Source: Candidatus Multivoradales bacterium
GTDB lineage: Bacteria; Acidobacteriota; Thermoanaerobaculia; Multivoradales; JAHEKO01
Direction: 5' to 3'
Assembly (NCBI GenBank): GCA_965223875.1
Contig: OZ245024.1
Coordinates: forward strand, 492,015 to 556,014
Length of the DNA stretch: 64,000 nt
Positions 1-64,000 of this stretch are shown here, in pieces. Positions within the stretch are counted from its first letter, which is position 1. The number at the start of each line of letters is the position of its first letter. The position numbers and the translations under genes were made by a program. The notes beneath the pieces were generated by a model. The model did no database searches, was not told where the DNA came from, and saw only the letters and a list, made by a program, of their open reading frames with translations.

Positions 1-30
1 CTCCGACGCCAAGGAACGGCCTGAACCCGG

Positions 31-150
31 GAAGATCTTCAAGAACCTCCAGAACGTGGTGTCCCCAACTGGCCCTATTTGGAACCCTGACAGCGGGTGG
101 CTCAAGAAGCTGGTGGGCCTAGGCAGGCTCCTGAAGACGATGTCGCTGTG
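31..150. repeat. Copy A of the tRNA-Glu 3'-end-derived att-like repeat (core tggtgtccccaac at 57-69)
   Basis: The sequence 'agaacgtggtgtccccaac' plus a downstream 'ctatttggaaccctga...ggctcaag' tail recurs near 764, 2616, 3228 and 7211. The core equals the reverse complement of the tRNA-Glu 3' end at 18197-18209. Confidence 0.6.
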
Positions 151-244
151 AGCGTAGGCCCGCGAAGTCCTCCGGGACCAGTCCATCGCATCATCTTGAC
201 TTCGTTCGAAGTCACAGACATCATGTGAACCCGGAGGCGCACTC

Positions 245-472
245 ATGACTCAGGTAACAGCAAGACTCCCTGATGAGCTCGTTGAGAAGGCGGATCGCGC
301 GGCCAGTCAGTTGAATCGCTCCCGGGCACAGCTACTCAGGCAAGCTCTCGAGTACTACCTCGACGATTTCGAGGATCTCCGTCTGGCCCTGGACAGGCTG
401 AACGACCCGGCCGACCCCGTGCTCGACTGGGAAGATGTCAAGCGTGAGCTACTCGATCAAGATCAAGAGTAG
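245..472 (+). CDS. Ribbon-helix-helix (CopG/RelB/ParD-like) type II antitoxin
   Basis: 75-aa ORF. The N-terminus 'TARLPDELVEKADRAASQLNRSRAQLLRQALEYYLD' matches the RHH fold pattern. It overlaps the downstream RelE/ParE toxin ORF. Confidence 0.7.
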   Translation: MTQVTARLPDELVEKADRAASQLNRSRAQLLRQALEYYLDDFEDLRLALDRLNDPADPVLDWEDVKRELLDQDQE

Positions 473-698
473 CGCCGCTAAGGCTCTCACGAGAATCGAC
501 GTCAAGGAGAGGACTCGGTTAGTCCAAACGATCGACCGACTGGCCGACGAGCCATCGGCGGGTTCGGCCCTCAAGGGCGAATTCGGAGGTCTGCGACGAC
601 TTCGCGTAGGACGCTATCGAATCATCTACGAAGCCATCCACCGGGAGCTCACCGTCCTGGTCGTTCGCATCGGACATCGCAAGGACGTCTATCGGTAG
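435..698 (+). CDS. RelE/ParE family type II toxin
   Basis: 87-aa ORF ending '...LRRLRVGRYRIIYEAIHRELTVLVVRIGHRKDVYR', the typical RelE/ParE C-terminus. It overlaps the upstream antitoxin. Confidence 0.75.
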   Translation: MSSVSYSIKIKSSAAKALTRIDVKERTRLVQTIDRLADEPSAGSALKGEFGGLRRLRVGRYRIIYEAIHRELTVLVVRIGHRKDVYR

Positions 699-737
699 AT
701 CTCGCCAGGGCTTTGGCCGAGCCTCTATCCCGAGACA

Positions 738-840
738 GAAGATCCCCGAGAATCTCCAGAACGTGGTGTCCCCAACCGCACTCGTTGATCTGTACCAGCT
801 GGAGATTCAAGGCGATACTCGACGACGCGTGGCCTGATCC
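738..840. repeat. Copy B of the att-like repeat (core at 764-776)
   Basis: 'gaagatccccgagaatctccagaacgtggtgtccccaac' is near-identical to the left halves of copies D and E. Confidence 0.6.
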
Positions 841-983
841 ACTGCGCGCTGGTGTCCCCGAGGGGAACGGAGGGCTTGCAGGTCAGTCTAGAGCGGTGGT
901 TCGTGGCGGCTTGACGATGACTGCCGACCCTACGGGGAAACGGCCAGGGATGCCACGAGCAGAGTCCTTGCAGACCTAGAGGG

Positions 984-2321
984 TCACCCGATCTGCCCCT
1001 GTCCTGCGATCGACTCGATGATCTCGACGAACCGGTCGAGCTCGGCGAGAGTCGTGTAGACGTGAGGAGTGACCCGCACTAGGTGGAGCTTGGCGGATTG
1101 ATCGGTCGTCGCCGACTGATCGAGCGGCAGCGCCGAGACCAGGATCTGATGGCGCTCCCACAGGTGCTTTTTCAGCTCCCTGGCGTCGATCCCCTCCAGG
1201 TTGAACGCCGCGATCCCGCAGCTCATCGCCGGATCCTCCGAGGTGTATAACTGTGCTGACGGCAGAGCTCGAATCCGGTCTGCCCAGTACCTGGTGAGCT
1301 GGCGCAGGCGGGACTCCTTGCGCCCGGCGCCGATCGACTCGTGGAAGGTGATCGCCTCGGCGATCCCGGCACCTAGAGCAGCCGATCGGGTGCCGAGATC
1401 GGTGAACTTGGCCATCGGATACTCGGGAGACCTGTTGCTGCCGGGCGGAAAGAGCGGCCAGATCTTGTCCGCCTTGCCCTCACGGATGTAAAGGATGCCG
1501 GTTCCGATGGGCCCGCTGAACCACTTGTGGAGACTGGCTGCGTAGTAGTCGCAGCCGAGGTCTGAGATCGCGGAATCTACAAGGGCGAAAGACTGCGCTC
1601 CATCGACCAGGACCTCGACCCCGCGGCGATGCGCCATGTCGCAGATCGCCTTCACAGGGAAGAGCTGACCGTTGGTGTTCCAGGGATGGGTGACGACAAG
1701 GAGCTTGGTGCGCGAGGACATGCTACGCGCATACAGGTCGACGAGCTCGCCCGTGGAAACGGCCGGGACCGGAACTTCGCGGATCGTACGAACCCGCACG
1801 CCCTCCCGGGCGCTGCGTTGCTCGAGGGTGTCCTGAACGTGCCAGTAGTCGTGGCTGGTCAGCAGAATCTCGTCTCCCGGCTCGAAAGGGAGCCCCAGCA
1901 GGACGTTGTTCAGCGCTTCGGTGGCGTTGCGGACGATGGCGAGTTCGTCCTGAGAGCAGCCGGCGAGCCGGCAGAGCCCATCCGACACTCCGTCCCACAG
2001 GGGCGCCAGAACGTCCCAGATCATCCTCCCCGGCGCCTCCTGCTGTCGCCAAGTGTCCCGCACCACCGCTTCCGTCACACGCCGCGGCGAAGGAGACACA
2101 TTGCCGTTGTCCAGGTAGAGAATGCTGCGGTTGACCGGGAAGGCGCGTTGTACGGCAAACCAGAAGTCCTCGCCTTCGAGAGAGCCATCGACTTCAGGGC
2201 CTTCTACGTCAGCTTCGCTTGCGAAGAGTGCCTCCCTCCGAAGCAGATCAGCCGCAGCAACGGCTGCGGTCGTTCCTGCCAGCGACTCCAGAAGACGTCG
2301 TCGATCGATCAGTCTTCTCAC
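984..2321 (-). CDS. Class V aminotransferase-fold PLP-dependent enzyme with Tat signal peptide
   Basis: 445 aa. The N-terminus 'MRRLIDRRRLLESLAGTTAAVAAA' has a twin-arginine motif. The PLP-lysine motif 'SLHKWFSGPIGTGILYIR' is typical of cysteine desulfurase and isopenicillin-N epimerase-like enzymes. Confidence 0.75.
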   Translation of the reverse strand: MRRLIDRRRLLESLAGTTAAVAAADLLRREALFASEADVEGPEVDGSLEGEDFWFAVQRAFPVNRSILYLDNGNVSPSPRRVTEAVVRDTWRQQEAPGRMIWDVLAPLWDGVSDGLCRLAGCSQDELAIVRNATEALNNVLLGLPFEPGDEILLTSHDYWHVQDTLEQRSAREGVRVRTIREVPVPAVSTGELVDLYARSMSSRTKLLVVTHPWNTNGQLFPVKAICDMAHRRGVEVLVDGAQSFALVDSAISDLGCDYYAASLHKWFSGPIGTGILYIREGKADKIWPLFPPGSNRSPEYPMAKFTDLGTRSAALGAGIAEAITFHESIGAGRKESRLRQLTRYWADRIRALPSAQLYTSEDPAMSCGIAAFNLEGIDARELKKHLWERHQILVSALPLDQSATTDQSAKLHLVRVTPHVYTTLAELDRFVEIIESIAGQGQIG

Positions 2322-2589
2322 GGGTCCCTCCGTCCGAAACTCTGTCCGCTATGTGTCAATGCGACGAGCCAAGTGGCGACACCTCCGACTCCCCGTCGGA
2401 TCTCCGGCGCAGGTCATTTGACTCGGCACCGTAGCGCGGCCGCTCTCGCAAACCTCCTGCCGATCACAGCTAGTTGGACCTATCCTACAAGAGGCTCGTC
2501 TACTGCTGGCTCGGAAAGGTCCCTTGGCCACAGGGCCACCACCCATCCTGTAGGCAGCAGTGCGGAACATACTCGGGGTGGCTCCGAAC

Positions 2590-2714
2590 GACCTCCAGAG
2601 TCAAACCCGAGCACATGGTGTCCCCAACGGGCCATATTTGGAACACTGAGTGGAGCCGGCTCGAGGTCCTTCGGGACCTTGCAGCGCGACTTTCTGGAAT
2701 GGCGGCCTGACTAG
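2590..2714. repeat. Copy C of the att-like repeat (core at 2616-2628)
   Basis: 'catggtgtccccaacgggccatatttggaacactgagtgg...ggcctgactag' shares the 'ccatatttggaaccctgag' tail with copies D and E. A 'gcggcctgactag' end motif also occurs at ~5790. Confidence 0.6.
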
Positions 2715-2718
2715 AGTT

Positions 2719-2979
2719 TCAGCTGGATCCCGCGGCGGAAGCACCAGCCAAGAGGCCCGCGACGCTGATGTCCTCGTCCGCTTCCGGCCAGTGAACACCC
2801 TCGCCGTCGCCTAGGAGCTGCCACTCCGCCCGAGCTTCCGGCGAGGCCGATTGCAGACGCGGAAACCAAGTGAGAGGAACCGTCAAGCGACGACCATCAG
2901 CGAGCGTGACGGTGAGTTCATCTGCAGTGACTTCCACTTCTTGGGCCAACGGAACGGCTTCAACGACTGAAGAACTCAT
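2719..2979 (-). CDS. DUF2442 domain protein (partner of DUF4160)
   Basis: 'MSSSVVEAVPLAQEVEVTADELTVTLADGRRLTVPLTWFPRLQSASPEARAEWQLLGDGEGVHWPEADEDISVAGLL' fits the DUF2442 pattern. Its start overlaps the stop of the upstream DUF4160 frame by ~14 nt. Confidence 0.65.
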   Translation of the reverse strand: MSSSVVEAVPLAQEVEVTADELTVTLADGRRLTVPLTWFPRLQSASPEARAEWQLLGDGEGVHWPEADEDISVAGLLAGASAAGSS

Positions 2980-3190
2980 ACCAAGTCTCCAAGAGCTGGA
3001 CCTCATTATCTCGCACAAGAGCCTCGACCGTAGTCAACTCGTGCGTCGGGAACCGTGTCGAGCGAGCCAGACGTACCGGATCCAGCCAGAACTTCGCCAA
3101 GGCTCTGTCGCGCTGGACGTGGATATGCGGTGGCTCGGAGCCCTCGTTGCTGAAGAAGAAGAACCGATAGGCGCCGATGCGCAGGACAGT
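2960..3190 (-). CDS. DUF4160 domain protein with no canonical start codon (possible pseudogene or rare start)
   Basis: The manual minus-strand translation '...ATVLRIGAYRFFFFSNEGSEPPHIHVQRDRALAKFWLDPVRLARSTRFPTHELTTVEALVRDNEVQLLETWYEFFSR*' is a clear DUF4160 signature. No ATG/GTG/TTG lies in frame between the upstream stop (3206-3208) and the conserved N-terminus. The ORF track does not list it. Confidence 0.5.
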   Translation of the reverse strand, partial: TVLRIGAYRFFFFSNEGSEPPHIHVQRDRALAKFWLDPVRLARSTRFPTHELTTVEALVRDNEVQLLETWYEFFSR

Positions 3191-3201
3191 CGCGCTCGCA
3201 T

Positions 3202-3330
3202 CAGGAGACTACCCGAGGGTCGGAAGATCCCCAAGAATCTCCAGGGTATGGTGTCCCCAACCGGCCATATTTGGAACCCTGAGTCGAATTGGCTCAGGAT
3301 TCTGCGTGACCTCTCCCGGCGGCCGGGCTA
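3202..3330. repeat. Copy D of the att-like repeat (core at 3228-3240)
   Basis: Contains 'ggaagatccccaagaatctccagggtatggtgtccccaaccggccatatttggaaccctgagtcgaattggctcaggattctg'. Confidence 0.6.
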
Positions 3331-3360
3331 GAGAGCGGTGTGCCTACGAGACGATGCCTG

Positions 3361-3621
3361 CTATCTGAAGGCAGCGCCGCGATGGGCGATGTCCAAGATC
3401 AGGATCGCGGAGCCTTCCTCGTTGAACCGATAGATGATTCTCAAGGAGGCCACTCGGAGGGACCGATGCCCAGCTAGCGGACCGGCTAGAGGCTTGCCCG
3501 CCGCAGGGTCGTCGCTGAGTCGGTCCAACGCTCGATCTACTCTCTCAAAGAGGCGACGATCGCTTCTAGCCAGTCTGCGAAAGCTCTTCCTAGCGTGGCT
3601 GGAGAGCCTAACGCCGATCAC
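3361..3621 (-). CDS. ParE/RelE family type II toxin
   Basis: '...FRRLARSDRRLFERVDRALDRLSDDPAAGKPLAGPLAGHRSLRVASLRIIYRFNEEGSAILILDIAHRGAAFR'. The likely GTG start near 3621 overlaps the end of the upstream Phd/YefM gene. The ORF track extends it to 3663. Confidence 0.7.
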   Translation of the reverse strand: MIGVRLSSHARKSFRRLARSDRRLFERVDRALDRLSDDPAAGKPLAGPLAGHRSLRVASLRIIYRFNEEGSAILILDIAHRGAAFR

Positions 3622-3895
3622 CCGCGAGCTCCCGCCGCACCTCTTCCAGGGAGTGGTCCCCACCGGTCAGGAACTCATCGTCCGCCTCGACGAGTCGTTG
3701 CACCTGCACCTTGCTCGAGAGGATCTCGAGAGTCTCCAGAAGACCTTCGAACTCCTCCGAGGAGAGCAACACCGCTTGAGCACGCCCCCTGCGAGTGATC
3801 ACGAATCGGTCGAAGTGATCATGGGCTCGGGCCAGAAGCTCGGACAGCCGGGGTCTCATCTCAGTCAGCGACACAGTCTCGGTGGCCATAGGCAC
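3608..3895 (-). CDS. Phd/YefM family type II antitoxin
   Basis: 'MATETVSLTEMRPRLSELLARAHDHFDRFVITRRGRAQAVLLSSEEFEGLLETLEI' is a canonical Phd/YefM N-terminus. Confidence 0.8.
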   Translation of the reverse strand: MPMATETVSLTEMRPRLSELLARAHDHFDRFVITRRGRAQAVLLSSEEFEGLLETLEILSSKVQVQRLVEADDEFLTGGDHSLEEVRRELAGDRR

Positions 3896-4021
3896 CTCCG
3901 GGCAAAGTGTACGTGATCAAGTAAAGATCAGTCGAGGGCTCAACGTAACCCGACGCAGCAGACTCGCGGATCGGCCCGAGCCGTGGGGAGGACATTCAGA
4001 TCCTCGCTACGGCCGACGCCT

Positions 4022-4729
4022 CTACCAGCCACCTCGTTCGCCAGTTCGCTCGATGGCCCGACGCACTCGCTGGGCGGCGCGCTCCCAGTTAGCGAGGACC
4101 GCGTCCTCAGCCCTATTCGCATCGCCGGCTCGAATCGCATCGATGATGACCTCGTGCTCCGCGACAGATTCCGGAATGCGCTCCACGATGTGCGACGCAT
4201 AACTCCAGGCGTAGCGGGCGATCTGAGGCTTGACTGCCTTGCGCATCGCCATCAGCCGCGGGCCTGCGACCGCATCGAGGTAGACAGCATGAAAGGCGTG
4301 ATCCAACTCGACGAGCTGGCCAGCAATGACATCCGCATCGCGGCTTGCCTCCAGGAAGGCTCGGTTTCGGATCGAGAGCTCTCGGGCCAACGCTTCGCGG
4401 CGCTCAGCCGATAGCTCGGCGGCCCGGCGAGCCGCCACCGCGTCCAGTCGGGCCACGATGTCGTGCAGTTCGCGTGCGTCTTCCCCGGTCAGAGCAGCAA
4501 CAACAGGGCGCGCATACTTCTCGGCCCTGTTGGCTACCAGGAGGCCCTCATCCTGAAGCCGCTTCACCGCTTCCCGTACGGGGGTCCGACTGACTCCAAG
4601 GCGCTCCGCAATCTCGCGCTCGACGATACGTGTTCCGGGAGACAGCACACCGCGCACGATGCGGTCCAGGAGCTCCTCGTAGACACGATCGACCGTCTGC
4701 TTGGGTGAATCAGTTGATTCCGTCGGCAT
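4022..4729 (-). CDS. GntR family transcriptional regulator (FadR/FCD subfamily)
   Basis: The GntR winged HTH 'VYEELLDRIVRGVLSPGTRIVEREIAERLGVSRTPVREAVKRLQDEGLL' is followed by an FCD-like C-terminal domain. The ORF track's 456-aa version (to 5392) has an Arg/Gly-rich N-terminal extension that looks like an artefact. The start was taken at the internal 'MPTEST'. Confidence 0.7.
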   Translation of the reverse strand: MPTESTDSPKQTVDRVYEELLDRIVRGVLSPGTRIVEREIAERLGVSRTPVREAVKRLQDEGLLVANRAEKYARPVVAALTGEDARELHDIVARLDAVAARRAAELSAERREALARELSIRNRAFLEASRDADVIAGQLVELDHAFHAVYLDAVAGPRLMAMRKAVKPQIARYAWSYASHIVERIPESVAEHEVIIDAIRAGDANRAEDAVLANWERAAQRVRRAIERTGERGGW

Positions 4730-4795
4730 TCGAAACCTAATGGTATACCATCTCGTAGTTCTCCTCGAAAGACACCGTCCGTACAGGCGCAACAC

Positions 4796-5731
4796 ATGGA
4801 CCAAGGAGAAACGATGACCGCCGAAACGAGCCCAACGCCCACTTTTCTGCACTATTGGCACCGAATTCCTGTTCTGATTCGAGCACCTGTGACGGGAGTC
4901 CTCGTCGTCTGGGTCGGCACGTATCTCGCCAGCCCGTTGATCGTGGGGAATCTCCGATTCCTTCCCTCCGTCCCATGGGCGCTGCCCGCCGCGGCGCTCA
5001 TCCTGTGGCCCTACTGGTTGTACCTGTCCGGCCGCGGCTGGCCGCGGTCGACGGCCGAGGCCAGACGAATCTGCCTGCGCGGAGGTGCTCTTCCCTCTGG
5101 GCTGTGGGGACCGTCTCTCCTCGCCGGCGGCTGCGCCATGGGTACCCTCATCGGCTTGAAGTTCCTCCTCCCACGCCTCTTCCCTATGACCGAGTCCAGC
5201 CTGGCGATCGACGTATCCCAGTATCCGACATGGACCGTTCTGGGACTCGCCTTCGCCGTGAGCCTCACGGCTGGCGTGAGCGAGGAAGCCGGCCTGCGCG
5301 GCTATCTGCAAGGGCCGCTCGAGCGCCGCTACGGGCTGGTGTTTGCGGTCCTCTTGACTGGAGTGGTCTTCTGGGCCCTCCACCTGAACCACGACTGGGT
5401 CGGCCTACCCCACTTGCTCTTTCATGTCAGCGCCAGTGTGGCCCTTGGAACGCTGACCTCCTTCGTCGGATCGATTCGCCCGGCCGTCGTGATTCACACC
5501 GCAGCCGACATGATTCTGATCCCGCTCGCCGCCTTTCGCCCACCCCGACTCTGGGAGCTGATGAGCGCTCGCCCCATCTACGAGACCGGCTGGAGAGCGG
5601 CCGATCCGCTGCTGATCGGTCTGGTAGCGGTCTTCGGCTGTGCAACGGCGCTGACACTGGCCAGGCTCAGGAGGCTCGCTATCGCGAAGAAGCAGGCTGA
5701 ACCAACTTCCGAAGACCAACCGAGGCGCTGA
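4796..5731 (+). CDS. CPBP family intramembrane metalloprotease (CAAX protease/Abi-like)
   Basis: Multi-TM protein with the CPBP motifs 'EEAGLRGYLQ' (EExxxR) and 'FWALHL' (FxxxH), plus a later 'HTAADM'. It is transcribed divergently from the GntR gene. Confidence 0.65.
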   Translation: MDQGETMTAETSPTPTFLHYWHRIPVLIRAPVTGVLVVWVGTYLASPLIVGNLRFLPSVPWALPAAALILWPYWLYLSGRGWPRSTAEARRICLRGGALPSGLWGPSLLAGGCAMGTLIGLKFLLPRLFPMTESSLAIDVSQYPTWTVLGLAFAVSLTAGVSEEAGLRGYLQGPLERRYGLVFAVLLTGVVFWALHLNHDWVGLPHLLFHVSASVALGTLTSFVGSIRPAVVIHTAADMILIPLAAFRPPRLWELMSARPIYETGWRAADPLLIGLVAVFGCATALTLARLRRLAIAKKQAEPTSEDQPRR

Positions 5732-5734
5732 CAC

Positions 5735-5800
5735 TCAATCGAGTTGGCTCAAGAGGCTTCAAGGCCTCGGCAGGACCTGCAGGAACAGCGGCCTGACTCC
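5735..5800. repeat. Partial copy (tail only) of the att-like repeat family
   Basis: 'gagttggctcaagaggcttcaaggcctcggcaggacctgcaggaacagcggcctgactcc' resembles the tails of copy A ('gtggctcaagaagctggtgggcctaggcagg') and copy C ('gcggcctgactag'). Confidence 0.4.
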
Positions 5801-5844
5801 GCCGATCGCGCGATTCCCGCAACGCATTCGTGTATAATCCATGC

Positions 5845-6099
5845 ATGGCTACTAAGACGATTTCTCTAGAGCTCGATGCTTACGAGAAGCTCAAGCGAGC
5901 GAAGCGCTCCGACAGGGAGTCGTTCTCGTCAGTGGTGCGCCGAGCCCGCTTTGCACACGAGACCAAGACGGCAGAGCAGGTCCTGAGTGCCCTGAGAGGC
6001 CTGGCTGCGAACCACCCCGAAAGCCTGCTCAACGAGGAAACACTCAATCAACTGAGTGAGCGCGCCGGCTCGCGAGCCAGCCGAGCCCGCCCGAAATGA
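5845..6099 (+). CDS. VapB-like antitoxin
   Basis: 'MATKTISLELDAYEKLKRAKRSDRESFSSVVRRARF...' is the N-terminus of a small antitoxin. Its stop overlaps the start of the downstream PIN toxin (ATGA at 6096). Confidence 0.6.
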   Translation: MATKTISLELDAYEKLKRAKRSDRESFSSVVRRARFAHETKTAEQVLSALRGLAANHPESLLNEETLNQLSERAGSRASRARPK

Positions 6100-6482
6100 T
6101 CCTCGATACCACGGTTCTGGTCGATCTACAGAGGGAGCTGCGGCGGGAGGAGGCCGGCCCCGCGTCGCAACTTCTCGACGAGCTTCGCGAAACGGAGGTC
6201 GCCATAACCTTCGTCACCTGGATGGAGTTCGCCGAGGGCTACAGGGAAGACCAGCGCGAAGCGTGTGACCGTTTCCTGGCCCCGTTTCAGGTCCTCTGGC
6301 CCGATGCGGACACCGCCTGGCGAGCCGCTCGAATCTCGCGCTCTCTTCGGTCGCGAGGCAAGGCGATCGGAGATCACGACGCCTGGATCGCAGCACTCGC
6401 CCTGCAGCACGGCCGGTCCGTGGCCACGGCCAACGACCGCCACTTCAAGCGGGTGCCATCCCTAGCCGTGCGCACGTACTAG
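6096..6482 (+). CDS. vapC: VapC PIN-domain toxin
   Basis: 'MILDTTVLVDLQRE...' has a PIN-domain layout with conserved acidic residues (D4 and D-rich positions, 'HDAWIAALALQHGRSVATANDRHFKRV'). Confidence 0.75.
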   Translation: MILDTTVLVDLQRELRREEAGPASQLLDELRETEVAITFVTWMEFAEGYREDQREACDRFLAPFQVLWPDADTAWRAARISRSLRSRGKAIGDHDAWIAALALQHGRSVATANDRHFKRVPSLAVRTY

Positions 6483-6510
6483 GATCAGCGACCCCGCTGG
6501 GAACAGAGAG

Positions 6511-7020
6511 ATGGGAGTGCTGCGCTGTACGGCGAAGTATCGGCAGCTCTTTGGCCTTCCAAACGAGCTCGAGGAGCCTGCATCACCCGTTAGTGGGCTT
6601 GGTACATGGTACGCAAACACTCTGAATATCGGCCATGGCCGATACCTCCACTACATGTCTGACGAGGCGAGGCTTTCGATAATCGTCGAGCTTCGTCGCC
6701 GCCACACGGCTGAGCGGCGTTTCGCTCAGGCGTTGGCCGAACTGCTCAAGCACTTCGGGACGGACGCTCGTTGCGCCGAGAGGGAAATCATGACGTTGAC
6801 TTCCCTCGCTTACGCCCGGGCCACTAGTCGTAGCGTTCTCGGATCTATGAGAGACCACGCGCAACTGTCAAAGGCCTGCCTTCGCGACGAAGCGAGTCTA
6901 TGGGATCTCATGCTCTTTCTCGCGGAGACCCCGTCCGGCCCTCTGGACTACGAATCCCCGGATCGCGTCGCTCCTCGGCTGGTAGAAGACAGGTGGCGAG
7001 GGCCGAGGCCCGTCCCCTAA
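6511..7020 (+). CDS. Hypothetical protein
   Basis: 169-aa ORF with plausible coding composition and no recognised motif. Confidence 0.35.
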   Translation: MGVLRCTAKYRQLFGLPNELEEPASPVSGLGTWYANTLNIGHGRYLHYMSDEARLSIIVELRRRHTAERRFAQALAELLKHFGTDARCAEREIMTLTSLAYARATSRSVLGSMRDHAQLSKACLRDEASLWDLMLFLAETPSGPLDYESPDRVAPRLVEDRWRGPRPVP

Positions 7021-7184
7021 CTGGCACATCGCAGAGTTCGACAGAGTCGTGCAAGCGAGGATCAATCACCGGCGGCCCGACCTGCCGCCGAGAGCTCGCG
7101 ATCAGGTGCAACATCGAAACCGCCGTAGGAGCAGGTCGAGCTTCTGGACCAGACCGGAAATGTGCCGTCAAGACGCAGTACCCA

Positions 7185-7300
7185 GAAGATCCCCAAGAAT
7201 CTCCAGAACGTGGTGTCCCCAACTGCCCATATTTGGAACCCTGAGTGGGGGTGGCTCAGGAATCTCTGCAGCCTCAGACACCTGCTGGCGGGAGCCGCTG
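7185..7300. repeat. Copy E of the att-like repeat (core at 7211-7223)
   Basis: Contains 'cagaagatccccaagaatctccagaacgtggtgtccccaactgcccatatttggaaccctgagtgggggtggctcaggaatctc'. Confidence 0.6.
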
Positions 7301-7553
7301 CGCGATGAAGGAGTCTTAGGAACGGCTAACCCGAGCTGTCCTGAGGAGCGCCGACCGCCGAGCCTCAATCTCTTCCGGACAGGAGCTTCCTGCCAACCAT
7401 CTGGGCTAGTTCGGCCTCACTCGGGCCGTAGGCCGCAGCAGCTCCAAGTATTGAGTCGGCGATGCCGGTCCCTGACACCAAGCTGGCGCGGTTCCCGTAG
7501 GGAGCATTGATGCACCCAAACGAGTTCATTCCTCGAGGCCTCGAAGGAGAAAC

Positions 7554-9068
7554 ATGACGCACTGGAAGACGCCAATCCTATTGCTTGCCCTCGCCATGGC
7601 TCTCAGTGTCCTGCCGTCCTCTGCGGACGCACCGCCAACATTGGCCGCGCTCGACGCCGAGATCCCCATCCTCATGCAGAATTACGATGTCCCCGGTCTC
7701 GCGCTGGCAGTCGTCCAGGATGGCGAGATTGCCTTCAGCCGCGGCTACGGCGTCCGAGAGCTGGGTGGCAACGATCCGGTCGACGCCGACACGTTGTTCG
7801 CCATCGGCTCGATCACCAAGTCATTCACCGCTGCCTGTCTGGGTCTCGGAGTCGAGGACGGGACGCTCGGCTGGGACGATCCGATCGCCGAGCACCTGCC
7901 GTTCTTCGCCCTCAAGGACCCCTGGATCACTCGTCGGGTTACCATCCGCGACTTCCTCAGCCATCGCAGCGGCCTGGAGCCCAACAACCTGATCTCCTGG
8001 GATACGAAGCTCGGCCGCGAAGACATCGTCCGGAGGCTCCGTTTCCTCGACATCAACGGGTTCCGGAGCAGTTTTCGGTACAACAACCTCGCCGTCTCGG
8101 CCGCCGGACAGGTACTCCCGGCGGCCACGGGCCAGAGTTGGGACGATTGCGTTCAGTTGCGGATCTTCGCCCCGCTCGGCATGGAGCGCAGCACTGTCAA
8201 CAACAAGCAATTCGAAGGCGACCTCAACGTCGCGTCGGCGCACGTCCAGATCGATGGAGCACTTCGGCCCTACCCACGCCAGGACCTCGACAACGATGCA
8301 CCGTCCGGATCGATCTACTCGAGCGCCGCCGAAATGACCCGCTGGATTCTCGCCCACGTCCAGGACGGCACGGTCGACGGCAAGCCCGTTCTGCCTCCTG
8401 CTGTCATTCGCGAGATGCGCGCTCCCCAGAATCCCATCAACGCTCCCGACCTCGCGCGCTACGCACCCGGCGCCAACCTCGTCGCCTACGGCCTCGGCTG
8501 GAATCTCCAGGACTATGGTGGCGAGCTCGCGGTGGCCCACGGCGGCGGCACGCGCGGGATGACGGCGCAGCTCGGGATGCTCCCGGGCCGCAGGTCCGGT
8601 TTCGTCGTCCTGTCGAACGCCCCGTACTCGACTCTACCGGCGCTGATCCAGTACAAGGTCTACGACGCGCTCCTGGGCATCGAGGGCGCAGACTGGAACG
8701 CCCACTTCGAAGACGTGGAGCGCGAGGTCGAGGCTTGGTTCGCGACCTTCCGTCCTCCGGCGGCCCAGCCGGGGACTCACCCGTCGCTCCCCCTCGACGC
8801 CTACACCGGGACCTATCACAACGACCTCTATGGTCCAGCCGTCGTCCGCCTGGAGGACGACCGCCTGAGTCTCGAGCTGGCCGACCTCGGGCACAGGGCC
8901 ACACTGGAGCACTTTCATCACGACACTTTCGAAACGCGCTGGGAATCGGGAAGGCACAGTATGGTCGGCGGCATGGTGCCGCTTATCGCCTTCAATCTCA
9001 GCGTCGACGGCGTCATCGAGTCCCTGACACCCGGTCGGGCGATCTTCCAGCGGGTGGTGGAACAGTGA
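7554..9068 (+). CDS. Secreted serine hydrolase of the beta-lactamase/PBP family (class C-like)
   Basis: Signal peptide, the SxxK motif 'GSITKSF' and the YxN motif 'RYNNLAV'. 504 aa. Confidence 0.75.
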   Translation: MTHWKTPILLLALAMALSVLPSSADAPPTLAALDAEIPILMQNYDVPGLALAVVQDGEIAFSRGYGVRELGGNDPVDADTLFAIGSITKSFTAACLGLGVEDGTLGWDDPIAEHLPFFALKDPWITRRVTIRDFLSHRSGLEPNNLISWDTKLGREDIVRRLRFLDINGFRSSFRYNNLAVSAAGQVLPAATGQSWDDCVQLRIFAPLGMERSTVNNKQFEGDLNVASAHVQIDGALRPYPRQDLDNDAPSGSIYSSAAEMTRWILAHVQDGTVDGKPVLPPAVIREMRAPQNPINAPDLARYAPGANLVAYGLGWNLQDYGGELAVAHGGGTRGMTAQLGMLPGRRSGFVVLSNAPYSTLPALIQYKVYDALLGIEGADWNAHFEDVEREVEAWFATFRPPAAQPGTHPSLPLDAYTGTYHNDLYGPAVVRLEDDRLSLELADLGHRATLEHFHHDTFETRWESGRHSMVGGMVPLIAFNLSVDGVIESLTPGRAIFQRVVEQ

Positions 9069-9106
9069 CCGGAGAGTCCTCGAGAACCTCGAGAACCTCG
9101 AGAACA

Positions 9107-9157
9107 TGGTGTCCCCAACGGGATTCGAACCCGTGTTGCCAGCTTGAAAGGCTGGAG
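9107..9157. repeat. 51-bp direct repeat of the tRNA-Glu 3' end (att site of the integrated element, distal to int)
   Basis: 'tggtgtccccaacgggattcgaacccgtgttgccagcttgaaaggctggag' is identical to 18197-18247. It is preceded by a 3x 'ctcgagaac' tandem. Confidence 0.85.
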
Positions 9158-9276
9158 CTTGACATGCTCTAAAGGCATGTAAACCCAGGGCTTATCTGAA
9201 ACAGAGGATTGAGAGGTCCCCATTGGGGTCCCCAACAGGATCTACGTTCTGCCTTCTGGCCGGCTTGACCAGACCG

Positions 9277-9897
9277 TCACGGATCGGACTGTTTTCGTCG
9301 CCACCGCTCGTAGCGCTCCCACTTGGCGCGGTGCTCGTGACTGAAGGATGTTGCTTCGGAGGGCAGGAAGACGTAGCCAGGACGCTCTAGATCGAAGACT
9401 CCGAGGGCGAGGTTGAGCCGCAGGAGTCCGAGCTTGTTCTCGAGGTCGGCCTGGGAGAGCCCTTCGAGCTTGTCAGCCGAGTAGAAGCGAGGTAGGTCCT
9501 CAAGAGTGACTTGCTCCCAAGGGTCCACGGGAGCAGGTACTTGCTCTTCGGCGGGCTCGATCGCCGCATCCTCCTTGCCGATGTCCCCCAAGGTCTCCTC
9601 AAGCTCCCGCTCTAGCTCCAGCTGGGTCTCGATCAGCCGCGCCATGGTCGCGGCCCTGGCCTGAATATGGACGGCTTTCTCCCTGAACCGCTCGAGCTCG
9701 GGGATTGTCGCGGCGTCAGCCTCGCCGCCAAGGTACAGCCAGGCCTCCTCGAGGTCGCTGCGCGCCCGCTCAAGGCACTGCCAGGAGACGTCCGCCAGCC
9801 TGGCTCGCAACTCCTCCTGACTGAGCCCCTCGAGATCCTCTGGCTTCACGAAGTCGGGAAAGTCGTCGGCCGTGAGCTTGGAATCATCCGCAACCAC
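9277..9897 (-). CDS. Hypothetical acidic protein with internal repeat (island cargo)
   Basis: 206 aa. Contains the repeated motif 'DLEGLSQEELRARL'/'KLEGLSQADLENKL'. Confidence 0.4.
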   Translation of the reverse strand: MVADDSKLTADDFPDFVKPEDLEGLSQEELRARLADVSWQCLERARSDLEEAWLYLGGEADAATIPELERFREKAVHIQARAATMARLIETQLELERELEETLGDIGKEDAAIEPAEEQVPAPVDPWEQVTLEDLPRFYSADKLEGLSQADLENKLGLLRLNLALGVFDLERPGYVFLPSEATSFSHEHRAKWERYERWRRKQSDP

Positions 9898-9925
9898 GGC
9901 TGCCTCACCCTTCTCGGTTCTGCTC

Positions 9926-10234
9926 CTACTCGAGGTAGCCGCGTTCCTTCAGCTTCTTGAGGTAGTCCTCTCGGGACTCTGTGCATCCGACCATCGCATA
10001 GAGAGTGGACAGTTCACCTGGCTCAAGGCGAAGCTGCCCCGCGATCTGTCTCAGAAGGGACGGGTGGAGAGAAGCTGACCGCAGATTGCGTGAGAATCGA
10101 GTGGTGGTGACCCGCTTGTTGTTGACTGTGAGGGCGACGGCTTCATGCTTCTTGCCGGGGACTTCCTCGAAGCCAAACTTGCTAACTAGGGAGGTTTTCA
10201 GTTCCCCCTTCGTCACTACCGGGCGCTTACTCAC
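9926..10234 (-). CDS. Hypothetical small protein (possible toxin-like partner of the upstream ORF)
   Basis: 102-aa ORF. A 4-bp overlap with the upstream ORF suggests an operonic pair. Confidence 0.35.
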   Translation of the reverse strand: MSKRPVVTKGELKTSLVSKFGFEEVPGKKHEAVALTVNNKRVTTTRFSRNLRSASLHPSLLRQIAGQLRLEPGELSTLYAMVGCTESREDYLKKLKERGYLE

Positions 10235-10656
10235 CGAGGCACTGGGCCGAGAAAATACTCGAGCATGTGCAACTGATGGGCTAGGTGTTGCGAGAGTTCG
10301 CTGCGTGACTGGTCGAGTTCAGCGCGTGTCTCGAACAACATGTCAAGGAAGTCCTCTAGGGCTTCATCGAGCGAGTCACCTACGCCATATGCAGAGAGGA
10401 TCTCGTCACACACCATCGTTTGGCCGGCATCGATCTCCTGCCCGCTAAGAAGGAGAGGTCTCTTGAGGCCTGGTCCCTGCACCCGGAATACGACGGGGTG
10501 AGGTTCATACGGATAGTCGTCTGCCGAGGAGCTGACAGCACTTGGCCCAAAAGTGATCTGGTCGTGACTATTCAGCATCTTCCCCACCACTTGATCCCAA
10601 AATGGTGCGACCCTCATCGTAGCTACGCATGTTCTCAACGAGGGCGTGTGCCACAC
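10231..10656 (-). CDS. Hypothetical protein
   Basis: 141-aa ORF. Its true start is probably internal, because it overlaps the DUF3467 ORF. Confidence 0.3.
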   Translation of the reverse strand: MWHTPSLRTCVATMRVAPFWDQVVGKMLNSHDQITFGPSAVSSSADDYPYEPHPVVFRVQGPGLKRPLLLSGQEIDAGQTMVCDEILSAYGVGDSLDEALEDFLDMLFETRAELDQSRSELSQHLAHQLHMLEYFLGPVPR

Positions 10657-10894
10657 GTCTCATGGTTCCTGGCGAAAGTGCAACTCGCGCAACTGGGCGA
10701 ACACTCACCATCTCTGGCGTTTCGGCATTGAGCATCGATGCCGGGGGCGTGGCCTCCCCAAAGATCAGGTAGAACTCGTTTCCCGAAGCATGGGAAACAA
10801 CTACATGGTTGGCGAATACCGTCGACAGGTCATCGTCGTCATCCGACCAGACCAGCCGCACGATCTTGCGGTCCTCTTTCGGCACTGGGTTCAT
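10568..10894 (-). CDS. DUF3467 domain protein
   Basis: 'FANHVVVSHASGNEFYLIFGEATPP' resembles the DUF3467 core. Confidence 0.45.
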   Translation of the reverse strand: MNPVPKEDRKIVRLVWSDDDDDLSTVFANHVVVSHASGNEFYLIFGEATPPASMLNAETPEMVSVRPVARVALSPGTMRRVAHALVENMRSYDEGRTILGSSGGEDAE

Positions 10895-11047
10895 CCGCAG
10901 AATGAGAGATTAAACACTAGCATACCGCTGCCTGAACAACGGTGTCCTAGCGCGGCATCATCGGTGGTTGCAAGATGGGCGCCACCCGGCGCGACGGACG
11001 TGACCGGGTGACGCCTGGCTGGGCGAGATGAGGAAACCCAGCCGTTT

Positions 11048-11751
11048 CTAGGCTGCGGCTGGAGGCGTGTCCTTCGCCCGCTCCGCGAGCGTCCGAGCCT
11101 GAGCCGCTGCGATCTCATCAGCCCGAGCGGCTTCAGGATCGCGAGACTTGGCGATCTCAGCCGCAACGATGGTCTCGCCGACCCGAAGATGCTTGACGGC
11201 ATCCGACAGAGCGTCCGCGAGCCTGGCCTGCCCGGGGTCGAGCTGTCGGGCCACGTGCCGGCGCATGTCGGAGGTCGGAAGCAGGCCGAAGGCGCTTGGG
11301 CCACACAGCGCCGAGACAAGCACCTGCGGGTCATCCGCGTGCATCGCGTCGGTGATCGCCTTAGATCGCTCTGAACGCGGTAGGCCGAGCAGCCAGTCGC
11401 GCACCTCACGCTGCTGCCAGCTTGGGACACGCTCGACCACGGTCGAGCCAGAGAGCAGCTCAGCCTCTGCCAGGACCGCAGCTGCACGTGCCTTGCTGCC
11501 GTAGTCACGCTTGATCTTCCCGAGCTCCTCGCTGGCCTTGGCGGCTGCCCGGGTCTTGAGCCGTCGCTTGGCCATGTCTCCGATCTCGAGGTTGGCGTCG
11601 ATCCGCGCGATCTCGTCCCGGTGAGACTTCATCACTCCGCGCAGCGACCCGTAGCCGCTCTGGGCGCTTTGGAAGCCCGGCGTCTTGTAGTCGTCGGCGA
11701 ACTTCGGGAAGTCCGGCAGTTCGCCGAGGGTCATGCTCCGTTCGTCCGTCA
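11048..11751 (-). CDS. Hypothetical protein
   Basis: Start taken at the internal 'MTDERSMTLGELPDF'. The ORF track extends it to 12007 through the next small gene. Confidence 0.35.
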
Positions 11752-11976
11752 TGCTGCCTCCAGGTTCGCGAGCCGTTCGCGAAGCGCCCTGACGTATTCC
11801 CCGCCTCCCATCCAGGACTGAACTGCCTGGAACGTGTAGCGGATTCCATCGGGTGTCTCGATCCAGCCGGGGCCCGGCGTCGAGTGGACGGTGTGCCCTT
11901 CGCGCCAGGCCTGCAGGGTTGCTTCTGGGATCATGGTTTGAGTTGAAACGTCGGCTTCCGTCAGTAGGTCTTTCAT
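11749..11976 (-). CDS. Hypothetical small protein
   Basis: 75-aa ORF with clean coding composition. Confidence 0.3.
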   Translation of the reverse strand: MKDLLTEADVSTQTMIPEATLQAWREGHTVHSTPGPGWIETPDGIRYTFQAVQSWMGGGEYVRALRERLANLEAA

Positions 11977-12003
11977 GTGGTCCTTTCTGCCCTAGCGGGC
12001 GTG

Positions 12004-13455
12004 TCACCTCAAGAAGTTCGCGCGGGTCACGGTGACTTCGCCACCCACGTAGTCCTCCATCACGAGATAGCGCAGCGCGTCCGCGGCGTGGTCGGCCGCC
12101 CGGGTATCTACATCGTCCTCGTCTCTGGGGAGCGTTCGCAGCGTCTCCAGGAGGTAGCGGCAGCGATCGGAGATGAGCACCTGCGCCTCGCCGTCGTCGG
12201 CAAGTAGAAGGCGCCTGAGCCGCTCCCAGCCACCAACACGTGAGCCCTTTGTGGATTCACTCACGCGGATGCCGGAGCGTTCGTACTCTGCCGCCAGAGA
12301 ACCGCGATCGTGGCCGTGGCGAGCGAAGCAGGCGGCATCGAGAACCGCCCGCGTACCAAGTCCCCACTCATCGGCCTTTCCGTGAATGTGGAGCGCCGCG
12401 TCGGCGATATCGAGTCCCAGGCCCCGATTCAGGTCGTTGGGGTCGTGCAGGGCCACCTCGTCGATGATCGCCCAGGCCTCCTTGCTGACTTCCCGCCCAT
12501 CTGGAGTCGGTAGACCGGCATAGCGAGGGCGAATGGCCAGGAGGGCAACCAGTGGAGCCGAGCGGCCATGATCGATCGACCAGAGCGATCGCCAGCGCGG
12601 CGGCCCTTGCTCGTGTACTCGCCAGTCGGGACGGAAGGGCTTTCCGTTCTCGCTCTTGAGCCACTCGGGCGACCAGCTGTCGCCATCAAGCGTGATTCGC
12701 TCCCAGTTGACGCCCTCGAAGTAGATCCCGCCCCGAACGATGAACCAATCACCCCCGATCCACGCCTCTCTGAGCTCCGGATCGGTGGCGGTGGCGGCCA
12801 AGAGCTGCGCCTTGTAGCTCTCGTGGTCGAGGAAAGGGTTGTCCTCGTGGGTGCTCGGGCAGCTCACGAACTTGGCCCCAAGCTCGTCGGTCTCGTAGGG
12901 CAGCCAAGGGGTGCGACCATCGACGTGGCGCTGGCGCAGCCAGCTGTGCCCAACACCGCCAGGGTTTGCCGCCATCACCACGCGCGTCGGAACGCCGCGG
13001 GGCGAGCGGAGGTTGCCGCGAAGGCGATCGAGGATCTCGGGAGAGGACCACTCGCCGCACTCGTCGGCTAGGAGCAGCGTTGCCGAGCGGCCCTGGAACT
13101 TGGTGAGCTGCTGCTGTGTCTGTGCCTGCTGGAGCTCGAGCGTCGCACCGTTCGGGAATCGCCACACCTTGTCAGCGCTGTTGTACCGGGCGCTGGCGCC
13201 GTAGATCGAGCTGTAGAGCTCGAGCGTCAGGGTCTCGAAGTCCCGGACGCCCGGGAAGCTCTGACGGATGTAGAGAGCCCGAGCCCGGGCCCCGTACTGC
13301 TCGGCGTGTCGAAGGGCTAGCAGAGCCAGCGTGAAGGACTTCCCTCCCCCACGACCACCACCGAGGAAGAGGTCAACATCCTCGGGCGTCGCCAGGACGC
13401 GCTCCTGGAACGGCGAGAGCCTGATTGCCGCCTCAGCTTGTTCGGCTTTCGCCAT
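12004..13455 (-). CDS. Phage terminase large subunit-like ATPase
   Basis: Walker A 'FLGGGRGGGKSF' in the N-terminal ATPase region. 483 aa, within the size range of TerL. Confidence 0.6.
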   Translation of the reverse strand: MAKAEQAEAAIRLSPFQERVLATPEDVDLFLGGGRGGGKSFTLALLALRHAEQYGARARALYIRQSFPGVRDFETLTLELYSSIYGASARYNSADKVWRFPNGATLELQQAQTQQQLTKFQGRSATLLLADECGEWSSPEILDRLRGNLRSPRGVPTRVVMAANPGGVGHSWLRQRHVDGRTPWLPYETDELGAKFVSCPSTHEDNPFLDHESYKAQLLAATATDPELREAWIGGDWFIVRGGIYFEGVNWERITLDGDSWSPEWLKSENGKPFRPDWRVHEQGPPRWRSLWSIDHGRSAPLVALLAIRPRYAGLPTPDGREVSKEAWAIIDEVALHDPNDLNRGLGLDIADAALHIHGKADEWGLGTRAVLDAACFARHGHDRGSLAAEYERSGIRVSESTKGSRVGGWERLRRLLLADDGEAQVLISDRCRYLLETLRTLPRDEDDVDTRAADHAADALRYLVMEDYVGGEVTVTRANFLR

Positions 13456-13903
13456 TGGTGCCTCCCTGTAGTTGCTTCCGCTCGACGTGGGCGGTGATCT
13501 CCTTCTCGTAGCGCTCGAGAGGTAGTGCTCCGGGCAGGGCGATCGTGACGTTGGTCGTGGACTGCTGCGCTGGCTCTGGCGGCGGGCGGTCGTTCCAACG
13601 ATGGCGACTCTTCAGCAGAAAGATCGCCGGCGTGATTGCGCTCTGGTTCTTGACCTCGAGCGCCTGGTGGAGGCGGTCGAGCAGTCTCTTCTCGTGCGCA
13701 GCCTCGCCACGCTCGAGTCGAAGTGCAGCCACCTTGTCGCGCTTGATCTCCCGCTGGAAGTCGGCCCAGACCATCCCCAGCTCGGCAGCGACGCCCTTTC
13801 GAGTGCGACCCTCGCTCCCAAGCTCTTCGAGGACCGGGTAGTCGCGGCGGAACAGCTTGGACTTGAGCCTAGGCATCAGCTCGGCTCCACTGGGATGTCG
13901 CAT
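13433..13903 (-). CDS. Putative terminase small subunit / HTH DNA-binding protein
   Basis: The 156-aa ORF lies immediately upstream of the TerL-like gene. It has an HTH-like segment 'GRTRKGVAAELGMVWADF'. Confidence 0.35.
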   Translation of the reverse strand: MRHPSGAELMPRLKSKLFRRDYPVLEELGSEGRTRKGVAAELGMVWADFQREIKRDKVAALRLERGEAAHEKRLLDRLHQALEVKNQSAITPAIFLLKSRHRWNDRPPPEPAQQSTTNVTIALPGALPLERYEKEITAHVERKQLQGGTNGESRTS

Positions 13904-14175
13904 CGTGAGCAGAGAACGATCCGTTCGCCTCGCTCATCAGCCTTCTGACACGAGCTGCACCATCGCTCACGTGGCGCGCGACGCCTGACGATTGGGGTGT
14001 CCCATAGTTCGAGGAGATGAGGCTTGAGCCACCGGATGCGTGTCTTGATCTCGTCGGCCGGGAGGCCGGCTGGAATGAGGTAGTGCACCCGGTCGCCCTG
14101 CACGTCGAGTTCGACACCCTGGCTACTGAGGTCGCGCAGCACCTCCACGGCCTCAAGGTGGTAGGCATCGATCAC
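13876..14175 (-). CDS. Hypothetical protein
   Basis: 99-aa ORF overlapping its neighbours by 4 bp, consistent with an operon. Confidence 0.3.
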   Translation of the reverse strand: MIDAYHLEAVEVLRDLSSQGVELDVQGDRVHYLIPAGLPADEIKTRIRWLKPHLLELWDTPIVRRRAPRERWCSSCQKADERGERIVLCSRCDIPVEPS

Positions 14176-15452
14176 AGGTCGCCCTCCTCGGGTTTCATGT
14201 CACCGTCCCCTGACACCGATTCCGTGGCACGAAACCTCCCGCCATCTCGAGAATCTCCAACAGGCACAGGGTTTTCCGCCACCCTTGGTTTCGTGCCACT
14301 CTTATGAGTCAGGGGTTGACACGAAACCGGGAGTCTCCATGTCGATGGCCTCCCCCTCGCTGACTCATCTCGTTCAACGACGACACCGGCGAGCTTTCGA
14401 GCGCGATGCAGGGTCCTGCGGGCGATCCCGGCGGCCGTGGCCATTCGCTCGATTTCCTGGTACTTCGCTGGGCCGTCATCAAGAACGTCCCGAAGCCAAT
14501 CAGCGGCCTCGTCCCGTTCGGTGCGCTCCTCGTCGTTCGGCATCCGAACAATGACGTTGGGGTCTACGCCGCTCTCCTCGCCCAGCCAGACGACCTTGGC
14601 GGTGGAGATCGTCCCGCCGTCGTCGTGGGGGACCTGTCGTTCCTCGATCCTGAACCGGAGAGCAGGTACGCGGTGCCTGTCGACGAGGTTCGCCTTTGCC
14701 AGGACGAGGATGCGCTCCTGGACATCGTCCGGATGTACGCCAACCGCCAGTACCGATCGGGGTCCGGTGGTGAAACCCTTCGAGCCGATGACGCGGGTCA
14801 GAACATCACGCGACAGCTCGTTCTTGTTGATGTGCCCGATACCGACGCATCCGCACTGGTGCTGTTGGGCAAGCCCGGCCAGCCGTGAGATGGACCGCTG
14901 GACCTCGCTCTTTCGATGAGAGTCGACGGACTGACCGAGATGGGCGTCGAGCGGGTCGACAACGATCAATCCAACGCCATCGATACTCTCAAGCGCAGTA
15001 CCGAGGTCGTCTAGGTGCTCGTCTAGGGCGAATACGTTCCCGTCCGGAAGCTCAACAAAGTGAACTCGATCCATGACCGCACCTGCTGCCACCAAGCGCG
15101 GCAGGAGCACAGATGTCCAATCGTCCTCGTGCCCGACATAGACAACGGGTGCGGCTGTGCCTTGCACGTCGCCGGGTAGAACGCCGCGAGTCACCGACGC
15201 CATTGCGTCGCCCATGACGATCGTCTTCCCCAATCCCTCGAGGCCGGCGACCAGCGTCACCCCGCCCGTCGCGATTCGCTCCCGCCAGACCCATCGAGGG
15301 CGGGTCATTCGTAGGCTCGACGCTGAGACGAGCCGCAGACCACGCTCCGCCGGCTTCCTCGGCTCCGACTCGGAGAGCCTGCTGGCGATCTTCCTGTAAC
15401 GGTCGCGGTAGTACTGGCGTGCCGCTGGACTCATCTCGTCGAAGACCGTCAT
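14172..15452 (-). CDS. RepA-like AAA ATPase (AAA_25/RecA-fold) with C-terminal HTH, as in satellite-phage/island replication initiators
   Basis: P-loop 'GLEGLGKT', an acidic 'LIVVDPLDAH' Walker B-like segment, and a C-terminal 'ERMATAAGIARRTLHRARK' HTH. Confidence 0.55.
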   Translation of the reverse strand: MTVFDEMSPAARQYYRDRYRKIASRLSESEPRKPAERGLRLVSASSLRMTRPRWVWRERIATGGVTLVAGLEGLGKTIVMGDAMASVTRGVLPGDVQGTAAPVVYVGHEDDWTSVLLPRLVAAGAVMDRVHFVELPDGNVFALDEHLDDLGTALESIDGVGLIVVDPLDAHLGQSVDSHRKSEVQRSISRLAGLAQQHQCGCVGIGHINKNELSRDVLTRVIGSKGFTTGPRSVLAVGVHPDDVQERILVLAKANLVDRHRVPALRFRIEERQVPHDDGGTISTAKVVWLGEESGVDPNVIVRMPNDEERTERDEAADWLRDVLDDGPAKYQEIERMATAAGIARRTLHRARKLAGVVVERDESARGRPSTWRLPVSCQPLTHKSGTKPRVAENPVPVGDSRDGGRFRATESVSGDGDMKPEEGDL

Positions 15453-15622
15453 GCCGCTCGCCCCCGTCTGGCGGCGCGGTCCATGTCGATCTTCTCGAGC
15501 CGATCGAGCTCTGCGTGGATCTCGGGATACCGTTCTCGGGCCAGGCGGTCCTGGTTCTCAAGCGCCTCAAGCTCAGCAGCGATCTCCGCCTGAACTTGGG
15601 CAACCCTCTCTCGAGCGTTCAT
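15449..15622 (-). CDS. Hypothetical small coiled-coil protein
   Basis: The manual translation 'MNARERVAQVQAEIAAELEALENQDRLARERYPEIHAELDRLEKIDMDRAARRGRAA*' is in the minus-strand frame between AlpA and RepA. An ATGA overlap joins it to the RepA start. Confidence 0.3.
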   Translation of the reverse strand: MNARERVAQVQAEIAAELEALENQDRLARERYPEIHAELDRLEKIDMDRAARRGRAA

Positions 15623-15879
15623 GCCGCTGAACGCTGGCCCTGGTCGGATGTCGACTGGCAGATACGCTCAGCCGCCCAAGCCTCCAGATCTTCAACGCGA
15701 TAGCGGATAGCGCGCGCCGTCAACCGGCAGTGCGGCGGACCTTCGCCGGTCCTCCGCCAGCCCTCGAGCGTCCGCCTACTTAGCCCGAGATAGCTCGCTG
15801 CCCCCTGTGTATCGAGCAGTCCAACTGGTGCACTTCCCATTCCGCCACTCCCAAATGCCGGAGTTCGTCCCGGCCCCAC
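15619..15879 (-). CDS. alpA: AlpA-family excisionase/transcriptional regulator
   Basis: 'ASYLGLSRRTLEGWRRTGEGPPHCRLTARAIRYRVEDLEAWAAE' fits the AlpA/Xis HTH pattern. It lies upstream of the integrase. Confidence 0.65.
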   Translation of the reverse strand: MGPGRTPAFGSGGMGSAPVGLLDTQGAASYLGLSRRTLEGWRRTGEGPPHCRLTARAIRYRVEDLEAWAAERICQSTSDQGQRSAA

Positions 15880-16074
15880 GGAGAGGGATGTGCCCTACTG
15901 CGTCTGTCAGAGGGGATTGCGTTCCGATTCACACCCATCTCACTCTCCCATCGGTCGCCCCTGCGACCCCACGGAACTGCTGTATTTAGGTAATAGCACG
16001 CAGTCACTGAACCGTCAAGGCCCCTTCGGCGTAGCGAATGTCATCTGCGGGGAATCAATTTCGCTGCTTTCGGC

Positions 16075-16647
16075 TCATGTGCGAAGCCCCGAGATCCCGT
16101 GCCTGGCTGCGTACCGGAAGGCACCGGCGAGGACGTCGTGCGCGTGCTGAGAGTGGCCGATCCTCTCTAGCAGCAGCGCGCCTTCTACCAACAGGTCGAG
16201 TATCGTTTGTGGCGTTGCGACTACGTTGGAGTCCTGGTCCCTGAGCTGGGGCACCAGCAGTATGAGCTCGTGAAGCCGGCGGCGCGCCTCGGCTTGCGCT
16301 GGACGTCCCCGCTGAAGCAGGTCCAGGCGTTGCTCCGCCTCGGACCTCCACGCCTTCCTCTTGCGCCGGAGCTCTCGCTGCAGTTCGAGCTGGTCGACGT
16401 CGAAGAGACTCGCCAGGTGTTTCTGCGTCGCGCAGTGGTACTTGAGCGAGAACTTGTTCGCCGCGTTGGGCTGTATCACGTCGTCACAGCAGGGACGCCG
16501 CTCGCTCTCGCTCGGCCACCAGGCGCCGTCTTCATCGAGGTAGCCATCGGGTGGATTCGGCGCGCTTGACCTCCCGAACTCTCGTTCTCTGTAGGCGGTA
16601 GCGGCCAATCTCAGGCGTTCCTCGGTAGACTTCTCGTGGTTGCGCAT
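16075..16647 (-). CDS. Hypothetical protein
   Basis: 190-aa ORF. Confidence 0.35.
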   Translation of the reverse strand: MRNHEKSTEERLRLAATAYREREFGRSSAPNPPDGYLDEDGAWWPSESERRPCCDDVIQPNAANKFSLKYHCATQKHLASLFDVDQLELQRELRRKRKAWRSEAEQRLDLLQRGRPAQAEARRRLHELILLVPQLRDQDSNVVATPQTILDLLVEGALLLERIGHSQHAHDVLAGAFRYAARHGISGLRT

Positions 16648-16725
16648 CGGGCTTACTCCTTTGCGTGACTCGGCCCGTCCCGGAGTTGCCGCTCCAGGCG
16701 GGCCGTCTTGTGGTTCTCCGTCCGG

Positions 16726-18018
16726 CTAGGGACGGGCTTCTCCTGTTCGTTGTGGGCGGATCGGCACCACCTCCGCTCTTTCCCCGAGCCCCAGCAGCCT
16801 CGCAATCTCACCGGAGATCGCGTCAGCGGCCGGCCTGAGTAGTTCGGGGTCGTCCGTGATGTACCGTTTGGTGATGGCCTTCGCCTGGTGCCCATGGCCG
16901 AGCAGAGCGCCCACCACGCCGGCGTAGCGGCCATCCTGAATATGGGCACCGATCGACGCGAATGAGTGCCTCAGACTATGCAGATCGACACCCCTCTCAA
17001 GCGGTAGGCCGGCCCGCTTCCAGAGGCGCCGGCGCGTGTTGTTGAACGACCGGTATGGCTGCCCCTTGGTTGCTCCCGGAATCACGTAGCTGGCGGGCTT
17101 CGCCCCTTTGGGCTTCGCGGATCGTAAGACGTCGATCGCCGCCTTCCCGATGACTCGCTTCTGCGGCCCGGTCTTCGAGTCCTTCAACGTCACGACGCCG
17201 GCCTTGAGATCCACATCCCGCCACCGGAGTGCATCTCCGCCCCGAGATCGGTGCGCATGGCCAACCACCTCACCACGCCTGAACCCGGTCAGAGCCAGTA
17301 GGCGCACCAGCAGAACGATCCGATCGTTCTCGGTCCGGTGCATCTCCTCCCCTAGCTGCCGCAACTCCTCACGGGTCAGAGCTCGCCGAGATCCCTTCTC
17401 CTCGAATCTCTCGACGTACTTGCAAGGGTTCTCATCGACCAGGCCCTCGGCCTGAGCAAACCGGAAAGCCGCTGAGAGCGCCGTCAGGGTCCGATTCCCT
17501 GCGACCGGGGTGTCGGCCAGCCTGCGATGCGCGCGGCGCACCTGGGCGGCCGTGACGGTCTTGACGGGTAGCTTCCGAATGCTCCCCAACTCGTCCCGGT
17601 GCAGCATCCGGTCAAACTCGAGATAGGTACTCTTCCGGCCCCTCCTCGCTCCCGTCTCGACCCTCCGCTCGAGATCGCCGAGATACAGATCGATCGCCTC
17701 CCCGAGTGTGGTCCCCTCTCGCTTGCGCTCTGCGAGCACTTCTCCAACGTCCTGCCCTTCTGCCTCGATGCCCCTTCGGTCCCGCGCAGCCTTGCGAGCC
17801 TGGTCGAGGGTGATATCGCCGTAGGCATCGATGAAGGTCTCGGCTCGGCGGGGCCCACGCGCCCGGTGCCAGAACTCGACCTGACCTCGTCGCGCCCTGA
17901 CGTAGAGACCTGCCTGTCCACCATCTGCACGCTTGGCCTGGAAACTAGGGTCTGCCTGTGCTTCGCGGCGTAGCTGATCTAGGTCACGCTTGGTCAATGG
18001 TGCGGCACGCTTTGGCAT
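16726..18018 (-). CDS. int: Tyrosine-type site-specific integrase
   Basis: C-terminal catalytic motifs '...HSLRHSFASIGAHIQDGRYAGVVGALLGHGHQAKAITKRYI'. It lies directly downstream of the 3' end of the complete tRNA-Glu. Confidence 0.85.
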   Translation of the reverse strand: MPKRAAPLTKRDLDQLRREAQADPSFQAKRADGGQAGLYVRARRGQVEFWHRARGPRRAETFIDAYGDITLDQARKAARDRRGIEAEGQDVGEVLAERKREGTTLGEAIDLYLGDLERRVETGARRGRKSTYLEFDRMLHRDELGSIRKLPVKTVTAAQVRRAHRRLADTPVAGNRTLTALSAAFRFAQAEGLVDENPCKYVERFEEKGSRRALTREELRQLGEEMHRTENDRIVLLVRLLALTGFRRGEVVGHAHRSRGGDALRWRDVDLKAGVVTLKDSKTGPQKRVIGKAAIDVLRSAKPKGAKPASYVIPGATKGQPYRSFNNTRRRLWKRAGLPLERGVDLHSLRHSFASIGAHIQDGRYAGVVGALLGHGHQAKAITKRYITDDPELLRPAADAISGEIARLLGLGERAEVVPIRPQRTGEARP

Positions 18019-18196
18019 AGCTGGAGTCCTTCGTGGTCCCCATAAGGGTCCCCATAAACGCCCGCGTTGTCAAGTAGTCGAGCGTAGACGACGGTAGGCC
18101 ATGCGGGATAGGGGTCAGAGGTCGACACCTCGAGAAAGCCTGTTAGTGCCTGCCTTTGCCAGGCGTTCCTCCAGCTCGAAAAGGCCCTCTAGAAGG

Positions 18197-18274
18197 TGGT
18201 GTCCCCAACGGGATTCGAACCCGTGTTGCCAGCTTGAAAGGCTGGAGTCCTAGACCTGGCTAGACGATGGGGAC
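18197..18274 (-). tRNA. tRNA-Glu (anticodon UUC)
   Basis: Reverse complement: 'gtccccatcgtctagccaggtctaggactccagcctttcaagctggcaacacgggttcgaatcccgttggggacacca'. The 7-bp acceptor stem is GTCCCCA/TGGGGAC. The anticodon arm is ccagc-CTTTCAA-gctgg. The T-loop is TTCGAAT and a CCA end is present. Confidence 0.9.
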
Positions 18275-18347
18275 TTGTTGAGTGCCGTGAGCGGCTCAGA
18301 CGATGCGAGCCGGTGGGCGGGCGGACTTTAGCACAGGCCGGGGCGGA

Positions 18348-21300
18348 TCAGAGAGCGGCGAACTCGTCGCGGGCGGTGCGAAGGATCAGGAGGTCCGGGT
18401 CCGCGGTTTCCATGCGCTCGAAGAACTTGCCGTACTCCTCGCGAGCGGACTCGTCGAGACCCGAGAGGGCGTAGGCGCGGGCCATGCCGAGGTAGGCGAG
18501 GGTGTGGACCGGGCGGGTGGAGTCGACGGCCTCGAGCCCCTGCAGGCGGCGGAACTCGGCCGCCGCAGCGGCGCCGTCCTCGGCCTGCAGGTATGCCAGG
18601 CCTCGAAGGTAGATGCCGACCAGATACTCGGGGCCTTCCTCATAGGGCGTCACCTGCTCGAGCGTCTCGAGCGCGCCGTAGTGGTCTCCTTGAACCAGCA
18701 GGATCGCCGCCATGGCGATGGGGACGACGGCCTCCTGAATGAGGGTGTTGGTCGGATAGAGGGCGCCGAGCTCGCCGATCATCTGCAGCGCCTCGTCCTG
18801 AGCACCGGAGACGGCCAGAGCGATGGCGGCGGCGGGAAGCGAATCGCGCGTACGTGCCGTGTCGAGCGCCTCCAGGGCCAGATCCCGCGCGGCCACCGAG
18901 TTCCCGAAGGCCGCTTCGCGGCGAGCCGCCTCGGCCAGCAGGTAGGCGACCTGCGACTCGAAACCGAAGCGGCGCGAGACCTCGGTCGCCCGGCGCAGAA
19001 GCTCGCGCGACTCGGCGAGGCGTCCCCGCGACGCGGCGGCGCTCGACGCGTCGTGCAGGATCCAGGCCTCGCCCGGACGACCCGCGAGAGCCTTGATCTG
19101 GGCCTGCATGGCCGCCTCGTTCCCCTCCAGGTAGGCCACCTTGTACAGCGATCGATAAACCGAATAGTACGGCTGCCCCCTGTCGAGCGTCTCCTGCGCC
19201 ACGCGCTGAGCCTCGTCGAGCTGGCCCAGGTGAATATGCGCCTCCACCTGGTTGACGCGCGGTAGGACCTCGGATGGCTCGATCTCGACTGCGGCCGACG
19301 CCTCGCGCAACGCATCCTCCCGCCGGCCAATGTTGGTATAGGTCACCGCGAGGTTGTTCGGCGGCGTCCAGTCCCTCGGGTAGGTCTGCTTCCAGAGCTC
19401 GTAGGTCTGGATGAGCTTGTCCTGCTCTCCGGTGACCGTGCCGTAGTAGTGCGCGGTGATGTAGAAGTTCTCCTTCTCGCTCACCCTGTCGCGCAGCCCG
19501 AAGGCGATCGACTTCTGCTCGACACCCTTGTCCCATTCGCGGAGATTCGAGTAGATCGTGCCGAGCCTGGCGTGTGCCAGAGCGAACTCGGGATCGAGCT
19601 CGATGGCTCGCTGGAAGAGGACGATGGCCTCCTCCTCGAAGCCCTGACGGCGCTTCTCCGCTCCCAGGCTGAACGACTTCAGGGCCTCGAGCGAACGCGT
19701 CGTCGCCTGCTCCACCGCGACGTCGAATCTCTCGACCGACGCCAGGGACTCGCCGAGACGATGTCGTAGAGTGGTCGCCGCCTGCCCTACCGCCGTGAGG
19801 ACCCCTTCTTTGGTCGTGGCCTCGACCTGCTCGCGTGCCAGAACGTCACCGGTTACGCACTCGAGAGCACTCAGGGTCACAACGTAGTTCGTGCCGATCG
19901 TCGCGATCTCCCCGTTGACAAGAGCCTTGAGGCCCTGCCGTTGGCAGATCTCCTGGCCCACTGCCACCGTGACCGGTGCATCGGGTTCGAGCTCCATGAA
20001 GGCCATGGTCTCCTCGACCATGCCTTGGGGAGCAAGCTTCAAGAAGGGGGACTCGTCCAGCTTGACCGCGAGCGCTTCATTGAGCGGGCGGTCCCAAACC
20101 GGATCCCCTGTGTCGTTGACGAAGTCGGTCAGAAGCAGGACGTCGGTTTCGCTCAGAGCTGGGGCCGGTGCCGTCCGCCCGCTTATCCAGAGCCAGCCCG
20201 CCAAACCGAGAGCGACCGCCAGCCCGACACCGAGCAGCCCGATCCAGCGCCGGTTCTTGCGGATCTCGATCTCGATCTCCGTCTGGCTCGAGGTGCTCGC
20301 CCAGGTCGCCGTCGAGCCGGTCTCGTCGAAGGCACCCGCACCCGGCACCAGGGGACCGCTCGGGTCCGGCGCCAGCGGAACCTGATGGGCCGCGGTCGCC
20401 GCTTCGGAGTCGCCGAAAGCGTCGGGTTGCAGAGCCTCGCGACTCGCGGCGACCATGCCCGGAACCGAGGCGCCCGACTCGTGGTCGCGTTGCAGTCGCC
20501 TGAGATTCGAGGCCAGCTCCGCCGCGCTCTGGTAGCGGAGGTTCGGTTCCTTCTCGAGGGCGGTCGAGACGATCCGCTCGAGCTCGAACGGCAGCTCGAT
20601 ACCCAGGCGCGCTGGAGAGACCGGCGGCTGGTTGAGCAGCTTGTTGAAGATCGCCGCCTGCGTATTGCCACCGAAGGCGCGGCGCCCGGTCACCATCTCG
20701 TAGAGCACGGCGCCGAACGAGAAGATGTCGGAGCGCGGGTCGACCGGCTCGCCCAGGGCCTGCTCGGGCGACATGTAGGAGACGGTTCCCAGGGCCGTGC
20801 CGGAGCGGGTCAGGTCGTCGACCGCCATGTCGATGGCGGCGCTCAGCGCTTGGGTCTCGTCCTCGCTGTCGACCCGGTACTCGGGAGTCAGCTTGGCGAG
20901 GCCGAAGTCGACGATCTTGGCCTGCCCGTTGGGTGAGATGAAGATGTTCGAGGGCTTGATGTCACGGTGGGTGATCCCCTTGCCGTGCGCCGCGGCCAGG
21001 GCGTCGGCGACCTGAATGGCGATGTCGACGACCGTCTCGAGCTGCATCGGACGCCCCGCCATGGCGTACTTGAGGCTCTGCCCCTCGAGGTACTCCATGG
21101 CGATGAACGAGCGCCCGTCGTGCTCGTTGATCTCGTGGATCACGCAGATGTGGGGATGCGACAGCGCCGCCGCCGCGCGTGCCTCGAGCATGAAACGCTC
21201 GAGAGCGTTCCGGTCGCGGGAGAGCTCCTCGGCGAGAAACTTGAGCGCCACGAAGCGGCCGAGCTTGGTGTCTTCGGCCTTGTAGACCACACCCATCCCG

Positions 21301-21353
21301 CCACCCCCGAGCTTCTCGAGGATCCTGTAGTGAGAGACCGATTGACCGATCAT
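18348..21353 (-). CDS. Eukaryotic-like Ser/Thr protein kinase with transmembrane segment and C-terminal TPR repeats
   Basis: N-terminal 'GGGGMGVVYKAEDTKLGRFVALKFL' (Gly loop plus VAIK-like), 'HRDIKPSNIF' and 'DFGLAK'. A single TM lies around residue 370. TPR-like repeats fill the C-terminal half. Confidence 0.85.
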   Translation of the reverse strand: MIGQSVSHYRILEKLGGGGMGVVYKAEDTKLGRFVALKFLAEELSRDRNALERFMLEARAAAALSHPHICVIHEINEHDGRSFIAMEYLEGQSLKYAMAGRPMQLETVVDIAIQVADALAAAHGKGITHRDIKPSNIFISPNGQAKIVDFGLAKLTPEYRVDSEDETQALSAAIDMAVDDLTRSGTALGTVSYMSPEQALGEPVDPRSDIFSFGAVLYEMVTGRRAFGGNTQAAIFNKLLNQPPVSPARLGIELPFELERIVSTALEKEPNLRYQSAAELASNLRRLQRDHESGASVPGMVAASREALQPDAFGDSEAATAAHQVPLAPDPSGPLVPGAGAFDETGSTATWASTSSQTEIEIEIRKNRRWIGLLGVGLAVALGLAGWLWISGRTAPAPALSETDVLLLTDFVNDTGDPVWDRPLNEALAVKLDESPFLKLAPQGMVEETMAFMELEPDAPVTVAVGQEICQRQGLKALVNGEIATIGTNYVVTLSALECVTGDVLAREQVEATTKEGVLTAVGQAATTLRHRLGESLASVERFDVAVEQATTRSLEALKSFSLGAEKRRQGFEEEAIVLFQRAIELDPEFALAHARLGTIYSNLREWDKGVEQKSIAFGLRDRVSEKENFYITAHYYGTVTGEQDKLIQTYELWKQTYPRDWTPPNNLAVTYTNIGRREDALREASAAVEIEPSEVLPRVNQVEAHIHLGQLDEAQRVAQETLDRGQPYYSVYRSLYKVAYLEGNEAAMQAQIKALAGRPGEAWILHDASSAAASRGRLAESRELLRRATEVSRRFGFESQVAYLLAEAARREAAFGNSVAARDLALEALDTARTRDSLPAAAIALAVSGAQDEALQMIGELGALYPTNTLIQEAVVPIAMAAILLVQGDHYGALETLEQVTPYEEGPEYLVGIYLRGLAYLQAEDGAAAAAEFRRLQGLEAVDSTRPVHTLAYLGMARAYALSGLDESAREEYGKFFERMETADPDLLILRTARDEFAAL

Positions 21354-21555
21354 TCAGCGACCCGACGCTGGGAAACTCTGCTGGTATTGTACGTGCTGGC
21401 TTGATTCTGGGCCAGCCGAGCGGAAAAGGCAGGGCAATGGACGAACCGGCCGAGCGAGGTGGGAGCGAGGAGGTACGGTCGATCTGGTACCTCGCGGGCC
21501 ACTTCGAAGGCAGCCGGCGCCTACGCCGCTTCCAATCAACGCCTAGCCGTATCGC

Positions 21556-21838
21556 ATCGGGCGACACTCCGAGGTCGATCTCACCATCCCTTCCGACTCG
21601 GCACTGGTCGATGTGGTCGAGGTCCCTCCCGACTATCTGAAGTTCGATCTCAGTCTGATCCAGGGAATCGATCAGCTCCTGTCGAAGCAGAAGATGATCA
21701 CCAGCCTCGTCGGCCGAAGAGGCCGAGGTCTGCCGTCAGCTCGGATTCCGCTGGGGCCAGGGCTACCATCTGGGCCGGCCGGTTCCGGTCGACGATCTCC
21801 GTCCCGGCAGGGACGACTGACCGATCGAGCGGGCACCG
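21556..21838 (+). pseudogene. Remnant of an EAL-domain (c-di-GMP phosphodiesterase) gene, frameshifted and N-terminally truncated
   Basis: One frame gives '...PPDYLKFDLSLIQGIDQLLSKQKMITSLVG'. The +1 frame continues '...AEEAEVCRQLGFRWGQGYHLGRPVPVDDL*', matching the EAL C-terminal consensus (DxLKiD...vAEGVEt..lGcd.aQGY.f.rP). No N-terminal EAL half is present. Confidence 0.45.
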
Positions 21839-22254
21839 CGAAACCGACGGCCTGAGCCGTCGGCGGCGGTGTAAGAGATACGTCCAGGTGTAGCTACGCC
21901 AGAACCGCGAGAACCATCAGCGCCAGAGCGACGCCGAAGAGAACGAACTCGATCGGGTTCGAGGCCGACTTGGTAGCTTGCATGGAGGAAGGTTGCCACT
22001 CCCCCGAGCGGATGGCTGTGACGAGAGTCACACCGTCGCCGCGGACCCCGGGAGGAAAAGTGCGAGCCGGTGCCCGTCCAATCTTCCGAATGCAGTTAGA
22101 GATCGGAATGGCACTCCTCGCGGTCGCCGCCCTCGTCGCCGCCATCTGGATTCTCCGCGGATGGCTACGCAACTGGCCGGGCGGCTTCGGCCCCTAGTGG
22201 CCTGCAACGCCCAAACGAGGGCCGCCTGAGCGGCCCTCGGAGCCAACCAAGTTT

Positions 22255-22848
22255 CTATCGAAGGACGCGGATCCGACCCAGGTGGATCGGGTCGACGTCG
22301 AGGCCGATCGCCCGGAAGCGCCCGTCGTCATCGACACGAATCGATGCCGCGGCCCAGAGGTCGCCCTCACCCCAGCCCTCCTCGTCGAGCTCGATCACGG
22401 CGAGCGTCACATCGTAGTCGAGCGAGAGATTCCCCTGCTCGCTGGCCTCGAAGGCTCCGATCGGACGGTCCGCCGCGAGCACGATCGTGCGCCCGCCATC
22501 GCGTTCGAACTGATAGGCGTAGCGCACGTCGATGCCGAGCTCACCCTGGAGGGAGATCCGCCCGCGCGATTCGTACTCCTGGAGGGCGTTTCGCAGCGAA
22601 CGGTCCCCTCTCGGGACCGATGCGCTCTCGCCAGCGGCGCGCACTACCGCCTCGTGCTCGGCCTCACTGCTCCAGCTGTCGACCGAAACATCCACGAGGC
22701 TGGTGAATCCGGTGCTCCGGTGACCACCCTGGGCGCGCAACCGCAGAGGTTCCTCTCCCGCTGCCGTCGACAACGTCGGCGCGAAGCCCATGGCCAGCGC
22801 CAGAACCGCCAGCACGGAGGTGATTCGAATCGTTCGTGTAGGTCTCAT
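22255..22848 (-). CDS. Secreted hypothetical protein
   Basis: Signal peptide 'MRPTRTIRITSVLAVLALAMGFAPTLSTAAG'. Start taken at the internal Met. Confidence 0.45.
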   Translation of the reverse strand: MRPTRTIRITSVLAVLALAMGFAPTLSTAAGEEPLRLRAQGGHRSTGFTSLVDVSVDSWSSEAEHEAVVRAAGESASVPRGDRSLRNALQEYESRGRISLQGELGIDVRYAYQFERDGGRTIVLAADRPIGAFEASEQGNLSLDYDVTLAVIELDEEGWGEGDLWAAASIRVDDDGRFRAIGLDVDPIHLGRIRVLR

Positions 22849-23022
22849 TGTCTGTCCCCTCGGGAAGTCTCCTCCATCGCGTTGGAGCCACTCAGTGCAA
22901 GCGGCGCTCCAACCTACGAACCGCCGAATCACTGGGAAAACCTCGACTCTCGCTGCCTCGGCCTCTCACATTCGTCCTCTCCGGAGGACGGTCGAGCGAC
23001 CTACACGCGAGCCAACGCCCGG

Positions 23023-24093
23023 TCAGCTGGCCAGCCGCTTCACCAACGCGGCCATGCCGGCAGCGAAGAAGGGCGAGCGGTTGCCGTCCGAATCGAGCGC
23101 CACGAGCGACTCGAGCTGATCCGTCCAACCGACTCTGTCTCCGGCCCTCTCTCCCCTGGCCGGAGAGGCATCGGCCATCAGGGAGGCATAGGTCGCTTCG
23201 AGTCGATCGACGGCGCCGGCCAGCGACGCTTCCCTTCGCATGTGCTCCGAGACCCGTGCGGCCTCCGCCGCGTCGTAGCGGAAGATCGCGCGAGTGATCT
23301 GCTGCGGATTGGTGCGACGGGTGAGGGTCCGGGGACCGAAGTTCAGCCGCCGCAGCGAGTCGAGGTTCTCGGTCGTCACCATCGGACCGCTCCCCGGGTA
23401 GTCACAGAGTACGACGGCGCAGCCGGTGACCATGGCTTCGATCGCGGCCCGCCCCTTGGCGAAGACGATGTCGTAGGTCGGCAGGAGGTGCTCGGGCTCG
23501 GTGGTCACGCGGCCACATCGTGAGCCCACCACATCGAGTCGCAGATCGAGCTCCTGACAGGCCAGCCGCACCGGCGGGACGAACGAGTCGTCATCGGCGT
23601 AGTTGCTGAAGACGAGGGCGCGTCGGGGCTTCTCGGGAAGAGGGTCACGGGCGAAGAAACGCATCGTGTCGGCCCCGTTGGGGTGCCAGTCGACCTCGGA
23701 CTCGGAGAACCCGAGATCCTCCACCGCGGCTCGGCGGCAGTCGTCGCCGACGACCCCGACGCTGCGAAGCGCCGGTACGAGCGGCGGATACTGCAGCCAC
23801 CATCCGTCGACGTGGATCAGCCCGAAGATCGGTGACTCCGGCCAGGCGAGATGAGCCAGCAGCGTCTCGAAGTAGGAGTTGCCGTGGATCACGTCCGGCC
23901 GCGGCAGGTCCTCCGGGCGGTCGGAGACCTCGATGCCGTTCGAGCGCATCGCCTCGGCGACCTCTCCGAGAGTGAGCGACAACGCCGCCACGCGCCATCC
24001 GCGGCTCGCCAGCTCTCCGGCCACGTTGGCGACGTAGAGCTCGGTTCCGGCGCGAGCCTCGAGGGTATGGCTGGTGAGCAGTACGGTCTTCAT
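23023..24093 (-). CDS. Glycosyltransferase (GT-B fold, group-1-like)
   Basis: 'DIVFAKGRAAIEAMVTGCAVV' resembles the GT1 C-terminal sugar-donor motif. Start taken at 'MKTVLLTS'. Confidence 0.5.
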   Translation of the reverse strand: MKTVLLTSHTLEARAGTELYVANVAGELASRGWRVAALSLTLGEVAEAMRSNGIEVSDRPEDLPRPDVIHGNSYFETLLAHLAWPESPIFGLIHVDGWWLQYPPLVPALRSVGVVGDDCRRAAVEDLGFSESEVDWHPNGADTMRFFARDPLPEKPRRALVFSNYADDDSFVPPVRLACQELDLRLDVVGSRCGRVTTEPEHLLPTYDIVFAKGRAAIEAMVTGCAVVLCDYPGSGPMVTTENLDSLRRLNFGPRTLTRRTNPQQITRAIFRYDAAEAARVSEHMRREASLAGAVDRLEATYASLMADASPARGERAGDRVGWTDQLESLVALDSDGNRSPFFAAGMAALVKRLAS

Positions 24094-24260
24094 CGTCGGA
24101 TCGGCCTCGTCGAGCGAGCCGCCAGTATCGCCCATCGCCGTCGAGCGATTCAACAAACTCCAGCACGCTCGGCGGTCCGTGGCTGAGTGACCGAGATGCA
24201 AGCCGATGGGCCGCGAGGCGTCTCTCTGACAGACGACCTGTCCCTGAATCGGAGGACCGC

Positions 24261-24569
24261 ATGCACCGCAGCCGAATCACCTCGCGAGCCGCTCGCCTCA
24301 TACCGCTTGCCGCGGCCCTGTTCGTTGCGCCCACCGCCTACGGACACCTGAAGACCGGCAGCCCGAGGGTGAGCGAGGGCGATGCGGTCGAGCGCGGCCA
24401 GGTCATCGCCGAGGTCGGCGACACGGGTGACTCGGCCGCCGTCCACCTCCACTTCCAGGTGATGGAGGGCGGCCAGCCGATGCGCTCGATCCCGTACCGC
24501 TTCGACGGGGTCCGCATCCTGTCGAACGAGCTGGGCTCATGGATCGAGCCCAGCCCGGACGGTCACTGA
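24261..24569 (+). pseudogene. Truncated M23 peptidase (C-terminal half of domain only, fused to a signal peptide)
   Basis: '...TAYGHLKTGSPRVSEGDAVERGQVIAEVGDTGDSAAVHLHFQV' matches the M23 C-terminal half (HxH). The N-terminal HxxxD zinc-ligand half is missing. Confidence 0.45.
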
Positions 24570-27500
24570 GTCGATGTCGACACGTGCGGCACCCCGCTGT
24601 CGCGCGCCCAGGTGTTGACCGCCGACACGTCGGAGCTCTCGATCTCGGCGAGCTCGGCCTCGAGCTCCGCCCAGCGCGCCTCGAGGTCCGCCAGCCGCGC
24701 CAGGGCTCCGGCGGCGACCGGTGGTCCGGCGTAGTCGATGACGTCGAGAAGGTGACGCACCTGCTTGACCAGTTTGCCCGGCAGATTGTCCTCGTCCTCG
24801 TAGGTCTCGAAGTCGACCTGAACGACTTCCTCCTCCCAGGCGGTGAGCCGGTCGACCGCGCTGCGGCCCGTCGTCTGTAGCGCCTCGGCATCCGGGAAGG
24901 CGGCCATCAGCGCCTCCACCTGTCCCCGCGCCTTGCGGATCGCTCCCAGGCCGTCCAGCAGCTCGTTCATGAGCCCGGTCAGCCTGGCGACATGCCGCTC
25001 GACCTCGCCGAACTCGGCCGCGGTGGCCTCGACACGGCGGTCGGGCACCAGGGTGAAAGAGACCGTGTCCTCGGCGTCACCGATGGCGACGCGCGCCGTA
25101 TAGTCCCCCGGCTTGACGAAAGCCCCACCGAAACCCTCGAAGATGCGGATGTCGTCGATGCAGTGGAGCCCGTCGCCCCGCATGTCCCAGGTCCAGCGAT
25201 TGGCTCCCTGCCGCGTCGAGGGATAGCGGACCGAGAACGGGATGCGCTGGTCCATGTTGCCGAGGATGCAGCGCTCGAAGTCGCCCTCCTCGCTCGAGTA
25301 CGTGCGCACCACGTTACCGTCGGCGTCGCTGATCTCGATCGTGAGCGGTCCCTCGTGCTCGTCACGAATGATGTAGTCGAGGACCACGCCACGCGGCGGG
25401 TTCGAGCCCGACAGGCCGGCACCCCAGCTCCAACCGGCCCGGATCATCTCCACCGTACCCGGAGAAACGACGTGCAGGGCTTTGTCGGCCATCTCGTTGG
25501 TGACCGAGCGCAGCCGCGCCAGGTCGTCGAGCACCCAGAAGCCTCGCCCCTGGGTCGCGGCGACCAGATCGCCCTGACGGACCATCAGATCGGTGATCGG
25601 CACCGGCGGCATGTTGAGCTCGAGCGACTGCCAGTTCGCGCCGTCGTCGAAGGAGACGTACAGACCGCCCTCGCCGCCGGCGTAGAGCACGCCCTGCCGC
25701 TCCGGATCCTCACGAACCACACGGATGAAGTTGTCCTGCGGCAGATCGGCGTCGATACGCGCGGCCGACGCGCCGTAGTCGGTCATCTTGTAGACGTAGG
25801 GCCGGAAGTCGTTCATCTTGTACCCGGCGACCGCGATGTAGGCCGTGCCCGGGTCGTGGGGACTCACGTCGATGGCGTTGACCATCGCGCCGCCCAGATC
25901 ACCCGGTGTGACGTCCGACCAGGTGCCGCCATCGTCCCGGGTCACGTGCAACAGTCCATCGTCGCTGCCCACCCACACGGTTCCGTACTCGTGCGGTGAC
26001 GCGGTGATGGTCAGGATCGTGCCGTAGAACTCGGCACCGACGTTTTCGGCCGTGATCGGCCCCCCGTTCGCACCCTGCTTGTCGACCTCGTCCTTGGTCA
26101 GATCGTCGCTGATCTCCTCGAACGTGACGCCGCGATCCCGGGTCCGCAAGAGCTTCTGGGTGCCGTAGTAGACCACGCTCGGGTCCTGCGGCGAGGCCGT
26201 GACCGGCGCGTTCCAGTTGGTCCGGTAGCGCAGGTCCTTCGAGTGCATCCCGAAGACGAACTCGGGGTAGGGCTTGATCTCTCGCGTGCGCTGGGTCTCG
26301 ACATCGTATTCGGTCAGCGTGCCGTTGATCGTCGTCGCGTAGATCAGGCGCGGATCGTCGGGGTCGAAGGCGATGTGGGCGCTCTCACCGCCGCCGACCG
26401 GGAAGAAGTCCTTCGCCGAGATACCCCCGCCGTAGGTCTCCGACAGGATCGCCACCGTCGAGTTGTCCTGCTGGCCGCCGTAGATCCGGTACGGGAACTG
26501 GTTGTCGGTGTTGACCCGGTAGAACTGCGCCGTCGGCTGGTTCATGATGCTCGACCACGACTCGCCGCCGTCGAAGGTCACCGTGGCGCCGCCGTCGTTG
26601 GCCTGGATGAAGTTCAAACTGTCGTCCGGATTGATCCACAGGTCGTGGTGATCGCCGTGCGGAGTGCGTCTCTTCTCGAAGGTCACGCCCCCGTCGATCG
26701 AGCGCATGAACGGAGCGTTCATCACATAGACGAGATTGTGATCGAGCGGATCGGCCGCGATGTGCATGTAGTACCAGGAGCGGGTCCACAGGATCCTCGT
26801 CCCGTTCTTGAGCGACCAGCTCTCACCGCCGTCGTCGCTGCGATAGAGACCGCCCTCGCCCGGCATCGCCTCGACGATGGCGTAGACCCGCTTCGGGTCG
26901 CTGGCCGAGACATCGATGCCCACCTTGCCGATCGTCTCCGGCAGGCCACCGGAGAGCTTCCTCCAGTTGTCCCCGCCGTCGGTCGACTTGAAGATCCCTC
27001 CGGCCTCGCCGCCCGACAGGATGTACCAGGGCTTGCGGCCGTGCTCCCACATCGCGGCGTAGAGGACACGCGGATTGGTCGGATCCATCCTCAGATCGGT
27101 CGCGCCGGTCTGCGCGTCGACGGAGAGGACCTGCTCCCAGGTCGCTCCCCCGTCGGTGGTGCGATAGACGCCCCGCTCCTCGTTGGGGCCCCAGATCTGT
27201 CCCTGAACCGCGACGTAGGCGACATCGGGATCGCGCGGATGGATCTTGATGCGGGCGATCTGGCCCGCCTCGGGAAGTCCGATGTGCTCCCAGCTCTCCC
27301 CGGCGTCGGTCGACTTGTACATGCCGTCGCCGTGGCTGGTGGTGACGCCGCGAATCGACTTCTCTCCGGTGCCGACGTAGATGACGTTGGGATCGGACTC
27401 GGCGACCGCGATGGCTCCGATGGTGCCGACGTTGAAGAAGCCGTCGGAGATGTTGCGCCAGCTCGTACCGGCGTCCTCGCTCTTCCACAGACCGCCTCCG

Positions 27501-27709
27501 GTGGCGCCCATGTAGTAGACGCGCGGATTGCCGCGCACTCCCGATACGGTCGTCACCCGTCCCCCACGGTACGGGCCGACGAAGCGCCACTTCATCGCCG
27601 AATAGAGCTTCGGATCGACGGTCTCCTCGGCCGCCGCGACCGACGGCCCTGTCACCTGGGCGGCCACCAGGGCCACTCCAGCCAGTCCAAACCCGAGCCA
27701 CTTGTGCAT
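24563..27709 (-). CDS. Secreted BNR/Asp-box repeat protein (sortilin/VPS10-like, GH74-like beta-propellers)
   Basis: Signal peptide plus many Asp-box motifs ('KSEDAGTSW', 'KSTDAGESW', 'RTTDGGATW', 'KSTDGGDNW', 'RSDDGGESW', ...). 1048 aa. Confidence 0.75.
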   Translation of the reverse strand: MHKWLGFGLAGVALVAAQVTGPSVAAAEETVDPKLYSAMKWRFVGPYRGGRVTTVSGVRGNPRVYYMGATGGGLWKSEDAGTSWRNISDGFFNVGTIGAIAVAESDPNVIYVGTGEKSIRGVTTSHGDGMYKSTDAGESWEHIGLPEAGQIARIKIHPRDPDVAYVAVQGQIWGPNEERGVYRTTDGGATWEQVLSVDAQTGATDLRMDPTNPRVLYAAMWEHGRKPWYILSGGEAGGIFKSTDGGDNWRKLSGGLPETIGKVGIDVSASDPKRVYAIVEAMPGEGGLYRSDDGGESWSLKNGTRILWTRSWYYMHIAADPLDHNLVYVMNAPFMRSIDGGVTFEKRRTPHGDHHDLWINPDDSLNFIQANDGGATVTFDGGESWSSIMNQPTAQFYRVNTDNQFPYRIYGGQQDNSTVAILSETYGGGISAKDFFPVGGGESAHIAFDPDDPRLIYATTINGTLTEYDVETQRTREIKPYPEFVFGMHSKDLRYRTNWNAPVTASPQDPSVVYYGTQKLLRTRDRGVTFEEISDDLTKDEVDKQGANGGPITAENVGAEFYGTILTITASPHEYGTVWVGSDDGLLHVTRDDGGTWSDVTPGDLGGAMVNAIDVSPHDPGTAYIAVAGYKMNDFRPYVYKMTDYGASAARIDADLPQDNFIRVVREDPERQGVLYAGGEGGLYVSFDDGANWQSLELNMPPVPITDLMVRQGDLVAATQGRGFWVLDDLARLRSVTNEMADKALHVVSPGTVEMIRAGWSWGAGLSGSNPPRGVVLDYIIRDEHEGPLTIEISDADGNVVRTYSSEEGDFERCILGNMDQRIPFSVRYPSTRQGANRWTWDMRGDGLHCIDDIRIFEGFGGAFVKPGDYTARVAIGDAEDTVSFTLVPDRRVEATAAEFGEVERHVARLTGLMNELLDGLGAIRKARGQVEALMAAFPDAEALQTTGRSAVDRLTAWEEEVVQVDFETYEDEDNLPGKLVKQVRHLLDVIDYAGPPVAAGALARLADLEARWAELEAELAEIESSDVSAVNTWARDSGVPHVSTSTQ

Positions 27710-27791
27710 CGATATCTCCCTCTTCGTAGTGAAAACGCTGCGCGATTCTATTGGCTGGAGTGGCGGACGGCCACCGCGAGACGGCGGCCTC

Positions 27792-29501
27792 TCAGGCCCT
27801 TGCCAGCTCCGCGGTCGCCAGCTCGGCGATACGGAACTTCTGGATCTTGCCGGTCACGGTGGTCGGGAACTCCTCGACCAGCGAGATGTGGCGTGGCACC
27901 TTGAAGTGGGAGATCCGTCCCTTGGCGTACTGCCGCAGCTCTTCGGCCGTCGCGCTCTCTCCCTCGTGCAGGCGGACCCATGCCCCGATCTCCTCGCCGA
28001 GACGCTCTTCGGGAATGCCGAAGACGGCGATCTCGGCGACCTTCGGATGGGTGTAGTAGAAGGCCTCGATCTCCGCCGGGTAGACGTTCTCGCCGCCGCG
28101 GATGATCATCTCCTTGATGCGGCCGGTGATCTGCAGGTAGCCGTCCTCGTCCATCCGGCCGAGATCGCCCGAGTGCAGCCAGCCCCTGTCGTCGATCGTC
28201 TCCCGGGTCGCCTCCGGCTGGTCGTAGTAGCCGCGCATCACGTGGTAACCCCGGAAGCAGACCTCCCCCTGCTCGCCGATCGGTACCACCGCGCCCGTGT
28301 CGACATCGACCACCTTCACCTCCTGGTGCGGCAGGTTGGTGCCGACCGTCCCGATGCGCCGCTCGAACGGATCGTCGGGATGGGTCATGTGGGTCACCGG
28401 CGAGGCCTCGGTCTGTCCGTAGCCGATCAGGAGCTCGCCGATCCCCATCCGGTCGATAACCCGTCGCATGAGCTCCGGAGGGCAGGGCGCACCCGCCATG
28501 ATGCCGGCACGGAGACTCGACAGATCGAAGCTGTCGAAGTCCGGGTGTTCGAGCTCGGCCACGAACATGGTCGGCACTCCGTGAACCGCGGTGCACCGCT
28601 CGGCGTCGATGGCCGACAGGACCGCTCCGGCCTCGAAATGAGGGGCGGGGATGATCAGCGTCGCCCCATGGGTGAGGCAACCGAGCGTCGAGACCACCAT
28701 GCCGAAGCAGTGGTAGAAGGGCACCGGAACACAGAGACGATCCTCATGGGTGAAGCGCGTCGATTCGGCGACGAAGAATCCGTTGTTGACGATGTTGTGG
28801 TGCGTCAGTACCACGGCCTTGGGAAAACCGGTCGTTCCCGAAGTGAACTGGATGTTGATCGGGTCGTCCGGATCGAGCCTCGCGGCCAGTGTCTCGACGG
28901 CCTCGTCGGAGACCGCCTCCCCCGCTGTCAGGACCTCGGTCCAGCTCGTGATCCCTCGCGCCGGCGCCGCCGCGCGGCCCTCCGGGTCGTAGATCACCAC
29001 GTGCCGCAGATCGGGCAGCCGCTCGATCGACAGCCCGTCGGGGGACTGCACGGGAAGCTCCGGCGCCAGCTCGGTCAGCATGCCGACGTAGTCCGAGCTC
29101 TTGAAGCTGGGAATGACGAAGAGCGCCTGAACCCGCGCCAGGCGCAGCGCGTGCTCGAGCTCGTGAGGCCGGTAGGCCGGGTTGATGTTGACCAGGATCG
29201 CGCCGATCCTGGCCGTGGCGAGCTGGACCAGGACCCATTCGATATTGTCCGTCGACCAGATCCCCACCCTGTCGCCGGGCCCGAGCCCCAGCGCCACCAG
29301 GCCACGAGCCAGTCGCGCTACCTCGCCCTCGAGCTCGGCGTAGGTGAGGCGGGCGTCCTGCTCCAGCGAGACGACCGCCTCATTGTCCGGATGCTCGCGG
29401 ACGACGCGGCGGAAGAAGCCGTCGACGGTGTCACCGATGAGCGGCCGCCGGCCGCCGCGGTGGACGTACGAAACGCGGAGCGGCTCGCGCGTTACTGTCA
29501 T
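27792..29501 (-). CDS. AMP-dependent acyl-CoA synthetase/ligase
   Basis: AMP-binding motif 'FTSGTTGFPKAVVLTHHNIV'. 569 aa. Confidence 0.85.
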   Translation of the reverse strand: MTVTREPLRVSYVHRGGRRPLIGDTVDGFFRRVVREHPDNEAVVSLEQDARLTYAELEGEVARLARGLVALGLGPGDRVGIWSTDNIEWVLVQLATARIGAILVNINPAYRPHELEHALRLARVQALFVIPSFKSSDYVGMLTELAPELPVQSPDGLSIERLPDLRHVVIYDPEGRAAAPARGITSWTEVLTAGEAVSDEAVETLAARLDPDDPINIQFTSGTTGFPKAVVLTHHNIVNNGFFVAESTRFTHEDRLCVPVPFYHCFGMVVSTLGCLTHGATLIIPAPHFEAGAVLSAIDAERCTAVHGVPTMFVAELEHPDFDSFDLSSLRAGIMAGAPCPPELMRRVIDRMGIGELLIGYGQTEASPVTHMTHPDDPFERRIGTVGTNLPHQEVKVVDVDTGAVVPIGEQGEVCFRGYHVMRGYYDQPEATRETIDDRGWLHSGDLGRMDEDGYLQITGRIKEMIIRGGENVYPAEIEAFYYTHPKVAEIAVFGIPEERLGEEIGAWVRLHEGESATAEELRQYAKGRISHFKVPRHISLVEEFPTTVTGKIQKFRIAELATAELARA

Positions 29502-29676
29502 TCGCGTCCCTCCTCCTTCACGAAAACGCTATCAGCCGGCCACGCGTACGACACCCCGTCTCGGGGTAGTCGTCGGGAGCCGGCCGTCTCATCCCGGCGG
29601 GTAGCGCCCCGAAGGCGAGCGCCAGCGGTATCCTCGGTCTCGCACAGCCGTTCTTGCCCGCCGAAGCCCGCAGCCG

Positions 29677-30198
29677 ATGAAGTACACCTCCAAGCAGGCC
29701 CTGATCGACGACATGACGACGCAGTACCGCGCCCTGTGGGACCAGATCGGATCGATCGATCCGACGCGCTACGAAGAACCCGGCGTCTGGGGCGATTCGT
29801 GGTCGCTCAAGGACCTCGTCGCACACCTCGACGTCTGGGCCCGGATGTGCCTCGACTGGTACCGGCGTGGCCTCTCGGGCGAGGATTTCCCCATCCCCGC
29901 CGAGGGCTACACCTGGCGCCGGACGCCGGAGCTCAATCGACGCATTCAGCGCGACCATCGCGACGACGCCTGGTCGGACGTCCAGGCGCGGCTCGAGCGG
30001 GCGCACTTGGAGCTCCTGACCCTGGTCGACAACGCTTCTGAGGAGGAGCTTCTCACCCCCAGCGTCCACCGGTGGACCGGCAGCTCCCAGCTCGCCACCT
30101 ACATCGCCGCCAACAGCAGTAGTCACTATCGCGCCGCGATCCGGTTCCTGAAGCGCTGGAAACGACAGCAGCGATCGAAGGCGATCGACGGGGCGTGA
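29677..30198 (+). CDS. ClbS/DfsB family four-helix-bundle protein (DUF1706)
   Basis: '...WSLKDLVAHLDVWARMCLDWYRRGLSGE...GYTW' matches the ClbS/DfsB pattern. Confidence 0.65.
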   Translation: MKYTSKQALIDDMTTQYRALWDQIGSIDPTRYEEPGVWGDSWSLKDLVAHLDVWARMCLDWYRRGLSGEDFPIPAEGYTWRRTPELNRRIQRDHRDDAWSDVQARLERAHLELLTLVDNASEEELLTPSVHRWTGSSQLATYIAANSSSHYRAAIRFLKRWKRQQRSKAIDGA

Positions 30199-30202
30199 CT
30201 GT

Positions 30203-30272
30203 CTCGTTCCGGAAGCTCCGCCGGCTCGTTCCGGAAGCTCCGCCGGCTCGTTCCGGAAGCTCCGCCGGCTCG
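30203..30272. repeat. 22-bp tandem repeat, 3.2 copies (ctcgttccggaagctccgccgg)
   Basis: Three perfect copies at 30203-30268 plus a partial fourth. It lies between the ClbS stop and the SGNH hydrolase. Confidence 0.9.
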
Positions 30273-30421
30273 GCCTCGACCTGACTCTCGCGGTCGTCGC
30301 TCTGGTCGCGGCCCTGGCCGCCGCAGAGGGCCTTCTGGCCCTCGCCGGCGTCGGTGACCAGCCCGGTGACTCCTGGCGCACCCTGGGGCTGCAGCGGCCG
30401 GACGAGGAGCTCATCTACTCG

Positions 30422-31351
30422 ATGCGTCCCTCGTCCCGGCGCATCTGGGAGACCGAGGAGTTCGTCGAGCGGGCCAGCGTCAACGCCCACGGCTTGCGCG
30501 GTGCCGAGCTATCCGCCGACGACGAGGGTCGCTTCAGGATCGTCGTCCTCGGGGACTCGATGACCTATGGCCACGGTGTCGGCAACGTCGAGACCTACCC
30601 CCATCAGCTTCACCGGACCATCGCCGAGCGCCGGCCGGAGCTCGGCATCGAGGTGATCAACGCCGGAACGCGCGGATACGGAACCGACCACAGCTACAAG
30701 CTCTTCGCCACTCGCCTGAGACCGCTACGACCGAAGATCGTCGTCTTAGCGCTCAACTACAACGACGTCGGCGACGACATCAACTACCCGCTCTACGTCC
30801 TCGAGGACGGCGAGCCGGTGCCGCTCGACGCCACCGAGAGCCACCTCTACAAGGTCGCCCTGTGGAGCGATCGAGTCCCCGACTGGCTCGCCGACTACCG
30901 GATCACCCGCCTGGCCGTCCGCTCGGGCGTCGGTCTGGCCACCCGCGGCTACTCGAGCCAACCGCCCGACGAGGGAGCCGCCCAGTGGGCGCAGGAGAAG
31001 ATCCTTGTCCAGCTGCGCTCGATGGCCGAGATGGGCGCCAGCGACGGCTTCCACCTCCTGGTGCTGGGCCTGCCGATGCGTGAGACGAAGTGGCTCCCGT
31101 TCGAGTGGCTCGCCGAGCCGATCGAGGGCATCGCCCCGCTACTCGACCTCTCCCCTGATCCGAGCTGGAGAGCCGAGAAGGAGCGCTGGTTCTTCCGCCT
31201 CAACGACCACCTGTCGGTAGCCGGGAACGCACGGGTCGCCGAGACGCTCTACGAGACCCTCGCCGGCCGGAACTGGCTCGGCCGCGATGAGGTGGAGCCC
31301 CCTCCTTCGGACGCCTCGCACACTCCCGCCGGGTCAGGTATCCCGGACTGA
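30422..31351 (+). CDS. SGNH/GDSL family hydrolase (N-terminal boundary uncertain)
   Basis: 'RIVVLGDSMTYGHGVG' is the GDS(x) block. An in-frame TM helix 'LDLTLAVVALVAALAAAEGLLALAGV' lies upstream of the first ATG and has no canonical start. Confidence 0.7.
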   Translation: MRPSSRRIWETEEFVERASVNAHGLRGAELSADDEGRFRIVVLGDSMTYGHGVGNVETYPHQLHRTIAERRPELGIEVINAGTRGYGTDHSYKLFATRLRPLRPKIVVLALNYNDVGDDINYPLYVLEDGEPVPLDATESHLYKVALWSDRVPDWLADYRITRLAVRSGVGLATRGYSSQPPDEGAAQWAQEKILVQLRSMAEMGASDGFHLLVLGLPMRETKWLPFEWLAEPIEGIAPLLDLSPDPSWRAEKERWFFRLNDHLSVAGNARVAETLYETLAGRNWLGRDEVEPPPSDASHTPAGSGIPD

Positions 31352-31393
31352 AAGTAGCGGCGAGCCGGAAGCGAACGCCACAGCCGGCAAGGG

Positions 31394-31783
31394 CTAGTCG
31401 CCCAGCAGCCGCCCCAACCGCGCCACGAGGTCCTCGAGATCAAACGGTTTGTAGATCACCTGATCGGCACCGCTGAACTCCATGAACATGTTCTCGCGCT
31501 CGGGGTCGCCGCTCAGGTCACGGGCGGTGAGAAGAACGATCGGCGTCGGTGAGCTCACGTTCTCCGCCGCCTCGTCCTCGCGGATCTGCTTCGCGACGCG
31601 GTAGCCGTTCTCGCCCGGCATCATCACGTCTAGAACCACCAGATCGGGACGGTGCTGACGGAAGGACGCGAGTCCCTGGAGGCCGTCTCCGGCGGTCAAC
31701 ACCTCGTAGCCTTCGGTTTCGAGGCGGAATCCGGTGGTTTCCAGAAGGTCGGGCTCGTCGTCAACCAGAAGTATCGTCGTCAT
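31394..31783 (-). CDS. Response regulator, receiver domain only (CheY-like)
   Basis: 'ILLVDDEPDLLE...DLVVLDVMMPGENGY...KPFDLEDL'. Confidence 0.85.
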   Translation of the reverse strand: MTTILLVDDEPDLLETTGFRLETEGYEVLTAGDGLQGLASFRQHRPDLVVLDVMMPGENGYRVAKQIREDEAAENVSSPTPIVLLTARDLSGDPERENMFMEFSGADQVIYKPFDLEDLVARLGRLLGD

Positions 31784-33623
31784 TTATCGTCTCTCCATCG
31801 TATTGAATGGCATGCTCTACGACCGCGTGGCCGGTGGGTCCGTCGTCGGGAAAACAGGCCGGTCCCGACACGATCACCTCCGGGAAGTGCCCTTCGGCGG
31901 CCTTCTCCTCCAGCATCGCGACCAGGCGCGCCTTGACGACCATCGCTCCGGACATCGGAGTCATCAGCATCGCCAAGACGATGCGATCGTGAGCCGGTTG
32001 GTACACGACGTTGTCGGCCCGCTTGCGGAAGTGGGTCTCGGCCAGCTCGAAGACTCGGCGCACGTCCTTCTCGTTGGGAAAGGCCGAAGGAGTCTTCGTC
32101 TCCACGGAGCCCAGCCGCAGCACCAGGACGGTGAAGAAGCCGGCCTGCGTTCGGTAGTACATGACCTTGGATTCGAAGTCGAGCATCTCGACCGTTCGCG
32201 ACGACAAGGTCGGCAGGCGGAACCAGAAACGGCTTCCCTCCCCGGGCCGGCTGTCGACGTGAATTCGACTGCCGTGGCCCGCCACCAGTTGCTTGACGAT
32301 CGACAAGCCGAGGCCGGCTCCCTTCGTCCCACGGGTCAGATTGTCCCCGACCTGGTAGAAGCGCTCGAAGATCCTCGCCTGGTCGTCGAGCGAGATGCCG
32401 ACGCCGGTGTCCTCGACGGAGATCTCGGCTCCTTTCGGAAGCCGGCGAGCGGACATCGTCACCCACCCGCCTTCCGGGGTGTGTCTCAGGGCATTGTTCA
32501 CCAGGTTCGTCACCACCTGCTCGATCCTTCCGGCGTCGCACCACAGCAGAGCGATCGGATCGTCGCAGCTCACCCGGAGCTCGACCGAGCCCTCCTGCGC
32601 GGCGCTCTCCAGATTGCGCCGGACGAGCTCGAGCAGAGGCGCGATCTCGGTCTCCCGGTAGTCGAACTCCATCCTCCCGGCCTCGATTCTCGACAGATCG
32701 AGCAGGTCCGTGATGATCGCCGTGAGCCGGGCCGTATTGCGCTCGGTCATCGTCACGAAGCGCTCTTGAGCTTCGTTGAGCTCACCGGCCTTCCCGGAGG
32801 CGAGCAGGTCGACGCAGTTCTTGATCGACGCCAGCGGTGTCCGCAGCTCGTGCGACACGATCGAGATGAAATCGGTCTTGGTCTGGCTCACCCGCTTGAG
32901 CTTGAGGTTGGCCGCCTCCAGATCCTTCTCCGCCCGCCGCCGCTCCCTGACCTCGACCTCGAGCCTCCGATTCGACCTCTCCACCTGACGCGCGTGAACG
33001 GCGATGGCGAGCCTCGCCTCCTCGAGACCGGCGGACACCCTCTCCTCCTCCACCGTACGCTGCTTTTCCCGACGCAGTCGCACCACGAAGTAGCCGACGA
33101 AGGCGGCCGCCATCAGCAGGAAGGGGAACCGGATGAGAGTATCGCTGGTCCAGAAGCGAGCGTCGAATCCGCCACCGGCCAGCCAGAAGTAGATCACCGT
33201 ACCGACTCCCGCGGCGAGCACGATGAGGGGCAGGCTCTCACCGAGCGCGGCCAGAAGCAGAACCCCGAAGTACAGAAGAAAGAACTCGCTGCCGAACTCT
33301 CCCGAATAGACCAGGGCGAGGGTCACCAGGGCGATGTCGAGCAGGATCACGCCGCCGATCACCCCGACACCCTCCATTCGGCGCGGCGCGAGCAGCAGCA
33401 GGAGAAGGTTCGACGCCAGGACCGCGACCAGTCCGAGGCTGATCGCCGGAGGCGGTGCGGCGAAATCGCGGGCCACCAGAAGGAGGTACGCAGCCGTGAT
33501 CCAGAAGGCGGATCGGAGCACGACGAAGGTGCGCTGGCGCGGCGAAGAGCCGGGGACCCTGGCCGTCGGAGCCGGAGCCTCGCCCCGCGGCTCTCCGGAG
33601 CTAGGCAACGAACTCACTGTCAT
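31761..33623 (-). CDS. Multi-TM sensor histidine kinase with an extra C-terminal degenerate GGDEF-like domain
   Basis: About 6 N-terminal TM helices. HisKA H-box 'VSHELRTPLASIK'. HATPase_c G-boxes 'DTGVGIS' and 'GAGLGLSIVKQLV'. An extra ~150 aa then follows, resembling GGDEF with the motif replaced ('RADNVVYQPAHDRIVLAML'). Confidence 0.8.
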   Translation of the reverse strand: MTVSSLPSSGEPRGEAPAPTARVPGSSPRQRTFVVLRSAFWITAAYLLLVARDFAAPPPAISLGLVAVLASNLLLLLLAPRRMEGVGVIGGVILLDIALVTLALVYSGEFGSEFFLLYFGVLLLAALGESLPLIVLAAGVGTVIYFWLAGGGFDARFWTSDTLIRFPFLLMAAAFVGYFVVRLRREKQRTVEEERVSAGLEEARLAIAVHARQVERSNRRLEVEVRERRRAEKDLEAANLKLKRVSQTKTDFISIVSHELRTPLASIKNCVDLLASGKAGELNEAQERFVTMTERNTARLTAIITDLLDLSRIEAGRMEFDYRETEIAPLLELVRRNLESAAQEGSVELRVSCDDPIALLWCDAGRIEQVVTNLVNNALRHTPEGGWVTMSARRLPKGAEISVEDTGVGISLDDQARIFERFYQVGDNLTRGTKGAGLGLSIVKQLVAGHGSRIHVDSRPGEGSRFWFRLPTLSSRTVEMLDFESKVMYYRTQAGFFTVLVLRLGSVETKTPSAFPNEKDVRRVFELAETHFRKRADNVVYQPAHDRIVLAMLMTPMSGAMVVKARLVAMLEEKAAEGHFPEVIVSGPACFPDDGPTGHAVVEHAIQYDGETINDDDTSG

Positions 33624-34110
33624 CAGACTCGCACTTCTTCGGGGCCTACGATCCCCCGACCATCCGGAGCCCGGATAGCAATCTTTGAGTCACCGCGACG
33701 CGCTCACCCGGGTCAGACCACAGCCTACGGGGTACCGAGCCTGCTCTCAGTGATGCAGTGGCGGCGTCGACAGCGCGGGCTCGTTCTCGAAGCCCGGCTC
33801 CCGCAGCATCAATGGCGGCGCCGGGGCTGGCCTCGACAATTGCGATCTCTGGACGAGCAGCAGTAGCGGTGAATGGGGAACCGTCGTCACTCTGCGGGCG
33901 GACTGGATCAATGACCCCAATGTCTCCGGGACTCCCTGGCGCGCCACGATCGAGGCCTGTACGGGCGCGCCGGTCTGGTGTGTCGAGGACTGATTCCCGC
34001 GGACCGACCCAGATGATCGTGGAGCGGTCGAACCCGTAGGGCCGACCGCAAGCGGGCCGATGCGATGACCGGAGCCCCGGGCCGGGGCTCGAGAGGATAG
34101 GAGCCGATCC

Positions 34111-35631
34111 TCAGGGAGTCGAGGGAACCGGTACAGCGCCGCTCGTCTCGCAACTGGACGCCGCGAGCGCTTCGAGCCAGCACCGATCGTCCTCGAGGAC
34201 CACAGCGCCGGTGCCCGCCCCCTGAGCGTCCGTCCGCACCCAGATCGGTGGCAGCTGGAAGGGCTCGCCGATCTCGAAGCTCGCGCCGTGGCAGACGACG
34301 CCTCCCTTGACCCAGCCGGTGTTGGTCATCGCCGCCACCACGCCGACCTCGGAGTTCGGCGGCGCGTTGAGGACCGACACCGTGACCGGTCCCGGGCAAG
34401 TGCCGCTGGCCGACAGATGGAGGCTCGGACCGACGTAGCGTTGGCCGAAGACGCCGACGGAGTCCCCGTCCTGGACGTAGCTCCCCCACACCACCACGAA
34501 GTCCCCGTCCGCACTCGACGCCACATCGGGACGGAACTGGGTGTAGGTCGTGTAGCTGTTGACCTGGAACGCCGTGGTCAGGGGCGTCCCGTCCGGCGCG
34601 TACTGGCGAGCGAAGATATCGCTGTAGCTCGCCACCGGACCGTCGTCGGCCCACGCCACGACGAAGGCGCCGGTCGCATCGGAGGCCACCGCGGGCTCGA
34701 TGCCGGACGGGCTGACGAGAAACTCGATGCCCAGCGGCTGGCCGGAGGCGTCGAAGCGCTGCCCGGCGATGCCGGGAGCGCCCGACCACACGACGACGAA
34801 GTTCCCGCCCGGATCCATCGCCACGACCTGCCCACGCTCGGAGCTCCCTGTGTTCGTGTTGACGGCGAACTCGCCGCCCCTCGGCACTCCGGCCACGTCG
34901 TAGAGCTGCCCGAAAACGCCGCCCTTCTCGCCGTCCTGCTCGTAGCTCTCCCAGACGACGACGAAGTTCCCGCTGGCGTCGGCCGCCGCCACGGGGTACC
35001 TCTGGTAGTCCGTCGTATAGGTGTTGACCTGGAACTCACCGCCCAGCAGAGCCCCGGAAGCATCGTAGAGCTGGCCGAAGACCCCGGTATCGCTACCGTC
35101 CTGCTCGTCGCTGGTCCAGACGACGACCGTGTTCCCGTTGCCTCCGACGGCGGCTTCGGGCTTTATCTGCAGCTCGGGCGTGTAACTGTTCACCAGGAAC
35201 TCGCCGTCGAGAACAGTCCCCGCAGCGTCGAACTGCTTACCGATGATCTCGCGATCGCCGGGTAGCGCCGACCAGGCCCACTCCCAGTAAACGGCGAAGT
35301 TTCCCGCCGCGCCCATGACGACATCGGAGAACCACTGTTCCCCGTCCTGCTGCCGGTTGACGCGGAACTCGTCGCCCAACCGGTTTCCCGCGACGTCGTA
35401 CCGCTGGCTGAACACACCGTCGTCGTCGTCGTCGGGGCCGTGCCAGACGACGACGAACTCTCCCCGCCCGTTCATCGCCACCGCCGGCGTGTACTGGCGG
35501 CCGCTGGTCGTGGTGTTGACCTGGAACTCACCCCCGATCGGCTGCTGGGCCGCCAACCGAGCCACCGGGATCAAGCAACCCACCAGGGAGAGGTGGACTA
35601 CCACCGCGATACAAATCGATCCGAGCCGCAA
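34111..35631 (-). CDS. Secreted protein with about 9 tandem ~48-aa repeats and a C-terminal PPC-like domain
   Basis: Signal peptide. The repeat consensus is 'GEFQVNTYTTxxQxxPxVAxxxxGNFVVVWxSxxQDGxxxGVFGQRYD'. The C-terminal ~100 aa ('TCPGPVTVSVLNAPPNSEV...') are shared with the metzincin at 39532-41016. Confidence 0.6.
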   Translation of the reverse strand: MRLGSICIAVVVHLSLVGCLIPVARLAAQQPIGGEFQVNTTTSGRQYTPAVAMNGRGEFVVVWHGPDDDDDGVFSQRYDVAGNRLGDEFRVNRQQDGEQWFSDVVMGAAGNFAVYWEWAWSALPGDREIIGKQFDAAGTVLDGEFLVNSYTPELQIKPEAAVGGNGNTVVVWTSDEQDGSDTGVFGQLYDASGALLGGEFQVNTYTTDYQRYPVAAADASGNFVVVWESYEQDGEKGGVFGQLYDVAGVPRGGEFAVNTNTGSSERGQVVAMDPGGNFVVVWSGAPGIAGQRFDASGQPLGIEFLVSPSGIEPAVASDATGAFVVAWADDGPVASYSDIFARQYAPDGTPLTTAFQVNSYTTYTQFRPDVASSADGDFVVVWGSYVQDGDSVGVFGQRYVGPSLHLSASGTCPGPVTVSVLNAPPNSEVGVVAAMTNTGWVKGGVVCHGASFEIGEPFQLPPIWVRTDAQGAGTGAVVLEDDRCWLEALAASSCETSGAVPVPSTP

Positions 35632-35876
35632 GACTCCCCTTCAAACGACAAACAGTTCAGCGGACACCACACTCGCCTCCCGGAACAAGCCGGTACCCGC
35701 TACAACTGTACACGAGGCACGAAAGTGCAACGGTCAAAGTATCTGGTATTCCGGCTTCGCCGTCCAGACCATCAGCATAGTAGCGACCCTCCAGTCATCG
35801 TCAAAGGGGATCCAGGCACTATCCTGGTTGGGTCGTGCTTTTCCACACTTCTGACCAAGCCAACCGAAAGAAGGCA

Positions 35877-36728
35877 ATGTACAACGGAAACGGAACGATC
35901 GCAGTCCGAAGCATCGAAGAGTTTGTGTCGCTAATTGCTATCCACCGGCAGTTCAAGCTCGGGCGGGGCGAGCCTCGCGCTTACGAGAAGGGTTGCTATC
36001 CGTCGGTCTGGCGCAAGGGACATCGATTTGCCGACCGGACGCCAGTTCGAACAGGGAGCAGCTTCACTCGTGGAGAGCTCGAGGCCTTGAAGGCCTGCGA
36101 GAGAGACTTCCAGGATGGGAACCTGGACGACCGGTTTATCCGCCGGCTCGAGAACCTACCGGCGGTCGAGGACTGCATCGACACCGAGGACCTCCTGGTC
36201 TGGGCGGCTCTCGCTCAGCATTACAACGATGAGATGCAGTATCCGACCCGTCTGCTCGACCTGACCTCAGATCCTCTCGTTGCATTGTTCTTCGCTGTCT
36301 GTTCGCAGCCAGACGAGAACGGCTTCGTTTTTGCTTTTCATGGGAACTACAACCGGCTCTTCGAAGCAGCCCGCCGGGAACCTCCTGGCCAGTGCTTCGA
36401 CATCACGTTGTTCTGGAACGAACAGGGCCATAAGTTCACACTGAATGCAAACACGGTCATGGTCTTCGAGCCGAGCTTTCCGAACCAGAGGCTAGCTGTT
36501 CAGCGAGGGCACTTCGGATTCACTAGGGGAATCGACCAGCATCTAATGAATCTCAGCCCATTGATCTACGAGATCCCCTACGAGAGAAAGGAGAGCATCG
36601 TCCAGGCCCTCGAGGGACTGAACGTCAGTGAGGAATGGCTCTTCCCTAAGACGACTTGGCAGCCAGCACGTCCATCGCGGCTAAGACATCGTCGTCGGTC
36701 GGGTGTACATAGCGCATCGTCGTTGTGA
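35877..36728 (+). CDS. FRG-domain protein (defence-island associated family)
   Basis: 'ALAQHYNDEMQYPTRLLDLTSDPLVALFFAV' matches the FRG-domain core as I remember it. The DNA is noticeably less GC-rich locally. It lies next to a decayed integrase and tRNA-Lys. Confidence 0.5.
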   Translation: MYNGNGTIAVRSIEEFVSLIAIHRQFKLGRGEPRAYEKGCYPSVWRKGHRFADRTPVRTGSSFTRGELEALKACERDFQDGNLDDRFIRRLENLPAVEDCIDTEDLLVWAALAQHYNDEMQYPTRLLDLTSDPLVALFFAVCSQPDENGFVFAFHGNYNRLFEAARREPPGQCFDITLFWNEQGHKFTLNANTVMVFEPSFPNQRLAVQRGHFGFTRGIDQHLMNLSPLIYEIPYERKESIVQALEGLNVSEEWLFPKTTWQPARPSRLRHRRRSGVHSASSL

Positions 36729-37640
36729 TGCTCGAGTGACCGAGGATCTTCTGCAGTACTGGCACCGGAATGCGACGGGCGAGATCAGTCGCCACCGAAT
36801 GTCGAATGTCATGAATTCGAGCAGGCCGCCCTTCGCCATCAGAAAGGTCGAGATCCTGGACCAGCCTGCGCCAGGCCCTGTCGATATTGACCAGGTGCTT
36901 GCCCGGTATGGCGCCCGGGAACACACACGGTCCCTGACGTGGTGCCAAGCGCAGCACCTCGACCGCCTCTTTTGAGAGTGGGATCTTGCGCTGACCGGTC
37001 TTGCCGTCCACCTTCACCCAGCGCCCCTCCATATCGACGTCGGTCCATCGCATCGAGAGGACCTCCGACTTGCGGGCCCGGTCAGGAGAAGCAACTGGAT
37101 TGCCAGGCTAGCGCCAGGCGAGAAAGCTCCAGCAGTGATCTCTTGGCGGGCGCGGTCCCGATCACCTGGAGACAGGTAGGTCTCTCTCCTCACCTCCTTG
37201 AATCGCTTAACGCTCTTCGTTGGCTTCAACGTGGGGTCAGATAGGCCATGCCGCTCGGCGACGGTGAACAAACGCGATAAGAGCGATAGCGCTCGGTTCG
37301 CGTTGGCCTCACCGGTCGCCTTTCCAAGACGCTGATGCCAGATCGTCACGTCACTGTGGCGAACAGCTGTCGCCTTCAGCTTGCCGAAAGTAGGGGCGAT
37401 CCCATTGAAGTCTTGGGCGCTCTTACGAGCCTGGGAAACCGTCCGAGTAGGAAACCTTCCAAGCGTGACCTTGTACTGGCGCCCGTCACGCCGGTACTTA
37501 TAGGTGAACGATTTTGATCCGCTGGGCGTGATCCGCAGGCCGAAATGCGGTGTCAGGGTTTCCCAGATGACGTATTCAGAAGGCTGCGCTCTTGCAGATA
37601 TGGCTACTGACTTGGTCAGTCGCTTCTTTATGGTACCGCT
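36646..37640 (-). pseudogene. P4-like tyrosine integrase, frameshifted and lacking a start codon
   Basis: Three frames carry consecutive integrase parts. The arm-binding N-terminus (37350-37640) is 'RLTKSVAISARAQPSEYVIWETLTPHFGLRITPSGSKSFTYKYRRDGRQYKVTLGRFP'. The core-binding region is 37014-37349. The catalytic C-terminus (36646-37053) ends '...HDIRHSVATDLARR...LGHSSITTTMRYVH'. Confidence 0.7.
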
Positions 37641-37766
37641 ATGGCACCAAGCCTAGGACATTCAGAGCATATTCGGGGTACGTTCCCGGCATAACAGGAC
37701 CTCCTGAAGAAGGCCCTAAGAACCAGCGAAAACCTAGGATCTACTTGCCGCAAAGGAGTATTCTGA

Positions 37767-37844
37767 TGGTGGGCCGTGAGGGAATCGAACCCCCGACCAT
37801 CAGATTAAAAGTCTGCAGCTCTACCAACTGAGCTAACGGCCCAC
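37767..37844 (-). tRNA. tRNA-Lys (anticodon UUU)
   Basis: The reverse complement 'gtgggccgttagctcagttggtagagctgcagacttttaatctgatggtcgggggttcgattccctcacggcccacca' is highly similar to E. coli tRNA-Lys. The anticodon loop is CTTTTAA. Confidence 0.9.
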
Positions 37845-38019
37845 GGGATCGGGCGCTTGGCGCTGTGCGATCCGGGCGAAAAGTAGCACAGGGGGGCGGG
37901 GGGACCAAGGGTTGGGCGGGCACGGGGTAGCCGGATCGATGTCGGGGTGGGATCTCTCCGCTTCGCGGCCGGTGGCCGCTACGGTCGAGATGACGAAGGG
38001 GGAGGGCGTGGAGACTTGA

Positions 38020-38050
38020 CCTACGGCCGGCAGGGGCGCCGGCCGCTTCA
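38020..38050. repeat. Solo partial copy of the 87-bp palindromic repeat family
   Basis: 'acggccggcaggggcgccggccgcttcag' matches the unit core found at 41630-41882 and 43367-43677. Confidence 0.6.
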
Positions 38051-38065
38051 GGACCCTGACTGTCT

Positions 38066-39349
38066 CTACAGGCGGTTTGAGGTCAGGGTCTGGAAGACGG
38101 TGTCGCGGCGGATGCAGGTCTCTTCACGGCGGGGGCCGGTGGAGACGATGCTGACCGGGGCTCGCAGGGCGTGCTCGATGTACTGGACGTACTGCTGGGC
38201 GGCGGTCGGGAGCTCCTCGAAAGACGTCGCGGCGACGGTGTCGGTCTGCCAGCCGGGTAGGGTCTCGTAGACCGGCTCGGCGCGGGCCAGGGCGGCGAGA
38301 TCGGCGGGGAACTGCCGGGTCTCCTCGCCGTCGATCCGGTAGGCGACGCAGACGGGGATCTCCTCGAGGGTGTCGAGGACGTCCATCTTGGTCAGGGCGA
38401 TCGACGAGATGCCGTTGACGCGGCGCGCGTATCCGGCGGCCACGAGGTCGAGCCAGCCGCAGCGTCGCGGACGCCCGGTGGTGGTGCCGAACTCGGTGCC
38501 CCGCCCACGGATGAAGTCGCCCAGCTCCCCCAGCAGCTCGGTCGGGAACGGTCCCTCCCCCACCCGGCTGGTGTAGGCCTTGAGGACCCCGATGACGCCA
38601 TCGATCATCGCCGGCGGGACGCCGGAGCCGGTGCAGGCGCCTCCAGAGGTCGAGCTCGAGCTGGTGACGAACGGGTAGGTTCCATGGTCGATATCGAGCA
38701 ACGCGCCCTGGGCACCCTCAAAGAGGATCGAGCGGCCCTCGTCGAGCCAATCGTGCAGGAGGTAGGTCGTATCGGTGACCAGCGGCTCGAGACGGTCGCG
38801 CCACTCGCGGCACAGCTCGGCCATCACCTGGGCGTCTTCGGGCCGCTCCAGTGCACGCGTCAGGGCACCGATGCGCCGGTCGAGGTCCTCCGACCAGAGA
38901 TCGCAGAAGCGAACACCCTCACGTGACACCTTGGTCTGATAGGCGGGTCCGATGCCCCGGGCCGTGGTTCCGATTTTGTCGTCACCGCGGGCCGCTTCGA
39001 GAGTTTCGTCGCGCTGCATGTGGACCGGCAGGAGGACCTGGGCCCGGTCGGAGATGAACAGGCGTCCTTCCGGCTCGATGCCCATCTCGATCAGGCCGTC
39101 GAGCTCCTCGAAGAGAGCTCCGGCGTGAATGACCATGCCGTTGCCGAGAACGCAGGTCATTCCCTCGTGCAGGATGCCCGAAGGCACCAGATGGAGGGCG
39201 TAGTGGCGATCCTCGAACTTGACCGTATGGCCGGCGTTGTTGCCACCCTGGTAGCGAACCACGCCGTCGAAGGCCGGGCAGAGCAGATCGACGATCTTTC
39301 CCTTGCCCTCGTCGCCCCACTGCATGCCGACGATGACTGTGCTGGCCAT
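38066..39349 (-). CDS. purA: Adenylosuccinate synthetase
   Basis: 'MASTVIVGMQWGDEGKGKIVDLL...GGNNAGHTV...' is a canonical PurA. Start is the ATG at 39347-39349. The 843-aa ORF in the track is an upstream read-through artefact. Confidence 0.9.
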   Translation of the reverse strand: MASTVIVGMQWGDEGKGKIVDLLCPAFDGVVRYQGGNNAGHTVKFEDRHYALHLVPSGILHEGMTCVLGNGMVIHAGALFEELDGLIEMGIEPEGRLFISDRAQVLLPVHMQRDETLEAARGDDKIGTTARGIGPAYQTKVSREGVRFCDLWSEDLDRRIGALTRALERPEDAQVMAELCREWRDRLEPLVTDTTYLLHDWLDEGRSILFEGAQGALLDIDHGTYPFVTSSSSTSGGACTGSGVPPAMIDGVIGVLKAYTSRVGEGPFPTELLGELGDFIRGRGTEFGTTTGRPRRCGWLDLVAAGYARRVNGISSIALTKMDVLDTLEEIPVCVAYRIDGEETRQFPADLAALARAEPVYETLPGWQTDTVAATSFEELPTAAQQYVQYIEHALRAPVSIVSTGPRREETCIRRDTVFQTLTSNRL

Positions 39350-39531
39350 GACGAGTTCGTCTCTGTTCGGGTCGGGCCTTGATGACCTGCCGGGGCCCTG
39401 CTGATCTCGAGGGCTTTGCCGGACCGCGCGGACAGTACCAGAAGGCGCGACACCTGGGCAACGCGGCTGATCGTACGACAAAACGGCCGCCCGAACCGGG
39501 CGGCCGTCGAAAGATCGATTCGATCGTGATC

Positions 39532-41016
39532 CTAGGGAATCGGGTCGGGATCGCTGTCCGTGCAACTGGCGAAGTCGAGGGCGAAGATCTGCCTGCCGCA
39601 ATCCCCGGCCCCGAGATTGACCGTCCTCGAACCGTTGCCCGAAGCATCCGTGACGAACGGGCCGAGGCTGCCGATCGGCTCGCCGAGACCGAAGATCGTC
39701 CCCTTGCAGCGGGTGCCCATGAGCTGGAAGTTGCTGCCCGGAGTTCCGATCGCCATCACCACCTCGGAGTTCGGCGACGCGTTGGCGACGTGAATAGTGA
39801 CGTTGCCCGGACAGGAGCCGGTAACCGACGACTGGATCGCACCGTTGCGGAACAGCTCCGTGTAGTCGTCGTTGAGGTTGCTGGCCATCCAGTTCTCGCG
39901 CTGTCCGGCGATGCCGGTGGGGACGCCGTTGTGGGTGACGCCCGGGTTCGACCAGTGGGCCACGCGGGTGCAGCCGCCGACGCACTGATTGGAGTAGGAC
40001 ATGATCGTGCGGTACGAGCCGCTGACGAAGTGGCCGAAGGCGAACGGGTGCGAGGCGGAGCCTGGAGGCGCTCCGTTGGCTGGATCGTGCTCGAAACCCT
40101 GGTTGTGGCCGTGCTCGTGGGCGTAGGTCAGGTTGCCGACCGCGCAGACGCGGGCCGTGACCTGAAAGGCGCTGTCGGCGAAGGTGTGGCTCGGATTGCG
40201 CATCACGTAGGCCACGCCGCAGGCCGCGGGCCAGTTCTCGATCGTGAAGCCGACCATGTCGGCGCGATACTGGTTGCGCAGCGCCCTGACGCCCGGGTCG
40301 TTGCGAACCCAGCTGAGGGCCGACGAGCCGTTGCCGTTCTCCACCCAGGGAACCTCGGCGGTGTGGACGAGGTTGTAGCGGGCATCGGCGTTGCTGTCCA
40401 TGAAGCCGGTGTTGGCGTTGTCGACCGCCGCCTGGATGGTCGCGGCGATCGCCGCGGGGCCACCGGCGCCGATCCGGGCCAGATCGGTGTAGACGCCGAG
40501 GACGTCGAGCTCGACGAGCGCTCCGGGCTCGGAGGCCGACATCGGCCGCGGCCCCTTCTCGTTGTGCGCGTAGCCGACCTTGCCATCGACCGCGCACGGC
40601 GGGTAGAGATCCTGGTCGACGCGGGCGAAGCCCTGGCCGCCGTCGCGCAGTGTCGAGAGCTCGTAGACGCCGTCGGGCGAGTAGACGAGGCCGACGGCGT
40701 AGCCGTTCTTCACCGTGATGGTCACCCGGTGGCCTTCGCCCAGGTATCCCCGCCAGGTGACGTCGTCCGCAGCACGCAGCTCCAGATCGGAGAGACGGGC
40801 GCTGTAGGTCCTGCCGTCCGACAGGGTCACGTCGAGAGCCTCGGCGCCGGCGAGCAGCGCGTCGATGTTGGGTCTGACGAGACGCGCGTCGATCGACGAC
40901 TGCGAGAACAGATCCGGATCGGCGGGAGCCGATTCGATGAACAGGCGGTCGGCGTGCGCCGCGGCGCCGAAGGCCAGGATTCCGATGGCCAGACAGAGGG
41001 ACAGTTTCCGCTTCAT
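39532..41016 (-). CDS. Secreted metzincin (reprolysin-like) zinc metalloprotease with C-terminal PPC-like domain
   Basis: Signal peptide 'MKRKLSLCLAIGILAFGAAAHA'. The HExxHxxGxxH motif is 'HEHGHNQGFEHD'. The C-terminal domain is shared with the repeat protein at 34111-35631. Confidence 0.75.
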   Translation of the reverse strand: MKRKLSLCLAIGILAFGAAAHADRLFIESAPADPDLFSQSSIDARLVRPNIDALLAGAEALDVTLSDGRTYSARLSDLELRAADDVTWRGYLGEGHRVTITVKNGYAVGLVYSPDGVYELSTLRDGGQGFARVDQDLYPPCAVDGKVGYAHNEKGPRPMSASEPGALVELDVLGVYTDLARIGAGGPAAIAATIQAAVDNANTGFMDSNADARYNLVHTAEVPWVENGNGSSALSWVRNDPGVRALRNQYRADMVGFTIENWPAACGVAYVMRNPSHTFADSAFQVTARVCAVGNLTYAHEHGHNQGFEHDPANGAPPGSASHPFAFGHFVSGSYRTIMSYSNQCVGGCTRVAHWSNPGVTHNGVPTGIAGQRENWMASNLNDDYTELFRNGAIQSSVTGSCPGNVTIHVANASPNSEVVMAIGTPGSNFQLMGTRCKGTIFGLGEPIGSLGPFVTDASGNGSRTVNLGAGDCGRQIFALDFASCTDSDPDPIP

Positions 41017-41291
41017 GATGAGAGAGCCTCCTCGCTCGGATGGTTCGCGGAGATGTTTACGAGTGGACGTAGTGTAGACCGGAGGGGGCGGTCGATGCAT
41101 CTGCGGGGTCTCGAAGCTCGTACCGGCGGTGTATCGCAGACCCTTCGAGCACCCTGTCGCGCCTCTTTGAAGGCCCTTCCGGAAGCCTCGAAAGAGGGTC
41201 CGTCGAAGGTCCTTGAGCGGCCTGATCGAATCGGTATAATGACGCGCGTCGAAGGAACCAGCCCTTCAATACTCAGAGGAGGACGTAACGG

Positions 41292-41546
41292 ATGACCCAC
41301 ATCATCGCCGAGCCTTGTGTGGGCACGAAGGACACTGCCTGCGTGGACGTATGTCCGGTCGACTGCATCTACGGGAAGGATGAGGATTGGGAGATCCTGT
41401 ACATCCATCCGGAAGAGTGCATCGATTGCGGACTGTGTATCGACGCGTGCCCGGTCGAGGCTATCTTTCCGGAAGAGGAAGTGCCCGAGCAGTGGCATGG
41501 CTGGATCGCCAAGAACTACGAGCACTTCGGCTTTACGGCTCCCTGA
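41292..41546 (+). CDS. fdxA: 7Fe (FdxA-type) ferredoxin
   Basis: Cys clusters 'CVDVCPVDC' and 'CIDCGLCIDACP' with overall similarity to Azotobacter FdI. 84 aa. Confidence 0.85.
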   Translation: MTHIIAEPCVGTKDTACVDVCPVDCIYGKDEDWEILYIHPEECIDCGLCIDACPVEAIFPEEEVPEQWHGWIAKNYEHFGFTAP

Positions 41547-41629
41547 GCGATCGAATCAGCGAACGAGAAAGAGGGACGCGCCGTTCGGCGCGTCCTTTTT
41601 TCATGGGCGCACGGACGGCCCCGCATCGC

Positions 41630-41882
41630 CTGAAGCGGCCAGCACCTCTGCCGGCCGTCGGTGGTCGACGGGGACAACGGCCGGCACGGGGGCCGGCCGC
41701 TTCAGTCGAGGTTGTTCTGAAGCGGCCGGCGTCTCTGCCGGCCGTCGGTGGTCGATGGGGACAACGGCCGGCACGGAGACCGGCCGCTTCAGTCGAGGTT
41801 GTTCTGAAGCGGCCGGCGTCTCTGCCGGCCGTCGGTGGTCGATGGGCACAACGGCCGGCACGGAGGCCGGCCGCTTCAGTCA
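41630..41882. repeat. Array 1 of the 87-bp structured palindromic repeat (about 3 tandem units)
   Basis: Unit 'ctgaagcggccggcgtctctgccggccgtcggtggtcgatggggacaacggccggcacggagaccggccgcttcagtcgaggttgtt'. The period is 87 bp (unit starts 41630, 41717, 41804). Each unit folds into a long imperfect hairpin: ctgaagcggccgg/ccggccgcttcag outside, tgccggccgt/acggccggca inside. Confidence 0.85.
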
Positions 41883-41901
41883 GGGAGTACGATCGGGTGG
41901 C

Positions 41902-43287
41902 TCAGTGAACCAGGTGCCACTCGGTCTGGCGCCCCGCCAGATACCAGACTGTCTCGCCGTCGTAGATCGCGCTCTGCTCGAGCTTGATCCGGACCAGATC
42001 GCCGTCCCACTCCGGCACCGGAGCCGCGATGTTGCCCTCGATGGCGTAGCCCGTGCCCGGATAGAGCGGCCAGTCGCCACGCACCGGTGTCGGGCCCTGG
42101 TTGTCCCACATGCCGATGGTCGGGCCGGGAGCGTGGCCGAATGCGCCCAGCGGATGCGTGTAGGTGCTCGAGACGATGCCCTCGGCCTCGGCGTCGGCGA
42201 TGGTCGCGGCGAGGATCTCGTTGCCGGTCCGTCCGGTGACGAAGTTGCCGGTCAGCAGATCCTGCCAGCGGTTCCCGATCGCCAGCGCCCGGCGCAGTCC
42301 CTCGGGAGCCTCGGTCTCCCCCATACGTAGCACGTAGCCCATCTCCTGGGTGTCGGTGCAGAGCCTCAGGTAGCAGACGCCCACATCGGTGTGCAGCACG
42401 TCGCCACGCTGGATCACGGTACTGCTGTCGCCGCAGAAGGGACTCTCGAGCGTGCAGTCCATACCCGGACGCTGGACGTTCACGCTGGGCATGAACCAGG
42501 CCGCGAGATCGAGATCGGCGAAGCGCTGGCGGATGTACCAGGCGACGTCCTCGGTCGTCGTCGCGCCGGGCGTGATGACGCGCTCGGAGAAGGCCTCCGC
42601 GATCACTCCCCGTGCCAGACCGACGATGTGCGGGTAGACCTCGAGCTCGGCCGCGGAGCGGGTCTCCATCCAGCGGACCACGAGCTCCTCGGCGCTCACC
42701 AGGCGCCCCTGGAGCTCGGCGGGCAGCACTTCGATCAACCGGTCGCGCAAAGCCGCCGTCAGTCCGTCCGCCACCGGCCAATGCCGGCTGACGTTGATGC
42801 CGATCGACTTCGGATCGCGCTCGGCGATGACGTCCGCCAGAGCCGCCCACTGCTCGTCGAGGTCACCACCCTTCCAGGCGCTCTCGTAGAGCTGCCCATA
42901 GGGATACCGGTTCACCGTCAGGCGCTCGACGCCCTTCTCCTCGCCGCGATCGAAGAAGACCAGCATCGTGGTCCGCCGCGCCGCGAAGACCGGCTCGGGG
43001 GCCAGCGAGAAGAAGACCGGGTCCTCGGCGTACTCGCGGTTGACCACCACCCACATGTCGAGGCCGACTTCGCGCATGAGACGCGGCAGCAGGGTGTCGA
43101 GGCGCTGCTTCAGGATTCGGTTGGTCGGCTCGACGCGCGCGCGCTGTGAAAGCACGGCTCCCGGAGCCCACACAACCCTTCCTTGATCCGCGCCCTCCTC
43201 GGCCGCCAGGGGCCTTGGCGCCAGGCCGGTCACCGGGATCACACCGAGAGCGACAACGAGTACCACCACGGACACCACACGCATCAT
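41902..43287 (-). CDS. Secreted M24 family metallopeptidase (Xaa-Pro/creatinase-like)
   Basis: Signal peptide 'MMRVVSVVVLVVALGVIPVTGLA'. M24 pita-bread fold segments 'HTDVGVCYL...', 'HPLGAFGHAPGP' and 'YAIEGNI'. Confidence 0.7.
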   Translation of the reverse strand: MMRVVSVVVLVVALGVIPVTGLAPRPLAAEEGADQGRVVWAPGAVLSQRARVEPTNRILKQRLDTLLPRLMREVGLDMWVVVNREYAEDPVFFSLAPEPVFAARRTTMLVFFDRGEEKGVERLTVNRYPYGQLYESAWKGGDLDEQWAALADVIAERDPKSIGINVSRHWPVADGLTAALRDRLIEVLPAELQGRLVSAEELVVRWMETRSAAELEVYPHIVGLARGVIAEAFSERVITPGATTTEDVAWYIRQRFADLDLAAWFMPSVNVQRPGMDCTLESPFCGDSSTVIQRGDVLHTDVGVCYLRLCTDTQEMGYVLRMGETEAPEGLRRALAIGNRWQDLLTGNFVTGRTGNEILAATIADAEAEGIVSSTYTHPLGAFGHAPGPTIGMWDNQGPTPVRGDWPLYPGTGYAIEGNIAAPVPEWDGDLVRIKLEQSAIYDGETVWYLAGRQTEWHLVH

Positions 43288-43366
43288 CCGAACCCTCCTC
43301 AGATTGTTTCGGACGGCGAGCCTACACCAGGACGTGCGCGACCGGCAGGTGGGGCCAGGCATGGCG

Positions 43367-43677
43367 TGCCGGCCGTTGTCCCCGTCGATCACCGACGGCC
43401 GGCAGAGACGCCGGCCGCTTCAGAAAGTCCTCGGCTGAGGTGGCCGGTCTCCGAGCCGGCCGTTGGCCCCGTCGATCACTGACGGCCGGCAGGGACGCCG
43501 GCCGCTTCAGAGGACCCTCGGCTGGGGTGGCCGGTCTCCGTGCCGGCCGTTGTCCCCGTCGATCGCCGACGGCCGGCAGAGGCGCCGGCCGCTTCAGAGA
43601 GTCCTCGACTGAAGCGGCCGGCCACCGTGCCGGCCGTTGTCCCCATCGACCACCGACGGCCGGCAGGGGCCTACTGC
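43367..43677. repeat. Array 2 of the 87-bp palindromic repeat (about 3.6 units, inverted relative to array 1)
   Basis: The units are the reverse complement of the array-1 unit ('gccggccgttgtccccgtcgatcaccgacggccggcagagacgccggccgcttcag' plus a 31-bp linker). It lies upstream of the M24 gene and at the end of mltF. Confidence 0.85.
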
Positions 43678-45074
43678 CCGAGCGTGGCGCTCGAGACGAG
43701 GATGCCCGGAGGGATGCCGCGGCTGCGCGAGAACGACTCCTCGAGTAGTTTTCGGTAGCCGCGAATTCGCTCGACGAAGATGACCGGCTCGTTGCCCCGG
43801 GCGTACCCGTGGCGCAGCTCCCGGTAGTACCTGGGTTGCGACAACAGCGGCAGAACCTCGCGCATGTCGTCCCAGGAGTCGGGATCCTTGCCCAGCTCGG
43901 CCGCCAGTCCCCGGGCGTCCCGCAGGTGGCCGTATCCGACGTTGTAGGCGGCCAGGGCGAGGGAGATCCGATCGGCTTCCGAGACCGAGTCCGGCATCCG
44001 GTCGATCAGTCCTTTCAGGTACCTGGCGCCACCGAGGATGCTCTCGTACGGGTCGAGTCGGTCGACGCCGAGCTCCATCGCGGTCGACGTGGTCAGCATC
44101 ATCAAGCCACGCACTCCGGTACCGCTCACCGCGCGCGGGTCCCAGTGCGACTCCTGGTAGGCGACCGCCGCCAGCAGTCTCCAGTCGACGCCGGTGGCCT
44201 CGTCGACGTCCTGGAACAGACCCTCGAAGATCGGCAGGCGGCTCTCGACGCGGCGGAAGAAGACCGTGTGGTCGTAGCGCTCCACATCGCGAGGGCGCCA
44301 GTAGTAGCGGTTGAGCAGGCTCTGCAGGCGTCCACTGCGGCGCATGGCATCGAACCACGCCTCGAGCGGCTCGGCGAGGTCGCGCGAGCTCTCGGCGACG
44401 AACCAGGCCAGGTGCTCCCCGTCACCGAGGGCGAACGGAGAGCGCAGCTCCGGCAGGAGGCCGCGGCTCATCGCGACGATGTTCGAGTCGGCGACCGTAC
44501 AGTCCACTCGTCCCTCCGCCACCGCCATCAGGAGCTGCTCGGTCGACTCCTTGGCCGTCGAGGTCCACTCGAGTCGAGACTCGACCTGACGCAGGCCGGC
44601 CAGGGTCTCCTGATAGCTCGAGTCGGCGATCACCCGGATCGCGGTGCCGACCAGGTCGCCGAGATCGCGTACACCGGCATTCGGATGACAGACGAGCTGC
44701 TCCTCGATCTCCTGATACTCGGGCCCGATGAGAAACGCGGCGGCCCGTTCATCCGTCCGGGTCAGTCCGGCGGCGGCCAGGTCGACCCGCTCCTGATCCA
44801 CCGCGTCGAGGATCTCGCCGATCCCGTCCATGACGACGAACTCGACCTCGAGTCCAAGCTCGTCGGCGAATTCGCGGACCAGCTCGTACTCGAGTCCGGC
44901 CAGCTGCCCCTCGCGGTCCTCGTAGTAGGTCGTCGGCGAGTTTCGGGTCGCGACCGTGAGGGTCGTCCGGGGCTCAGGCGATCGCGCGCAGGCGCCGAAC
45001 AGGAGCGCACCCGTCATCATGGCCGCGCAACCGCGCAGCGACACCAGTCGCTCGAATGGAGATCCAGAGCTCAT
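43671..45074 (-). CDS. mltF: Membrane-bound lytic murein transglycosylase F
   Basis: N-terminal periplasmic-binding (SBP_bac_3-like) domain plus a C-terminal SLT domain 'AVAYQESHWDPRAVSGTGVRGLMML'. Confidence 0.8.
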   Translation of the reverse strand: MSSGSPFERLVSLRGCAAMMTGALLFGACARSPEPRTTLTVATRNSPTTYYEDREGQLAGLEYELVREFADELGLEVEFVVMDGIGEILDAVDQERVDLAAAGLTRTDERAAAFLIGPEYQEIEEQLVCHPNAGVRDLGDLVGTAIRVIADSSYQETLAGLRQVESRLEWTSTAKESTEQLLMAVAEGRVDCTVADSNIVAMSRGLLPELRSPFALGDGEHLAWFVAESSRDLAEPLEAWFDAMRRSGRLQSLLNRYYWRPRDVERYDHTVFFRRVESRLPIFEGLFQDVDEATGVDWRLLAAVAYQESHWDPRAVSGTGVRGLMMLTTSTAMELGVDRLDPYESILGGARYLKGLIDRMPDSVSEADRISLALAAYNVGYGHLRDARGLAAELGKDPDSWDDMREVLPLLSQPRYYRELRHGYARGNEPVIFVERIRGYRKLLEESFSRSRGIPPGILVSSATLGQ

Positions 45075-45283
45075 CGACTACTCCCCTACGCACCTTTGTG
45101 ATTCTACCGAATAGGTCCCCGTCGAGCACCCTCGACGCCTCGCAGGACGCTCCGACGGGCACCTCGACGGGCGCCTCGATGGGCGCCTCGCGGGCGCTGT
45201 GCGAGGCGGGGACGCTCAAAACCGGAAAGAGCGGGCAGGGCGACCGGTCCTCTCGGATCCGGCCGCCCGAATGCCGCGCACCC

Positions 45284-46783
45284 CTAGTAGCGGTACATGT
45301 CCGGCTTGTACGGACCCTCCACCGGGATGCCGAGGTACTCGGCCTGCTCGGCGGTCAGCTCGGTGAGCTCGACGCCGAGGTGATCGAGGTGCAGCCGTGC
45401 CACTTCCTCGTCGAGATGCTTCGGCAGAACGTAGACCTCGCGGTCGTAGTCGGAGCGATTGCGGTAGAGCTCGAGCTGGGCGATCACCTGATTGGTGAAC
45501 GACGCCGACATCACGAAGCTCGGATGACCGGTGGCGCAGCCCAGGTTCATCAGGCGGCCGGCGGCCAGAACGAGCACACTGTGACCGTCCGGGAAGACCC
45601 ACTCGTCGTACTGGGGCTTGATCTCGAGATGGCGGATGCCCTCGACCTTCTTCAGCCCGGCCATGTCGATCTCGTCGTCGAAGTGACCGATGTTGGAGAC
45701 GATCGCCTTGTCCTTCATCGCCGCCATGTGCTCGGTGGTGATGACGTCACGATTGCCCGTCGCGGTGACGAAGATGTCCGCCTCGCCGAGAACGTCCTCC
45801 ATCGTGCGGACCTCGTAGCCCTCCATCGCCGCCTGCAGCGCGCAGATCGGATCGATCTCGGTGACGATCACGCGGGCCCCCTGGCCCTTGAGCGCCTGGG
45901 CGCAGCCCTTGCCGACCTCGCCGAAGCCACAGACGACCGCGACCTTTCCGCCGATCATCACGTCGGTGGCGCGGTTAAGCCCGTCGACGACCGAATGGCG
46001 GCAGCCATAGACGTTGTCGAACTTGCTCTTGGTCACCGAGTCGTTGACGTTGATCGCCGCGAAGAGCAGCGTGCCGGCCTCCTGCATCTGGTAGAGCCGA
46101 TGCACGCCGGTGGTCGTCTCCTCGCTGACTCCCAGGACGCCCTCGGCCGTCCGGCTCCAGCGATCCGGGTTGGCCACCAGCTCCTGGCGCAGCAGGTCGA
46201 GGATGACGCCCCACTCCTCGGGCTCCGAGTCGGCATCGAAGGCCGGGACGCTGCCCGCCTTCTCGAACTCGTAGCCCTTGTGGATGAGGAGCGTCGCGTC
46301 GCCACCGTCGTCGACGATGAGATCGGGACCCGAACCGTCGGGCCAGAGCAGCGCCTCGCCGGTGCACCACCAGTACTCCTCGAGGGTCTCGCCCTTCCAG
46401 GCGAAGACCGGGATGCCGCGGGGATCGTCGGGCGTGCCGCCGAACTCGGTCGGTCCGACGACGACCGCAGCCGCCGCGTGGTCCTGGGTCGAGTAGATGT
46501 TGCACGACACCCAGCGAACGTCGGCACCGAGCTCGGCGAGGGTCTCGATGAGCACCGCGGTCTGAATCGTCATGTGCAGGCTGCCCATCACCTTGGCGCC
46601 GGAGAGCGGCTTCTCGGCGCCGTGGCGGCGGCGCAGCTCCATCAGGCCCGGCATCTCGTGCTCGGCCAGGCGGATCTCCTTGCGGCCCCACTCGGCGAGG
46701 CCGAGATCGGCGACCTTATAGGGATCGCGGCCGCTGTCGAGGGCGGCGGCGAAGGGACTCTCGGTCATCGTTGCTGTCGTCAT
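45284..46783 (-). CDS. ahcY: Adenosylhomocysteinase
   Basis: Full-length similarity to SAH hydrolase, including the NAD-binding '[20 protein letters not shown]'. Start is the ATG at 46781-46783 ('[10 protein letters not shown]'). The 683-aa track ORF is an upstream extension. Confidence 0.9.
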
Positions 46784-46890
46784 CACGCGTCTCCTGTCAT
46801 TCTCGGTGTGGTCGTTCTCGTTGCGGTGATTCTCGAAACGGTCCTTCTCGGTGTGGTATCGCCGTGGATCTGTCGTCTTGCGGTGATCTG

Positions 46891-47853
46891 TCAGGCCGGA
46901 ACCTCGGCCGTTCGCGCCGCGGAGGCCACGAAGAGGATCGGCCCTCTCGCCTCCGGATCGGGTGACAACCGGCGATAGCGGACCGACTGGAATCCGGCGC
47001 GCTCCAGCCAGGCGGTCAGCTCCCCCTCCGGGAAGCCGAGCCACTGGTGCCCCATCTGCTGCTGATACTCGACGCGATCGTGCGGCACCATGTCGAGAAC
47101 CACCAGGCGCCCACCCGGCTTCAGGCAGCGGGCGACCTCGGCGAACGCCTTCTCCGGGCTCGCCAGGTGATGAAGCACCAGCACCATGAGCGCGGCGTCG
47201 AGCTCGTCGTCGGCGATCGGAAGTCGCTCGAGCTCCCCCTGGCGCAGATCGACGTTGCCGAAGCGGCTCAGACGACGCCGCGACTCCTCGATCATCGGAG
47301 CCGAGCTGTCCACGGCGATCACGGAGCCGACCCACTCGGCGAGCTGCGCCGCCGTGCGACCGGTGCCGCAGCCGAGATCACCAACCACCCACTCGGGGTC
47401 GAGCAGGCCGAAGACGGCGGTGAGCTCGGCGGATGCGCCGAACAGCTCGACGCGGAGCTCGTCCCATTCACCGGCCGAGCGGTCGAAGAACTCGCGCGAG
47501 CGGGCACGGCGCGCCGCGAGAACACTCTCGAGACGCAGGGCGTCCTGCTCGCCGACCGCACCCGAGGCGACATGGGCGCTGACGACCTTCCACAAGTCGC
47601 TCGCTTCCGTATCGAGGGCCTCGGGCGCCATCGCGTAGTAGCGCGTGGTTCCCTCCCGGCGCGCGGCGATCCAGCCGTCGTCCGCCAGGACCTTGAGGTG
47701 ACGACTGACGGTCGATTGCGGCGCCTGGAGCACGTCGCAGAGCTCCGAGACCGAAAGCTCCACGCCGTCGAGCAGCACCAGGAGGCGGCTCCTGATCGGA
47801 TCGGAGAGAACCTGCATCCGATCGAGAATGGCTGGCTTGGTCGAGACCGTCAT
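46891..47853 (-). CDS. ArsR/SmtB-family HTH regulator fused to a class I SAM-dependent methyltransferase
   Basis: N-terminal '[41 protein letters not shown]' is ArsR-like. C-terminal '[16 protein letters not shown]...[11 protein letters not shown]' is a methyltransferase fold. It lies directly upstream of ahcY on the same strand. Confidence 0.75.
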
Positions 47854-47871
47854 GACGTCGTTCGCGCGGAC

Positions 47872-47894
47872 TTATATCCGTCGATCCGGATAAA
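47872..47894. promoter_or_regulatory. Imperfect 12-2-12-like inverted repeat at the ArsR-MT start (candidate autoregulatory operator)
   Basis: 'ttatatccgtcgatccggataaag' is palindromic (atatccg/cggata(t)). It sits about 20 bp upstream of the start codon at 47853. Confidence 0.35.
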
Positions 47895-48044
47895 GTGTTT
47901 CACCTCTTCCGGACCCTGTCAACCGTCGAGCTCACTCCACCTCCCGATCCAACGCGGTGAACCTCACTTCAGGCGATCGGAGAGGCGCGACGCTGGTGAC
48001 GTCCGGGACGCCAGAGTGACGCGCGTAGCGAAGAGGGGCTCAGA

Positions 48045-48075
48045 CAAAAACGGCCGCCCCCGGGAAGGGGCGGCG
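48045..48075 (-). terminator. Intrinsic terminator-like GC hairpin followed by a T-run on the minus strand
   Basis: Plus strand reads 'caaaaacggccgcccccgggaaggggcggcg'. On the minus strand this is a GCCGCCCC/GGGGCGGC stem followed by TTTTTG. Confidence 0.5.
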
Positions 48076-48344
48076 CGTCACGAAGGCTCGTTGTCAGCTA
48101 GGAGGAGGGAATTGGGGAGGCCGTAGGTTTGGTGGGTTGTTAGGAGTTTACTCCCTGTGATTGAAGGAGATTGGGAAAGGATCGGTATGCGGGTGGATCC
48201 TGGGACCAGGTCCCTAAACCCATGGTTGGTGGTGGGATAAGATTGATGGGTGGCCTCCCTGCTTATTCCTCAAAGCGTTACTGCCTAATCGACACCAACG
48301 AGAAGCAAGCGACGTGCCAACTCCGCCCGCAGGCGACTGACGAC

Positions 48345-48482
48345 ATGTCGAGCGACCGACCTCTTCCCGACCGGGAGCCCTCCCCTCCCCTCGGATCCTG
48401 GCGCCGGATGTACGCGCTGGTCATCGGCTTCGACCTGCTGGTGATCCTCCTGCTGACCCTCTTCACGCGCTACTTCGCCTAG
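48345..48482 (+). CDS. Putative small single-TM protein preceding the SSS transporter (possible symporter small subunit)
   Basis: 'MSSDRPLPDREPSPPLGSWRRMYALVIGFDLLVILLLTLFTRYFA'. Position and topology are like DUF4212/DUF485 partners of SSS transporters. Confidence 0.3.
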   Translation: MSSDRPLPDREPSPPLGSWRRMYALVIGFDLLVILLLTLFTRYFA

Positions 48483-48536
48483 CGTGTGCCCCCGACCACC
48501 GCACGAGACCGGGATTCGATCCCTTCCTGACGAGGC

Positions 48537-50267
48537 ATGAGACCGCTCGACTGGATCGTGCTGGTGACGGCGATGGTCGCCATCGTCGTCTACGGCGTCT
48601 GGAAGGGTCGTGGCCAGAAGGACCTCTCCGCGTTCCTCCTGTCGAGCCGCAGCGCTAAGTGGTACACCATCGCGCTGTCGATCATGGCCACCCAGGCGAG
48701 CGCCATCACCTTCCTGTCGACGCCCGGTCAGGCCTACGCGGACGGCATGCGCTTCGTGCAGATGTACCTCGGCCTGCCGTTCGCCATGGTGATTCTCTCG
48801 ATCACGGCGGTGCCCCTGTTTCACAAGCTCGAGGTCTACACCGCCTACGAGTTCCTCGAGGGGCGCTTCGACCTCAAGACCCGATCGATCGCCGCTCTGC
48901 TCTTTCTGACTCAGCGGGGATTGGCCGCCGGGCTGACCATCTACGCGCCGGCCCTGGTGCTGTCGCTCATTCTGGGCTGGAACATTCACTACACCAATAT
49001 CGCCGTCGGTGTCCTGGTCATCATCTACACCGCCTTCGGCGGTACCAAGGCGGTCAGCTGGACCCAGTTCCATCAGATGCTGGTGATCACGCTGGGAATG
49101 GTCGCCGCCTTCGTCACCGCGATCTACCTCCTGCCCGATGGCGTCGGCCTGCTCGACGCGACGCGCCTGGCCGGCACGATGGGACGCCTCAACGCCATCG
49201 ACTTCAGCTTCGATCCGACCAGTCGCTACAACATCTGGTCGGGGATGCTCGGCGGCCTCTTCCTGATGCTCTCCTACTTCGGCACCGATCAGTCCCAGGT
49301 GCAGCGCTATCTGACTGGCAGCTCGGTGGCGCAGAGCCGTATCGCCCTGCTCGTCAACGGCCTGGTCAAGGTGCCGATGCAGGTGCTGATCCTCTTCCTC
49401 GGGGCGATGGTCTTCGCCTTCTACCAGTTCATACAGCCCCCGATCTTCTTCAACCCCGAAGAGGTGCGGAAGATCGAAGCGAGCGCCTACTCCGAGGAGT
49501 TCGACGCACTCGAAGCGCAGCATCGTGCCGCCTTCGAGGCCAAGCTGGGCGAGGTCGAGGGTCTGCTCGCCGCGCACGAGAGCGGCGACACCGCGGCCGT
49601 CGACGAGGCACGCCTCGGGCTCCTCTCGGCCGACGAGCAGATGGCCGCCGTTCGCGAGAGCGCCGTCGAGCTGATGCGGGAGAACGACCCCGAGGTCGAC
49701 ACCAACGACACGAACTACGTCTTCCTGACCTTCGTCGTCACCTACCTGCCGACCGGGCTGGTGGGCCTGCTGATCGCGGCGATCCTCTTCGCCTCGATGT
49801 CTTCCACTTCATCGGAGCTCAATGCCCTCGCTTCGACCACCGTGGTCGACATCTACAAGCGCATGCTCAAGAAGGACGCCAGCGATCGCCACTACGTGCT
49901 GGCATCGAAGCTCGCCACCGTCTTCTGGGGTCTCTACGCCATCTGGTTCGCCGAGTTCGCCAGCCGGCTCGGTACGCTCGTCGAGGCGGTCAACATCCTC
50001 GGCTCGATCTTCTACGGCACCATCCTGGGCATCTTCCTGATGGCCTTCTACAGCCGCCGGGTCGGTGGTACCGCCGTGTTCCTGGGCGCCGTGCTCGCCG
50101 AGCTGGTCGTGGTCTGGTGCTTCCGCTACACCGAGATCTCGTTTCTCTGGTACAACCTGATCGGCGCCGTTCTGGTGGTCATCTTCTCCCTCGCCCTGGC
50201 GCCCTTCGTCGGTGGACGACGCGGACCCGACGGGGGCGCTCCGGAAACCAGCGACGCGACGAGCTAG
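48537..50267 (+). CDS. Sodium:solute symporter family (SSS) transporter
   Basis: 576 aa with about 13 TM helices and SSS family signature regions ('GGTKAVSWTQ', 'YFGTDQSQVQRYL'). Confidence 0.85.
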   Translation: MRPLDWIVLVTAMVAIVVYGVWKGRGQKDLSAFLLSSRSAKWYTIALSIMATQASAITFLSTPGQAYADGMRFVQMYLGLPFAMVILSITAVPLFHKLEVYTAYEFLEGRFDLKTRSIAALLFLTQRGLAAGLTIYAPALVLSLILGWNIHYTNIAVGVLVIIYTAFGGTKAVSWTQFHQMLVITLGMVAAFVTAIYLLPDGVGLLDATRLAGTMGRLNAIDFSFDPTSRYNIWSGMLGGLFLMLSYFGTDQSQVQRYLTGSSVAQSRIALLVNGLVKVPMQVLILFLGAMVFAFYQFIQPPIFFNPEEVRKIEASAYSEEFDALEAQHRAAFEAKLGEVEGLLAAHESGDTAAVDEARLGLLSADEQMAAVRESAVELMRENDPEVDTNDTNYVFLTFVVTYLPTGLVGLLIAAILFASMSSTSSELNALASTTVVDIYKRMLKKDASDRHYVLASKLATVFWGLYAIWFAEFASRLGTLVEAVNILGSIFYGTILGIFLMAFYSRRVGGTAVFLGAVLAELVVVWCFRYTEISFLWYNLIGAVLVVIFSLALAPFVGGRRGPDGGAPETSDATS

Positions 50268-50282
50268 CCGGCACTCTTCACC

Positions 50283-50366
50283 GGCCTCCTACCGCGGGCC
50301 TCCTACCGCGGGCCTCCTACCGCGGGCCTCCTACCGCGGGCCTCCTACTGCGGGCCTCCTACCGCG
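50283..50366. repeat. 14-bp tandem repeat x6 (ggcctcctaccgcg)
   Basis: Six consecutive units. The fifth has a C-to-T variant. It lies in the convergent intergenic region after the SSS gene. Confidence 0.9.
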
Positions 50367-50530
50367 CCGCCGGATCTACCCGCGTCTACTGCGTTGCGCT
50401 CGGTCGCGCTCCTCGACGTATCACAGCGGATACGCTGCGGGACCCTCGGTCGCGCGGCGCCTTGTAGCCACGGGCATCTCCTGCTTGTCTCCACGGGCGG
50501 CTCGCTACGGAGCCTGATGAACAATGCAGG

Positions 50531-51922
50531 CTAGCGACCGCGCTCGGCGAGCCAGGGCTCGACGTCGGAGCGATCGATCCGCAGAACCTCGAAGAGGCGC
50601 GCGACCAGTTCGTCGTCCCCCTCACCGACGCGATGCGGCGTGAGGAACTCCCAGACGATCTTCTTGTCCGGCGTCACCTCGAAAGCGCGGCCCCGATCGG
50701 TCTCGGTGATCAGGGTGTTGCCGTTCGCCAGTCGCTGATTGGTGCCGCAACACTTGGTGAAGAAGTCGTAGACGGCGCCTTCGTAGGCCCACTCGATCCG
50801 GCGCGTCAGCGGATCGATCTCGAGCACGCGCGAGAAGGTGGCCGAGCCTCCGGTCGAGCGATCGCCCCAATTGTCGAACACCATCAGCCGACCGCTGTCG
50901 AGCACGGTGGGCTCATGCTGGTAGGAGGTCAGCCCGCTCATCGCCCAGACGATGGTCTCGCTCTCCATGTCGAGCACAGCCACCGTGTTGATCTTGGGAA
51001 ACGACAGCAGCGCGTTACCCGCCCGGAAGGCCGCGATGCGCTCGGCGAGGCGCCCGTCGGGGAGCCCGTCGAGGATCTCCACCGTGTTGGTGTGGAGCAG
51101 GTCGCCGTACCCCTCCGTCAGCGCCAGCAGACCGTGGTAGTCGGAGCGCTGGATCGCCTCCAGGATCGACACCCTACGCACGACCTGCCCCTCGGCCGAC
51201 AGGAGCACGATCCAGTCCTCGGTGATCGGCTTCTCCGGATGGATCTCGGGCCGTACCGAGGCCTCGCGCGTCAGCACCACGACGCTCCCGTCCGCCTGCA
51301 CCTCGAGGTCGTGATGCGCCGCTTCCTCGAAGCCCCAGAGGAGTCGGGAGTCGACGTCGAGACGGACCAGCCCCGCACCTTCGAAGATGGCCAGCAGACC
51401 GCCGTCGGCGAGCAGCGCCGCTCGACGCCAGTATTGGATACCCTCGGCGCCCGGCCGGATGGTCGACTCGGGAAACGCCCGTTTCCACTCGTGCCGCCAG
51501 CGATGCAGCGCGCGGCCCGACATGTCCATCAGGACGGCCTCCGGTCCGTGCGTGTCGACCACCAGGTTGACTCCGGGCTGCACACGATCCTCGACGTGCA
51601 CCGTGACGCCCACGGCGTCGGTCGGCGGATTCGTCCCGCTCAGATAGGCCATCGACTGGAGGGCCTCGATCTCTCGCCGCTGTTCCTCCGACAGCTCGCT
51701 CACCGACGACGGCCCCGACCGTGGGATGTCCCCCTGGCGCATGTACCCCTGGTGGGGCGTCGGACCCATCGAGGTCTTGACGAAGAGTCCCCACTCGTCG
51801 AGCGTCTCTCGCACCCGGTCGGCCGAGAGCACCCCGAGGAGGAACGCGGCGCCGAGCGCACCGGCCGCCGCCAGCAGGGTGAGCGGGAGGCGGGCTCTGG
51901 AGCGTCGTCCGGCGGCTGTCAT
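50531..51922 (-). CDS. Membrane-anchored beta-propeller protein, arylsulfotransferase (ASST)-like
   Basis: N-terminal TM. Segments such as 'MVFDNWGDRS' and 'LANGNTLITETD' resemble the ASST family. A PQQ-like propeller is an alternative. Confidence 0.45.
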   Translation of the reverse strand: MTAAGRRSRARLPLTLLAAAGALGAAFLLGVLSADRVRETLDEWGLFVKTSMGPTPHQGYMRQGDIPRSGPSSVSELSEEQRREIEALQSMAYLSGTNPPTDAVGVTVHVEDRVQPGVNLVVDTHGPEAVLMDMSGRALHRWRHEWKRAFPESTIRPGAEGIQYWRRAALLADGGLLAIFEGAGLVRLDVDSRLLWGFEEAAHHDLEVQADGSVVVLTREASVRPEIHPEKPITEDWIVLLSAEGQVVRRVSILEAIQRSDYHGLLALTEGYGDLLHTNTVEILDGLPDGRLAERIAAFRAGNALLSFPKINTVAVLDMESETIVWAMSGLTSYQHEPTVLDSGRLMVFDNWGDRSTGGSATFSRVLEIDPLTRRIEWAYEGAVYDFFTKCCGTNQRLANGNTLITETDRGRAFEVTPDKKIVWEFLTPHRVGEGDDELVARLFEVLRIDRSDVEPWLAERGR

Positions 51923-51942
51923 ACAGGGGACCGAGCGTCAGC

Positions 51943-54603
51943 CTACCAATCGCTCGGTGGCGAAGTGCGCTCGACGATGGGACCGAAGAAGAGGGCGTTG
52001 AGATAGAGCTTCGACGTCCCGTACCAGAAGGCCCGGAAGTTGGGGTTGTCGATCAGCGCCACGACGGTGCCTGACCCCAGGCGACTCGCGCGGACGGCGA
52101 CCGTCCCGGGGATCTCGGCCAGCTTGCCCTCGGAGACGTAGCCGCTCAGCCAGGGCTCGCCGGAGTAGAGGGCGACCTGCTCGTAGGGGTTCTCGGCGGT
52201 CTCGAGGAGATGGGTGCTGTTGCGGAAGACGGGCAGGCGCTCGCTCGGGTAGCCGTAGGCGATCGGATGCGTCAGATCGAGCTCCACCTCGAAGATCGCT
52301 CCGCTGACCAGCTCGGCGGCGCGGTCGTGCTCGTAGTCGGCGTAGCTGCGGCGGGTCTCCTCCACCTCGACGACCTCGGCCTCGCCGCCGGAGGTTCCGG
52401 CGCTTGCCGAAACCGCCTCGCCGTCGTCCTCCTTCAGGAGTCGATCCTGCGCCCAGACGGCGGCTCGCTTGCTCGCCACCAGCACTCCCCCGTCCGATAC
52501 CCACCGGCGCAGGGCCGCCACGGACTCCTCCTCCCAGTCGTCGTAGTCGCCGTCGACCATCAGGACATGGGTGTAGTCGCCCAGGTCGACGCGACCGATC
52601 TCGTCGCTCTCGACGAGAGAGACCTCGATGCCGAAGCGATGGTCGAGCAGGTACCAGGTCTCACCAACCTCGTACGAGGAGACGCCCTTGCCGGAGACGA
52701 TCATCGGCCGGAGCGGCTCGAGCGGCCGGATCGACGGACTGCCGAGGTCGACGCCGGACGGCGTCAGGCCCGAACGGGTCGACCAGACGCGAACGCCGTC
52801 CTCGGCCGCGACGCGCGCGAGAACCATCTCGAGTTCCTCGCGCCGATCGCCGTCGACCGGCACGATGATGGTGCCGCGGTCGAGCTCACGGGGGCCGGCT
52901 CCTGACGATCCAGCACCCGATGATCCGTCTCCCGGGACGATCTCGAAGGGCTCCGTCGTCACGCGCGGACGAAGGTCGCTCTCGAGCAGCCGGTTGAGCG
53001 CCCGGGGAGCGAAGTAGGCGTGCCATTCGAACAGATAGGCGTACGCTTCCGGATCGGGCTCGAACCGTCCCTCGAGCGAAACCGCGGCGGTGACCGGCGG
53101 ACCCAGATGGTCGTCGCGCATCGCCGAGCGCGACAGCCTCGTCCACTGGGTGCCGAAGGCCAGAGGCAGGGTCCAGGTCGAAATGTCGTAGAAGGTCGAG
53201 TCCTCGAACTCGGTCTGGGTCTCGAAGAGAGCTTTGATCAGACGGTACTGCGGCTGCGCCGTCGGAACGACCCAGCTCCAGGCGGGATCGTGAGAGACGC
53301 CATCCGCCTCGACCCCCCTGCCCAGACGATGGACGTCGATCGCGTGGCCGCGCAGCAGCTCGAGCAGCCGCGAACAGCGAGCCTCGTCCCGCGGGCAACC
53401 GAAGACGTATCCGCCGACGCGATCGGCTCTTCCCAGCTCCATCGACTCGCGGTAGAAGGTCTGCTGGTAGCGCTGGAGCTCGGCGCCGAGCTCCGCCGCC
53501 CCTTCGATCATCGAAAGCGAGGTCAGGAAGTGATTCCGGATCGCTCGCTCGAAGGTCAGCTCGCCGTTGTCGGTCTCCTGCACGTGGCCCCGGGCGCTCG
53601 CCTGCTCGAACAGCACGCCGACCGCCCCGTTGAGATCGGGGTAGGTCGAGCCCTTGCCGGGATAGAAGTCGTCGAACGTCTGTCCGCTGTAGAAGAGCTG
53701 GCCATCGCTCCCCAGGTTGCGCGCGTGAAGCTCAGCGAGCTCCTGCGTCAGCTCGATGTTGCGCTCCGGCTTGTAGGGATTCTCGCGCTCGGGAACGCCG
53801 GGCTGGAAGAAGTAGGTCGAGTCGGAGCCCATCTCGTGGTAGTCGCCGAGCAGATTCGGCGTCCACTCGTGAAAGGTGCGAATCCGGTTCCGCGACTCCG
53901 GATGCTGCAGCAGCAGCCAGTCACGATTGAGATCGAACCAGTAATGGTTCGTCCGCCCGCTGGGCCAGCCCTCCCGATGCTCCCGATGGTTGGGATCGCC
54001 GACGGCACGCTCGCCCCGATGCATGTTCGCCCATTGCGCGAAGCGGCCCATGCCGTCGGGATTGAGGCTCGGATCGATCAATACGATGGTGCGATCGAGC
54101 CACGATTCGACCTCCGGCGTCCCGGCCGCCGCGAGGTGGTACGCGACCAGCGGCGAGGCGTTCGAGCCGCTCGCCTCGTTGCCGTGAATGCTGTACCCGA
54201 GCAGAGCGACGCTCGGGAGCGTCGCGAGCTCGGCGTCGCTGAGCGGCTCGGCCGCGGGATCGATGAGCCGCTCGCGCGTCCGACGGATCTCGGTGAGGCG
54301 GCCGTGGTTGGCCTCGGAGGTGACCACGAGAAGAATCTGGCGCCGGCCCTCGTGGGTCCGGCCCTGCTCGCGCAGCTCGATCCTCGGCGACGCCTCCGCC
54401 AGCCGCTCCATGTAACGCACCAGCTGATCGTGGCGCAGGTGATGTCGACCGATCGACTGCCCGAGCACCTCCTCCACCGTCGGCACGGTCGGGTCGTACT
54501 CCACCCCATCGACGAGAATCTCCGAGGCCTCAGCCGCCCCTCCGAGTCCCGCCGCCAGGACCACCAGCAGCCCGCACCTCCACCAACGCCGCGCGTCTCC
54601 CAT
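51943..54603 (-). CDS. Secreted M14 family zinc carboxypeptidase with additional C-terminal domains
   Basis: Signal peptide. 'SIHGNEASGSNASPL' is the HxxE zinc site. 886 aa. Confidence 0.7.
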   Translation of the reverse strand: MGDARRWWRCGLLVVLAAGLGGAAEASEILVDGVEYDPTVPTVEEVLGQSIGRHHLRHDQLVRYMERLAEASPRIELREQGRTHEGRRQILLVVTSEANHGRLTEIRRTRERLIDPAAEPLSDAELATLPSVALLGYSIHGNEASGSNASPLVAYHLAAAGTPEVESWLDRTIVLIDPSLNPDGMGRFAQWANMHRGERAVGDPNHREHREGWPSGRTNHYWFDLNRDWLLLQHPESRNRIRTFHEWTPNLLGDYHEMGSDSTYFFQPGVPERENPYKPERNIELTQELAELHARNLGSDGQLFYSGQTFDDFYPGKGSTYPDLNGAVGVLFEQASARGHVQETDNGELTFERAIRNHFLTSLSMIEGAAELGAELQRYQQTFYRESMELGRADRVGGYVFGCPRDEARCSRLLELLRGHAIDVHRLGRGVEADGVSHDPAWSWVVPTAQPQYRLIKALFETQTEFEDSTFYDISTWTLPLAFGTQWTRLSRSAMRDDHLGPPVTAAVSLEGRFEPDPEAYAYLFEWHAYFAPRALNRLLESDLRPRVTTEPFEIVPGDGSSGAGSSGAGPRELDRGTIIVPVDGDRREELEMVLARVAAEDGVRVWSTRSGLTPSGVDLGSPSIRPLEPLRPMIVSGKGVSSYEVGETWYLLDHRFGIEVSLVESDEIGRVDLGDYTHVLMVDGDYDDWEEESVAALRRWVSDGGVLVASKRAAVWAQDRLLKEDDGEAVSASAGTSGGEAEVVEVEETRRSYADYEHDRAAELVSGAIFEVELDLTHPIAYGYPSERLPVFRNSTHLLETAENPYEQVALYSGEPWLSGYVSEGKLAEIPGTVAVRASRLGSGTVVALIDNPNFRAFWYGTSKLYLNALFFGPIVERTSPPSDW

Positions 54604-54615
54604 TCTGCGTTCCTC

Positions 54616-56970
54616 CTAGAAGCCTTCCGAACGCAGCACGACCCTGATCGGTCCGCGCTCGGCGTTGTGATCGATCACCAGAATCGCCTCTCTGGTACCG
54701 ATCTGTCCCGGACTCGACCGGACTCCGACCGTGCACTCTCCCGACGGCGCGACGTAGGGCAGCCCCTGGCAGGTACCGGGGACGATGCGGAACTCGTCCG
54801 GATGAGCTCCGATGAGTCTCAGGCTGCCGAGCTCCAGGCGCCCCTCGCCGGTGCTCGAGATCCTGATCGTCACCACCTCGCTGCGATCTCCGACCTGCCG
54901 CGCGCCGAAGTCCACGCTCGTCGGCCAAACCTCGATCCCCGCTTCGGGCGCCGGCAGGCCGACCCCGCGAACCACCATCTCGATCGGCTCGTCGCCGGCA
55001 TCGGAGGTCACGATCAGGCGCGCGTCGCGGGGACCGTTGGCGCGCGGCACGAAGCGCACTACCACCTGGCAGTTGTTGCCCGGGCTCAGTGCGGTGCGCG
55101 AGCAGGCGTTGCCGGCGAGCTCGAAATCACTCGCCGCGGTGCCGCCGATCCTGATCGTCTCCACACGCAGGGGCGCGTCGCCGGTGTTGGAGACCGCGAC
55201 CCGCAGGTCCTGGCTCTCGCTCTGGCGCACGGCGGCGAAATCCAGGCGCTTGCGATCGAGCGAGATCCGCGGTGCCTGGCCGTGGCCCGTCAGCTCGACG
55301 GTCGGCGCTCGGCGCCTCTGATTCGAAGCGATGCGCAGACTCGCCTGGTGAGCTCCCTGGTGCCGGGGTCCGAACTCGAATCCGACCTCGCATCGCTGAC
55401 CGGGTGCGAGCGAGACACCGGTGCAGGCGTCCTGCGTACTGGTGAAGGCCGCCGCGTCGTCGCCGGCCAGGGTCAGCTCGGAGATTTCCAACGAGGCGGT
55501 TCCGCTGTTGCTCAGACGCAGCCTGCGTGGCTCTGTCCGTGATCCGACGGGGAGCGCCCCGAAGCCGAGCGTCGTCGCCGACACCTCGAGCTTCGGCGCC
55601 GTTCCGACGCCCGAGATTCCGATGCCGGGAGCCATCGCGCCCGACGACTCCCGTATCTGGAGGCTGGTCGCGGACCGCCCCTCGGAGGCGGGCTCGAAGA
55701 CGACCACTACACGGCAGGCATCCCCGGGCCCGAGTGAGGCGCCGGAGCAGTTCTCCTGCTCGACGCTGAACCCCTTGCCGTTGTCGATCCATGCCCGATT
55801 GATCCGGTACGGCCCGTCCCCCCGATTGATCAGCCGCAGGGTCCCCGGTCGACTGCGCGTTCCGACGAGTTGCGACTCGAACTCGAGGCCCTCGGGATCG
55901 ATCTCGAGGTCGGGCCCGCTGCCGCGTCCCTCGAGGACGATCGGATCGCCTTCGCCGAAGCTGTCGCTCGACACGGCAACCGTCGCGCTCCTCTGCCCCA
56001 TGAGCTGCGGCTTGAACACCAGCCGCAGGCCGCAGGACTCACCGGGCTCGAGCTCGGCCGACGAGCAGTCGTTGCCGATGAGGCGGAACTCGCCGTCGGG
56101 CGAGTCGACCGCGACACGCTCGACGCTCAGCACAGCGGTGCCGTCGTTGACCAGCGCCAGGTCCATCCCCGGGCTGGTGGCGCCCACCGACTCGGATCCG
56201 AAATCGAGGACCTCCGGGCGCGAGATCAGACGTGGAGCGACCGCCTCGCCGGCGAGCGGCAGAAGGGCTCGCCCCCCCCGCATGTTCCCGACGATCGCCA
56301 GCGACCCGGTGCGCGTCCCGGCGGCCTTCGGAACGAACCGCACGCTGACGCGGCACTCTCCCCCTTCGCGGAGCTCGACGCGGCCGCAGTCCTCGGCCTC
56401 GGTCACGAAGTCCTCGAGCTGCGAGCGCTCGACACCCACCGACTCGATGCGCAGAGGGCGCTCTCCACCGTTGGTCAGGGTCACGGTCAAGGGCTCCGAG
56501 TCGCTCCCCGCGCGCTGCTCCGGGAAGACCAGCGGAGTGATGTCGAAATCCGCGCGCGGCGCCGACGGCCAGAAGAGCCAGTAGGCCAGAGCCCCGGCGA
56601 CCAGCAGGCCCAACCAGAGCTTCCAGGATCGCCGTCGCTCGCCGCCCGCTCGTCGACGCGGGGTGCCGGCCGGCCGGGCCGCCGGAGGCGGCGCGGCGCC
56701 CCGTGGAGGTTCTGCGCCGCCACCGCCCTTCGAGGGCGGCGCGGGCTCGCCTCGTCGAGAGACCTCGGCCGGGGACTCGTCCCCCTTGTCGAGCGAGTCC
56801 CAGGACTCCTTGTGGGAGAGGGGTAGCTCGATGAGCTCTTCAGGCGGGAGTTTCCCGGGCGGGGGCTTTTCGCTCATATCGGCCGGCGAGGCGCGGACCG
56901 CCGTTCGGTTCGGCGGCTGATTATACGGCTCCCGGGCGCTGCTTGCGGTAGAGCACCCTGGGGGTGACAA
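54616..56970 (-). CDS. Membrane-anchored protein with about 7 choice-of-anchor-D/ASH (DUF1573-like) Ig-fold repeats and a Pro-rich cytoplasmic N-terminus
   Basis: One TM ('WKLWLGLLVAGALAYWLFW'). Repeated modules follow the pattern 'LxFGxxxVGxxSxxxxxTLxNxGxAPLxI...CxxxxLxPGxxCxxxVxFxP...GxxxAxLxI'. The true start may be the internal Met near 56875. Confidence 0.6.
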   Translation of the reverse strand: MSPPGCSTASSAREPYNQPPNRTAVRASPADMSEKPPPGKLPPEELIELPLSHKESWDSLDKGDESPAEVSRRGEPAPPSKGGGGAEPPRGAAPPPAARPAGTPRRRAGGERRRSWKLWLGLLVAGALAYWLFWPSAPRADFDITPLVFPEQRAGSDSEPLTVTLTNGGERPLRIESVGVERSQLEDFVTEAEDCGRVELREGGECRVSVRFVPKAAGTRTGSLAIVGNMRGGRALLPLAGEAVAPRLISRPEVLDFGSESVGATSPGMDLALVNDGTAVLSVERVAVDSPDGEFRLIGNDCSSAELEPGESCGLRLVFKPQLMGQRSATVAVSSDSFGEGDPIVLEGRGSGPDLEIDPEGLEFESQLVGTRSRPGTLRLINRGDGPYRINRAWIDNGKGFSVEQENCSGASLGPGDACRVVVVFEPASEGRSATSLQIRESSGAMAPGIGISGVGTAPKLEVSATTLGFGALPVGSRTEPRRLRLSNSGTASLEISELTLAGDDAAAFTSTQDACTGVSLAPGQRCEVGFEFGPRHQGAHQASLRIASNQRRRAPTVELTGHGQAPRISLDRKRLDFAAVRQSESQDLRVAVSNTGDAPLRVETIRIGGTAASDFELAGNACSRTALSPGNNCQVVVRFVPRANGPRDARLIVTSDAGDEPIEMVVRGVGLPAPEAGIEVWPTSVDFGARQVGDRSEVVTIRISSTGEGRLELGSLRLIGAHPDEFRIVPGTCQGLPYVAPSGECTVGVRSSPGQIGTREAILVIDHNAERGPIRVVLRSEGF

Positions 56971-57031
56971 TAGCCCAACAACAGGCCGGGCGCACTCTCT
57001 ATCCGGCGCGCGGCCGACAGCAGGGGGCCGT

Positions 57032-58738
57032 TTGGAACTCGCCGATCTTCTCCGCTACGCCAGGGGCGACGAGCCCTGCGATCTCCTCCTCTCCAACGCG
57101 CGGATCGTCAACGTCCTGAGCGGAGAGATCCTCGCAGGCGACGTGGCGCTGGTTCGCTCGCACATCGCCGGCATCGGGGAGTTCGAAGCCCGCGAGGTGA
57201 TCGACCTCGAGGGCGCCTATCTCTGCCCGGGCTTCATCGACGCCCACGTGCACATCGAATCGAGTCTGGTGCCGCCGGCGGAGTTCGCCCGCACGGTCGT
57301 GCCCCTGGGAACCACCACCGCCGTCACCGACCCGCACGAGATCGCCAACGTCCTCGGTCTCGACGGTATCCGCTTCATGTTCGAGGACGCCAAGCGACAG
57401 CCGATGAGCATGTTCGTCATGGCGTCGTCCTGCGTTCCCGCCACTCACATGGAGACCAACGGCGCGGTGCTCGAGAGCTACGATCTGGCGCCCTTCCGCT
57501 CCGACCCCTGGGTGCTCGGCCTGGCCGAGGTGATGAACTTCCCCGGTGTCGTCCGGGGCGAGTCCCCGGTCCTCGAAAAGCTCAGAGTGTTCGAGGATCT
57601 GGTCATCGACGGGCACTGCCCGGGACTCACGGGCAAGGACCTGGGTGCGTACGTCGCCGCCGGGATCGCCTCGGACCACGAGTGCACCACGGTCGAAGAA
57701 GCACGCGAGAAGCTCCGCCTGGGGATGACGATCTTCATTCGCGAAGCGACCAACGCGCACAATCTCCGTGCGCTGATTCCGCTGGTCACGCCGGAGAACC
57801 ATCAGCGGATCTGCCTCTGCACCGACGACCGCATGCCGGCCGACCTGCTCGACGAAGGCCACATCGATCACATGGTGCGAGTGGCCATCGCCGAAGGCCT
57901 GGACCCGATGATCGCGCTGCGCCTGGCGACGCTCAACAGCGCCAACTATTTCCGGCTCCACGACCGCGGTGCGATCGCGCCCGGGCGGCGTGCCGACGTC
58001 ATCGCCTTCCGTGACCTCGGCGAGCCACGGCCGCATCTCGTCGTCCGCGGCGGCAAGCTCGTGGCGCGTGACGGCGTCCTCATCGCGGGGAGCACCGAGG
58101 GTGAAACCCGACAGCTACGCAGCACGGTCAACGTCGACTGGCGACAGATCGACCTCTCCATTCCCGCCGAGGGCCGGCATGCCCGTGTCATCGGCGTGGT
58201 GCCGAACCAACTCGTCACCGAGCACCTCGTCGAAGAGGTGCCGGTGGTCGACGGCGAGGCGATGGCCGACCCCTCCCGCGACATCCTCAAGATGGCCGTC
58301 ATCGAGCGGCACATGTTCTCCGGCTCGACCGGTAAGGGTTTCGTACGCGGAATGGGTCTGCGGCGCGGCGCCATCGCCAGCACCGTCGCCCACGATCACC
58401 ACAACCTCACGGTGATCGGCGCCGACGACGTCTCCATGCGTACGGCGGCGCGTCGCGCCGCGCGGCTCGGCGGTGGCATGGTGGTCGCCGAGGGCGAGAC
58501 GGTCCGCGCCGAGGTTCCGCTGCCGCTCGCCGGGCTGATGAGCAATCAACCCATCGAAGAGGTCCGAGCCCAGCACGACCGGGCCGTCGCCGTCTGCCAC
58601 GAGCTGGGCTCGCGGCTCCACGACCCCTTCATGGCGATGAGCTTCCTGGCGCTCGAGGTGATACCGAGCCTCAAGCTCACCGACCACGGACTGGTCGACG
58701 TGGAGCGGTTCGAGCTCGTCCCGCTCTGGGTCGACTAG
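57032..58738 (+). CDS. ade: Adenine deaminase
   Basis: 'LCPGFIDAHVHIESS' is the metal-binding HxH. Full-length amidohydrolase. The stop TAG at 58736-58738 lies within the IS target site. Confidence 0.85.
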   Translation: MELADLLRYARGDEPCDLLLSNARIVNVLSGEILAGDVALVRSHIAGIGEFEAREVIDLEGAYLCPGFIDAHVHIESSLVPPAEFARTVVPLGTTTAVTDPHEIANVLGLDGIRFMFEDAKRQPMSMFVMASSCVPATHMETNGAVLESYDLAPFRSDPWVLGLAEVMNFPGVVRGESPVLEKLRVFEDLVIDGHCPGLTGKDLGAYVAAGIASDHECTTVEEAREKLRLGMTIFIREATNAHNLRALIPLVTPENHQRICLCTDDRMPADLLDEGHIDHMVRVAIAEGLDPMIALRLATLNSANYFRLHDRGAIAPGRRADVIAFRDLGEPRPHLVVRGGKLVARDGVLIAGSTEGETRQLRSTVNVDWRQIDLSIPAEGRHARVIGVVPNQLVTEHLVEEVPVVDGEAMADPSRDILKMAVIERHMFSGSTGKGFVRGMGLRRGAIASTVAHDHHNLTVIGADDVSMRTAARRAARLGGGMVVAEGETVRAEVPLPLAGLMSNQPIEEVRAQHDRAVAVCHELGSRLHDPFMAMSFLALEVIPSLKLTDHGLVDVERFELVPLWVD

Positions 58739-59550
58739 GGTCTGTTAACACTATAGCTCATTTTCGTGTAAGCTCCAGGAATGGAGATCACCCAAGAGCA
58801 GTACGAGCGCATAGCGGACAGTTTTCCTGTACAGAGGGGCAATGTCAGTCTTCCAAATCTACAGGTTTTGAACGCAATTCTGTACGTCGCTGAGCACGGC
58901 TGTAAGTGGCGCGGGCTGCCGAAGCGTTTTGGCAACTGGCACACGATCTATACCCGGATGAACCGTTGGTCCAAGAACGGCGTGCTGGATCGCGTGTTCG
59001 CCCGGCTCCAGGAAGAGCAGATCGTACGGGTCAGGATTGAGGCAGTGTCGCTGGACAGTACGATCGTACGGGTCCATCCAGACGGTACGGGGGCGTTAAA
59101 AAAAACGGTCCCCAATCGATCGGCAGGTCCCGCGGCGGCTGGACCACCAAGATTCATATGGTTGCCGCAGATGCTCGAACAGCCATCACCTTCTGCCTCT
59201 CCCCCGGCCAAGCTCACGACGCGCCTGTCGGCCGAGCCCTCCTGAAGCAACTGGGCCGACCTCGACACACTGTTTCGCTGGTGATGGACCGGGCGTACGA
59301 AGGCAATGAAACCCGACAGCTTGCCTTGGATCTCGGCTACAAGCCGGTCGTCCCACCGCTGAAAACACGCGTCGATCCCTGGACCTATGACCGGATCCTC
59401 TACAAACGCCGCAACGAGATCGAGAGACTCTTCCGTCGACTCAAAGGCTACCGGAGAATCTTCTCGCGATTCGAAAAGCTCGACCTCATGTACATCGCAT
59501 TCATCCACTTCGCACTCATCGCAGATGCACTGCGGCAGTGTTAACAGGCC
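58739..59550. mobile_element. IS5-family insertion sequence (IS427-like orfAB), intact, with 4-bp CTAG target duplication
   Basis: Terminal inverted repeats are GGTCTGTTAACAC (58739-) and GTGTTAACAGGCC (-59550). CTAG flanks both sides (58735-58738 and 59551-59554). GC content is lower than the surroundings. Confidence 0.8.
58781..59544 (+). CDS. IS5-family transposase, orfA-orfB joined by programmed -1 frameshift at an A8 run (59098-59105)
   Basis: orfA 'MEITQEQYERIADSFPVQRGN...' carries an HTH. orfB has 'GGWTTKIHMVAADA...' with DDE-type signatures. The A8 slippery run links the two frames. Confidence 0.75.
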
Positions 59551-59562
59551 CTAGGCGGCCGG

Positions 59563-60405
59563 TCACCGCAACGAAGCGAGCGAGCGCATCATCCGCTCGA
59601 CGATCCCGGCGAGAACGAAGCGCCGATAGGCCGCCGTCGACCGGACATCGTCGATCGGTGTCACCGAGCCTGCCGCCAGGCGGCCGGCCTCGGCCGCCAG
59701 GGAGGCGTCGAGACGACGTCCGACCACCGCCTCCTCGACCCTGGTCAGGCGCACTGTCGTCGGCGCTACGCTACCGGCCGCGAGTCGAAAATCGGTCACC
59801 CGCCCCTCGGCCGCGCCTGCGAGCAGGCCCACGACCACCTTGCTGATCGCCTGGGCCTGCCGCGTGCCCACCTTGCGGAAGAGCTGACGGCTGCCCGGCG
59901 GAGGATGCGGCAGCCGCACCCACCCGATCAGCTCGCCGGGCTCGAGTGCGGTCGAGCGGTAGCCGGTCTGGAAGTCGGTGAAGGCGACCTCGCGCTCGCC
60001 CCGCGAACCGACCAGGACCAGCCTGGCGTCGAGAGCGGCCAGCGCCGGCAGCGAATCCCCGGCCGGGCTGGCATTGGCGATGTTGCCCCCGAGCGTGGCG
60101 CGGTTCTGAATCTGCCAGCCGCCGATGACGGAGGCCGCCTGGGCGAGGAGCGGGAACGTCTCGCGGACCAGAGTCGAGGACCGCAGATCGCTGAAGGTCG
60201 TCGTCGCTCCGATCTCGAGGTATCCCTGCCGCTCGGCGATACCCCGGAGCTCGGAGATTCCCAGAAGATCGATCACCGGCGGCGCCTCGCGCTCGGTGGC
60301 CGCCACCATCAGGTCGGTACAGCCGGCGATCGGCACCATCGACGGGTCGTCGGCGAGACGATCCAGGGCCTCGCGGAGGTTGGTCGGACAGGCGACGCCG
60401 GTCAT
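59563..60405 (-). CDS. Xanthine dehydrogenase family FAD-binding subunit (CoxM/XdhB-like)
   Basis: 'MTGVACPTNLREALDRLADDPSMVPIAGCTDLMV...ATLGGNIANASPAGDS'. An ATGA overlap joins it to the upstream 2Fe-2S subunit. Confidence 0.75.
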   Translation of the reverse strand: MTGVACPTNLREALDRLADDPSMVPIAGCTDLMVAATEREAPPVIDLLGISELRGIAERQGYLEIGATTTFSDLRSSTLVRETFPLLAQAASVIGGWQIQNRATLGGNIANASPAGDSLPALAALDARLVLVGSRGEREVAFTDFQTGYRSTALEPGELIGWVRLPHPPPGSRQLFRKVGTRQAQAISKVVVGLLAGAAEGRVTDFRLAAGSVAPTTVRLTRVEEAVVGRRLDASLAAEAGRLAAGSVTPIDDVRSTAAYRRFVLAGIVERMMRSLASLR

Positions 60406-60953
60406 CCCTCCACCTCTCGGTCGCCGTTCGCGATGGACCTCTTCGCGGGGGGCTCCTTCGCGGGGGACTCCTTCGCGGGGGGCACGGTAGCGGGGGGCAC
60501 CGTCGCTTCGGGCCCGTCCGCCCCGAGGCCCCGAAAGATCGCCTCGTAGCCGGTGCACCGGCAGAGATTCCCGGCGAGAGCCCGCTTGAGATCCTCGCGT
60601 CCGGGCGCCGCCTCGCGCTGGCCGAGCGCCCAGGCGGTGACGACGATCCCGGGCGTACAGGCGCCGCACTGGACACCGCCCGCGGCGACGAATCGATCGA
60701 CCAGAGAGGCGTCCATCGCCGCGATGCCCTCGACGGTGGTGATGCTCCGCCCACGACACTGAACCAGCGGCACGAGGCAGGAGAGGACGGGCTCTCCATC
60801 GAGCAGCACGGTGCACGCCCCGCACTCGCCTTCACCGCACCCCTCCTTGGTACCGGTGGCCCCGATGCACTCGCGAAGGACGTCCAGCAGGCGGTCCATC
60901 GCCTCGCCTTCGAGCTCACGGCGCTCTCCGTTGAGCTCGACCTCAACGCGCAT
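60402..60953 (-). CDS. Xanthine dehydrogenase family (2Fe-2S)-binding small subunit with Pro-rich C-terminal tail
   Basis: 'GCGEGECGACTV' and 'CGACTPG...CRCTGY' are the two [2Fe-2S] motifs. The tail reads 'TVPPATVPPAKESPAKEPPAK'. Confidence 0.8.
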   Translation of the reverse strand: MRVEVELNGERRELEGEAMDRLLDVLRECIGATGTKEGCGEGECGACTVLLDGEPVLSCLVPLVQCRGRSITTVEGIAAMDASLVDRFVAAGGVQCGACTPGIVVTAWALGQREAAPGREDLKRALAGNLCRCTGYEAIFRGLGADGPEATVPPATVPPAKESPAKEPPAKRSIANGDREVEG

Positions 60954-63207
60954 GGCCGACCCCTTCCCGTTCCTCGTCGAGCTCGAGGAGCGTCTCGGGG
61001 GTGGCCGGAATGGCCGTTACGAAGAGCCCGGTCGCCGAGTCGATCGCGCCGGCTGTCGCCGGGGCGCCGCCGTCCATCGGCAGCTCGCCGACGCCCTTGG
61101 CGCCGAACGGTCCTCCCTCCCAGGGCGTCTCGAGCAGATGCACCCGCATTCTCGGGCTGTCCATGGAGGTCGGGATGATGTAGGTGGCGAGGCGATCGTT
61201 CAGATAGCGGCCCTCCTCCATCTTGATCTCCTCCATCAGCGCCCAGGCCACGGACTGGAGCGTTCCTCCTTCGACCTGCCCGCGGCAGAGCGTCGGATGG
61301 ATCACCCTGCCCACGTCGCAGACCGCGGTGACATCGGTTGCCCGGACCTCCAGCGTCACCGGGTCGACCTCGACCTCGACCACGTCGGCGCCCCACGAGA
61401 AGGTCGGATAGGCAGCTCCCTGGTAGCTCTCCTCGTCGAAGACCTGCCAGTCCGGCGGCTGATGTCGCCGCGTCACCTCGCCGTCGCCGCCGGCGGCGAG
61501 AAACGCGAGCGCGACCTCACGGAACGGCCACTGCCGATCCGGCGAGCGGACCCTCGAATCCGAGAGTGACGGCGTACCCTCGAGACCCTCTCTCCAGGCC
61601 CACCAGGAGAGCAGGCGCTCGATCAGGTCACCGACCGCCAGGACCAGGGTCTCACCGACGATCATGGTGGTCCGCGAGGCCACGGTCGGCCCCGAGTCGG
61701 GCACGAGGTCGGTGTCGGTCTCCGCGAACCGGACGTCGTCGACATCGAGTCCGGCCGCCTCGCAGACGATCTGGGGAAAGATCGCCGCGCATCCCTGGCC
61801 CATGTCGGTCATGGCGGTGAGCACCTCGAGGCGGCCATCGAAATCCAGGCGAACCGTCACCGGTGAGCGCATCCGGCGCTCTCCGTTGCCGGTGAAGCCC
61901 GCACCGTGGAAGAAGAGGCTCAGACCGAGCCCGCGTGCCACTCCGTCGGACGATCCGGCGCCGCGCCGATGCTCGATCTCGCGCCAACGCGAGCGGAAGT
62001 CGGTCTCCACCTCGACGCGCTCCAGACATCGGCGAGCCGAGGTCGATTCGTCCACGACCTGCCCGGTCGGCATCCGGTCACCGGGCCGCAGCGCGTTGGT
62101 CCAGCGGACCTCCCAGGGGTCGCGACCGGTCTCTTTGGCGATGCGGTCCATGTGGCGCTCGATCGCGAACTGCGTCTGCGGCGCTCCGAAGCCGCGAAAG
62201 GCCCCGTTGGGCGCCGTGTTGGTCCGGGGTACCCGCCCCCGCACGCGAACCGCCGGGCACCGGTAGGGACCGGCCGCGTGCAGCAGAGCGCGCGAAAGCA
62301 CCACCGACGAGAGCGTCGAGTAGGCCCCTCCGTCCATCACGACGTCGATGTCCAACGCCTCGAGCCGCCCCTCATCGGAGATCCCGGAGCGGATCGTCAC
62401 CACCGAGGGATGCCGCTTGGTGGTGCCGATGATGTCCTCATGCCGGTCGTAGGCCATCCGCACGGGCGCCCCCGAGACCCGGGCGAGCAGCGCCGCATGC
62501 ACGGCGAGCATGCTCGGGTAGTCCTCCTTGCCGCCGAAGCCGCCGCCCACCGCCGAGGCGCGGACGCGCACCTGGTCGGGTCGCAGGTCGAGAGCGTGCA
62601 CGAGCGACTTGTGCACGTAGTAGGGGCACTGCATCGATCCCACCACGGTCAGCCGATCGTCTTCGAACCAGGCGGTCATCGCCTGGCACTCGATGTATAC
62701 GTGCTCCTGATGACCGGTCCGGTAGACACCCTCCAGCACGCGAGCGGCCGCGATCAGCTCGGCCTCGACGTCGGCGCGCCCGAGCTCGAGCTCGTACAGG
62801 AGGTCGCTCGTCGCGGCGACGTCGGGGTCGAGCTGCGCCTCGAGGAGCTCGTAGGAGACCTCGACCGCGGCCGCGGCGCGACGCGCCTCGGCGCGACTGC
62901 TCGCCGCCACCAGCGCCACGGGCTCTCCGACATGACGAACCTCGTCGACGGCCAGCGCCGGCCAGGTGTCGTCGATCAGTCGAACCGCGTTGGCGCCCGG
63001 AAGATCCTCCGCCGCCGCGAAGACAGCCCCTTCGGGTGCCTTCTCCGGATCCCAGTGACGCCCCAGCACCCGCGCCCGGGCATGGGGACTGCGAACCGTG
63101 GCCCCGTAGAGCATCCCGGGCAGCGTGAAGTCGTCCGCGTAGACCGCCTCACCGGAGGCCTTCGGCCAGCCGTCGGGCCGCGCGGGACTCGAGCCGATCC
63201 GGCTCAG
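60943..63207 (-). CDS. Xanthine dehydrogenase family molybdopterin-binding large subunit (start codon uncertain, possibly CTG)
   Basis: Aldehyde oxidase/XDH large-subunit homology throughout. The conserved N-terminus '(M)SRIGSSPARPDGWPKASGEAVYADDF' aligns to a CTG codon at 63205-63207. The first in-frame ATG lies inside the conserved region. The 928-aa track ORF extends further upstream with no homology. Confidence 0.7.
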   Translation of the reverse strand: MSRIGSSPARPDGWPKASGEAVYADDFTLPGMLYGATVRSPHARARVLGRHWDPEKAPEGAVFAAAEDLPGANAVRLIDDTWPALAVDEVRHVGEPVALVAASSRAEARRAAAAVEVSYELLEAQLDPDVAATSDLLYELELGRADVEAELIAAARVLEGVYRTGHQEHVYIECQAMTAWFEDDRLTVVGSMQCPYYVHKSLVHALDLRPDQVRVRASAVGGGFGGKEDYPSMLAVHAALLARVSGAPVRMAYDRHEDIIGTTKRHPSVVTIRSGISDEGRLEALDIDVVMDGGAYSTLSSVVLSRALLHAAGPYRCPAVRVRGRVPRTNTAPNGAFRGFGAPQTQFAIERHMDRIAKETGRDPWEVRWTNALRPGDRMPTGQVVDESTSARRCLERVEVETDFRSRWREIEHRRGAGSSDGVARGLGLSLFFHGAGFTGNGERRMRSPVTVRLDFDGRLEVLTAMTDMGQGCAAIFPQIVCEAAGLDVDDVRFAETDTDLVPDSGPTVASRTTMIVGETLVLAVGDLIERLLSWWAWREGLEGTPSLSDSRVRSPDRQWPFREVALAFLAAGGDGEVTRRHQPPDWQVFDEESYQGAAYPTFSWGADVVEVEVDPVTLEVRATDVTAVCDVGRVIHPTLCRGQVEGGTLQSVAWALMEEIKMEEGRYLNDRLATYIIPTSMDSPRMRVHLLETPWEGGPFGAKGVGELPMDGGAPATAGAIDSATGLFVTAIPATPETLLELDEEREGVGHAR

Positions 63208-63408
63208 AGACGACCCTTCGGAGCCATCGACGACCCTGCGGCTTTTTGCATCTCCGACACAACTATTCTCCCGTGGCGATGGTACGTTGCTACGAGAGCC
63301 ACTCGGTACCCTTCGTTGGTGGTTCCCTTCCTTGCCCGAGCGTACAACGATCGTTAGGATGTCCGCTCGCCCCACTGGAACAGTTCCCTCGTACAGGAGA
63401 TGAGATTC

Positions 63409-64000
63409 ATGGGCTGGAACATCGTTCGGACCCTGCTCGTCGTCGCCCTTCTGGCGTCTCCCGCCACGGCCGACGACTGGACCCATTGGAGAGGACCGGC
63501 ACGCAACGGGACCTCCGTCGAGACCGGGCTGATCGACGCCTGGGTCCCCGATGGAGAGAACTTCCTCTGGCGCGTCGACTTCGTCGGACGCTCCACCCCC
63601 CTCGTACTGGGCGACCGTGTCTGCGCCAACGGCCGGGTGGGCGAGGGCATCGACCGCCAGGAGGTTGTGGCGTGCTTCGATGTCGCGACCGGTGAGTCGC
63701 TGTGGGAGCGGCGCTTCAACGTCTACCACACGACGGTTCCCTGGACCCGCGCCGGCTGGCCCAACCCGGCACTCGACCCGGAGACCGGATACATCTACCT
63801 ACAGGGCGTCGGCGGCAACTTCCGTGCTCTCGACACGGCCGACGGCAGCACCGTCTGGGAGCGCAACTTCATGGAGGAGTTCGGTTTCATGGAGGGCTAC
63901 GGCGGCCGTACCCAGACACCCCTGATCGATGGCGATCGGATCATCGTCACCTTCTCCTCCACCGGCTGGGGCTCGACGATCCCTCCGCGTCACCGCCTCT
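63409..64000 (+). CDS. Secreted PQQ-like beta-propeller repeat protein (5' partial, runs off the window)
   Basis: Manual translation: 'MGWNIVRTLLVVALLASPATADDWTHWRGPARNGTSVETGLIDAWVPDGENFLWRVDFVGRSTPLVLGDRVCANGRV...DTADGSTVWERNF'. This is a signal peptide plus PQQ-like repeats (DWxxWRG). Confidence 0.6.
   Translation, partial: MGWNIVRTLLVVALLASPATADDWTHWRGPARNGTSVETGLIDAWVPDGENFLWRVDFVGRSTPLVLGDRVCANGRVGEGIDRQEVVACFDVATGESLWERRFNVYHTTVPWTRAGWPNPALDPETGYIYLQGVGGNFRALDTADGSTVWERNFMEEFGFMEGYGGRTQTPLIDGDRIIVTFSSTGWGSTIPPRHRL

Follow-up and report, generated by a model that had tools for sequence, protein, structure and literature searches.

The pdif modules of Acinetobacter plasmids are small, often consist of toxin-antitoxin genes, and are bounded by short sites that are acted on by a recombinase encoded elsewhere. 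The pdif sites are 28-bp XerC/XerD sites, which occur in alternating orientation and are plasmid-borne. Tandem accretion of att-flanked, integrase-less elements has already been described for CIMEs, which stack with ICEs and IMEs at the 3' end of tRNA or protein genes, as in the Streptococcus ICESt1/ICESt3 family (PMC5704250). At the ssrA gene of Dehalococcoides, tandem islands are known whose boundaries are repeats of a t(m)RNA 3' end (PMC3146451), and in the tycheposon islands of Prochlorococcus, element remnants are separated by partial tRNAs (10.1101/2020.12.28.424599). Clusters of attC sites without an integron integrase are referred to as CALINs (PMC4889954).

The stretch of DNA analyzed here, referred to as the window, covers 64 kb of the 5.05-Mb genome of a sponge-type Acidobacteriota and contains a series of cassettes downstream of a tRNA-Glu gene, with direct att-like repeats that echo the last 13 bases of this gene. 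The array is best read as an extreme, miniaturized case of the known serial integration at tRNA genes. The view in the first-pass annotation that it does not belong to a described element type was overstated, since comparable accretion has been described (PMC5704250; PMC3146451; 10.1101/2020.12.28.424599).

The 13-bp core and the repeat units

The 13-mer TGGTGTCCCCAAC, here called the core, is the 3' end of tRNA-Glu and was identified in 7 exact copies in the window, all of which were located on the plus strand (positions 57, 764, 2616, 3249, 7211, 9107, and 18197). The last of these represents the final 13 bases of the live, intact tRNA-Glu(TTC) gene (18197-18274, minus strand). The annotation had rightly recognized the core as the exact end of this tRNA and the common orientation of all copies, as well as the cores at positions 57, 764, 2616, and 7211. 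However, its position 3228 falls within a left arm, with the core located at position 3249, and among the repeated tRNA-end units it did not describe the core at position 9107. Allowing for up to 2 mismatches, 9 matches were observed versus 1.1 expected, and 9 matches were reached in none of 100 shuffles. Direct att repeats of the 3' end of the target gene were found on both sides, as in CIMEs, with 7 cores in total including the tRNA-Glu end. All 7 cores were intact while the adjoining bases have drifted, suggesting that the core is either under selection or being renewed.

Four core copies were contained in units of about 100 bp, with a conserved left arm and a degenerate right arm that resembles the 3' half of the tRNA. 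The complete units, all on the plus strand, were unit A at 31-150 (left arm 31-56, core 57-69, right arm 70 to about 150), unit D at 3223-3345 (left arm 3223-3248, core 3249-3261, followed by the right arm), and unit F at 7185-7305 (left arm 7185-7210, core 7211-7223, followed by a right arm that carries the hairpin CCTGAG-N9-CTCAGG). Three additional units on the same strand were diverged or incomplete. Unit B (738-776) consisted of a left arm and a core only, with a cassette encoding a PLP enzyme on its right side and a degenerate second core nearby (850-862), and unit C (2590-2712) contained a diverged left arm (2590-2615), a core (2616-2628), and a right arm. Unit E (5735-5806) was a remnant that had retained the right-arm tail alone, having lost the left arm, the core, and the proximal right arm. 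Finally, unit G (9079-9176, minus strand) contained a left arm with 3 copies of CTCGAGAAC (9079-9105) followed by a displaced tRNA-Glu 3' half (9107-9176). Positions 1-30 on the plus strand aligned with the right-arm tails GGAAnnGCGGCCTGAC of units C and E and of a unit in the metagenome contig L001, here called L001c. Judging from this alignment, they are probably the tail of a further right arm that directly adjoins the left arm of unit A, which would make a cargo-less unit, and the array therefore probably extends to the left of the window.

The right arms were 64% to 80% similar to one another versus 58% to 64% similar to the tRNA, the latter being close to the background of the gapped measure. 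Derived changes in the right arm were common to the units, which are thus copies of one another rather than independently decayed tRNA fragments, in agreement with what the annotation had proposed. The motif CTCNAGAAS abutted the core in units A, B, F, and G (3 times in G) and at the live tRNA, which was preceded on the plus strand by CTCTAGAAG-g.

No additional copy of the unit was identified in the other approximately 46 kb of the window with a unit HMM, and the unit pattern did not match any of 185,579 species genomes; in the metagenome collection, just 3 contigs were true matches. A dispersed repeat of the REP/MITE type, which the annotation had named as a finding that would overturn its interpretation, is ruled against by the lack of copies elsewhere in the window and in the species genomes. 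An array of tRNA pseudogenes was also rejected: an Rfam scan at E<=10 matched positions 9110-9176 only, and ARAGORN identified just 2 tRNA-Glu copies.

Cassettes and the integrase island

The units delimited at least 6 compact modules without integrase genes, most of which were toxin-antitoxin pairs. The cassettes were 0.6 to 2.5 kb in size and contained 1 to 4 genes each, located on both strands. The cargo of cassette 1 (190-700, plus strand) consisted of genes for an RHH antitoxin (245-472) and a ParE/RelE toxin (435-698), as identified by Pfam, and of a promoter/operator region with a promoter-like site at 196-224. The RHH-ParE module had the same boundaries in array and non-array contexts. 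Cassette 2 (777-2615, minus strand) contained a single gene for a PLP enzyme with a class-V aminotransferase fold (984-2321; Pfam) and its own diverged left arm (2590-2615). The nearest homologs of this enzyme, with 78% identity, were encoded in ordinary chromosomal contexts, and the homology was confined to the gene. Cassette 3, which spanned 633 bp from core to core, carried genes for DUF2442 (2719-2979/3018) and DUF4160 (2963-3208) proteins on the minus strand (2719-3208), located 4 to 15 bp from the arms. The cargo of cassette 4 (3361-5731, mixed strands) comprised genes for ParE (3361-3663, minus), Phd/YefM (3608-3895, minus), a GntR/FCD regulator (4022-4732, minus), and a CPBP/Rce1-like protease (4796-5731, plus). 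Cassette 5 (5830-7020, plus strand) encoded VapB (5830-6099), VapC/PIN (6096-6482), and a DUF6933 protein (6511-7020), as identified by Pfam, a module that was found elsewhere with identical limits. Cassette 6 (7554-9068, plus strand) encoded a serine hydrolase of the beta-lactamase family with a DUF3471 domain. This gene content was as listed in the annotation, except that the open reading frame for DUF4160 lacks a canonical start codon.

Pfam annotation of all cassette open reading frames revealed no integrase or transfer genes. Nor were any integrase remnants identified in tblastn searches of the cassettes with 120 integrases, for which the best match (E = 0.005) was located inside the PLP gene, or any remnants of the integrase island described below when its proteins were used as tblastn queries.

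Between the array and the live tRNA we identified a satellite-like integrase island of 9 kb (9177-18196, minus strand), which contained genes for TerL (12004-13455), a primase/helicase-like AAA_25 protein (14172-15452), and a P4-type tyrosine integrase (16726-18018) with Arm-DNA-bind_3 and Phage_int_M domains. As expected for a P4-type island, the arm-binding integrase was encoded beside an intact tRNA gene and a direct repeat of the tRNA 3' end was located at the far end. This distal att site is the displaced tRNA-Glu 3' half in unit G (9107-9176, minus strand), which shared 51 identical bases with the live tRNA (9107-9157 vs. 18197-18247), suggesting from sequence comparison that the island crossover may be located in or near the anticodon arm. 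Paired GGTCCCCAWNR motifs were present inside both island ends (9215-9237 and 18035-18057).

The annotation had pointed to the integrase encoded at 16726-18018 as the driver of the array. The arms do not bear this out, as both the 51-bp identity block and the paired GGTCCCCAWNR sites were missing from the small units. The island and the small cassettes did, though, have the CTCNAGAAS-N-core junction in common.

An alternative, which a complete integrase island in the tRNA-proximal and hence newest position would fit, is that the intervals are remnants of complete integrase-bearing elements of one family and that the cassettes were never mobile. With each new integration at the tRNA, earlier elements would have been displaced away from it, which is also how tycheposon islands and CIMEs form, and internal deletions would have spared nothing but the att ends, the addictive toxin-antitoxin modules, and a small number of useful genes. 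This is a documented route to CIMEs and tandem arrays (PMC5704250; 10.1101/2020.12.28.424599; PMC3146451), and since toxin-antitoxin modules resist deletion it would account for their dominance. Moreover, units B, C, and E were partly decayed and 2 related loci, L149 and L013, had decayed further. However, no remnants of integrase or island genes were left in the cassettes, although old decay could have erased them, and in several cassettes repeated deletions would have had to stop only a few bases from either arm. The arms of the small units also differed from those of the resident island. Together with the lineage comparison below, these observations make us consider this alternative rather unlikely.

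Related loci and the origin of the array

In contig L001, the genes for RHH-ParE were followed by the single hybrid unit L001c and then by the gene for DUF2442, whereas the PLP cassette was missing. Compared with the window, the segment 777-2628, i.e. the PLP cassette and one core, was absent with the break exactly at the core. Unit B combined an RHH-ParE-type left arm with a foreign right side and unit C a foreign left arm with a DUF2442-type right arm, while L001c united the 2 native halves. Because L001 is joined at one hybrid unit, the segment represents a precise insertion or deletion at the core, and the view in the annotation that the intervals are small cassettes is thereby supported, with the cassette limits at the 13-bp core. 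That lineages differ by a 1.85-kb, single-gene segment with its limits exactly at the core also speaks against decayed remnants of larger elements.

The arm subtypes co-varied with the neighboring cargo: a left arm stays linked to the cargo located to its left, and a right arm to that located to its right. The right-arm subtype A accompanied RHH-ParE in both the window and L001, and a HigBA-type left arm, ATCTTCTCCAGAACA, accompanied HigA in L004 and L149. The content and order of cassettes differed in L001, L002, and L149, in which shared cassettes have kept their orientation relative to the tRNA. The number of cargo-less units at the same tRNA in the relatives ranged from 0 to 3, with 0, 1, or 3 units (L041, L099, L117) and 1 or 2 units (L155, L149). 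These units were 97 to 129 bp in length, and their copy number varied between near-identical contigs.

The array could also have been shaped by repeat-mediated homologous exchange, without a dedicated site-specific recombinase. The units would then be a tandem repeat, specific to this lineage and originating from the 3' end of the tRNA and its terminator region, that expands and contracts by unequal crossing-over and serves as portable homology whereby intervening segments are swapped, duplicated, or deleted. The varying number of cargo-less units fits this scenario, as do adjacent copies with up to 92% to 97% identity, the 2 copies of the RelE cassette within the L001 array and of the HigA cassette within the L149 array, and contig L157, in which the tRNA end was directly followed by its own inverted copy, suggesting a terminator origin. 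On the other hand, beyond the 13-bp core, units B and C had only left arms of weak similarity in common, and the PLP difference therefore cannot have arisen by ordinary homologous deletion between long repeats. Homologous exchange would also scramble the link between arm subtype and cargo, which has been kept, and it does not readily explain 7 perfect cores beside drifting bases. Overall, we find this scenario unlikely.

The cargo-less units of the relatives carried GTTGGGGAC in inverted form and form long, imperfect hairpins, the core ends with CCCCAAC, which is near the RYYYAAC box, and the cassettes were small and rich in toxin-antitoxin genes with repeats of 100 to 130 bp between them. These features recall a true integron or CALIN, in which the units would be unusual attC sites that recombine as folded single strands by means of an IntI-type integrase encoded elsewhere. 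However, the units in the window showed no significant DNA fold (z-scores from -0.5 to +1.5), forming only local hairpins of 6 to 10 bp, and contained no GTTRRRY partner. The genes were in mixed orientation, the array adjoins a tRNA gene and not attI/intI, and the sole integrase seen in the 64 kb had an arm-binding N-terminal domain typical of P4/lambda-type enzymes. An integron origin is thus very improbable.

The explanation that we favor, to which we assign an about even chance of being correct, is that a tyrosine integrase supplied in trans inserted and excised the cassettes at the core, a miniaturized form of CIME accretion with an integron-like organization. Site-specific recombination within the 13-bp core would have built up the tandem array at the tRNA-Glu 3' end. 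Each circular cassette would carry one attP-like site of about 100 to 130 bp, consisting of a left arm, a core, and a right arm, of which the right arm may be an old, degenerate copy of the tRNA 3' half that is free to drift because it never enters the live tRNA. A cassette would insert wherever its site recombines with the core of the tRNA or any core already in the array, yielding hybrid units whose left arm comes from one cassette and whose right arm comes from its neighbor. A P4-type tyrosine integrase like that of the satellite-like island is the most plausible recombinase. The mobility of the cassettes and their circular intermediates, as well as whether a segment was inserted or excised and which recombinase acted, are inferred from the patterns described above.

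Site-specific movement of cassettes is favored because 7 co-oriented exact cores are far above the chance expectation, because the PLP difference falls at the core with hybrid units on both sides (B and C), and because pairs of arm subtype and cargo recur in the window and L001 and in L004 and L149. It is further favored because the cassettes are very compact and without integrase remnants, because order and content vary among relatives while orientation is kept and the unit is not dispersed, and because the island and the cassettes share their junction with the core. Counting against it, the small units lack the identity block and the paired motifs of the resident island, the orthologous locus in L149 contained cassettes and cargo-less units yet no integrase within 10 kb, and the PLP cassette was the single clean cassette-level difference, for which either direction is possible. 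For the copy-number variation of cargo-less units, unequal homologous recombination is a simpler explanation than the excision of circles this small, and toxin-antitoxin modules with identical limits outside arrays indicate that cargo may arrive by another route.

A more far-reaching proposal, which we put forward tentatively and regard as doubtful, is that this lineage of sponge-associated Acidobacteriota keeps a gene-capture platform at tRNA-Glu that is analogous to an integron. The 3' end of the tRNA would serve as an attI-like entry site, the portable site of about 100 bp as an attC-like tag on cassettes of 1 to 4 genes, and the cargo-less units as the empty form of the site, while the conventional arm-binding tyrosine integrase of the island would shuffle the cassettes in trans. 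If the cassettes moved individually in trans, they would represent a second, independently evolved solution to cassette capture, built on ordinary double-strand att recombination at a tRNA and not on folded attC sites. It would offer a tractable system for studying how minimal cassettes arise, a question that to our knowledge is still unsolved for integrons, and would reveal how toxin-antitoxin modules are spread among symbionts and build up in their genomes. Should the array be merely a graveyard of former elements, it would still be a clean example of toxin-antitoxin modules that have outlived the elements that brought them.

Comparison with described systems

In contrast to pdif sites, the repeats described here are direct, tRNA-derived, and chromosomal. 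Chromosomal integrons and CALINs resemble the array in having compact, promoter-poor cassettes between recombination sites of 60 to 140 bp, exchange at a fixed point in the site, and abundant toxin-antitoxin cassettes (PMC4889954). They differ from it in that we found no IntI in the 64 kb and no attC hairpin or R/L boxes, and in that the array has mixed gene orientation, a tRNA 3' end as its platform, and presumably classical double-strand att recombination.

Like the array, the ssrA islands of Dehalococcoides occur several in tandem downstream of a single t(m)RNA gene, with direct 3'-end repeats of about 20 bp, a strain-variable number of islands, and some islands without an integration module (PMC3146451). 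However, these islands have a serine recombinase module, are phage-sized, and mostly contain their own integrase, whereas the array consists of modules of 1 to 4 genes and the integrase found with it belongs to the P4-type tyrosine recombinases. Tycheposons also target tRNA genes, and some are satellite-like with genes for integration, replication, and packaging; partial tRNAs separate successive integrations, and degenerate remnants are located deeper in the island together with additional partial tRNAs. The likeness of our island, with its integrase, primase/helicase-like gene, and TerL, is in architecture alone; the phylum and the integrase lineage differ. Furthermore, the cargo of the array is much smaller and its repeats are homologous, diverged units with conserved arms on both sides, not simple partial tRNAs.

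Similarly to the cassettes, CIMEs are integrase-less, have att sites on both sides in one orientation with the 3' end of the target gene repeated, and contain hybrid internal att sites with a functional integrase-bearing element in the same array. But CIMEs range from several kb to tens of kb, as compared to 0.6 to 2.5 kb for the at least 6 cassettes in a row observed here, which show no trace of decayed integration or transfer genes and combine a conserved site of about 100 bp with mostly toxin-antitoxin modules. What looks unusual about this array is the small size of its cassettes, the conserved portable site, the dominance of toxin-antitoxin modules, and the presence of cargo-less units.

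A repeat containing the 3′ end of tRNA-Glu

An intact tRNA-Glu(TTC) gene was identified with ARAGORN on the minus strand at positions 18197-18274, together with a second, incomplete tRNA-Glu gene on the same strand at 9107-9176, which was also matched by the Rfam tRNA model and was the sole match to that model in positions 1-9400 of the window. The first 13 plus-strand bases of both copies, TGGTGTCCCCAAC, correspond to the reverse complement of the acceptor end plus CCA, and are referred to here as the core. The exact core was present 7 times in the window, always in the same orientation (57, 764, 2616, 3249, 7211, 9107, and 18197). When up to 2 mismatches were allowed, 9 matches were obtained against an expectation of 1.1, a number reached in 0 of 100 shuffled sequences. 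The repeated 13-mer in a single orientation had been reported in the first-pass annotation, although the position given there as 3228 marks where the left arm of the copy at 3249 begins.

More than one exact core was found within an 8-kb block in only 2 of 118 loci from many phyla with the same tRNA-Glu 3′ end, with a maximum of 3, and the array in the window is thus unusual. We also noted that a contig from an unrelated uncultured bacterium (L115, 665-1027) contained 2 units of 113 and 175 bp without cargo before the tRNA-Glu gene, in which the 13-bp core was exact and a trailer hairpin was conserved. Elsewhere in the window (35835-37842), downstream of a tRNA-Lys gene (37767-37842, minus strand), we found a tyrosine-integrase-like region that is degraded and apparently frameshifted (approximately 36680-37600, minus strand) and a gene for an FRG-domain protein (35835-36728), in a stretch of low G+C content. 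No similar array was seen at this tRNA-Lys gene, the 3′ end of which was not repeated within the window.

Repeat finding and alignments showed that the core is the middle part of a unit of about 100 to 120 bp. It is preceded by a left arm of about 26 bp, GAAGATCCCCAAGAATCTCCAGAACG, which consists of 3 degenerate 9-mers, and followed by a right arm, nGCCCATATTTGGAACCCTGAG-N9-GGCTCAGGA, with a weaker tail that ends in GCGGCCTGAC in some copies. Units A (31-150), D (3223-3345), and F (7185-7305) were complete, whereas unit B (738-776) consisted of the left arm and core only, unit C (2590-2712) had a diverged left arm, and unit E (5735-5806) was represented solely by the tail of the right arm. The motif CTCNAGAAS was located one base from the core in units A, B, F, and G, the last of which adjoins the incomplete tRNA-Glu and contained 3 tandem copies, as well as at the live tRNA gene. 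The right arms were 64% to 80% identical to each other over 45 nucleotides and 58% to 64% identical to the tRNA, the latter being near the background of the measure. They also shared derived states, and are thus copies of one another rather than independent relics of the tRNA, as was proposed from the sequence at the outset.

A true integron would be a most improbable explanation for such an array, since neither attC-like boxes nor an attC-like fold was identified in the units, the genes point in both directions, and the nearby integrase belongs to the arm-binding type. Folding of either strand of the window units gave no significant overall structure (z from -0.5 to +1.5). A local hairpin of 6 to 10 bp was all that formed, and one compensatory change in it was observed in a metagenome copy (CCTTAG...CTAAGG). 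No significant tRNA-like structure was obtained either. We also considered that each unit might be a full degenerate tRNA, but what resembles a 5′ acceptor strand in the relatives is the 3′ end in inverted form, which led us to reject the idea. Another short repeat of a different kind, GGTGCCACCCTTTTGTCC, was present 5 times in contig L025 (3208-3261 and 4826-4930) and once in reverse beside the RHH-ParE genes of contig L013 (at about 7830).

Cargo of the cassettes and the adjacent integrase island

Six modules are located between the units, the compactness and gene content of which agreed with the first description. Cassette 1 (245-698) encoded an RHH antitoxin and a ParE/RelE toxin, cassette 2 (984-2321, minus strand) a PLP enzyme of the class-V aminotransferase fold, and cassette 3 (2719-3208, minus strand) DUF2442 and DUF4160 proteins, the latter without a canonical start codon. 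Cassette 4 (3361-5731) contained genes for ParE, Phd/YefM, a GntR/FCD regulator, and a CPBP protease, cassette 5 (5830-7020) for VapB, VapC/PIN, and a DUF6933 protein, and cassette 6 (7554-9068) for a hydrolase of the beta-lactamase family. In the DUF4160 frame (2963-3208, minus strand; Pfam E-value 7.8e-18), no ATG, GTG, or TTG codon was found upstream of the domain, and it may be a pseudogene or use a non-canonical start.

Cassette 3 measured only 633 bp from core to core, and the genes were located 4 to 15 bp from the arms. Searches with tblastn, using 120 P4-type integrases and the proteins of the neighbouring island as queries, revealed no integrase or island remnants in positions 1-9200. 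Taken together, this argues that the cassettes were small from the start and did not arise by reduction of full islands, and a graveyard of decayed islands is a rather unlikely explanation for the array.

Homologs of the PLP enzyme (L006-L012), the RHH-ParE pair (L015-L024), and VapBC (L025-L028) were found in non-array contexts without units, showing that the cargo can occur independently of the units. The RHH-ParE module, which includes a palindromic operator, had the same limits at the DNA level (190/196 to 696/700 in the window) inside and outside arrays when window positions 190-700 were compared with L013, L015, L016, L019, L024, and L149, and thus behaves as a discrete transferable module that is independent of the repeats.

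The 9-kb element between 9107 and 18274 is a phage-satellite-like island, which contained genes for a P4-type tyrosine integrase (16726-18018; Arm-DNA-bind_3, Phage_int_M, and Phage_integrase domains), a primase/helicase-like AAA_25 protein, and a terminase large subunit. A stretch of 51 bases, which runs from the anticodon stem to CCA, is identical at the two ends of the island. The motif GGTCCCCAWNR, which resembles the tRNA core (GTCCCCAA), occurred only 4 times in the 64 kb, in 2 tandem pairs with a spacing of 12 bp just inside the island ends (9215-9237 and 18035-18057). These pairs are plausible candidates for arm-type integrase-binding sites. The small units lacked this motif. The resident integrase might be the recombinase that acts on the cassettes, as they have the junction motif in common with the island, but the arm architecture of the island is different and its identity block is longer.

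Comparison with related loci

The source chromosome is 5,050,453 bp, of which the 64-kb window was analyzed here. tRNA identity and synteny placed it among Acidobacteriota of the sponge type that are labelled Candidatus Multivorans/Multivoraceae and Holophagales. A unit-specific pattern yielded no matches in 185,579 species genomes, no more than a chance match in viral contigs, and 3 true matches in metagenome contigs (L001, L002, and L004). A search for closer strains with the flanking kinase retrieved orthologs of only 64% to 72% identity.

Alignment with blastn matched L001 positions 1825-2533 to window positions 68-778 (90% identity) and 2519-2920 to 2616-3014 (87% identity), so that the RHH-ParE cassette is joined to the DUF2442 cassette via a single complete unit in L001. 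Window positions 777-2628, comprising the PLP cassette and one core, were absent, with the break exactly at the core. In the window, both flanking units are hybrids, with a left arm of the RHH-ParE type joined to a foreign right side in unit B, and a foreign left arm joined to a right arm of the DUF2442 type in unit C. L001 is decisive for the cassette boundaries. Further cassettes in this contig comprised a second copy of RelE, BrnT/BrnA, a hypothetical gene, and a fragment of VapC. The window (unit A) and L001 had the right-arm subtype of the RHH-ParE cassette in common, and L004 and L149 the HigBA-type left arm. In L002, a CPBP gene had units on both sides and was followed by HigB. An NN-joined duplication in this contig (780-900) started exactly at a left arm and ran into 2 different right arms, which points either to alternative junctions between cassettes within that population or to a misassembly of the repeat.

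L149 represents the orthologous locus in a related species, with a tRNA-adjoining kinase of about 75% identity at the DNA level and synteny beyond it, and lacks the integrase island. Two cargo-less units of 128 and 129 bp, with right arms homologous to those in the window, were located beside the tRNA, followed by HigBA, RHH-ParE, and more decayed boundaries. RHH-ParE was nearer to the tRNA than VapBC, opposite to the order in the window, yet both retained their orientation relative to the tRNA.

In other relatives, the tRNA-Glu gene was followed by a variable number of cargo-less 97-bp units and then by the same flanking gene, with 0 (L041), 1 (L099; 7632-7778), or 3 units (L117; 649-970) in one set, and 0 (L081) or 1 to 2 (L082, L106) in another. 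Contigs L149 (units at 11355-11612) and L155 were 99.7% identical and differed by a single unit. Across the related genomes, such units were 97 to 129 bp long and present in 0 to 3 copies downstream of tRNA-Glu. They contained a degenerate T-arm copy, with GGGATTTGGATCCAGAG (L082/L113) being intermediate between the tRNA and the right arm in the window, together with the tRNA end in inverted form, which gives a long imperfect hairpin. An empty site, as sought from the first-pass annotation, was identified in L157, a contig of a related species in which the flanking kinase is 67% identical. No cassette array was present at tRNA-Glu in this contig, and the tRNA 3′ end continued directly into an inverted repeat of itself (13025-13125), GAATCCCGTTGGGGACACCA-ATG-TGTCCCCAACGGGATTC, as a terminator-like palindrome. 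The intermediate T-arms, the inverted tRNA ends, and this palindrome indicate that the site family is old in the lineage, and its probable origin is the tRNA end together with the terminator region of the tRNA.

Proposed mobilization at the core and relation to known systems

Four observations fit site-specific insertion and excision at the core. The window and L001 differ by a segment with its limits at the core, all internal units are chimeric, arms are linked to cargo, and the orientation is constant. An attP-like site of left arm, core, and right arm would be part of each cassette, which would enter and leave by recombination inside the 13-bp core. We give roughly even chances to the array being explained by cassettes mobilized in trans. 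However, a clean difference between cassettes was observed just once, and toxin-antitoxin modules with the same limits occur also outside arrays. Moreover, the changes in copy number of the cargo-less units fit more simply with unequal homologous recombination, and repeat-mediated homologous exchange is a doubtful alternative for the array as a whole, slightly less probable than the graveyard of islands.

The boldest reading, which we hold tentatively and consider somewhat unlikely, is that the array is a tRNA-anchored functional analogue of an integron, a finding of great interest if it were demonstrated. The initial observation is confirmed, and its interpretation is supported in part, with regard to core-bounded cassettes and units copied from each other, but not in its view that the kind of element is undescribed, since tandem accretion is already known. 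Tandem accretion and cis-mobilizable elements (PMC5704250), tandem islands at ssrA in Dehalococcoides (PMC3146451), and tycheposon islands, in which remnants are separated by partial tRNAs (10.1101/2020.12.28.424599), all follow the same logic as the array in the window. Compared with all 3 systems, the array is miniaturized to an integron-like scale and is dominated by toxin-antitoxin modules.

Follow-up and report, generated by a model that had tools for sequence, protein, structure and literature searches.

What kind of mobile element occupies the tRNA-Glu gene at this locus, and how might an island that carries terminase genes without recognizable capsid, portal or tail genes be transmitted? 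Our analysis of the window (the whole 64-kb stretch of DNA examined) leads us to find it reasonably likely that the island is an integrative, helper-dependent phage satellite that has its own terminase and packages itself into stolen procapsids. The features of the island are collected in Table 1.

Table 1. Features of the tRNA-Glu island, in order of position in the window.
Feature	Position	Strand	Basis
Distal att repeat: displaced 3′ 51 nt of tRNA-Glu (pseudo-tRNA 9110-9176)	9107..9157	-	exact copy of 18197-18247
206-aa protein, last gene of element	9277..9897	-	no Pfam, PHROG or PADLOC match
102-aa protein, accessory region	9926..10234	-	no significant family match
ORF of up to 141 aa	10231..10656	-	ORF list; no family match, including PADLOC
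108-aa DUF3467 protein	10568..10894	-	Pfam PF11950 6.7e-8, exceeds gathering score
Protein X, 235 aa, predicted all-alpha, conserved partner of terminase genes	11048..11755	-	homologues near TerL
75-aa gene between TerL and X	11749..11976	-	called in siblings L005, L166, L167; dN/dS 0.2-0.5
Large terminase subunit (TerL), 483 aa, ATPase and nuclease domains	12004..13455	-	Terminase_3 4e-10, Terminase_6N 1.5e-8
Small terminase subunit (TerS), 147 aa	13433..13876	-	family membership; stop overlaps TerL start by 23 nt
99-aa protein	13876..14175	-	TubC_N weak, 1.5e-5, just under gathering score; identical in L005
RepA-like AAA_25 replicative ATPase/helicase (Rep), 426 aa	14172..15452	-	AAA_25 2.5e-24
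Candidate replication origin: 4 copies of GGTTTCGTGYCA, alternating orientation, inside rep 3′ end	14191..14328		iteron cluster
57-aa gene between HTH_17 gene and rep, translationally coupled	15449..15622	-	4-nt overlap on each side
HTH_17 (MerR-like) excisionase/activator-type DNA-binding protein	15619..15879	-	PF12728 6.4e-12
190-aa protein beside int	16075..16647	-	no match in any library, including PADLOC
Tyrosine integrase (Int), 430 aa, arm-binding N-terminal domain	16726..18018	-	Phage_integrase 4.9e-10; Arm-DNA-bind_3 1.4e-6
Intact tRNA-Glu(UUC); 3′ 51 nt (18197-18247) = int-proximal att repeat	18197..18274	-	ARAGORN, Rfam, repeat match

The 51-bp direct repeats reported in the preliminary description are exact and are spaced 9,090 bp from start to start, and they bound a 9,090-bp element (a 9.1-kb island in the tRNA-Glu gene). 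The bases that flank the repeats differ on both sides (a at 9106 versus g at 18196, and c at 9158 versus t at 18248), and a perfect 51-mer repeat, for which the chance expectation in 64 kb is ~1e-21, is not a chance event. The repeated segment is the 3′ part of tRNA-Glu(UUC), from the CCA end through the anticodon loop. At the integrase end, the tRNA copy (18200-18274, minus strand) is intact and matches the full Rfam model with 62.6 bits. The distal copy yields 39.3 bits, and its broken acceptor stem and shortened D-arm led us to reject it as a second tRNA gene and to view it as a displaced 3′ half.

All genes of the element are encoded on the minus strand. That the integrase gene beside the tRNA is intact, as had been proposed, is evident by the match to phrog_1 (2e-38 across residues 1-404) in addition to the two Pfam profiles, and the protein carries the box I R, HxLRH and C-terminal Y motifs. 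For the predicted AlpA-type excisionase (72 aa if translation begins at 15837), the excisionase-type helix-turn-helix (HTH) is upheld by PF12728 and by phrog_66 (‘excisionase and transcriptional regulator’, 2e-11), and the match to TIGR01764 ‘excise’ is weak. However, Pfam AlpA is not matched, and the protein is better placed in the broader HTH_17/MerR-like class. The adjacent 57-aa gene is also called in sibling L005, and its dN/dS is 0.145. Similarly, the ATPase portion of the proposed RepA-like protein is secure by its AAA_25 profile, whereas the C-terminal HTH is a suggestion from the sequence with no profile match above threshold. Rep has no primase domain. Its PHROG matches are phrog_10729 (DNA polymerase/primase, 1.6e-32), in the C-terminal half of that family, and other primase/helicase PHROGs. 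The equivalent position in sibling islands is occupied by replicases of the AAA_25, PrimPol-D5 or DUF5906 type. The repeat GGTTTCGTGYCA has four matches in the 64-kb window, all within the cluster at the 3′ end of rep (0.28 expected; four reached in 0 of 100 shuffles), and we infer that this iteron cluster may be the replication origin.

The ORF previously described as a TerL-like ATPase encodes a genuine large terminase. Both Pfam profiles exceed their gathering scores, phrog_979 and phrog_2 are matched at ~1e-25 (the latter across residues 11-472), and the Walker A (G34-S40), Walker B (D131-E132) and acidic residues (D295, D373, D455 and D459) of the ATPase and nuclease domains are invariant across 25 homologues. 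The AF2 model (pLDDT 84) has full-length terminases as its top PDB fold matches, including D6E (2e-17), Sf6 gp2, HK97 and T4 gp17. The concern that the TerL-like and RepA-like ORFs might be unrelated ATPases is therefore answered by the profiles, fold and conserved ATPase and nuclease motifs of TerL and by the AAA_25 profile of Rep. The upstream gene, formerly a possible small subunit, can be named TerS by membership in a family of 25 sequences that each lie directly before TerL; 19 of the 25 match terminase small subunit phrog_309, and the window copy alone falls below threshold. TerS has an N-terminal HTH. Together, TerS and TerL constitute a complete DNA-packaging enzyme on the island.

Homologues of X adjoin TerL in 18 loci, either upstream or downstream. 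No relative with a known function could be detected for X, which has no family, PDB or fold match and whose AF2 model is all-helical at low confidence (pLDDT 62). Because X is predicted to be all-alpha, it is probably not an HK97-fold protein, and it is most likely a candidate scaffold-like, capsid-remodelling or terminase accessory factor. The dN/dS values for TerS (0.015-0.2), TerL (0.07-0.15) and X (0.125-0.19) are far below 1, and these three genes are therefore under purifying selection. The 75-aa gene that separates TerL from X has no family match. Farther downstream, the ORF of up to 141 aa shares its 5′ portion with the DUF3467 gene, and its true start therefore probably lies later. 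GC content falls to 0.57 in the accessory region that encodes the 102-aa protein, whose PADLOC match to DruL is weak (0.0064) and was not counted as evidence. The 206-aa protein includes an internal duplication of an ‘...EDLEGLSQ.EL...’ segment, and sibling contig L166 shares 98% identity with it across the C-terminal end and the stop region.

No ORF of the element matches a capsid, portal or tail family in Pfam, PHROGs or NCBIfam, which agrees with the gene content first described. Moreover, closer inspection for hidden structural genes by tblastn with the portal, capsid, scaffold and neck proteins of related loci yielded TerL as the sole match in the 64-kb window. Apart from Int, Rep and TerL, no ORF exceeds 235 aa, and these ORFs are all too short to encode a portal. 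No helper phage is visible within the 64-kb window of the 5.05-Mb contig.

Proteobacteria, Acidobacteriota and Balneolaceae all contain tRNA-bounded islands of 8-15 kb in which TerL is at least 37% identical. These related islands share Int, a replicase, TerS and TerL, and in 14 of them (8.2-15.1 kb) tRNA-derived repeats of 20 nt or more mark the two ends. A portal-size ORF follows TerL at 3 of the 39 loci in this identity range (one phage accounts for two of these, and the third is a host gene) versus 58 of 84 for TerLs that are at most 33% identical. Some related islands add a major capsid protein (MCP) and a scaffold, still without a portal. When 138 pooled island proteins were scanned against PHROGs, primases, helicases, excisionases and TerS were recovered, as were MCP and scaffold from some islands, and no portal or tail family is among the 25 families listed.

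Among 50,697 phage genomes, the closest TerL reaches 29.6% identity. TerL identities in IMG/VR are 42-44% for four contigs and then drop across a gap to at most 31%, such that island-clade TerLs account for 4 of the best 80. Because TerLs of this clade are rare in IMG/VR, the evidence that such islands travel in virions is thin. An uncultured siphovirus fragment (L088) encodes a portal, an MCP and adaptors, together with a TerL that is 58-61% identical to some island TerLs and that nests inside the island clade; this fragment therefore represents a possible helper lineage. Siblings are mosaic, which points to modular exchange. A sibling whose packaging genes are 92% identical is represented by a contig of 8,504 bp with the name ‘..._176x_c’; it seems to be circular at 176x, but its circularity or completeness is doubtful because the integrase ORF is cut at the junction. 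We found no published description of this widespread island family, which probably consists of phage parasites that bring their own packaging motor.

These findings suggest the following life cycle. The tyrosine integrase would place the element in the 3′ end of tRNA-Glu. Once the element is activated, for which we presume a helper phage is responsible, the HTH_17 protein would drive excision as well as expression of a tightly overlapping operon (HTH_17, 57-aa gene, rep, 99-aa gene, TerS, TerL, 75-aa gene and X). The RepA-like helicase might then replicate the circle from the iterons within the 3′ end of rep, with priming by the host or helper. TerS would recognize the element DNA, and TerL would use its ATPase and nuclease to cut this DNA and pump it into procapsids, with the helper supplying portal, capsid and tail. 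X would be a third component of the packaging module, most likely a scaffold-like, capsid-remodelling or terminase accessory factor. This mechanism would require the satellite TerL to dock on a foreign portal, and we are not aware of a satellite lacking a capsid in which such docking has been demonstrated.

Other explanations for this gene set must be weighed. One is that the island replicates itself and uses TerS and TerL (and X) mainly to sabotage the packaging of an infecting phage, either by competing for procapsids or by cutting phage concatemers, thereby protecting the host population while the island itself is transferred rarely or not at all. Blocking of helper packaging, which is compatible with transfer, is common among known satellites, and this explanation also accords with the scarcity of island-clade TerLs in the viral contig collection and with accessory genes of no known function. 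However, no PADLOC defence family is matched, the element retains its integrase, excisionase-type gene, replicase and perfect att repeats, and the complete TerS, which has its own DNA-binding HTH and is under strong purifying selection, fits recognition of the island's own DNA. In addition, relatives occupy many different tRNAs across phyla, a distribution that requires frequent horizontal transfer. We therefore regard interference as the main function to be unlikely. More improbable is that deletion of structural genes from a prophage left only the integration, replication and terminase genes, even though every recognizable gene is of phage type and the clade includes the TerL of a real phage. 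The perfect att repeats lie only 9.09 kb from each other, the operon overlaps tightly and lacks pseudogenes, and the TerL clade is distant from the TerLs of 50,697 phage genomes. Furthermore, at least 14 islands that integrated independently, in different phyla and tRNAs, have this compact architecture and this size, and such recurrence, together with purifying selection, speaks against decay.

Could the element instead be a self-sufficient minimal virus, in which unannotated small proteins (X, the 206-aa protein, the DUF3467 protein and others) build a novel particle with no helper? For seven or eight ORFs, no homologue with a known function could be detected, and some siblings do encode an MCP and a scaffold. 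Nevertheless, we consider this very improbable, since a TerL motor needs a portal for which the remaining ORFs (at most 235 aa) are too small, the MCP-bearing siblings lack a portal as well, the predicted helical fold of X is not HK97-like, and lysis or adsorption genes were not found in the element. Actinomycete integrative conjugative elements (AICEs) and integrative mobilisable elements (IMEs) are likewise small, integrated in tRNA genes and built on an Int-Xis-Rep core. This likeness raises the prospect of an integrative plasmid-like or mobilisable element that moves by conjugation and whose terminase-like ATPase is a DNA translocase or concatemer resolvase. This reading is the most far-fetched of those considered, given that profile searches of the element ORFs found no FtsK/TraB, relaxase, coupling-protein or Nudix genes, that the ATPase, which has a nuclease domain and a TerS partner, is a true TerL, and that the host is probably an acidobacterium rather than an actinomycete.

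The helper-dependent satellite that we favor can be compared with known systems. The satellite portion of the original ‘PICI-like’ label is sustained by the gene content, the boundaries and the lack of structural genes, yet the strict definitions of PICI and cfPICI both exclude the element. Following the definition of PICIs by de Sousa et al., 2023 (PMC10085698), in which the Gram-negative type has an int-alpA-pri/rep-packaging module arrangement (e.g. EcCICFT073), the similarities are a size of ~9-10 kb, an integrase at one end beside att, an AlpA/MerR-class regulator, a replicase with an adjacent (here candidate) origin, a single gene orientation, a TerS, which in PICIs redirects packaging, and the absence of structural and lysis genes. 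In contrast to PICIs, which take TerL from the helper, this element has a full TerL, a feature correctly flagged at the outset as atypical. It also differs in its AAA_25 helicase without a primase domain, in the absence of a recognized homologue of PICI capsid-morphogenesis genes, and in its probable acidobacterial host.

The cf-PICIs (e.g. EcCIEDL933) encode capsid, protease, portal, head-tail adaptor/connector and HNH proteins and steal only tails (bioRxiv 10.1101/2022.09.08.507074). Like these islands, the element is of satellite type with its own TerS and TerL, and its TerL belongs to a clade deeply split from known phage TerLs, as in that report. Unlike them, it lacks all of the structural and HNH genes named above, and even the siblings with MCP and scaffold have no portal. 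PICMIs, VEIMEs and PICI-like tycheposons are described as carrying TerS or MCP at most and are assumed to rely on a helper large terminase (PMC10803314; PMC9618062; bioRxiv 10.1101/2020.12.28.424599). These marine minimal satellites are similarly small, integrated at tRNA or att sites, equipped with an integrase, a replication gene and no more than one or two packaging genes, and hosted mostly by environmental bacteria, and packaging of concatemers in full-size capsids offers a possible solution for a 9-kb genome. The element differs in bringing its own TerL.

The TerL domain families, Terminase_3 and Terminase_6N, are those of SPP1/PBSX-type siphovirus headful terminases, represented here by the L088 fragment, whose TerL is 44% identical to that of the element. 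There, TerL is followed by portal, gp7-like head-morphogenesis protein, MCP and adaptors, whereas the element has the 75-aa gene, X and small genes in place of portal onward. Several satellites encode scaffolds that redirect capsid size, namely P4 Sid, SaPI CpmB and PLE TcaP. X resembles these proteins in size and character (~235 aa, predicted all-helical, fast-evolving and located in the packaging module), although it has no detected sequence or fold similarity to them, and a shared role is hypothetical. What sets this element apart from PICIs, cf-PICIs and the marine minimal satellites is that it carries a full terminase of its own without structural genes.

The ends of the element show the arrangement that is classical for site-specific integration at the 3′ end of a tRNA gene: the gene is rebuilt at the integrase-proximal end, and its displaced 3′ half remains at the opposite end. 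A 51-bp sequence is present in two exact copies, confirmed base by base, that are spaced 9,090 bp apart and have different bases on either side, and this sequence matches the 3′ portion of tRNA-Glu(UUC), reaching from the CCA end as far as the anticodon stem. The tRNA-Glu copy adjoining the integrase gene is complete, with a score of 62.6 bits against the Rfam model, versus 39.3 bits for the distal copy, which is missing a proper acceptor stem and D-arm. An integrase gene at one end together with flanking att direct repeats is also the arrangement expected of phage-inducible chromosomal islands (PICIs). GC content within the element is ~0.63-0.66, near that of the flanks, with a dip to 0.57 at 10.0-11.0 kb. 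A threefold tandem CTCGAGAAC lies directly outside the distal att repeat (window 9079-9105). The 30 nucleotides beside each att copy (9079-9105 and 18167-18196) are ~60% alike, and an 81-nucleotide alignment is 85% alike overall, which may reflect extended att-arm similarity or chance.

Other features were noted elsewhere in the window. The stretch from 35835 to 37923 contains ORFs of low third-position GC beside tRNA-Lys(UUU) (37767-37842), as well as a 111-aa ORF (37014-37349, minus strand) whose translation, read by eye, resembles the N-terminal portion of a tyrosine integrase. From its sequence, this stretch is probably what is left of a further island that had integrated at a tRNA. Upstream of the element, at 245-698 and 5830-6482, are two small adjacent gene pairs whose translations resemble toxin-antitoxin modules, one with an RHH-type protein and a ParE/RelE-like partner and the other with a VapB-like protein and a PIN-like partner.

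When the coding strand was judged from third-position GC and ORF analysis, all credible genes of the element were assigned to the minus strand (table). The preliminary description had proposed perfect 51-bp repeats in tRNA-Glu, an integrase next to the tRNA, a RepA-like AAA ATPase and an AlpA-type excisionase. The repeats, the integrase and the ATPase are as described; the excisionase claim holds as to class, in that the protein matches the MerR-like excisionase class HTH_17 and is thus a regulator of the AlpA/MerR/Stl type, but the Pfam AlpA model itself is not the match.

Features of the element in order from the complete tRNA-Glu gene (columns: feature, window position, strand, profile matches or remarks)
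Complete tRNA-Glu copy	18200-18274	-	
51-bp repeat, proximal	18197-18247		
Tyrosine integrase (Int), arm-binding domain	16726-18018	-	Phage_integrase, Arm-DNA-bind_3; phrog_1 2e-38
190-aa protein, second from the tRNA, after Int		-	no function assigned
HTH_17 excisionase/regulator-type protein, third from the tRNA		-	HTH_17 6.4e-12; phrog_66
57-aa ORF, between the HTH_17 gene and rep		-	
AAA_25 RepA-like ATPase (Rep)		-	AAA_25 2.5e-24; phrog_10729 1.6e-32 (helicase half of phage primase-helicases)
Cluster of GGTTTCGTGYCA copies	14191-14328		candidate iteron origin
99-aa ORF, between rep and TerS		-	
TerS, 147 aa	13433-13876	-	
TerL, 483 aa, after TerS		-	Terminase_3 and Terminase_6N above gathering score; phrog_979 and phrog_2 ~1e-25
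75-aa ORF, between TerL and X		-	
X, 235 aa, after the 75-aa ORF	11048-11755	-	
DUF3467 protein, after X		-	
Three further proteins, after the DUF3467 gene, at the distal end		-	no function assigned
Partial tRNA-Glu copy	9110-9176	-	
51-bp repeat, distal	9107-9157		

From the HTH_17 gene through the gene for X, most neighbours overlap by 4-23 nucleotides, the sole gap being 27 nucleotides between TerL and the 75-aa gene, and these overlaps point to one translationally coupled operon. A scan for promoters and terminators returned nothing over background. Four copies of GGTTTCGTGYCA in alternating orientation are clustered within the final codons of rep. This sequence has no other match in the 64-kb window, where 0.28 matches are expected, and none of 100 shuffles reached four, making the cluster a candidate iteron origin. 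It lies alongside a helicase-type AAA_25 replicase in which no primase domain was found.

Both terminase genes are present. In an alignment with 25 homologues of 41-47% identity, the TerL Walker A motif GGGRGGGKS (residues 32-40), the Walker B motif LLLADE (residues 127-132) and the C-terminal acidic residues D295, D373, D455 and D459, which by analogy would be catalytic, are all invariant, and the match to phrog_2 covers residues 11-472. An AlphaFold2 model built from the same alignment has a mean pLDDT of 84, and its best PDB matches by Foldseek are the full-length large terminases of D6E (E 2e-17, 479 aligned columns), Sf6, HK97 and T4. A profile of the 25 TerLs matched no PDB sequence even at E = 10, which shows only how divergent terminases are. 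As judged from conserved motifs and predicted fold, the element thus encodes a genuine and complete TerL with ATPase and RNase-H-like nuclease domains. The 147-aa protein encoded directly upstream, which overlaps TerL by 23 nucleotides and carries an N-terminal HTH, is identified as TerS by family membership: this family always sits just before island TerLs, and 19 of its 25 members match phrog_309 ('terminase small subunit'), the window copy alone scoring below threshold. The TerL-like ATPase and 'possible small subunit' of the preliminary description can therefore be called by their proper names, and in profile searches neither the TerL-like nor the RepA-like ORF proved to be an unrelated ATPase.

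Searches for the remainder of a phage were negative. No ORF matched capsid, portal, protease, connector, tail or lysis families in Pfam, PHROGs or NCBIfam, and tblastn with portal, MCP, scaffold, head-morphogenesis and neck queries from related loci matched only TerL within the 64-kb window. The longest protein besides Int, Rep and TerL is X, and none is long enough to be a portal. X is predicted, at low confidence, to be entirely helical, which argues that it is not an HK97-fold capsid protein. The absence of capsid, portal and tail genes noted from the sequence therefore withstood these searches, and no structural gene was found hidden in the element.

These results bear on the rival explanations. 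A prophage remnant, which we regard as very improbable, fits poorly with the lack of structural genes or of pseudogenised portal, major capsid, tail or lysis remains in the element and the window, and with purifying selection on genes that are intact (dN/dS of 0.015-0.2 for TerS, 0.07-0.15 for TerL and 0.125-0.19 for X, against three siblings from one metagenome); on the same grounds the element is not assigned to complete or defective Caudoviricetes prophages. An island devoted to interference or defence is a somewhat stronger contender, though still unlikely in our estimation, and PADLOC gave no credible defence match for the 10 element proteins scanned. The element also does not resemble an AICE, ICE or IME, as evident from the lack of any Pfam or NCBIfam match on any ORF to an FtsK/TraB-type translocase, relaxase or coupling protein. 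As to P4-like satellites, general PHROG and Pfam profiles, which are not dedicated to P4, gave no match on any ORF to Sid, Psu, Delta, Ash or the alpha primase-helicase. On balance, the element is probably a helper-dependent phage satellite.

Close relatives provide hints of an active life. Rep is 100% identical to that of the sibling L005, whereas the TerL genes of that pair have a dS of 0.23, and in another sibling, L166, the packaging module has 92% nucleotide identity to that of the window while the left half is different. Such mosaicism argues that modules recombine among living elements. L166 (ena:ERZ25072999:ctg275362_176x_c, 8,504 bp) carries a name suffix that, from the assembly naming pattern, appears to denote a circular contig of 176-fold coverage, the other siblings being labelled '9x_l' and '5x_l', and this is suggestive of an excised, amplified form. 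This contig is not taken as proof of excision: the contig junction falls exactly within its integrase ORF and truncates it, a stop codon lies just upstream, and position 1 of the linear 5x sibling (L167) is that very base. The point common to both contigs could be a genuine breakpoint, whether att site or packaging end, or it could stem from the assembly. As a separate observation, a '(D/K)LEGLSQ..L' segment is duplicated within the last gene of the element (window 9277-9897, 206 aa), whose C-terminal end and stop region share 98% identity with those of the shorter (92-aa) last gene of L166.

TerL homologues number in the hundreds. The best is 97% identical and comes from a 6.5-kb contig whose genes are in the same order; a broad set at 40-48% identity follows. 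The survey of genomic contexts, in which proteins were clustered, covered metagenome contigs plus 80 loci taken from GTDB species representatives. TerLs at least 37% identical to that of the window are found in small islands composed of an integrase (tyrosine, at times serine), an excisionase-type HTH protein, a replicase of AAA_25, PrimPol-D5 or DUF5906 type, the TerS family and TerL, with housekeeping genes soon after and a tRNA at one edge in nearly all loci. In 14 islands of 8.2-15.1 kb, TerL lies between direct repeats of 20 nucleotides or more that derive from a tRNA. Only 3 of 39 loci with such a TerL have a portal-size ORF after it, versus 58 of 84 loci whose TerL is at most 33% identical; two of the three exceptions come from one phage, and in the third the ORF is a host gene outside the att repeat. 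Among 138 proteins other than Int and TerL pooled from the 14 islands, PHROG matches were to primases, helicases, excisionases and TerS, and some islands additionally encode a major head protein (phrog_247, 3.8e-100) as well as a scaffold-like protein; portal, connector and tail families were not among the 25 families listed.

Eleven related islands (L008, L010, L013, L016, L017, L019, L020, L021, L031, L039 and L042) carry an MCP (phrog_247, E down to 3.8e-100), nearly always with the scaffold-like protein, beside TerS and TerL and without a portal. By gene content they form another version of the family, placed between the window element and cf-PICIs. Hosts of island-clade TerLs span Alpha-, Beta- and Gammaproteobacteria, Acidobacteriota and Balneolaceae. 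The host of the window is tentatively placed as an uncultured member of Acidobacteriota from adenine deaminase neighbours of 74-75% identity, and its genome was not among the GTDB species representatives scanned. Relatives are carried by the cultured strains Pseudomonas paraeruginosa ATCC 9027, Stenotrophomonas nitritireducens STE1, Marinobacter zhanjiangensis KCTC 22280, Hyphomonas polymorpha PS728 and Sphingomonas cynarae JCM 17498, and experiments are therefore feasible.

Protein X appears to belong to a third, variable module. Its homologues occur in 18 loci, directly upstream or downstream of TerL, and loci without X often have either an unrelated protein of ~250 aa (cluster c7) or the pair of scaffold-like protein and MCP. 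No locus has more than one of the three modules except L012, where a scaffold-like gene is accompanied by a weak X match. Profile-profile comparison with hhalign revealed no relationship among X, the c7 family and the scaffold-like c3 family. This near-exclusive co-occurrence pattern suggests that the modules are alternative solutions to one task, which is probably that of dealing with the capsid. Any function for X is thus hypothetical: a profile search of PDB gave nothing informative, a word-indexed homologue search returned only two close matches and a full HMMER scan of 1.84 billion representatives only five, both uninformative, and an AlphaFold2 model from a three-sequence alignment (pLDDT 62) matched no viral structure by Foldseek at E <= 0.001.

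The deposited phages examined are distant from the element. Among 50,697 genomes, the best TerL match is 29.6% identical, and megablast with the whole element yielded no nucleotide match. In the best 80 contigs from IMG/VR, TerL is 42-44% identical in four only and at most 31% identical in the remainder. Two of the four are islands, and two represent one uncultured siphovirus (IMGVR_UViG_3300031539_003124 and _3300031565_001243, hereafter L087 and L088; fragment GC 0.63-0.65). Behind the TerL gene of this phage come genes for a portal (phrog_145, 5.9e-97), a gp7-like head-morphogenesis protein, an MCP, adaptors and a minor tail protein. The TerL of the phage is 44% identical to that of the window and 58-61% identical to several island TerLs, and nests within the island clade in a neighbour-joining tree. 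By sequence, therefore, the island terminase is common to at least one real phage lineage, as expected if a satellite motor must fit the portal of that lineage, and L087/L088 may represent a helper-type lineage.

From the anatomy, protein identities, conservation and selection described here, we infer each of the dynamic steps by which such a satellite would operate. Int and the HTH_17 protein would direct integration into, and excision from, tRNA-Glu, and the RepA-like helicase would replicate the element at the iteron cluster. The element's own TerS would then recognize its DNA, and its own TerL would cleave this DNA and translocate it into procapsids made by the helper. X might help either by remodelling the capsid to a size compatible with 9 kb or by mediating between terminase and portal. 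Alternatively, capsid resizing could be dispensed with if concatemers were packaged by the headful, as has been reported for PICMIs and VEIMEs (PMC10803314, PMC9618062).

With TerS, Int and a regulator, the element would work much like a PICI. However, PICIs take TerL from the helper, and because the element encodes a complete TerL it falls outside the PICI definition. It shares with cf-PICIs the possession of its own TerS and TerL, the latter in a clade distinct from phage TerLs although one phage nests within it, but lacks the capsid, protease, portal, connector and HNH genes that cf-PICIs encode. SatelliteFinder demands at least 9 of 11 core components for cf-PICIs (PMC10085698); the element has only int, regulator, rep, TerS and TerL. 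By description, PICMIs, VEIMEs and PICI-like tycheposons have TerS or MCP only, whereas the element has both TerS and TerL, and the gene sets of EPIPs and 'twilight' mini HK97 elements differ from that of the element.

We tentatively entertain a broader reading, to which we give somewhat less than even weight, that these islands constitute a large, multi-phylum satellite family, unnamed as far as we found, with complete TerS and TerL and no portal. In this family, the terminase core would pair interchangeably with X, the ~250-aa protein or MCP and scaffold, only the portal or procapsid and tail of the helper would be parasitized, and a foreign motor would routinely dock on the helper portal. 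Our literature search, whose incomplete coverage makes this absence of evidence only, found no description of satellites without capsid and portal that have a complete terminase. If the element works in this way, packaging specificity and motor would belong to the satellite and the procapsid, including its portal, to the helper, which raises the testable question of how TerL recognizes a foreign portal. Satellites would also extend to Acidobacteriota, Balneolaceae and many environmental Proteobacteria, where none was described in the literature searched, and natural intermediates (TerS and TerL; TerS, TerL, MCP and scaffold) would be available for studying how satellites originate from phages. 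PICIs, PICMIs, P4 and PLEs borrow the large terminase of the helper, and cf-PICIs bring the whole head, so that bringing the packaging enzyme alone would be a third satellite strategy. On the broader reading, the family would lie between PICIs, which steal all but TerS, and cf-PICIs, which steal tails only.

Follow-up and report, generated by a model that had tools for sequence, protein, structure and literature searches.

The window analysed here is a 64,000-nucleotide (64-kb) stretch of DNA from a Candidatus Multivoradales bacterium, in which a gene for an M24-family peptidase is bracketed by two arrays of a probable repetitive extragenic palindrome (REP). The features of the locus, in window coordinates, are as follows.

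38023..38051, plus strand: solo REP singlet, ACGGCCGGCAGGGGCGCCGGCCGCTTCAG (53.2 bits with the covariance model)
41292..41546, plus strand: fdxA-like ferredoxin gene (Pfam Fer4 families), convergent with the M24 gene
41574..41603, plus strand: intrinsic terminator of fdxA, GGACGCGCC-GTTC-GGCGCGTCC followed by T6; the minus strand is also terminator-like
41630..41879, plus strand: array 1 (Tandem Repeats Finder; regular-expression and covariance-model matches of 47-55 bits; folds)
41902..43287, minus strand: M24-family peptidase gene (Pfam Peptidase_M24, E = 7.7e-8), with a signal-peptide-like N-terminus, bracketed by the arrays
43365..43670, minus strand: array 2, the 87-bp unit of array 1 on the minus strand (Tandem Repeats Finder, covariance model, alignment with L090)
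43671..45074, minus strand: MltF-like gene (Pfam SBP_bac_3 and SLT)

The M24 protein has 6437 homologues and is called an M24 metallopeptidase in metagenome-assembled genomes (MAGs) of Thermoanaerobaculia. Exact-protein look-ups returned no record for the M24 and MltF-like proteins of the window, and found the fdxA protein identical in L090 and L091, two of the loci compared below. Array 1 is inserted between the fdxA terminator and the M24 gene, with 22 nt between its end and the M24 stop codon (41902). On the upstream side of the gene, 77 nt separate the M24 start (43287) from the near end of array 2, whose far end abuts the MltF-like gene. The TAG stop codon of the MltF-like gene (43671-43673) and the base of the first array 2 hairpin are 2 nt apart; in L090 the distance from stop codon to hairpin is 17 nt. 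A preliminary description of this DNA had the arrays flanking the M24 gene exactly; with gaps of this size they do not. The solo REP stands 14 nt downstream of the purA stop codon (38066-38068; purA is on the minus strand), upstream of a tRNA-Lys gene, and is kept in L090 at 4502-4536. This copy, which had been taken for a partial unit, is real; it is a complete single arm, itself a hairpin, and not a decayed unit. It shows that the family is dispersed, as had been proposed.

Tandem Repeats Finder located array 1 at 41630-41881 (period 87, 2.9 copies, 95% matches) and array 2 at 43365-43666 (period 87, 3.5 copies, 87% matches), and in a repeat search of the window the two were mutual inverted repeats over 242 nt, 87% complementary. 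The two arrays of 87-bp units first described as reverse complements of each other are therefore real. The basic element, however, is shorter than the 87-bp unit: a 29-nt palindrome, A-CGGCCGGC-N6-GCCGGCCG-CTTCAG, with an 8-bp G+C stem, a 6-nt loop and a CTTCAG tag. It has the character of a REP, an imperfect palindrome of 20-40 nt whose stem-loop is rich in G+C. Two loop subtypes, AGRGRC and ACGGRG, together make up about 54 of the 58 parsed copies. The doublet of this lineage consists of one REP of each subtype, in opposite orientation and separated by an 18-nt spacer, giving a 76-nt, REPIN-like hairpin. Chance would give 0.47 occurrences of a core motif in the window; there are 12. The arrays are composed as follows.

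Array 1, layout: three complete REP doublets, that is six 29-nt REPs of alternating orientation
Array 1, REPs: 41630-41658 minus, 41677-41705 plus, 41717-41745 minus (regular expression, covariance model)
Array 1, remaining REPs: 41764-41792 plus, 41804-41832 minus, 41851-41879 plus (regular expression, covariance model)
Array 1, 18-nt spacer within each doublet: CGGTGGTCGAYGGGSACA
Array 1, 11-nt linker joining doublets: TCGAGGTTGTT
Array 2, first part: half REP at 43656-43670 (abutting the MltF-like stop codon), spacer, REP, linker
Array 2, remainder: two full units with the ACCYCAG variant, then REP, spacer and a half REP at 43365-43376
Array 2, full REPs: 43395-43423 plus, 43435-43463 minus, 43482-43510 plus
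Array 2, remaining full REPs: 43522-43550 minus, 43569-43597 plus, 43609-43637 minus

Both arrays follow the same pattern (subtype A inverted, 18 nt, subtype B direct, 11 nt), repeated. REPs of two subtypes alternate at regular spacing, with alternating linkers and in tandem copies, which is the layout of a BIME-2. Because the arms are palindromic, the inverted orientation of the arrays can be read only from the asymmetric 18-nt spacer and 11-nt linker, and both of these agree with inversion of array 2 relative to array 1. Both types of interval are conserved between units and not unique, so that a CRISPR array was rejected, as it had been at the outset; the best Rfam CRISPR-DR match scored 27.9 bits against a threshold of 39.

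The nested palindrome claimed for the unit was recovered by folding, with a 13-bp outer stem, a 3-bp stem and a 10-bp inner stem. The predicted RNA fold of the unit has an energy of -56 to -58 kcal/mol (z = -5.8 to -8.4), and the 76-nt doublet, which is present with its spacer in both arrays, folds at -56 kcal/mol. As DNA the unit folds at about -33 kcal/mol. The phase of the 87-bp unit is arbitrary, since an arm/18-nt/arm and an arm/11-nt/arm unit fold equally well as DNA (-33.1 and -33.4 kcal/mol), and each arm is a hairpin by itself (-13.3 kcal/mol for a REP singlet). Whole-array z-scores were -10 for array 1 and -4.6 for array 2. Two array 2 units carry uncompensated changes of GCTTCAG to ACCYCAG, and their fold is clearly worse. 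Over 67 distinct REP copies 98% of stem cells were paired, and a covariation test gave three compensatory cells. The stem is nearly invariant, so this test has little power and the covariation support is thin; the test is also biased by the pattern used to scan the genome collection, which fixed most stem bases. Searches of Rfam at gathering and permissive thresholds returned only tRNAs and sub-threshold matches to generic hairpins (miRNA precursors). Every strong copy carried the tag CTTCAG/CTGAAG, and none had GTAG or CGTC, the tags by which most of the REP families described so far are marked (PMC3733652).

To reconstruct the history of the locus, the window was compared with its relatives. 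L090, with about 95-97% nucleotide identity to the window, has both arrays and the M24 gene in unchanged orientation. The two differ by a 46-nt internal gap in array 1, and array 2 has 1.6 units in L090 against 3.5 in the window, with the end units unchanged. The two extra array 2 units share private variants, and units within one array are more alike than orthologous positions across the window and L090. Copies are thus uniform within the locus and differ in number between strains, as in BIME-2. The 46-nt gap breaks the reading frame, and together with the difference of about two units it confirms that the long open reading frames across the arrays are artefacts. L091 (M24 gene 86% identical) and L092 (79%) retain synteny and the fdxA terminator and have no arrays; in these empty sites the terminator lies directly between fdxA and the M24 stop codon. 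The conserved mltF-M24-fdxA order in the two array-less loci indicates that the M24 gene is native to the site and that the arrays came later. As the arrays are kept with altered copy number in L090 and missing from the syntenic L091 and L092, they are recent insertions amplified in place. The composite-transposon-like architecture that had been suggested is not supported, the M24 gene being in place at array-less loci. An integron cassette, in which attC sites would flank the gene, was likewise rejected: the arrays are mutually inverted and multi-copy, and the M24 gene is syntenic without them.

At least eight Thermoanaerobaculia MAGs contain the 29-mer, which stands singly, in doublets or in mosaics; across genomes, single arms are the most frequent. 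In L017 three successive intergenic regions each have a 135-nt doublet, the three being 76-91% identical from end to end, and L083 has an alternating REP triplet with linkers of 9 nt and 20 nt. Mosaics of the CTTCAG-tagged REP with a second, GTAG-type REP, which is absent from the window, were present in L037, L061 and L071. The pattern for the genome-collection scan was loose, and many of its matches are chance occurrences or unrelated families (Gaiella, other Actinomycetota); among the matches listed there were 2-5 REP loci per Thermoanaerobaculia MAG. Counted in the window alone, the family comprises three loci and 13 full REPs in 64 kb; REPs typically exceed 100 copies per genome (PMC2817692). 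In 80 M24-orthologue loci (about 573 kb), an unbiased sample of relatives, a REP copy was found only in L164. The viral contigs and plasmids searched contained no REP match and no related insertion sequence (IS).

All REP copies in the window are intergenic, and all three sites lie 2-22 nt 3′ of a stop codon. Across genomes, 38 of 46 REP loci fell outside high-GC3 open reading frames, compared with 33% of random positions (by a crude gene model), and 17 of the 46 (37%) lay no more than 40 nt after a stop codon, compared with 2% of random positions. In at least 4-5 loci the CTGAAG tag itself supplies the TGA stop codon. The preliminary description would have failed had the unit proved to be a known REP family in hundreds of copies, lacking positional bias and showing no structural variation at this locus. 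That holds only in part: the family is of the REP type, but it has both a bias, towards positions just after stop codons, and variation, in copy number.

A REP-associated tyrosine transposase (RAYT) was sought in the window by tblastn, with E. coli RAYT, IS608, IS200 and a generic RAYT-like sequence as queries, and with a motif regular expression; the generic sequence and the motif were approximate and yield leads only. None of these searches found a RAYT encoded in the 64 kb. In L087 a RayT-like gene, confirmed by Pfam and NCBIfam, lies 175 nt from a REP pair. Its paralogues and orthologues are without CTTCAG-tagged REPs, and ten other loci (homologues P0123, P0134 and P0132) have no REP in their 3-kb flanks and a different flanking repeat. 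A weak match to a RAYT probe in L019 was spurious, and the open reading frames between the REP doublets of L017 are AbiEii, a TonB-like protein and a sigma factor, with no transposase among them.

Taken together, these observations make it probable that the two arrays are BIME-like clusters formed by an extragenic palindrome of the REP type, which is spread through Thermoanaerobaculia (Acidobacteriota). Of the resemblances first proposed, that to BIME/REP mosaics is the best explanation, with its alternating REPs and two linkers. On this reading the hairpin blocks are an ordinary selfish-repeat feature of the REP/BIME type, and no new system. The comparison of strains shows that the doublet and its 11-nt linker reached both intergenic regions flanking the M24 gene after the split from the array-less relatives, and that the blocks later grew, shrank and were homogenised where they stood. 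These changes would likely have come about by replication slippage or by unequal recombination between the near-identical palindromic cores. The original dispersal was probably the work of a single-strand (HUH/Y1-type) transposase acting on the hairpin. The arrays may be chiefly DNA that is selfish or neutral and is tolerated immediately 3′ of genes. In the MltF-like and M24 transcripts their hairpins would fall within the 3′ untranslated region, where they could block 3′ exonucleases, and a hairpin beginning 2 nt past a stop codon could hinder the terminating ribosome. By analogy with E. coli REP/BIME, they might also offer binding sites for proteins or gyrase; a BIME-2 is marked, among other things, by the binding of DNA gyrase, IHF or Pol I.

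Effects of this kind would be primary if the arrays were cis-acting RNA structures selected at the locus, serving as terminator, insulator or stabiliser of the MltF-like and M24 mRNAs, and not a selfish repeat. The hairpins are very stable, as the whole-array z-scores indicate, all copies are just 3′ of genes, and array 2 separates mltF from the region upstream of M24. However, close relatives lack arrays at the same locus, copy number is unequal between strains as similar as the window and L090, and the stem mutations in two units are uncompensated. Moreover, the hairpins have no following U-tract, a canonical terminator is already there, and Rfam offers no match. We therefore regard selection for a cis-acting RNA as unlikely; it is compatible with the BIME-like explanation if the effect is secondary.

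The tag, which is neither GTAG nor CGTC, the near base-for-base conservation across the class and the lack of a RAYT that can be linked to the family leave room for another possibility: the REP could be propagated or maintained by a partner that has so far escaped recognition, be it a host factor or a different single-strand endonuclease. The strong preference for the first few nucleotides after stop codons could reflect a targeting rule, or a role in translation termination or mRNA 3′-end formation. In a weaker variant of this reading, the inverted arrays around the M24 gene would exchange sequence and now and then invert it. We consider this reading decidedly doubtful.

The inverted arrays might also serve as sites of recombination, through which the M24 gene is flipped or is mobilised as a composite element; an invertible segment had been suggested at first. 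The arrays offer 242 nt of 87% inverted homology 1.5 kb apart, and unit W2.1 has a core identical to that of a unit in the other array, W1.2, but different from that of its L090 orthologue, which hints at exchange between arrays. Yet array-bearing L090 and array-less L091 and L092 agree in the order and orientation of mltF-M24-fdxA; as L090 is the only other array-bearing strain, its unchanged M24 orientation is a single comparison, compatible with a rare inversion. No recombinase gene adjoins the arrays in the Pfam annotation of the window. Since the bracket also encloses the putative M24 promoter, a region of 77 nt that is conserved in L090 and L091, inversion would bring no obvious switch in expression. 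An invertible or mobilisable segment is thus very improbable.

There is equally little to be said for a MITE, a 76-nt unit with 29-nt terminal inverted repeats moved by the DDE transposase of some IS: the perfect-looking terminal repeats, a size typical of small MITEs and the recurrence of conserved-spacer doublets at separate sites in L017 speak for it, but single arms are the commonest form, every arm is a hairpin and combines with spacers of 9, 18, 20 and 43 nt, no flanking direct duplication is visible at the ends of the arrays or the solo copy, and the plasmids and viral contigs searched yielded no related IS. Besides terminal inverted repeats, a MITE would have target-site duplications and derive from an IS; neither was seen here.

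The BIME-like arrays extend the REP/BIME/REPIN phenomenon to Thermoanaerobaculia, a class of Acidobacteriota known almost only from metagenome bins. Empty site, short array and longer array form a natural series for the birth and change of a cluster at one locus. The arrays break short-read assemblies, and many M24-bearing contigs are only 1.7-4 kb long; they also give rise to spurious open reading frames, and could serve as VNTR-like markers for strain typing.

MIRUs are not known to be palindromic, and have small open reading frames that overlap the neighbouring stop and start codons. The arrays resemble them as tandem intergenic repeats of 40-100 bp inside gene clusters, variable between strains, with a period (87) that is a multiple of three. 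In contrast to MIRUs, the units here are hairpins, 77 nt separate array 2 from the M24 start, and array 1 differs between the strains by 46 nt; a MIRU was rejected on anatomy and synteny. REP and BIME repeats have long been known from E. coli and Pseudomonas. REPs of the GTAG/CGTC superfamilies (Di Nocera et al. 2013; including SMAG of Stenotrophomonas) are short G+C-rich stem-loops with a short end tag, found as singletons, head-head and tail-tail dimers, and clusters with tandemly reiterated dimers (PMC3733652). The Thermoanaerobaculia family shares the stem-loop, the tag and the dimer and cluster forms, although its tag is neither GTAG nor CGTC, and a GTAG-type REP co-occurs with it in the Ca. 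Multivoradales mosaics. In P. fluorescens SBW25, REP doublets form one long hairpin, and clusters consist of tandem near-identical doublets with flanking sequence (PMC3116915). These REPIN clusters and the arrays are alike in their long-hairpin doublets and ordered tandem repeats. Every REPIN group of SBW25 goes with a RAYT gene that has REPINs of the group on its flanks, whereas no such gene was found here, and the doublet spacers here vary between genomes (18, 20 and 43 nt). In E. coli, tandem BIME-2 copies are well conserved within a single locus, and strains differ in how many they carry (PMC3333891). Their sequences are unrelated to those described here, the tag is GTAG there and CTTCAG here, the host phylum differs, and the stem here is fully paired, without the mismatch needed by E. 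coli TnpA-REP. BIME-2, with its y and z2 REPs, nevertheless has in common with the arrays the alternating REP subtypes, the two types of linker, the extragenic location at gene 3′ ends, and tandem copies that are homogeneous within a locus and vary in number between strains.

Tandem Repeats Finder located array 1 at 41630-41881 of the window (period 87, 2.9 copies, 95% matches) and array 2 at 43365-43666 (period 87, 3.5 copies, 87% matches). A repeat search of the window found them to be mutually inverted over 242 nt (87% complementary), confirming the pair of inverted 87-bp-period arrays near the M24 peptidase gene in the preliminary description. Twelve occurrences of a core motif were counted across the window, where chance would give 0.47. 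The nested hairpin proposed for the 87-bp unit agrees with its predicted RNA fold (-56 to -58 kcal/mol, z = -5.8 to -8.4); the DNA fold has -33 kcal/mol, and two units carry uncompensated stem mutations. The gene context of the arrays, and other near-perfect tandem repeats reported by Tandem Repeats Finder, are as follows.

37767-37842, minus strand, tRNA-Lys
ending at 38066, minus strand, purA
41292-41546, plus strand, fdxA-like ferredoxin gene
41574-41603, canonical intrinsic terminator of fdxA
41902-43287, minus strand, M24 peptidase gene
43671-45074, minus strand, MltF-like gene (SBP_bac_3+SLT)
30203-30272, tandem repeat, 22 nt x 3.2, 100% identical
50283-50366, tandem repeat, 14 nt x 6, 97%
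60441-60506, tandem repeat, 15 nt x 4.4

The space between the fdxA terminator and M24 holds array 1, which comes to within 22 nt of the M24 stop codon. Array 2 abuts the mltF-like stop codon, and a 77-nt stretch separates it from the M24 start. The arrays do occupy both intergenic regions adjoining M24, but with gaps of 22 nt and 77 nt the earlier statement that they flank the gene exactly is loose.

The 76-nt hairpin has two 29-nt arms, each a palindrome in its own right, A-CGGCCGGC-N6-GCCGGCCG-CTTCAG. The solo copy after purA (38023-38051) is real, and is one complete arm rather than the partial copy first described. Arm loops fall into two subtypes, AGRGRC and ACGGRG, which strictly alternate along the arrays in opposite orientations; the intervals between them are alternately an 18-nt spacer and an 11-nt linker. 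An arm can pair as well with the neighbour on its left as with the one on its right (DNA fold, -33.1 versus -33.4 kcal/mol), so that the phase assigned to the 87-bp unit is arbitrary. Three full doublets make up array 1, and array 2 has half arms at both ends.

An exact-protein look-up recorded the fdxA protein on two further contigs, L090 and L091. The DNA of L090, a closely related strain, is 95-97% identical to the window over positions 37.8-52 kb. Its genes run in the same order and direction, and it too carries the two arrays and the solo REP. Relative to the window, its array 1 has a 46-nt internal gap that joins two REP cores, and its array 2 has 1.6 units versus 3.5, with the terminal half arms unchanged. 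In the relative L091 (M24 86% identical) fdxA, the terminator and M24 are present without an array, and only 18 nt separate the terminator T-tract from the M24 stop codon. Upstream of M24 this contig breaks off in another repeat, 41 nt long (1779-1856; GTCATCTCGASCGGAGGYGAGCGYAGCGAACCG, 1.9 copies); thus the same intergenic region attracts other repeats. In L092 (M24 79% identical) the order mltF-M24-fdxA is kept, the intergenic regions are short, and arrays are missing. A further 80 loci with M24 orthologues, from metagenomes and together about 573 kb, showed no tandem array beside M24; REP copies were confined to one of them, L164, where one copy is a palindrome 13 nt past the M24 stop codon. 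These comparisons establish array insertion and copy-number change at the M24 locus. Units within one window array are more alike than orthologous units of the window and L090, two extra units of array 2 have private variants in common, and the core of one array 2 unit is identical to that of one array 1 unit. We read this as recent insertion, after which tandem expansion, contraction and homogenisation took place on the spot, probably through slippage or unequal recombination between palindromic cores.

The preliminary description also raised an invertible segment, in which the arrays would flip the M24 gene. That the arrays are inverted relative to each other is seen from the asymmetric spacer and linker, which both agree on it. 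M24 has the same orientation in L090, the only comparable strain, and we reject this reading except as a possible rare event. The composite transposon or cassette likewise fell away, as synteny (mltF-M24-fdxA) is conserved in array-less relatives. A MITE was rejected (single arms predominate, and no target duplication was seen), as were a MIRU (the units are hairpins with out-of-frame indels), a CRISPR (the intervals between repeats are conserved, as already noted), a known RNA family (no Rfam match) and a plasmid or phage element (no match among plasmids or viral contigs).

Other features were also seen in the window. A probable integrative element (9077-18274) lies at tRNA-Glu(ttc) (18197-18274), with a tyrosine integrase gene (16726-18018, minus strand); the 3' part of the tRNA recurs as an 81-nt direct repeat (9077-9157, 85% identical to 18167-18247). 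Upstream lie five further copies of a 45-80-nt repeat with the motif GGTGTCCCCAAC (29-111, 736-779, 2590-2670, 3221-3303 and 7183-7265), as if they were stacked att remnants. Synteny with L090 ends at tRNA-Lys (window about 33500-37800 versus L090 1-4280); beyond it the window has an FRG-domain gene (35835-36728) at the place taken in L090 by a TIR_2 gene, which looks like a variable island.

NCBI names of M24 protein homologues point to Thermoanaerobaculia and Acidobacteriota MAGs. A pattern scan of one genome per species, with a pattern that proved too loose, found the same REP in at least eight Thermoanaerobaculia MAGs among the matches listed. Among these matches, about 54 of 58 parsed copies from other genomes had the same two loop subtypes, as counted from the eight positions that the pattern left free. 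The commonest form elsewhere is the singlet. One locus (L083) has an alternating triplet with linkers of 9 nt and 20 nt, and at another (L017) each of three consecutive intergenic regions holds a 135-nt doublet, one of them beside an AbiEii toxin gene. In a Ca. Multivoradales MAG (L037 3990-4150; L061 2850-2900; L071 3045-3225; L083 6560-6700) the CTTCAG REP occurs in mosaics with a second REP, of GTAG type (GTAGGGGCGGGGCTTGCCCCCGCCC), which the window lacks. The scan pattern also met, by chance, an unrelated dispersed repeat, GGCCGGCCGCGYCAGCGGCCGCTTCAGGGNTTTYCCCGAGCCGGGAKCCGCG, in Gaiella and Gaiellales MAGs (L010, L011, L013, L021, L022, L030, L035, L044, L046, L059, L060 and L082). A separate tandem array (107 bp, 4 copies) was seen in an Actinomycetes MAG (L007 5505-5852).

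The covariance model of the REP singlet, R1, recovered 69 copies at E <= 1e-4 among the sequences collected. The stem is 98% paired with only three compensatory cells; covariation adds little because the stem is nearly invariant and the scan pattern fixed most stem bases. When loci were placed with a crude GC3-based gene model, 38 of 46 lay outside ORFs, against 33% of random positions, and 17 of 46 lay within 40 nt after a stop codon, against 2%. At four loci in this model (L019 2422-2449; L004 1506-1533; L029 596-623; L045 1994-2021) the TGA of the CTGAAG tag is the in-frame stop of the upstream gene. The ORF call bears this out at L019, where a dipeptidase-like ORF (2446-3738, minus strand) terminates in the tag.

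On minus-strand transcripts array 1 follows M24 as its 3' flank, and array 2 comes directly 3' of the mltF-like gene, its hairpin base 2 nt past the TAG. Inspection of the sequence found no U-tract after the array hairpins, and fdxA is already served by its bidirectional-looking canonical terminator. By analogy with E. coli REPs (PMC3333891, PMC3733652), the hairpins could plausibly protect against 3' exonucleases, or bind proteins or gyrase. They could also plausibly interfere with translation termination, a stop-codon effect of E. coli REPs that Liang, Rudd and Deutscher reportedly described. We argue that the arrays are not maintained for a locus-specific function, since close relatives lack them, their copy number varies and two of their units have uncompensated stem mutations.

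No Y1/HUH gene was found in the window. On another contig, L087, a 310-aa RayT-like gene (4733-5665) lies 175 nt from a REP pair; its product scores 24.8 bits against Pfam Y1_Tnp (cut-off 23) and 46.5 bits against NCBIfam REP_Tyr_transpos, under the model cut-off of 80. Two paralogues from the same MAG are among its homologues (72-78% identity). The 3-kb flanks of these homologues contain no CTTCAG REP, having instead inverted arrays of 13-15-nt GAGGTGTC repeats, and the proximity in L087 therefore gives no real support. This RayT-like (Y1/HUH) family of Thermoanaerobaculia (L087 4733-5665; L172, L173 and L174-L181, at 3001-3933 in most) is represented by three or more paralogues in one MAG. 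In L087, L172, L173 and L174, the four copies with flanks examined, the gene lies between inverted arrays of 13-15-nt tandem repeats, unlike classical REP flanks: upstream (C)GAGGTGTC x about 5-8, ending in GAGGTGTCAGGGAC, and downstream GTCCTTGACACCTC, then GACACCTCCTCCCG x about 5-12.

Published REPs are 20-40 nt long and clustered as inverted pairs with linkers between. E. coli BIME-2 has two REP types as constituents (PMC3333891), and in BIMEs REPs are regularly spaced with alternating orientation (PMC2817692). REPINs are hairpin-forming REP doublets, whose ordered clusters consist of near-identical REPINs and flanking sequence in tandem (PMC3116915); tandem reiteration of dimers is also described for large REP clusters (PMC3733652). 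The arrays match these descriptions point for point, and the suggested resemblance to BIME/REP mosaics holds in the alternating subtypes, the two linkers and the tandem copies varying between strains. The family differs from described REPs in carrying a CTTCAG tag instead of GTAG or CGTC and in its fully paired stem, and a search of the window and the L087 homologues found no cognate transposase. A literature search found no papers on REPs in Thermoanaerobaculia, and as far as we could find the family is previously undescribed. The two arrays are genuine and resemble BIMEs or REPIN clusters, which makes them a feature of an ordinary sort.
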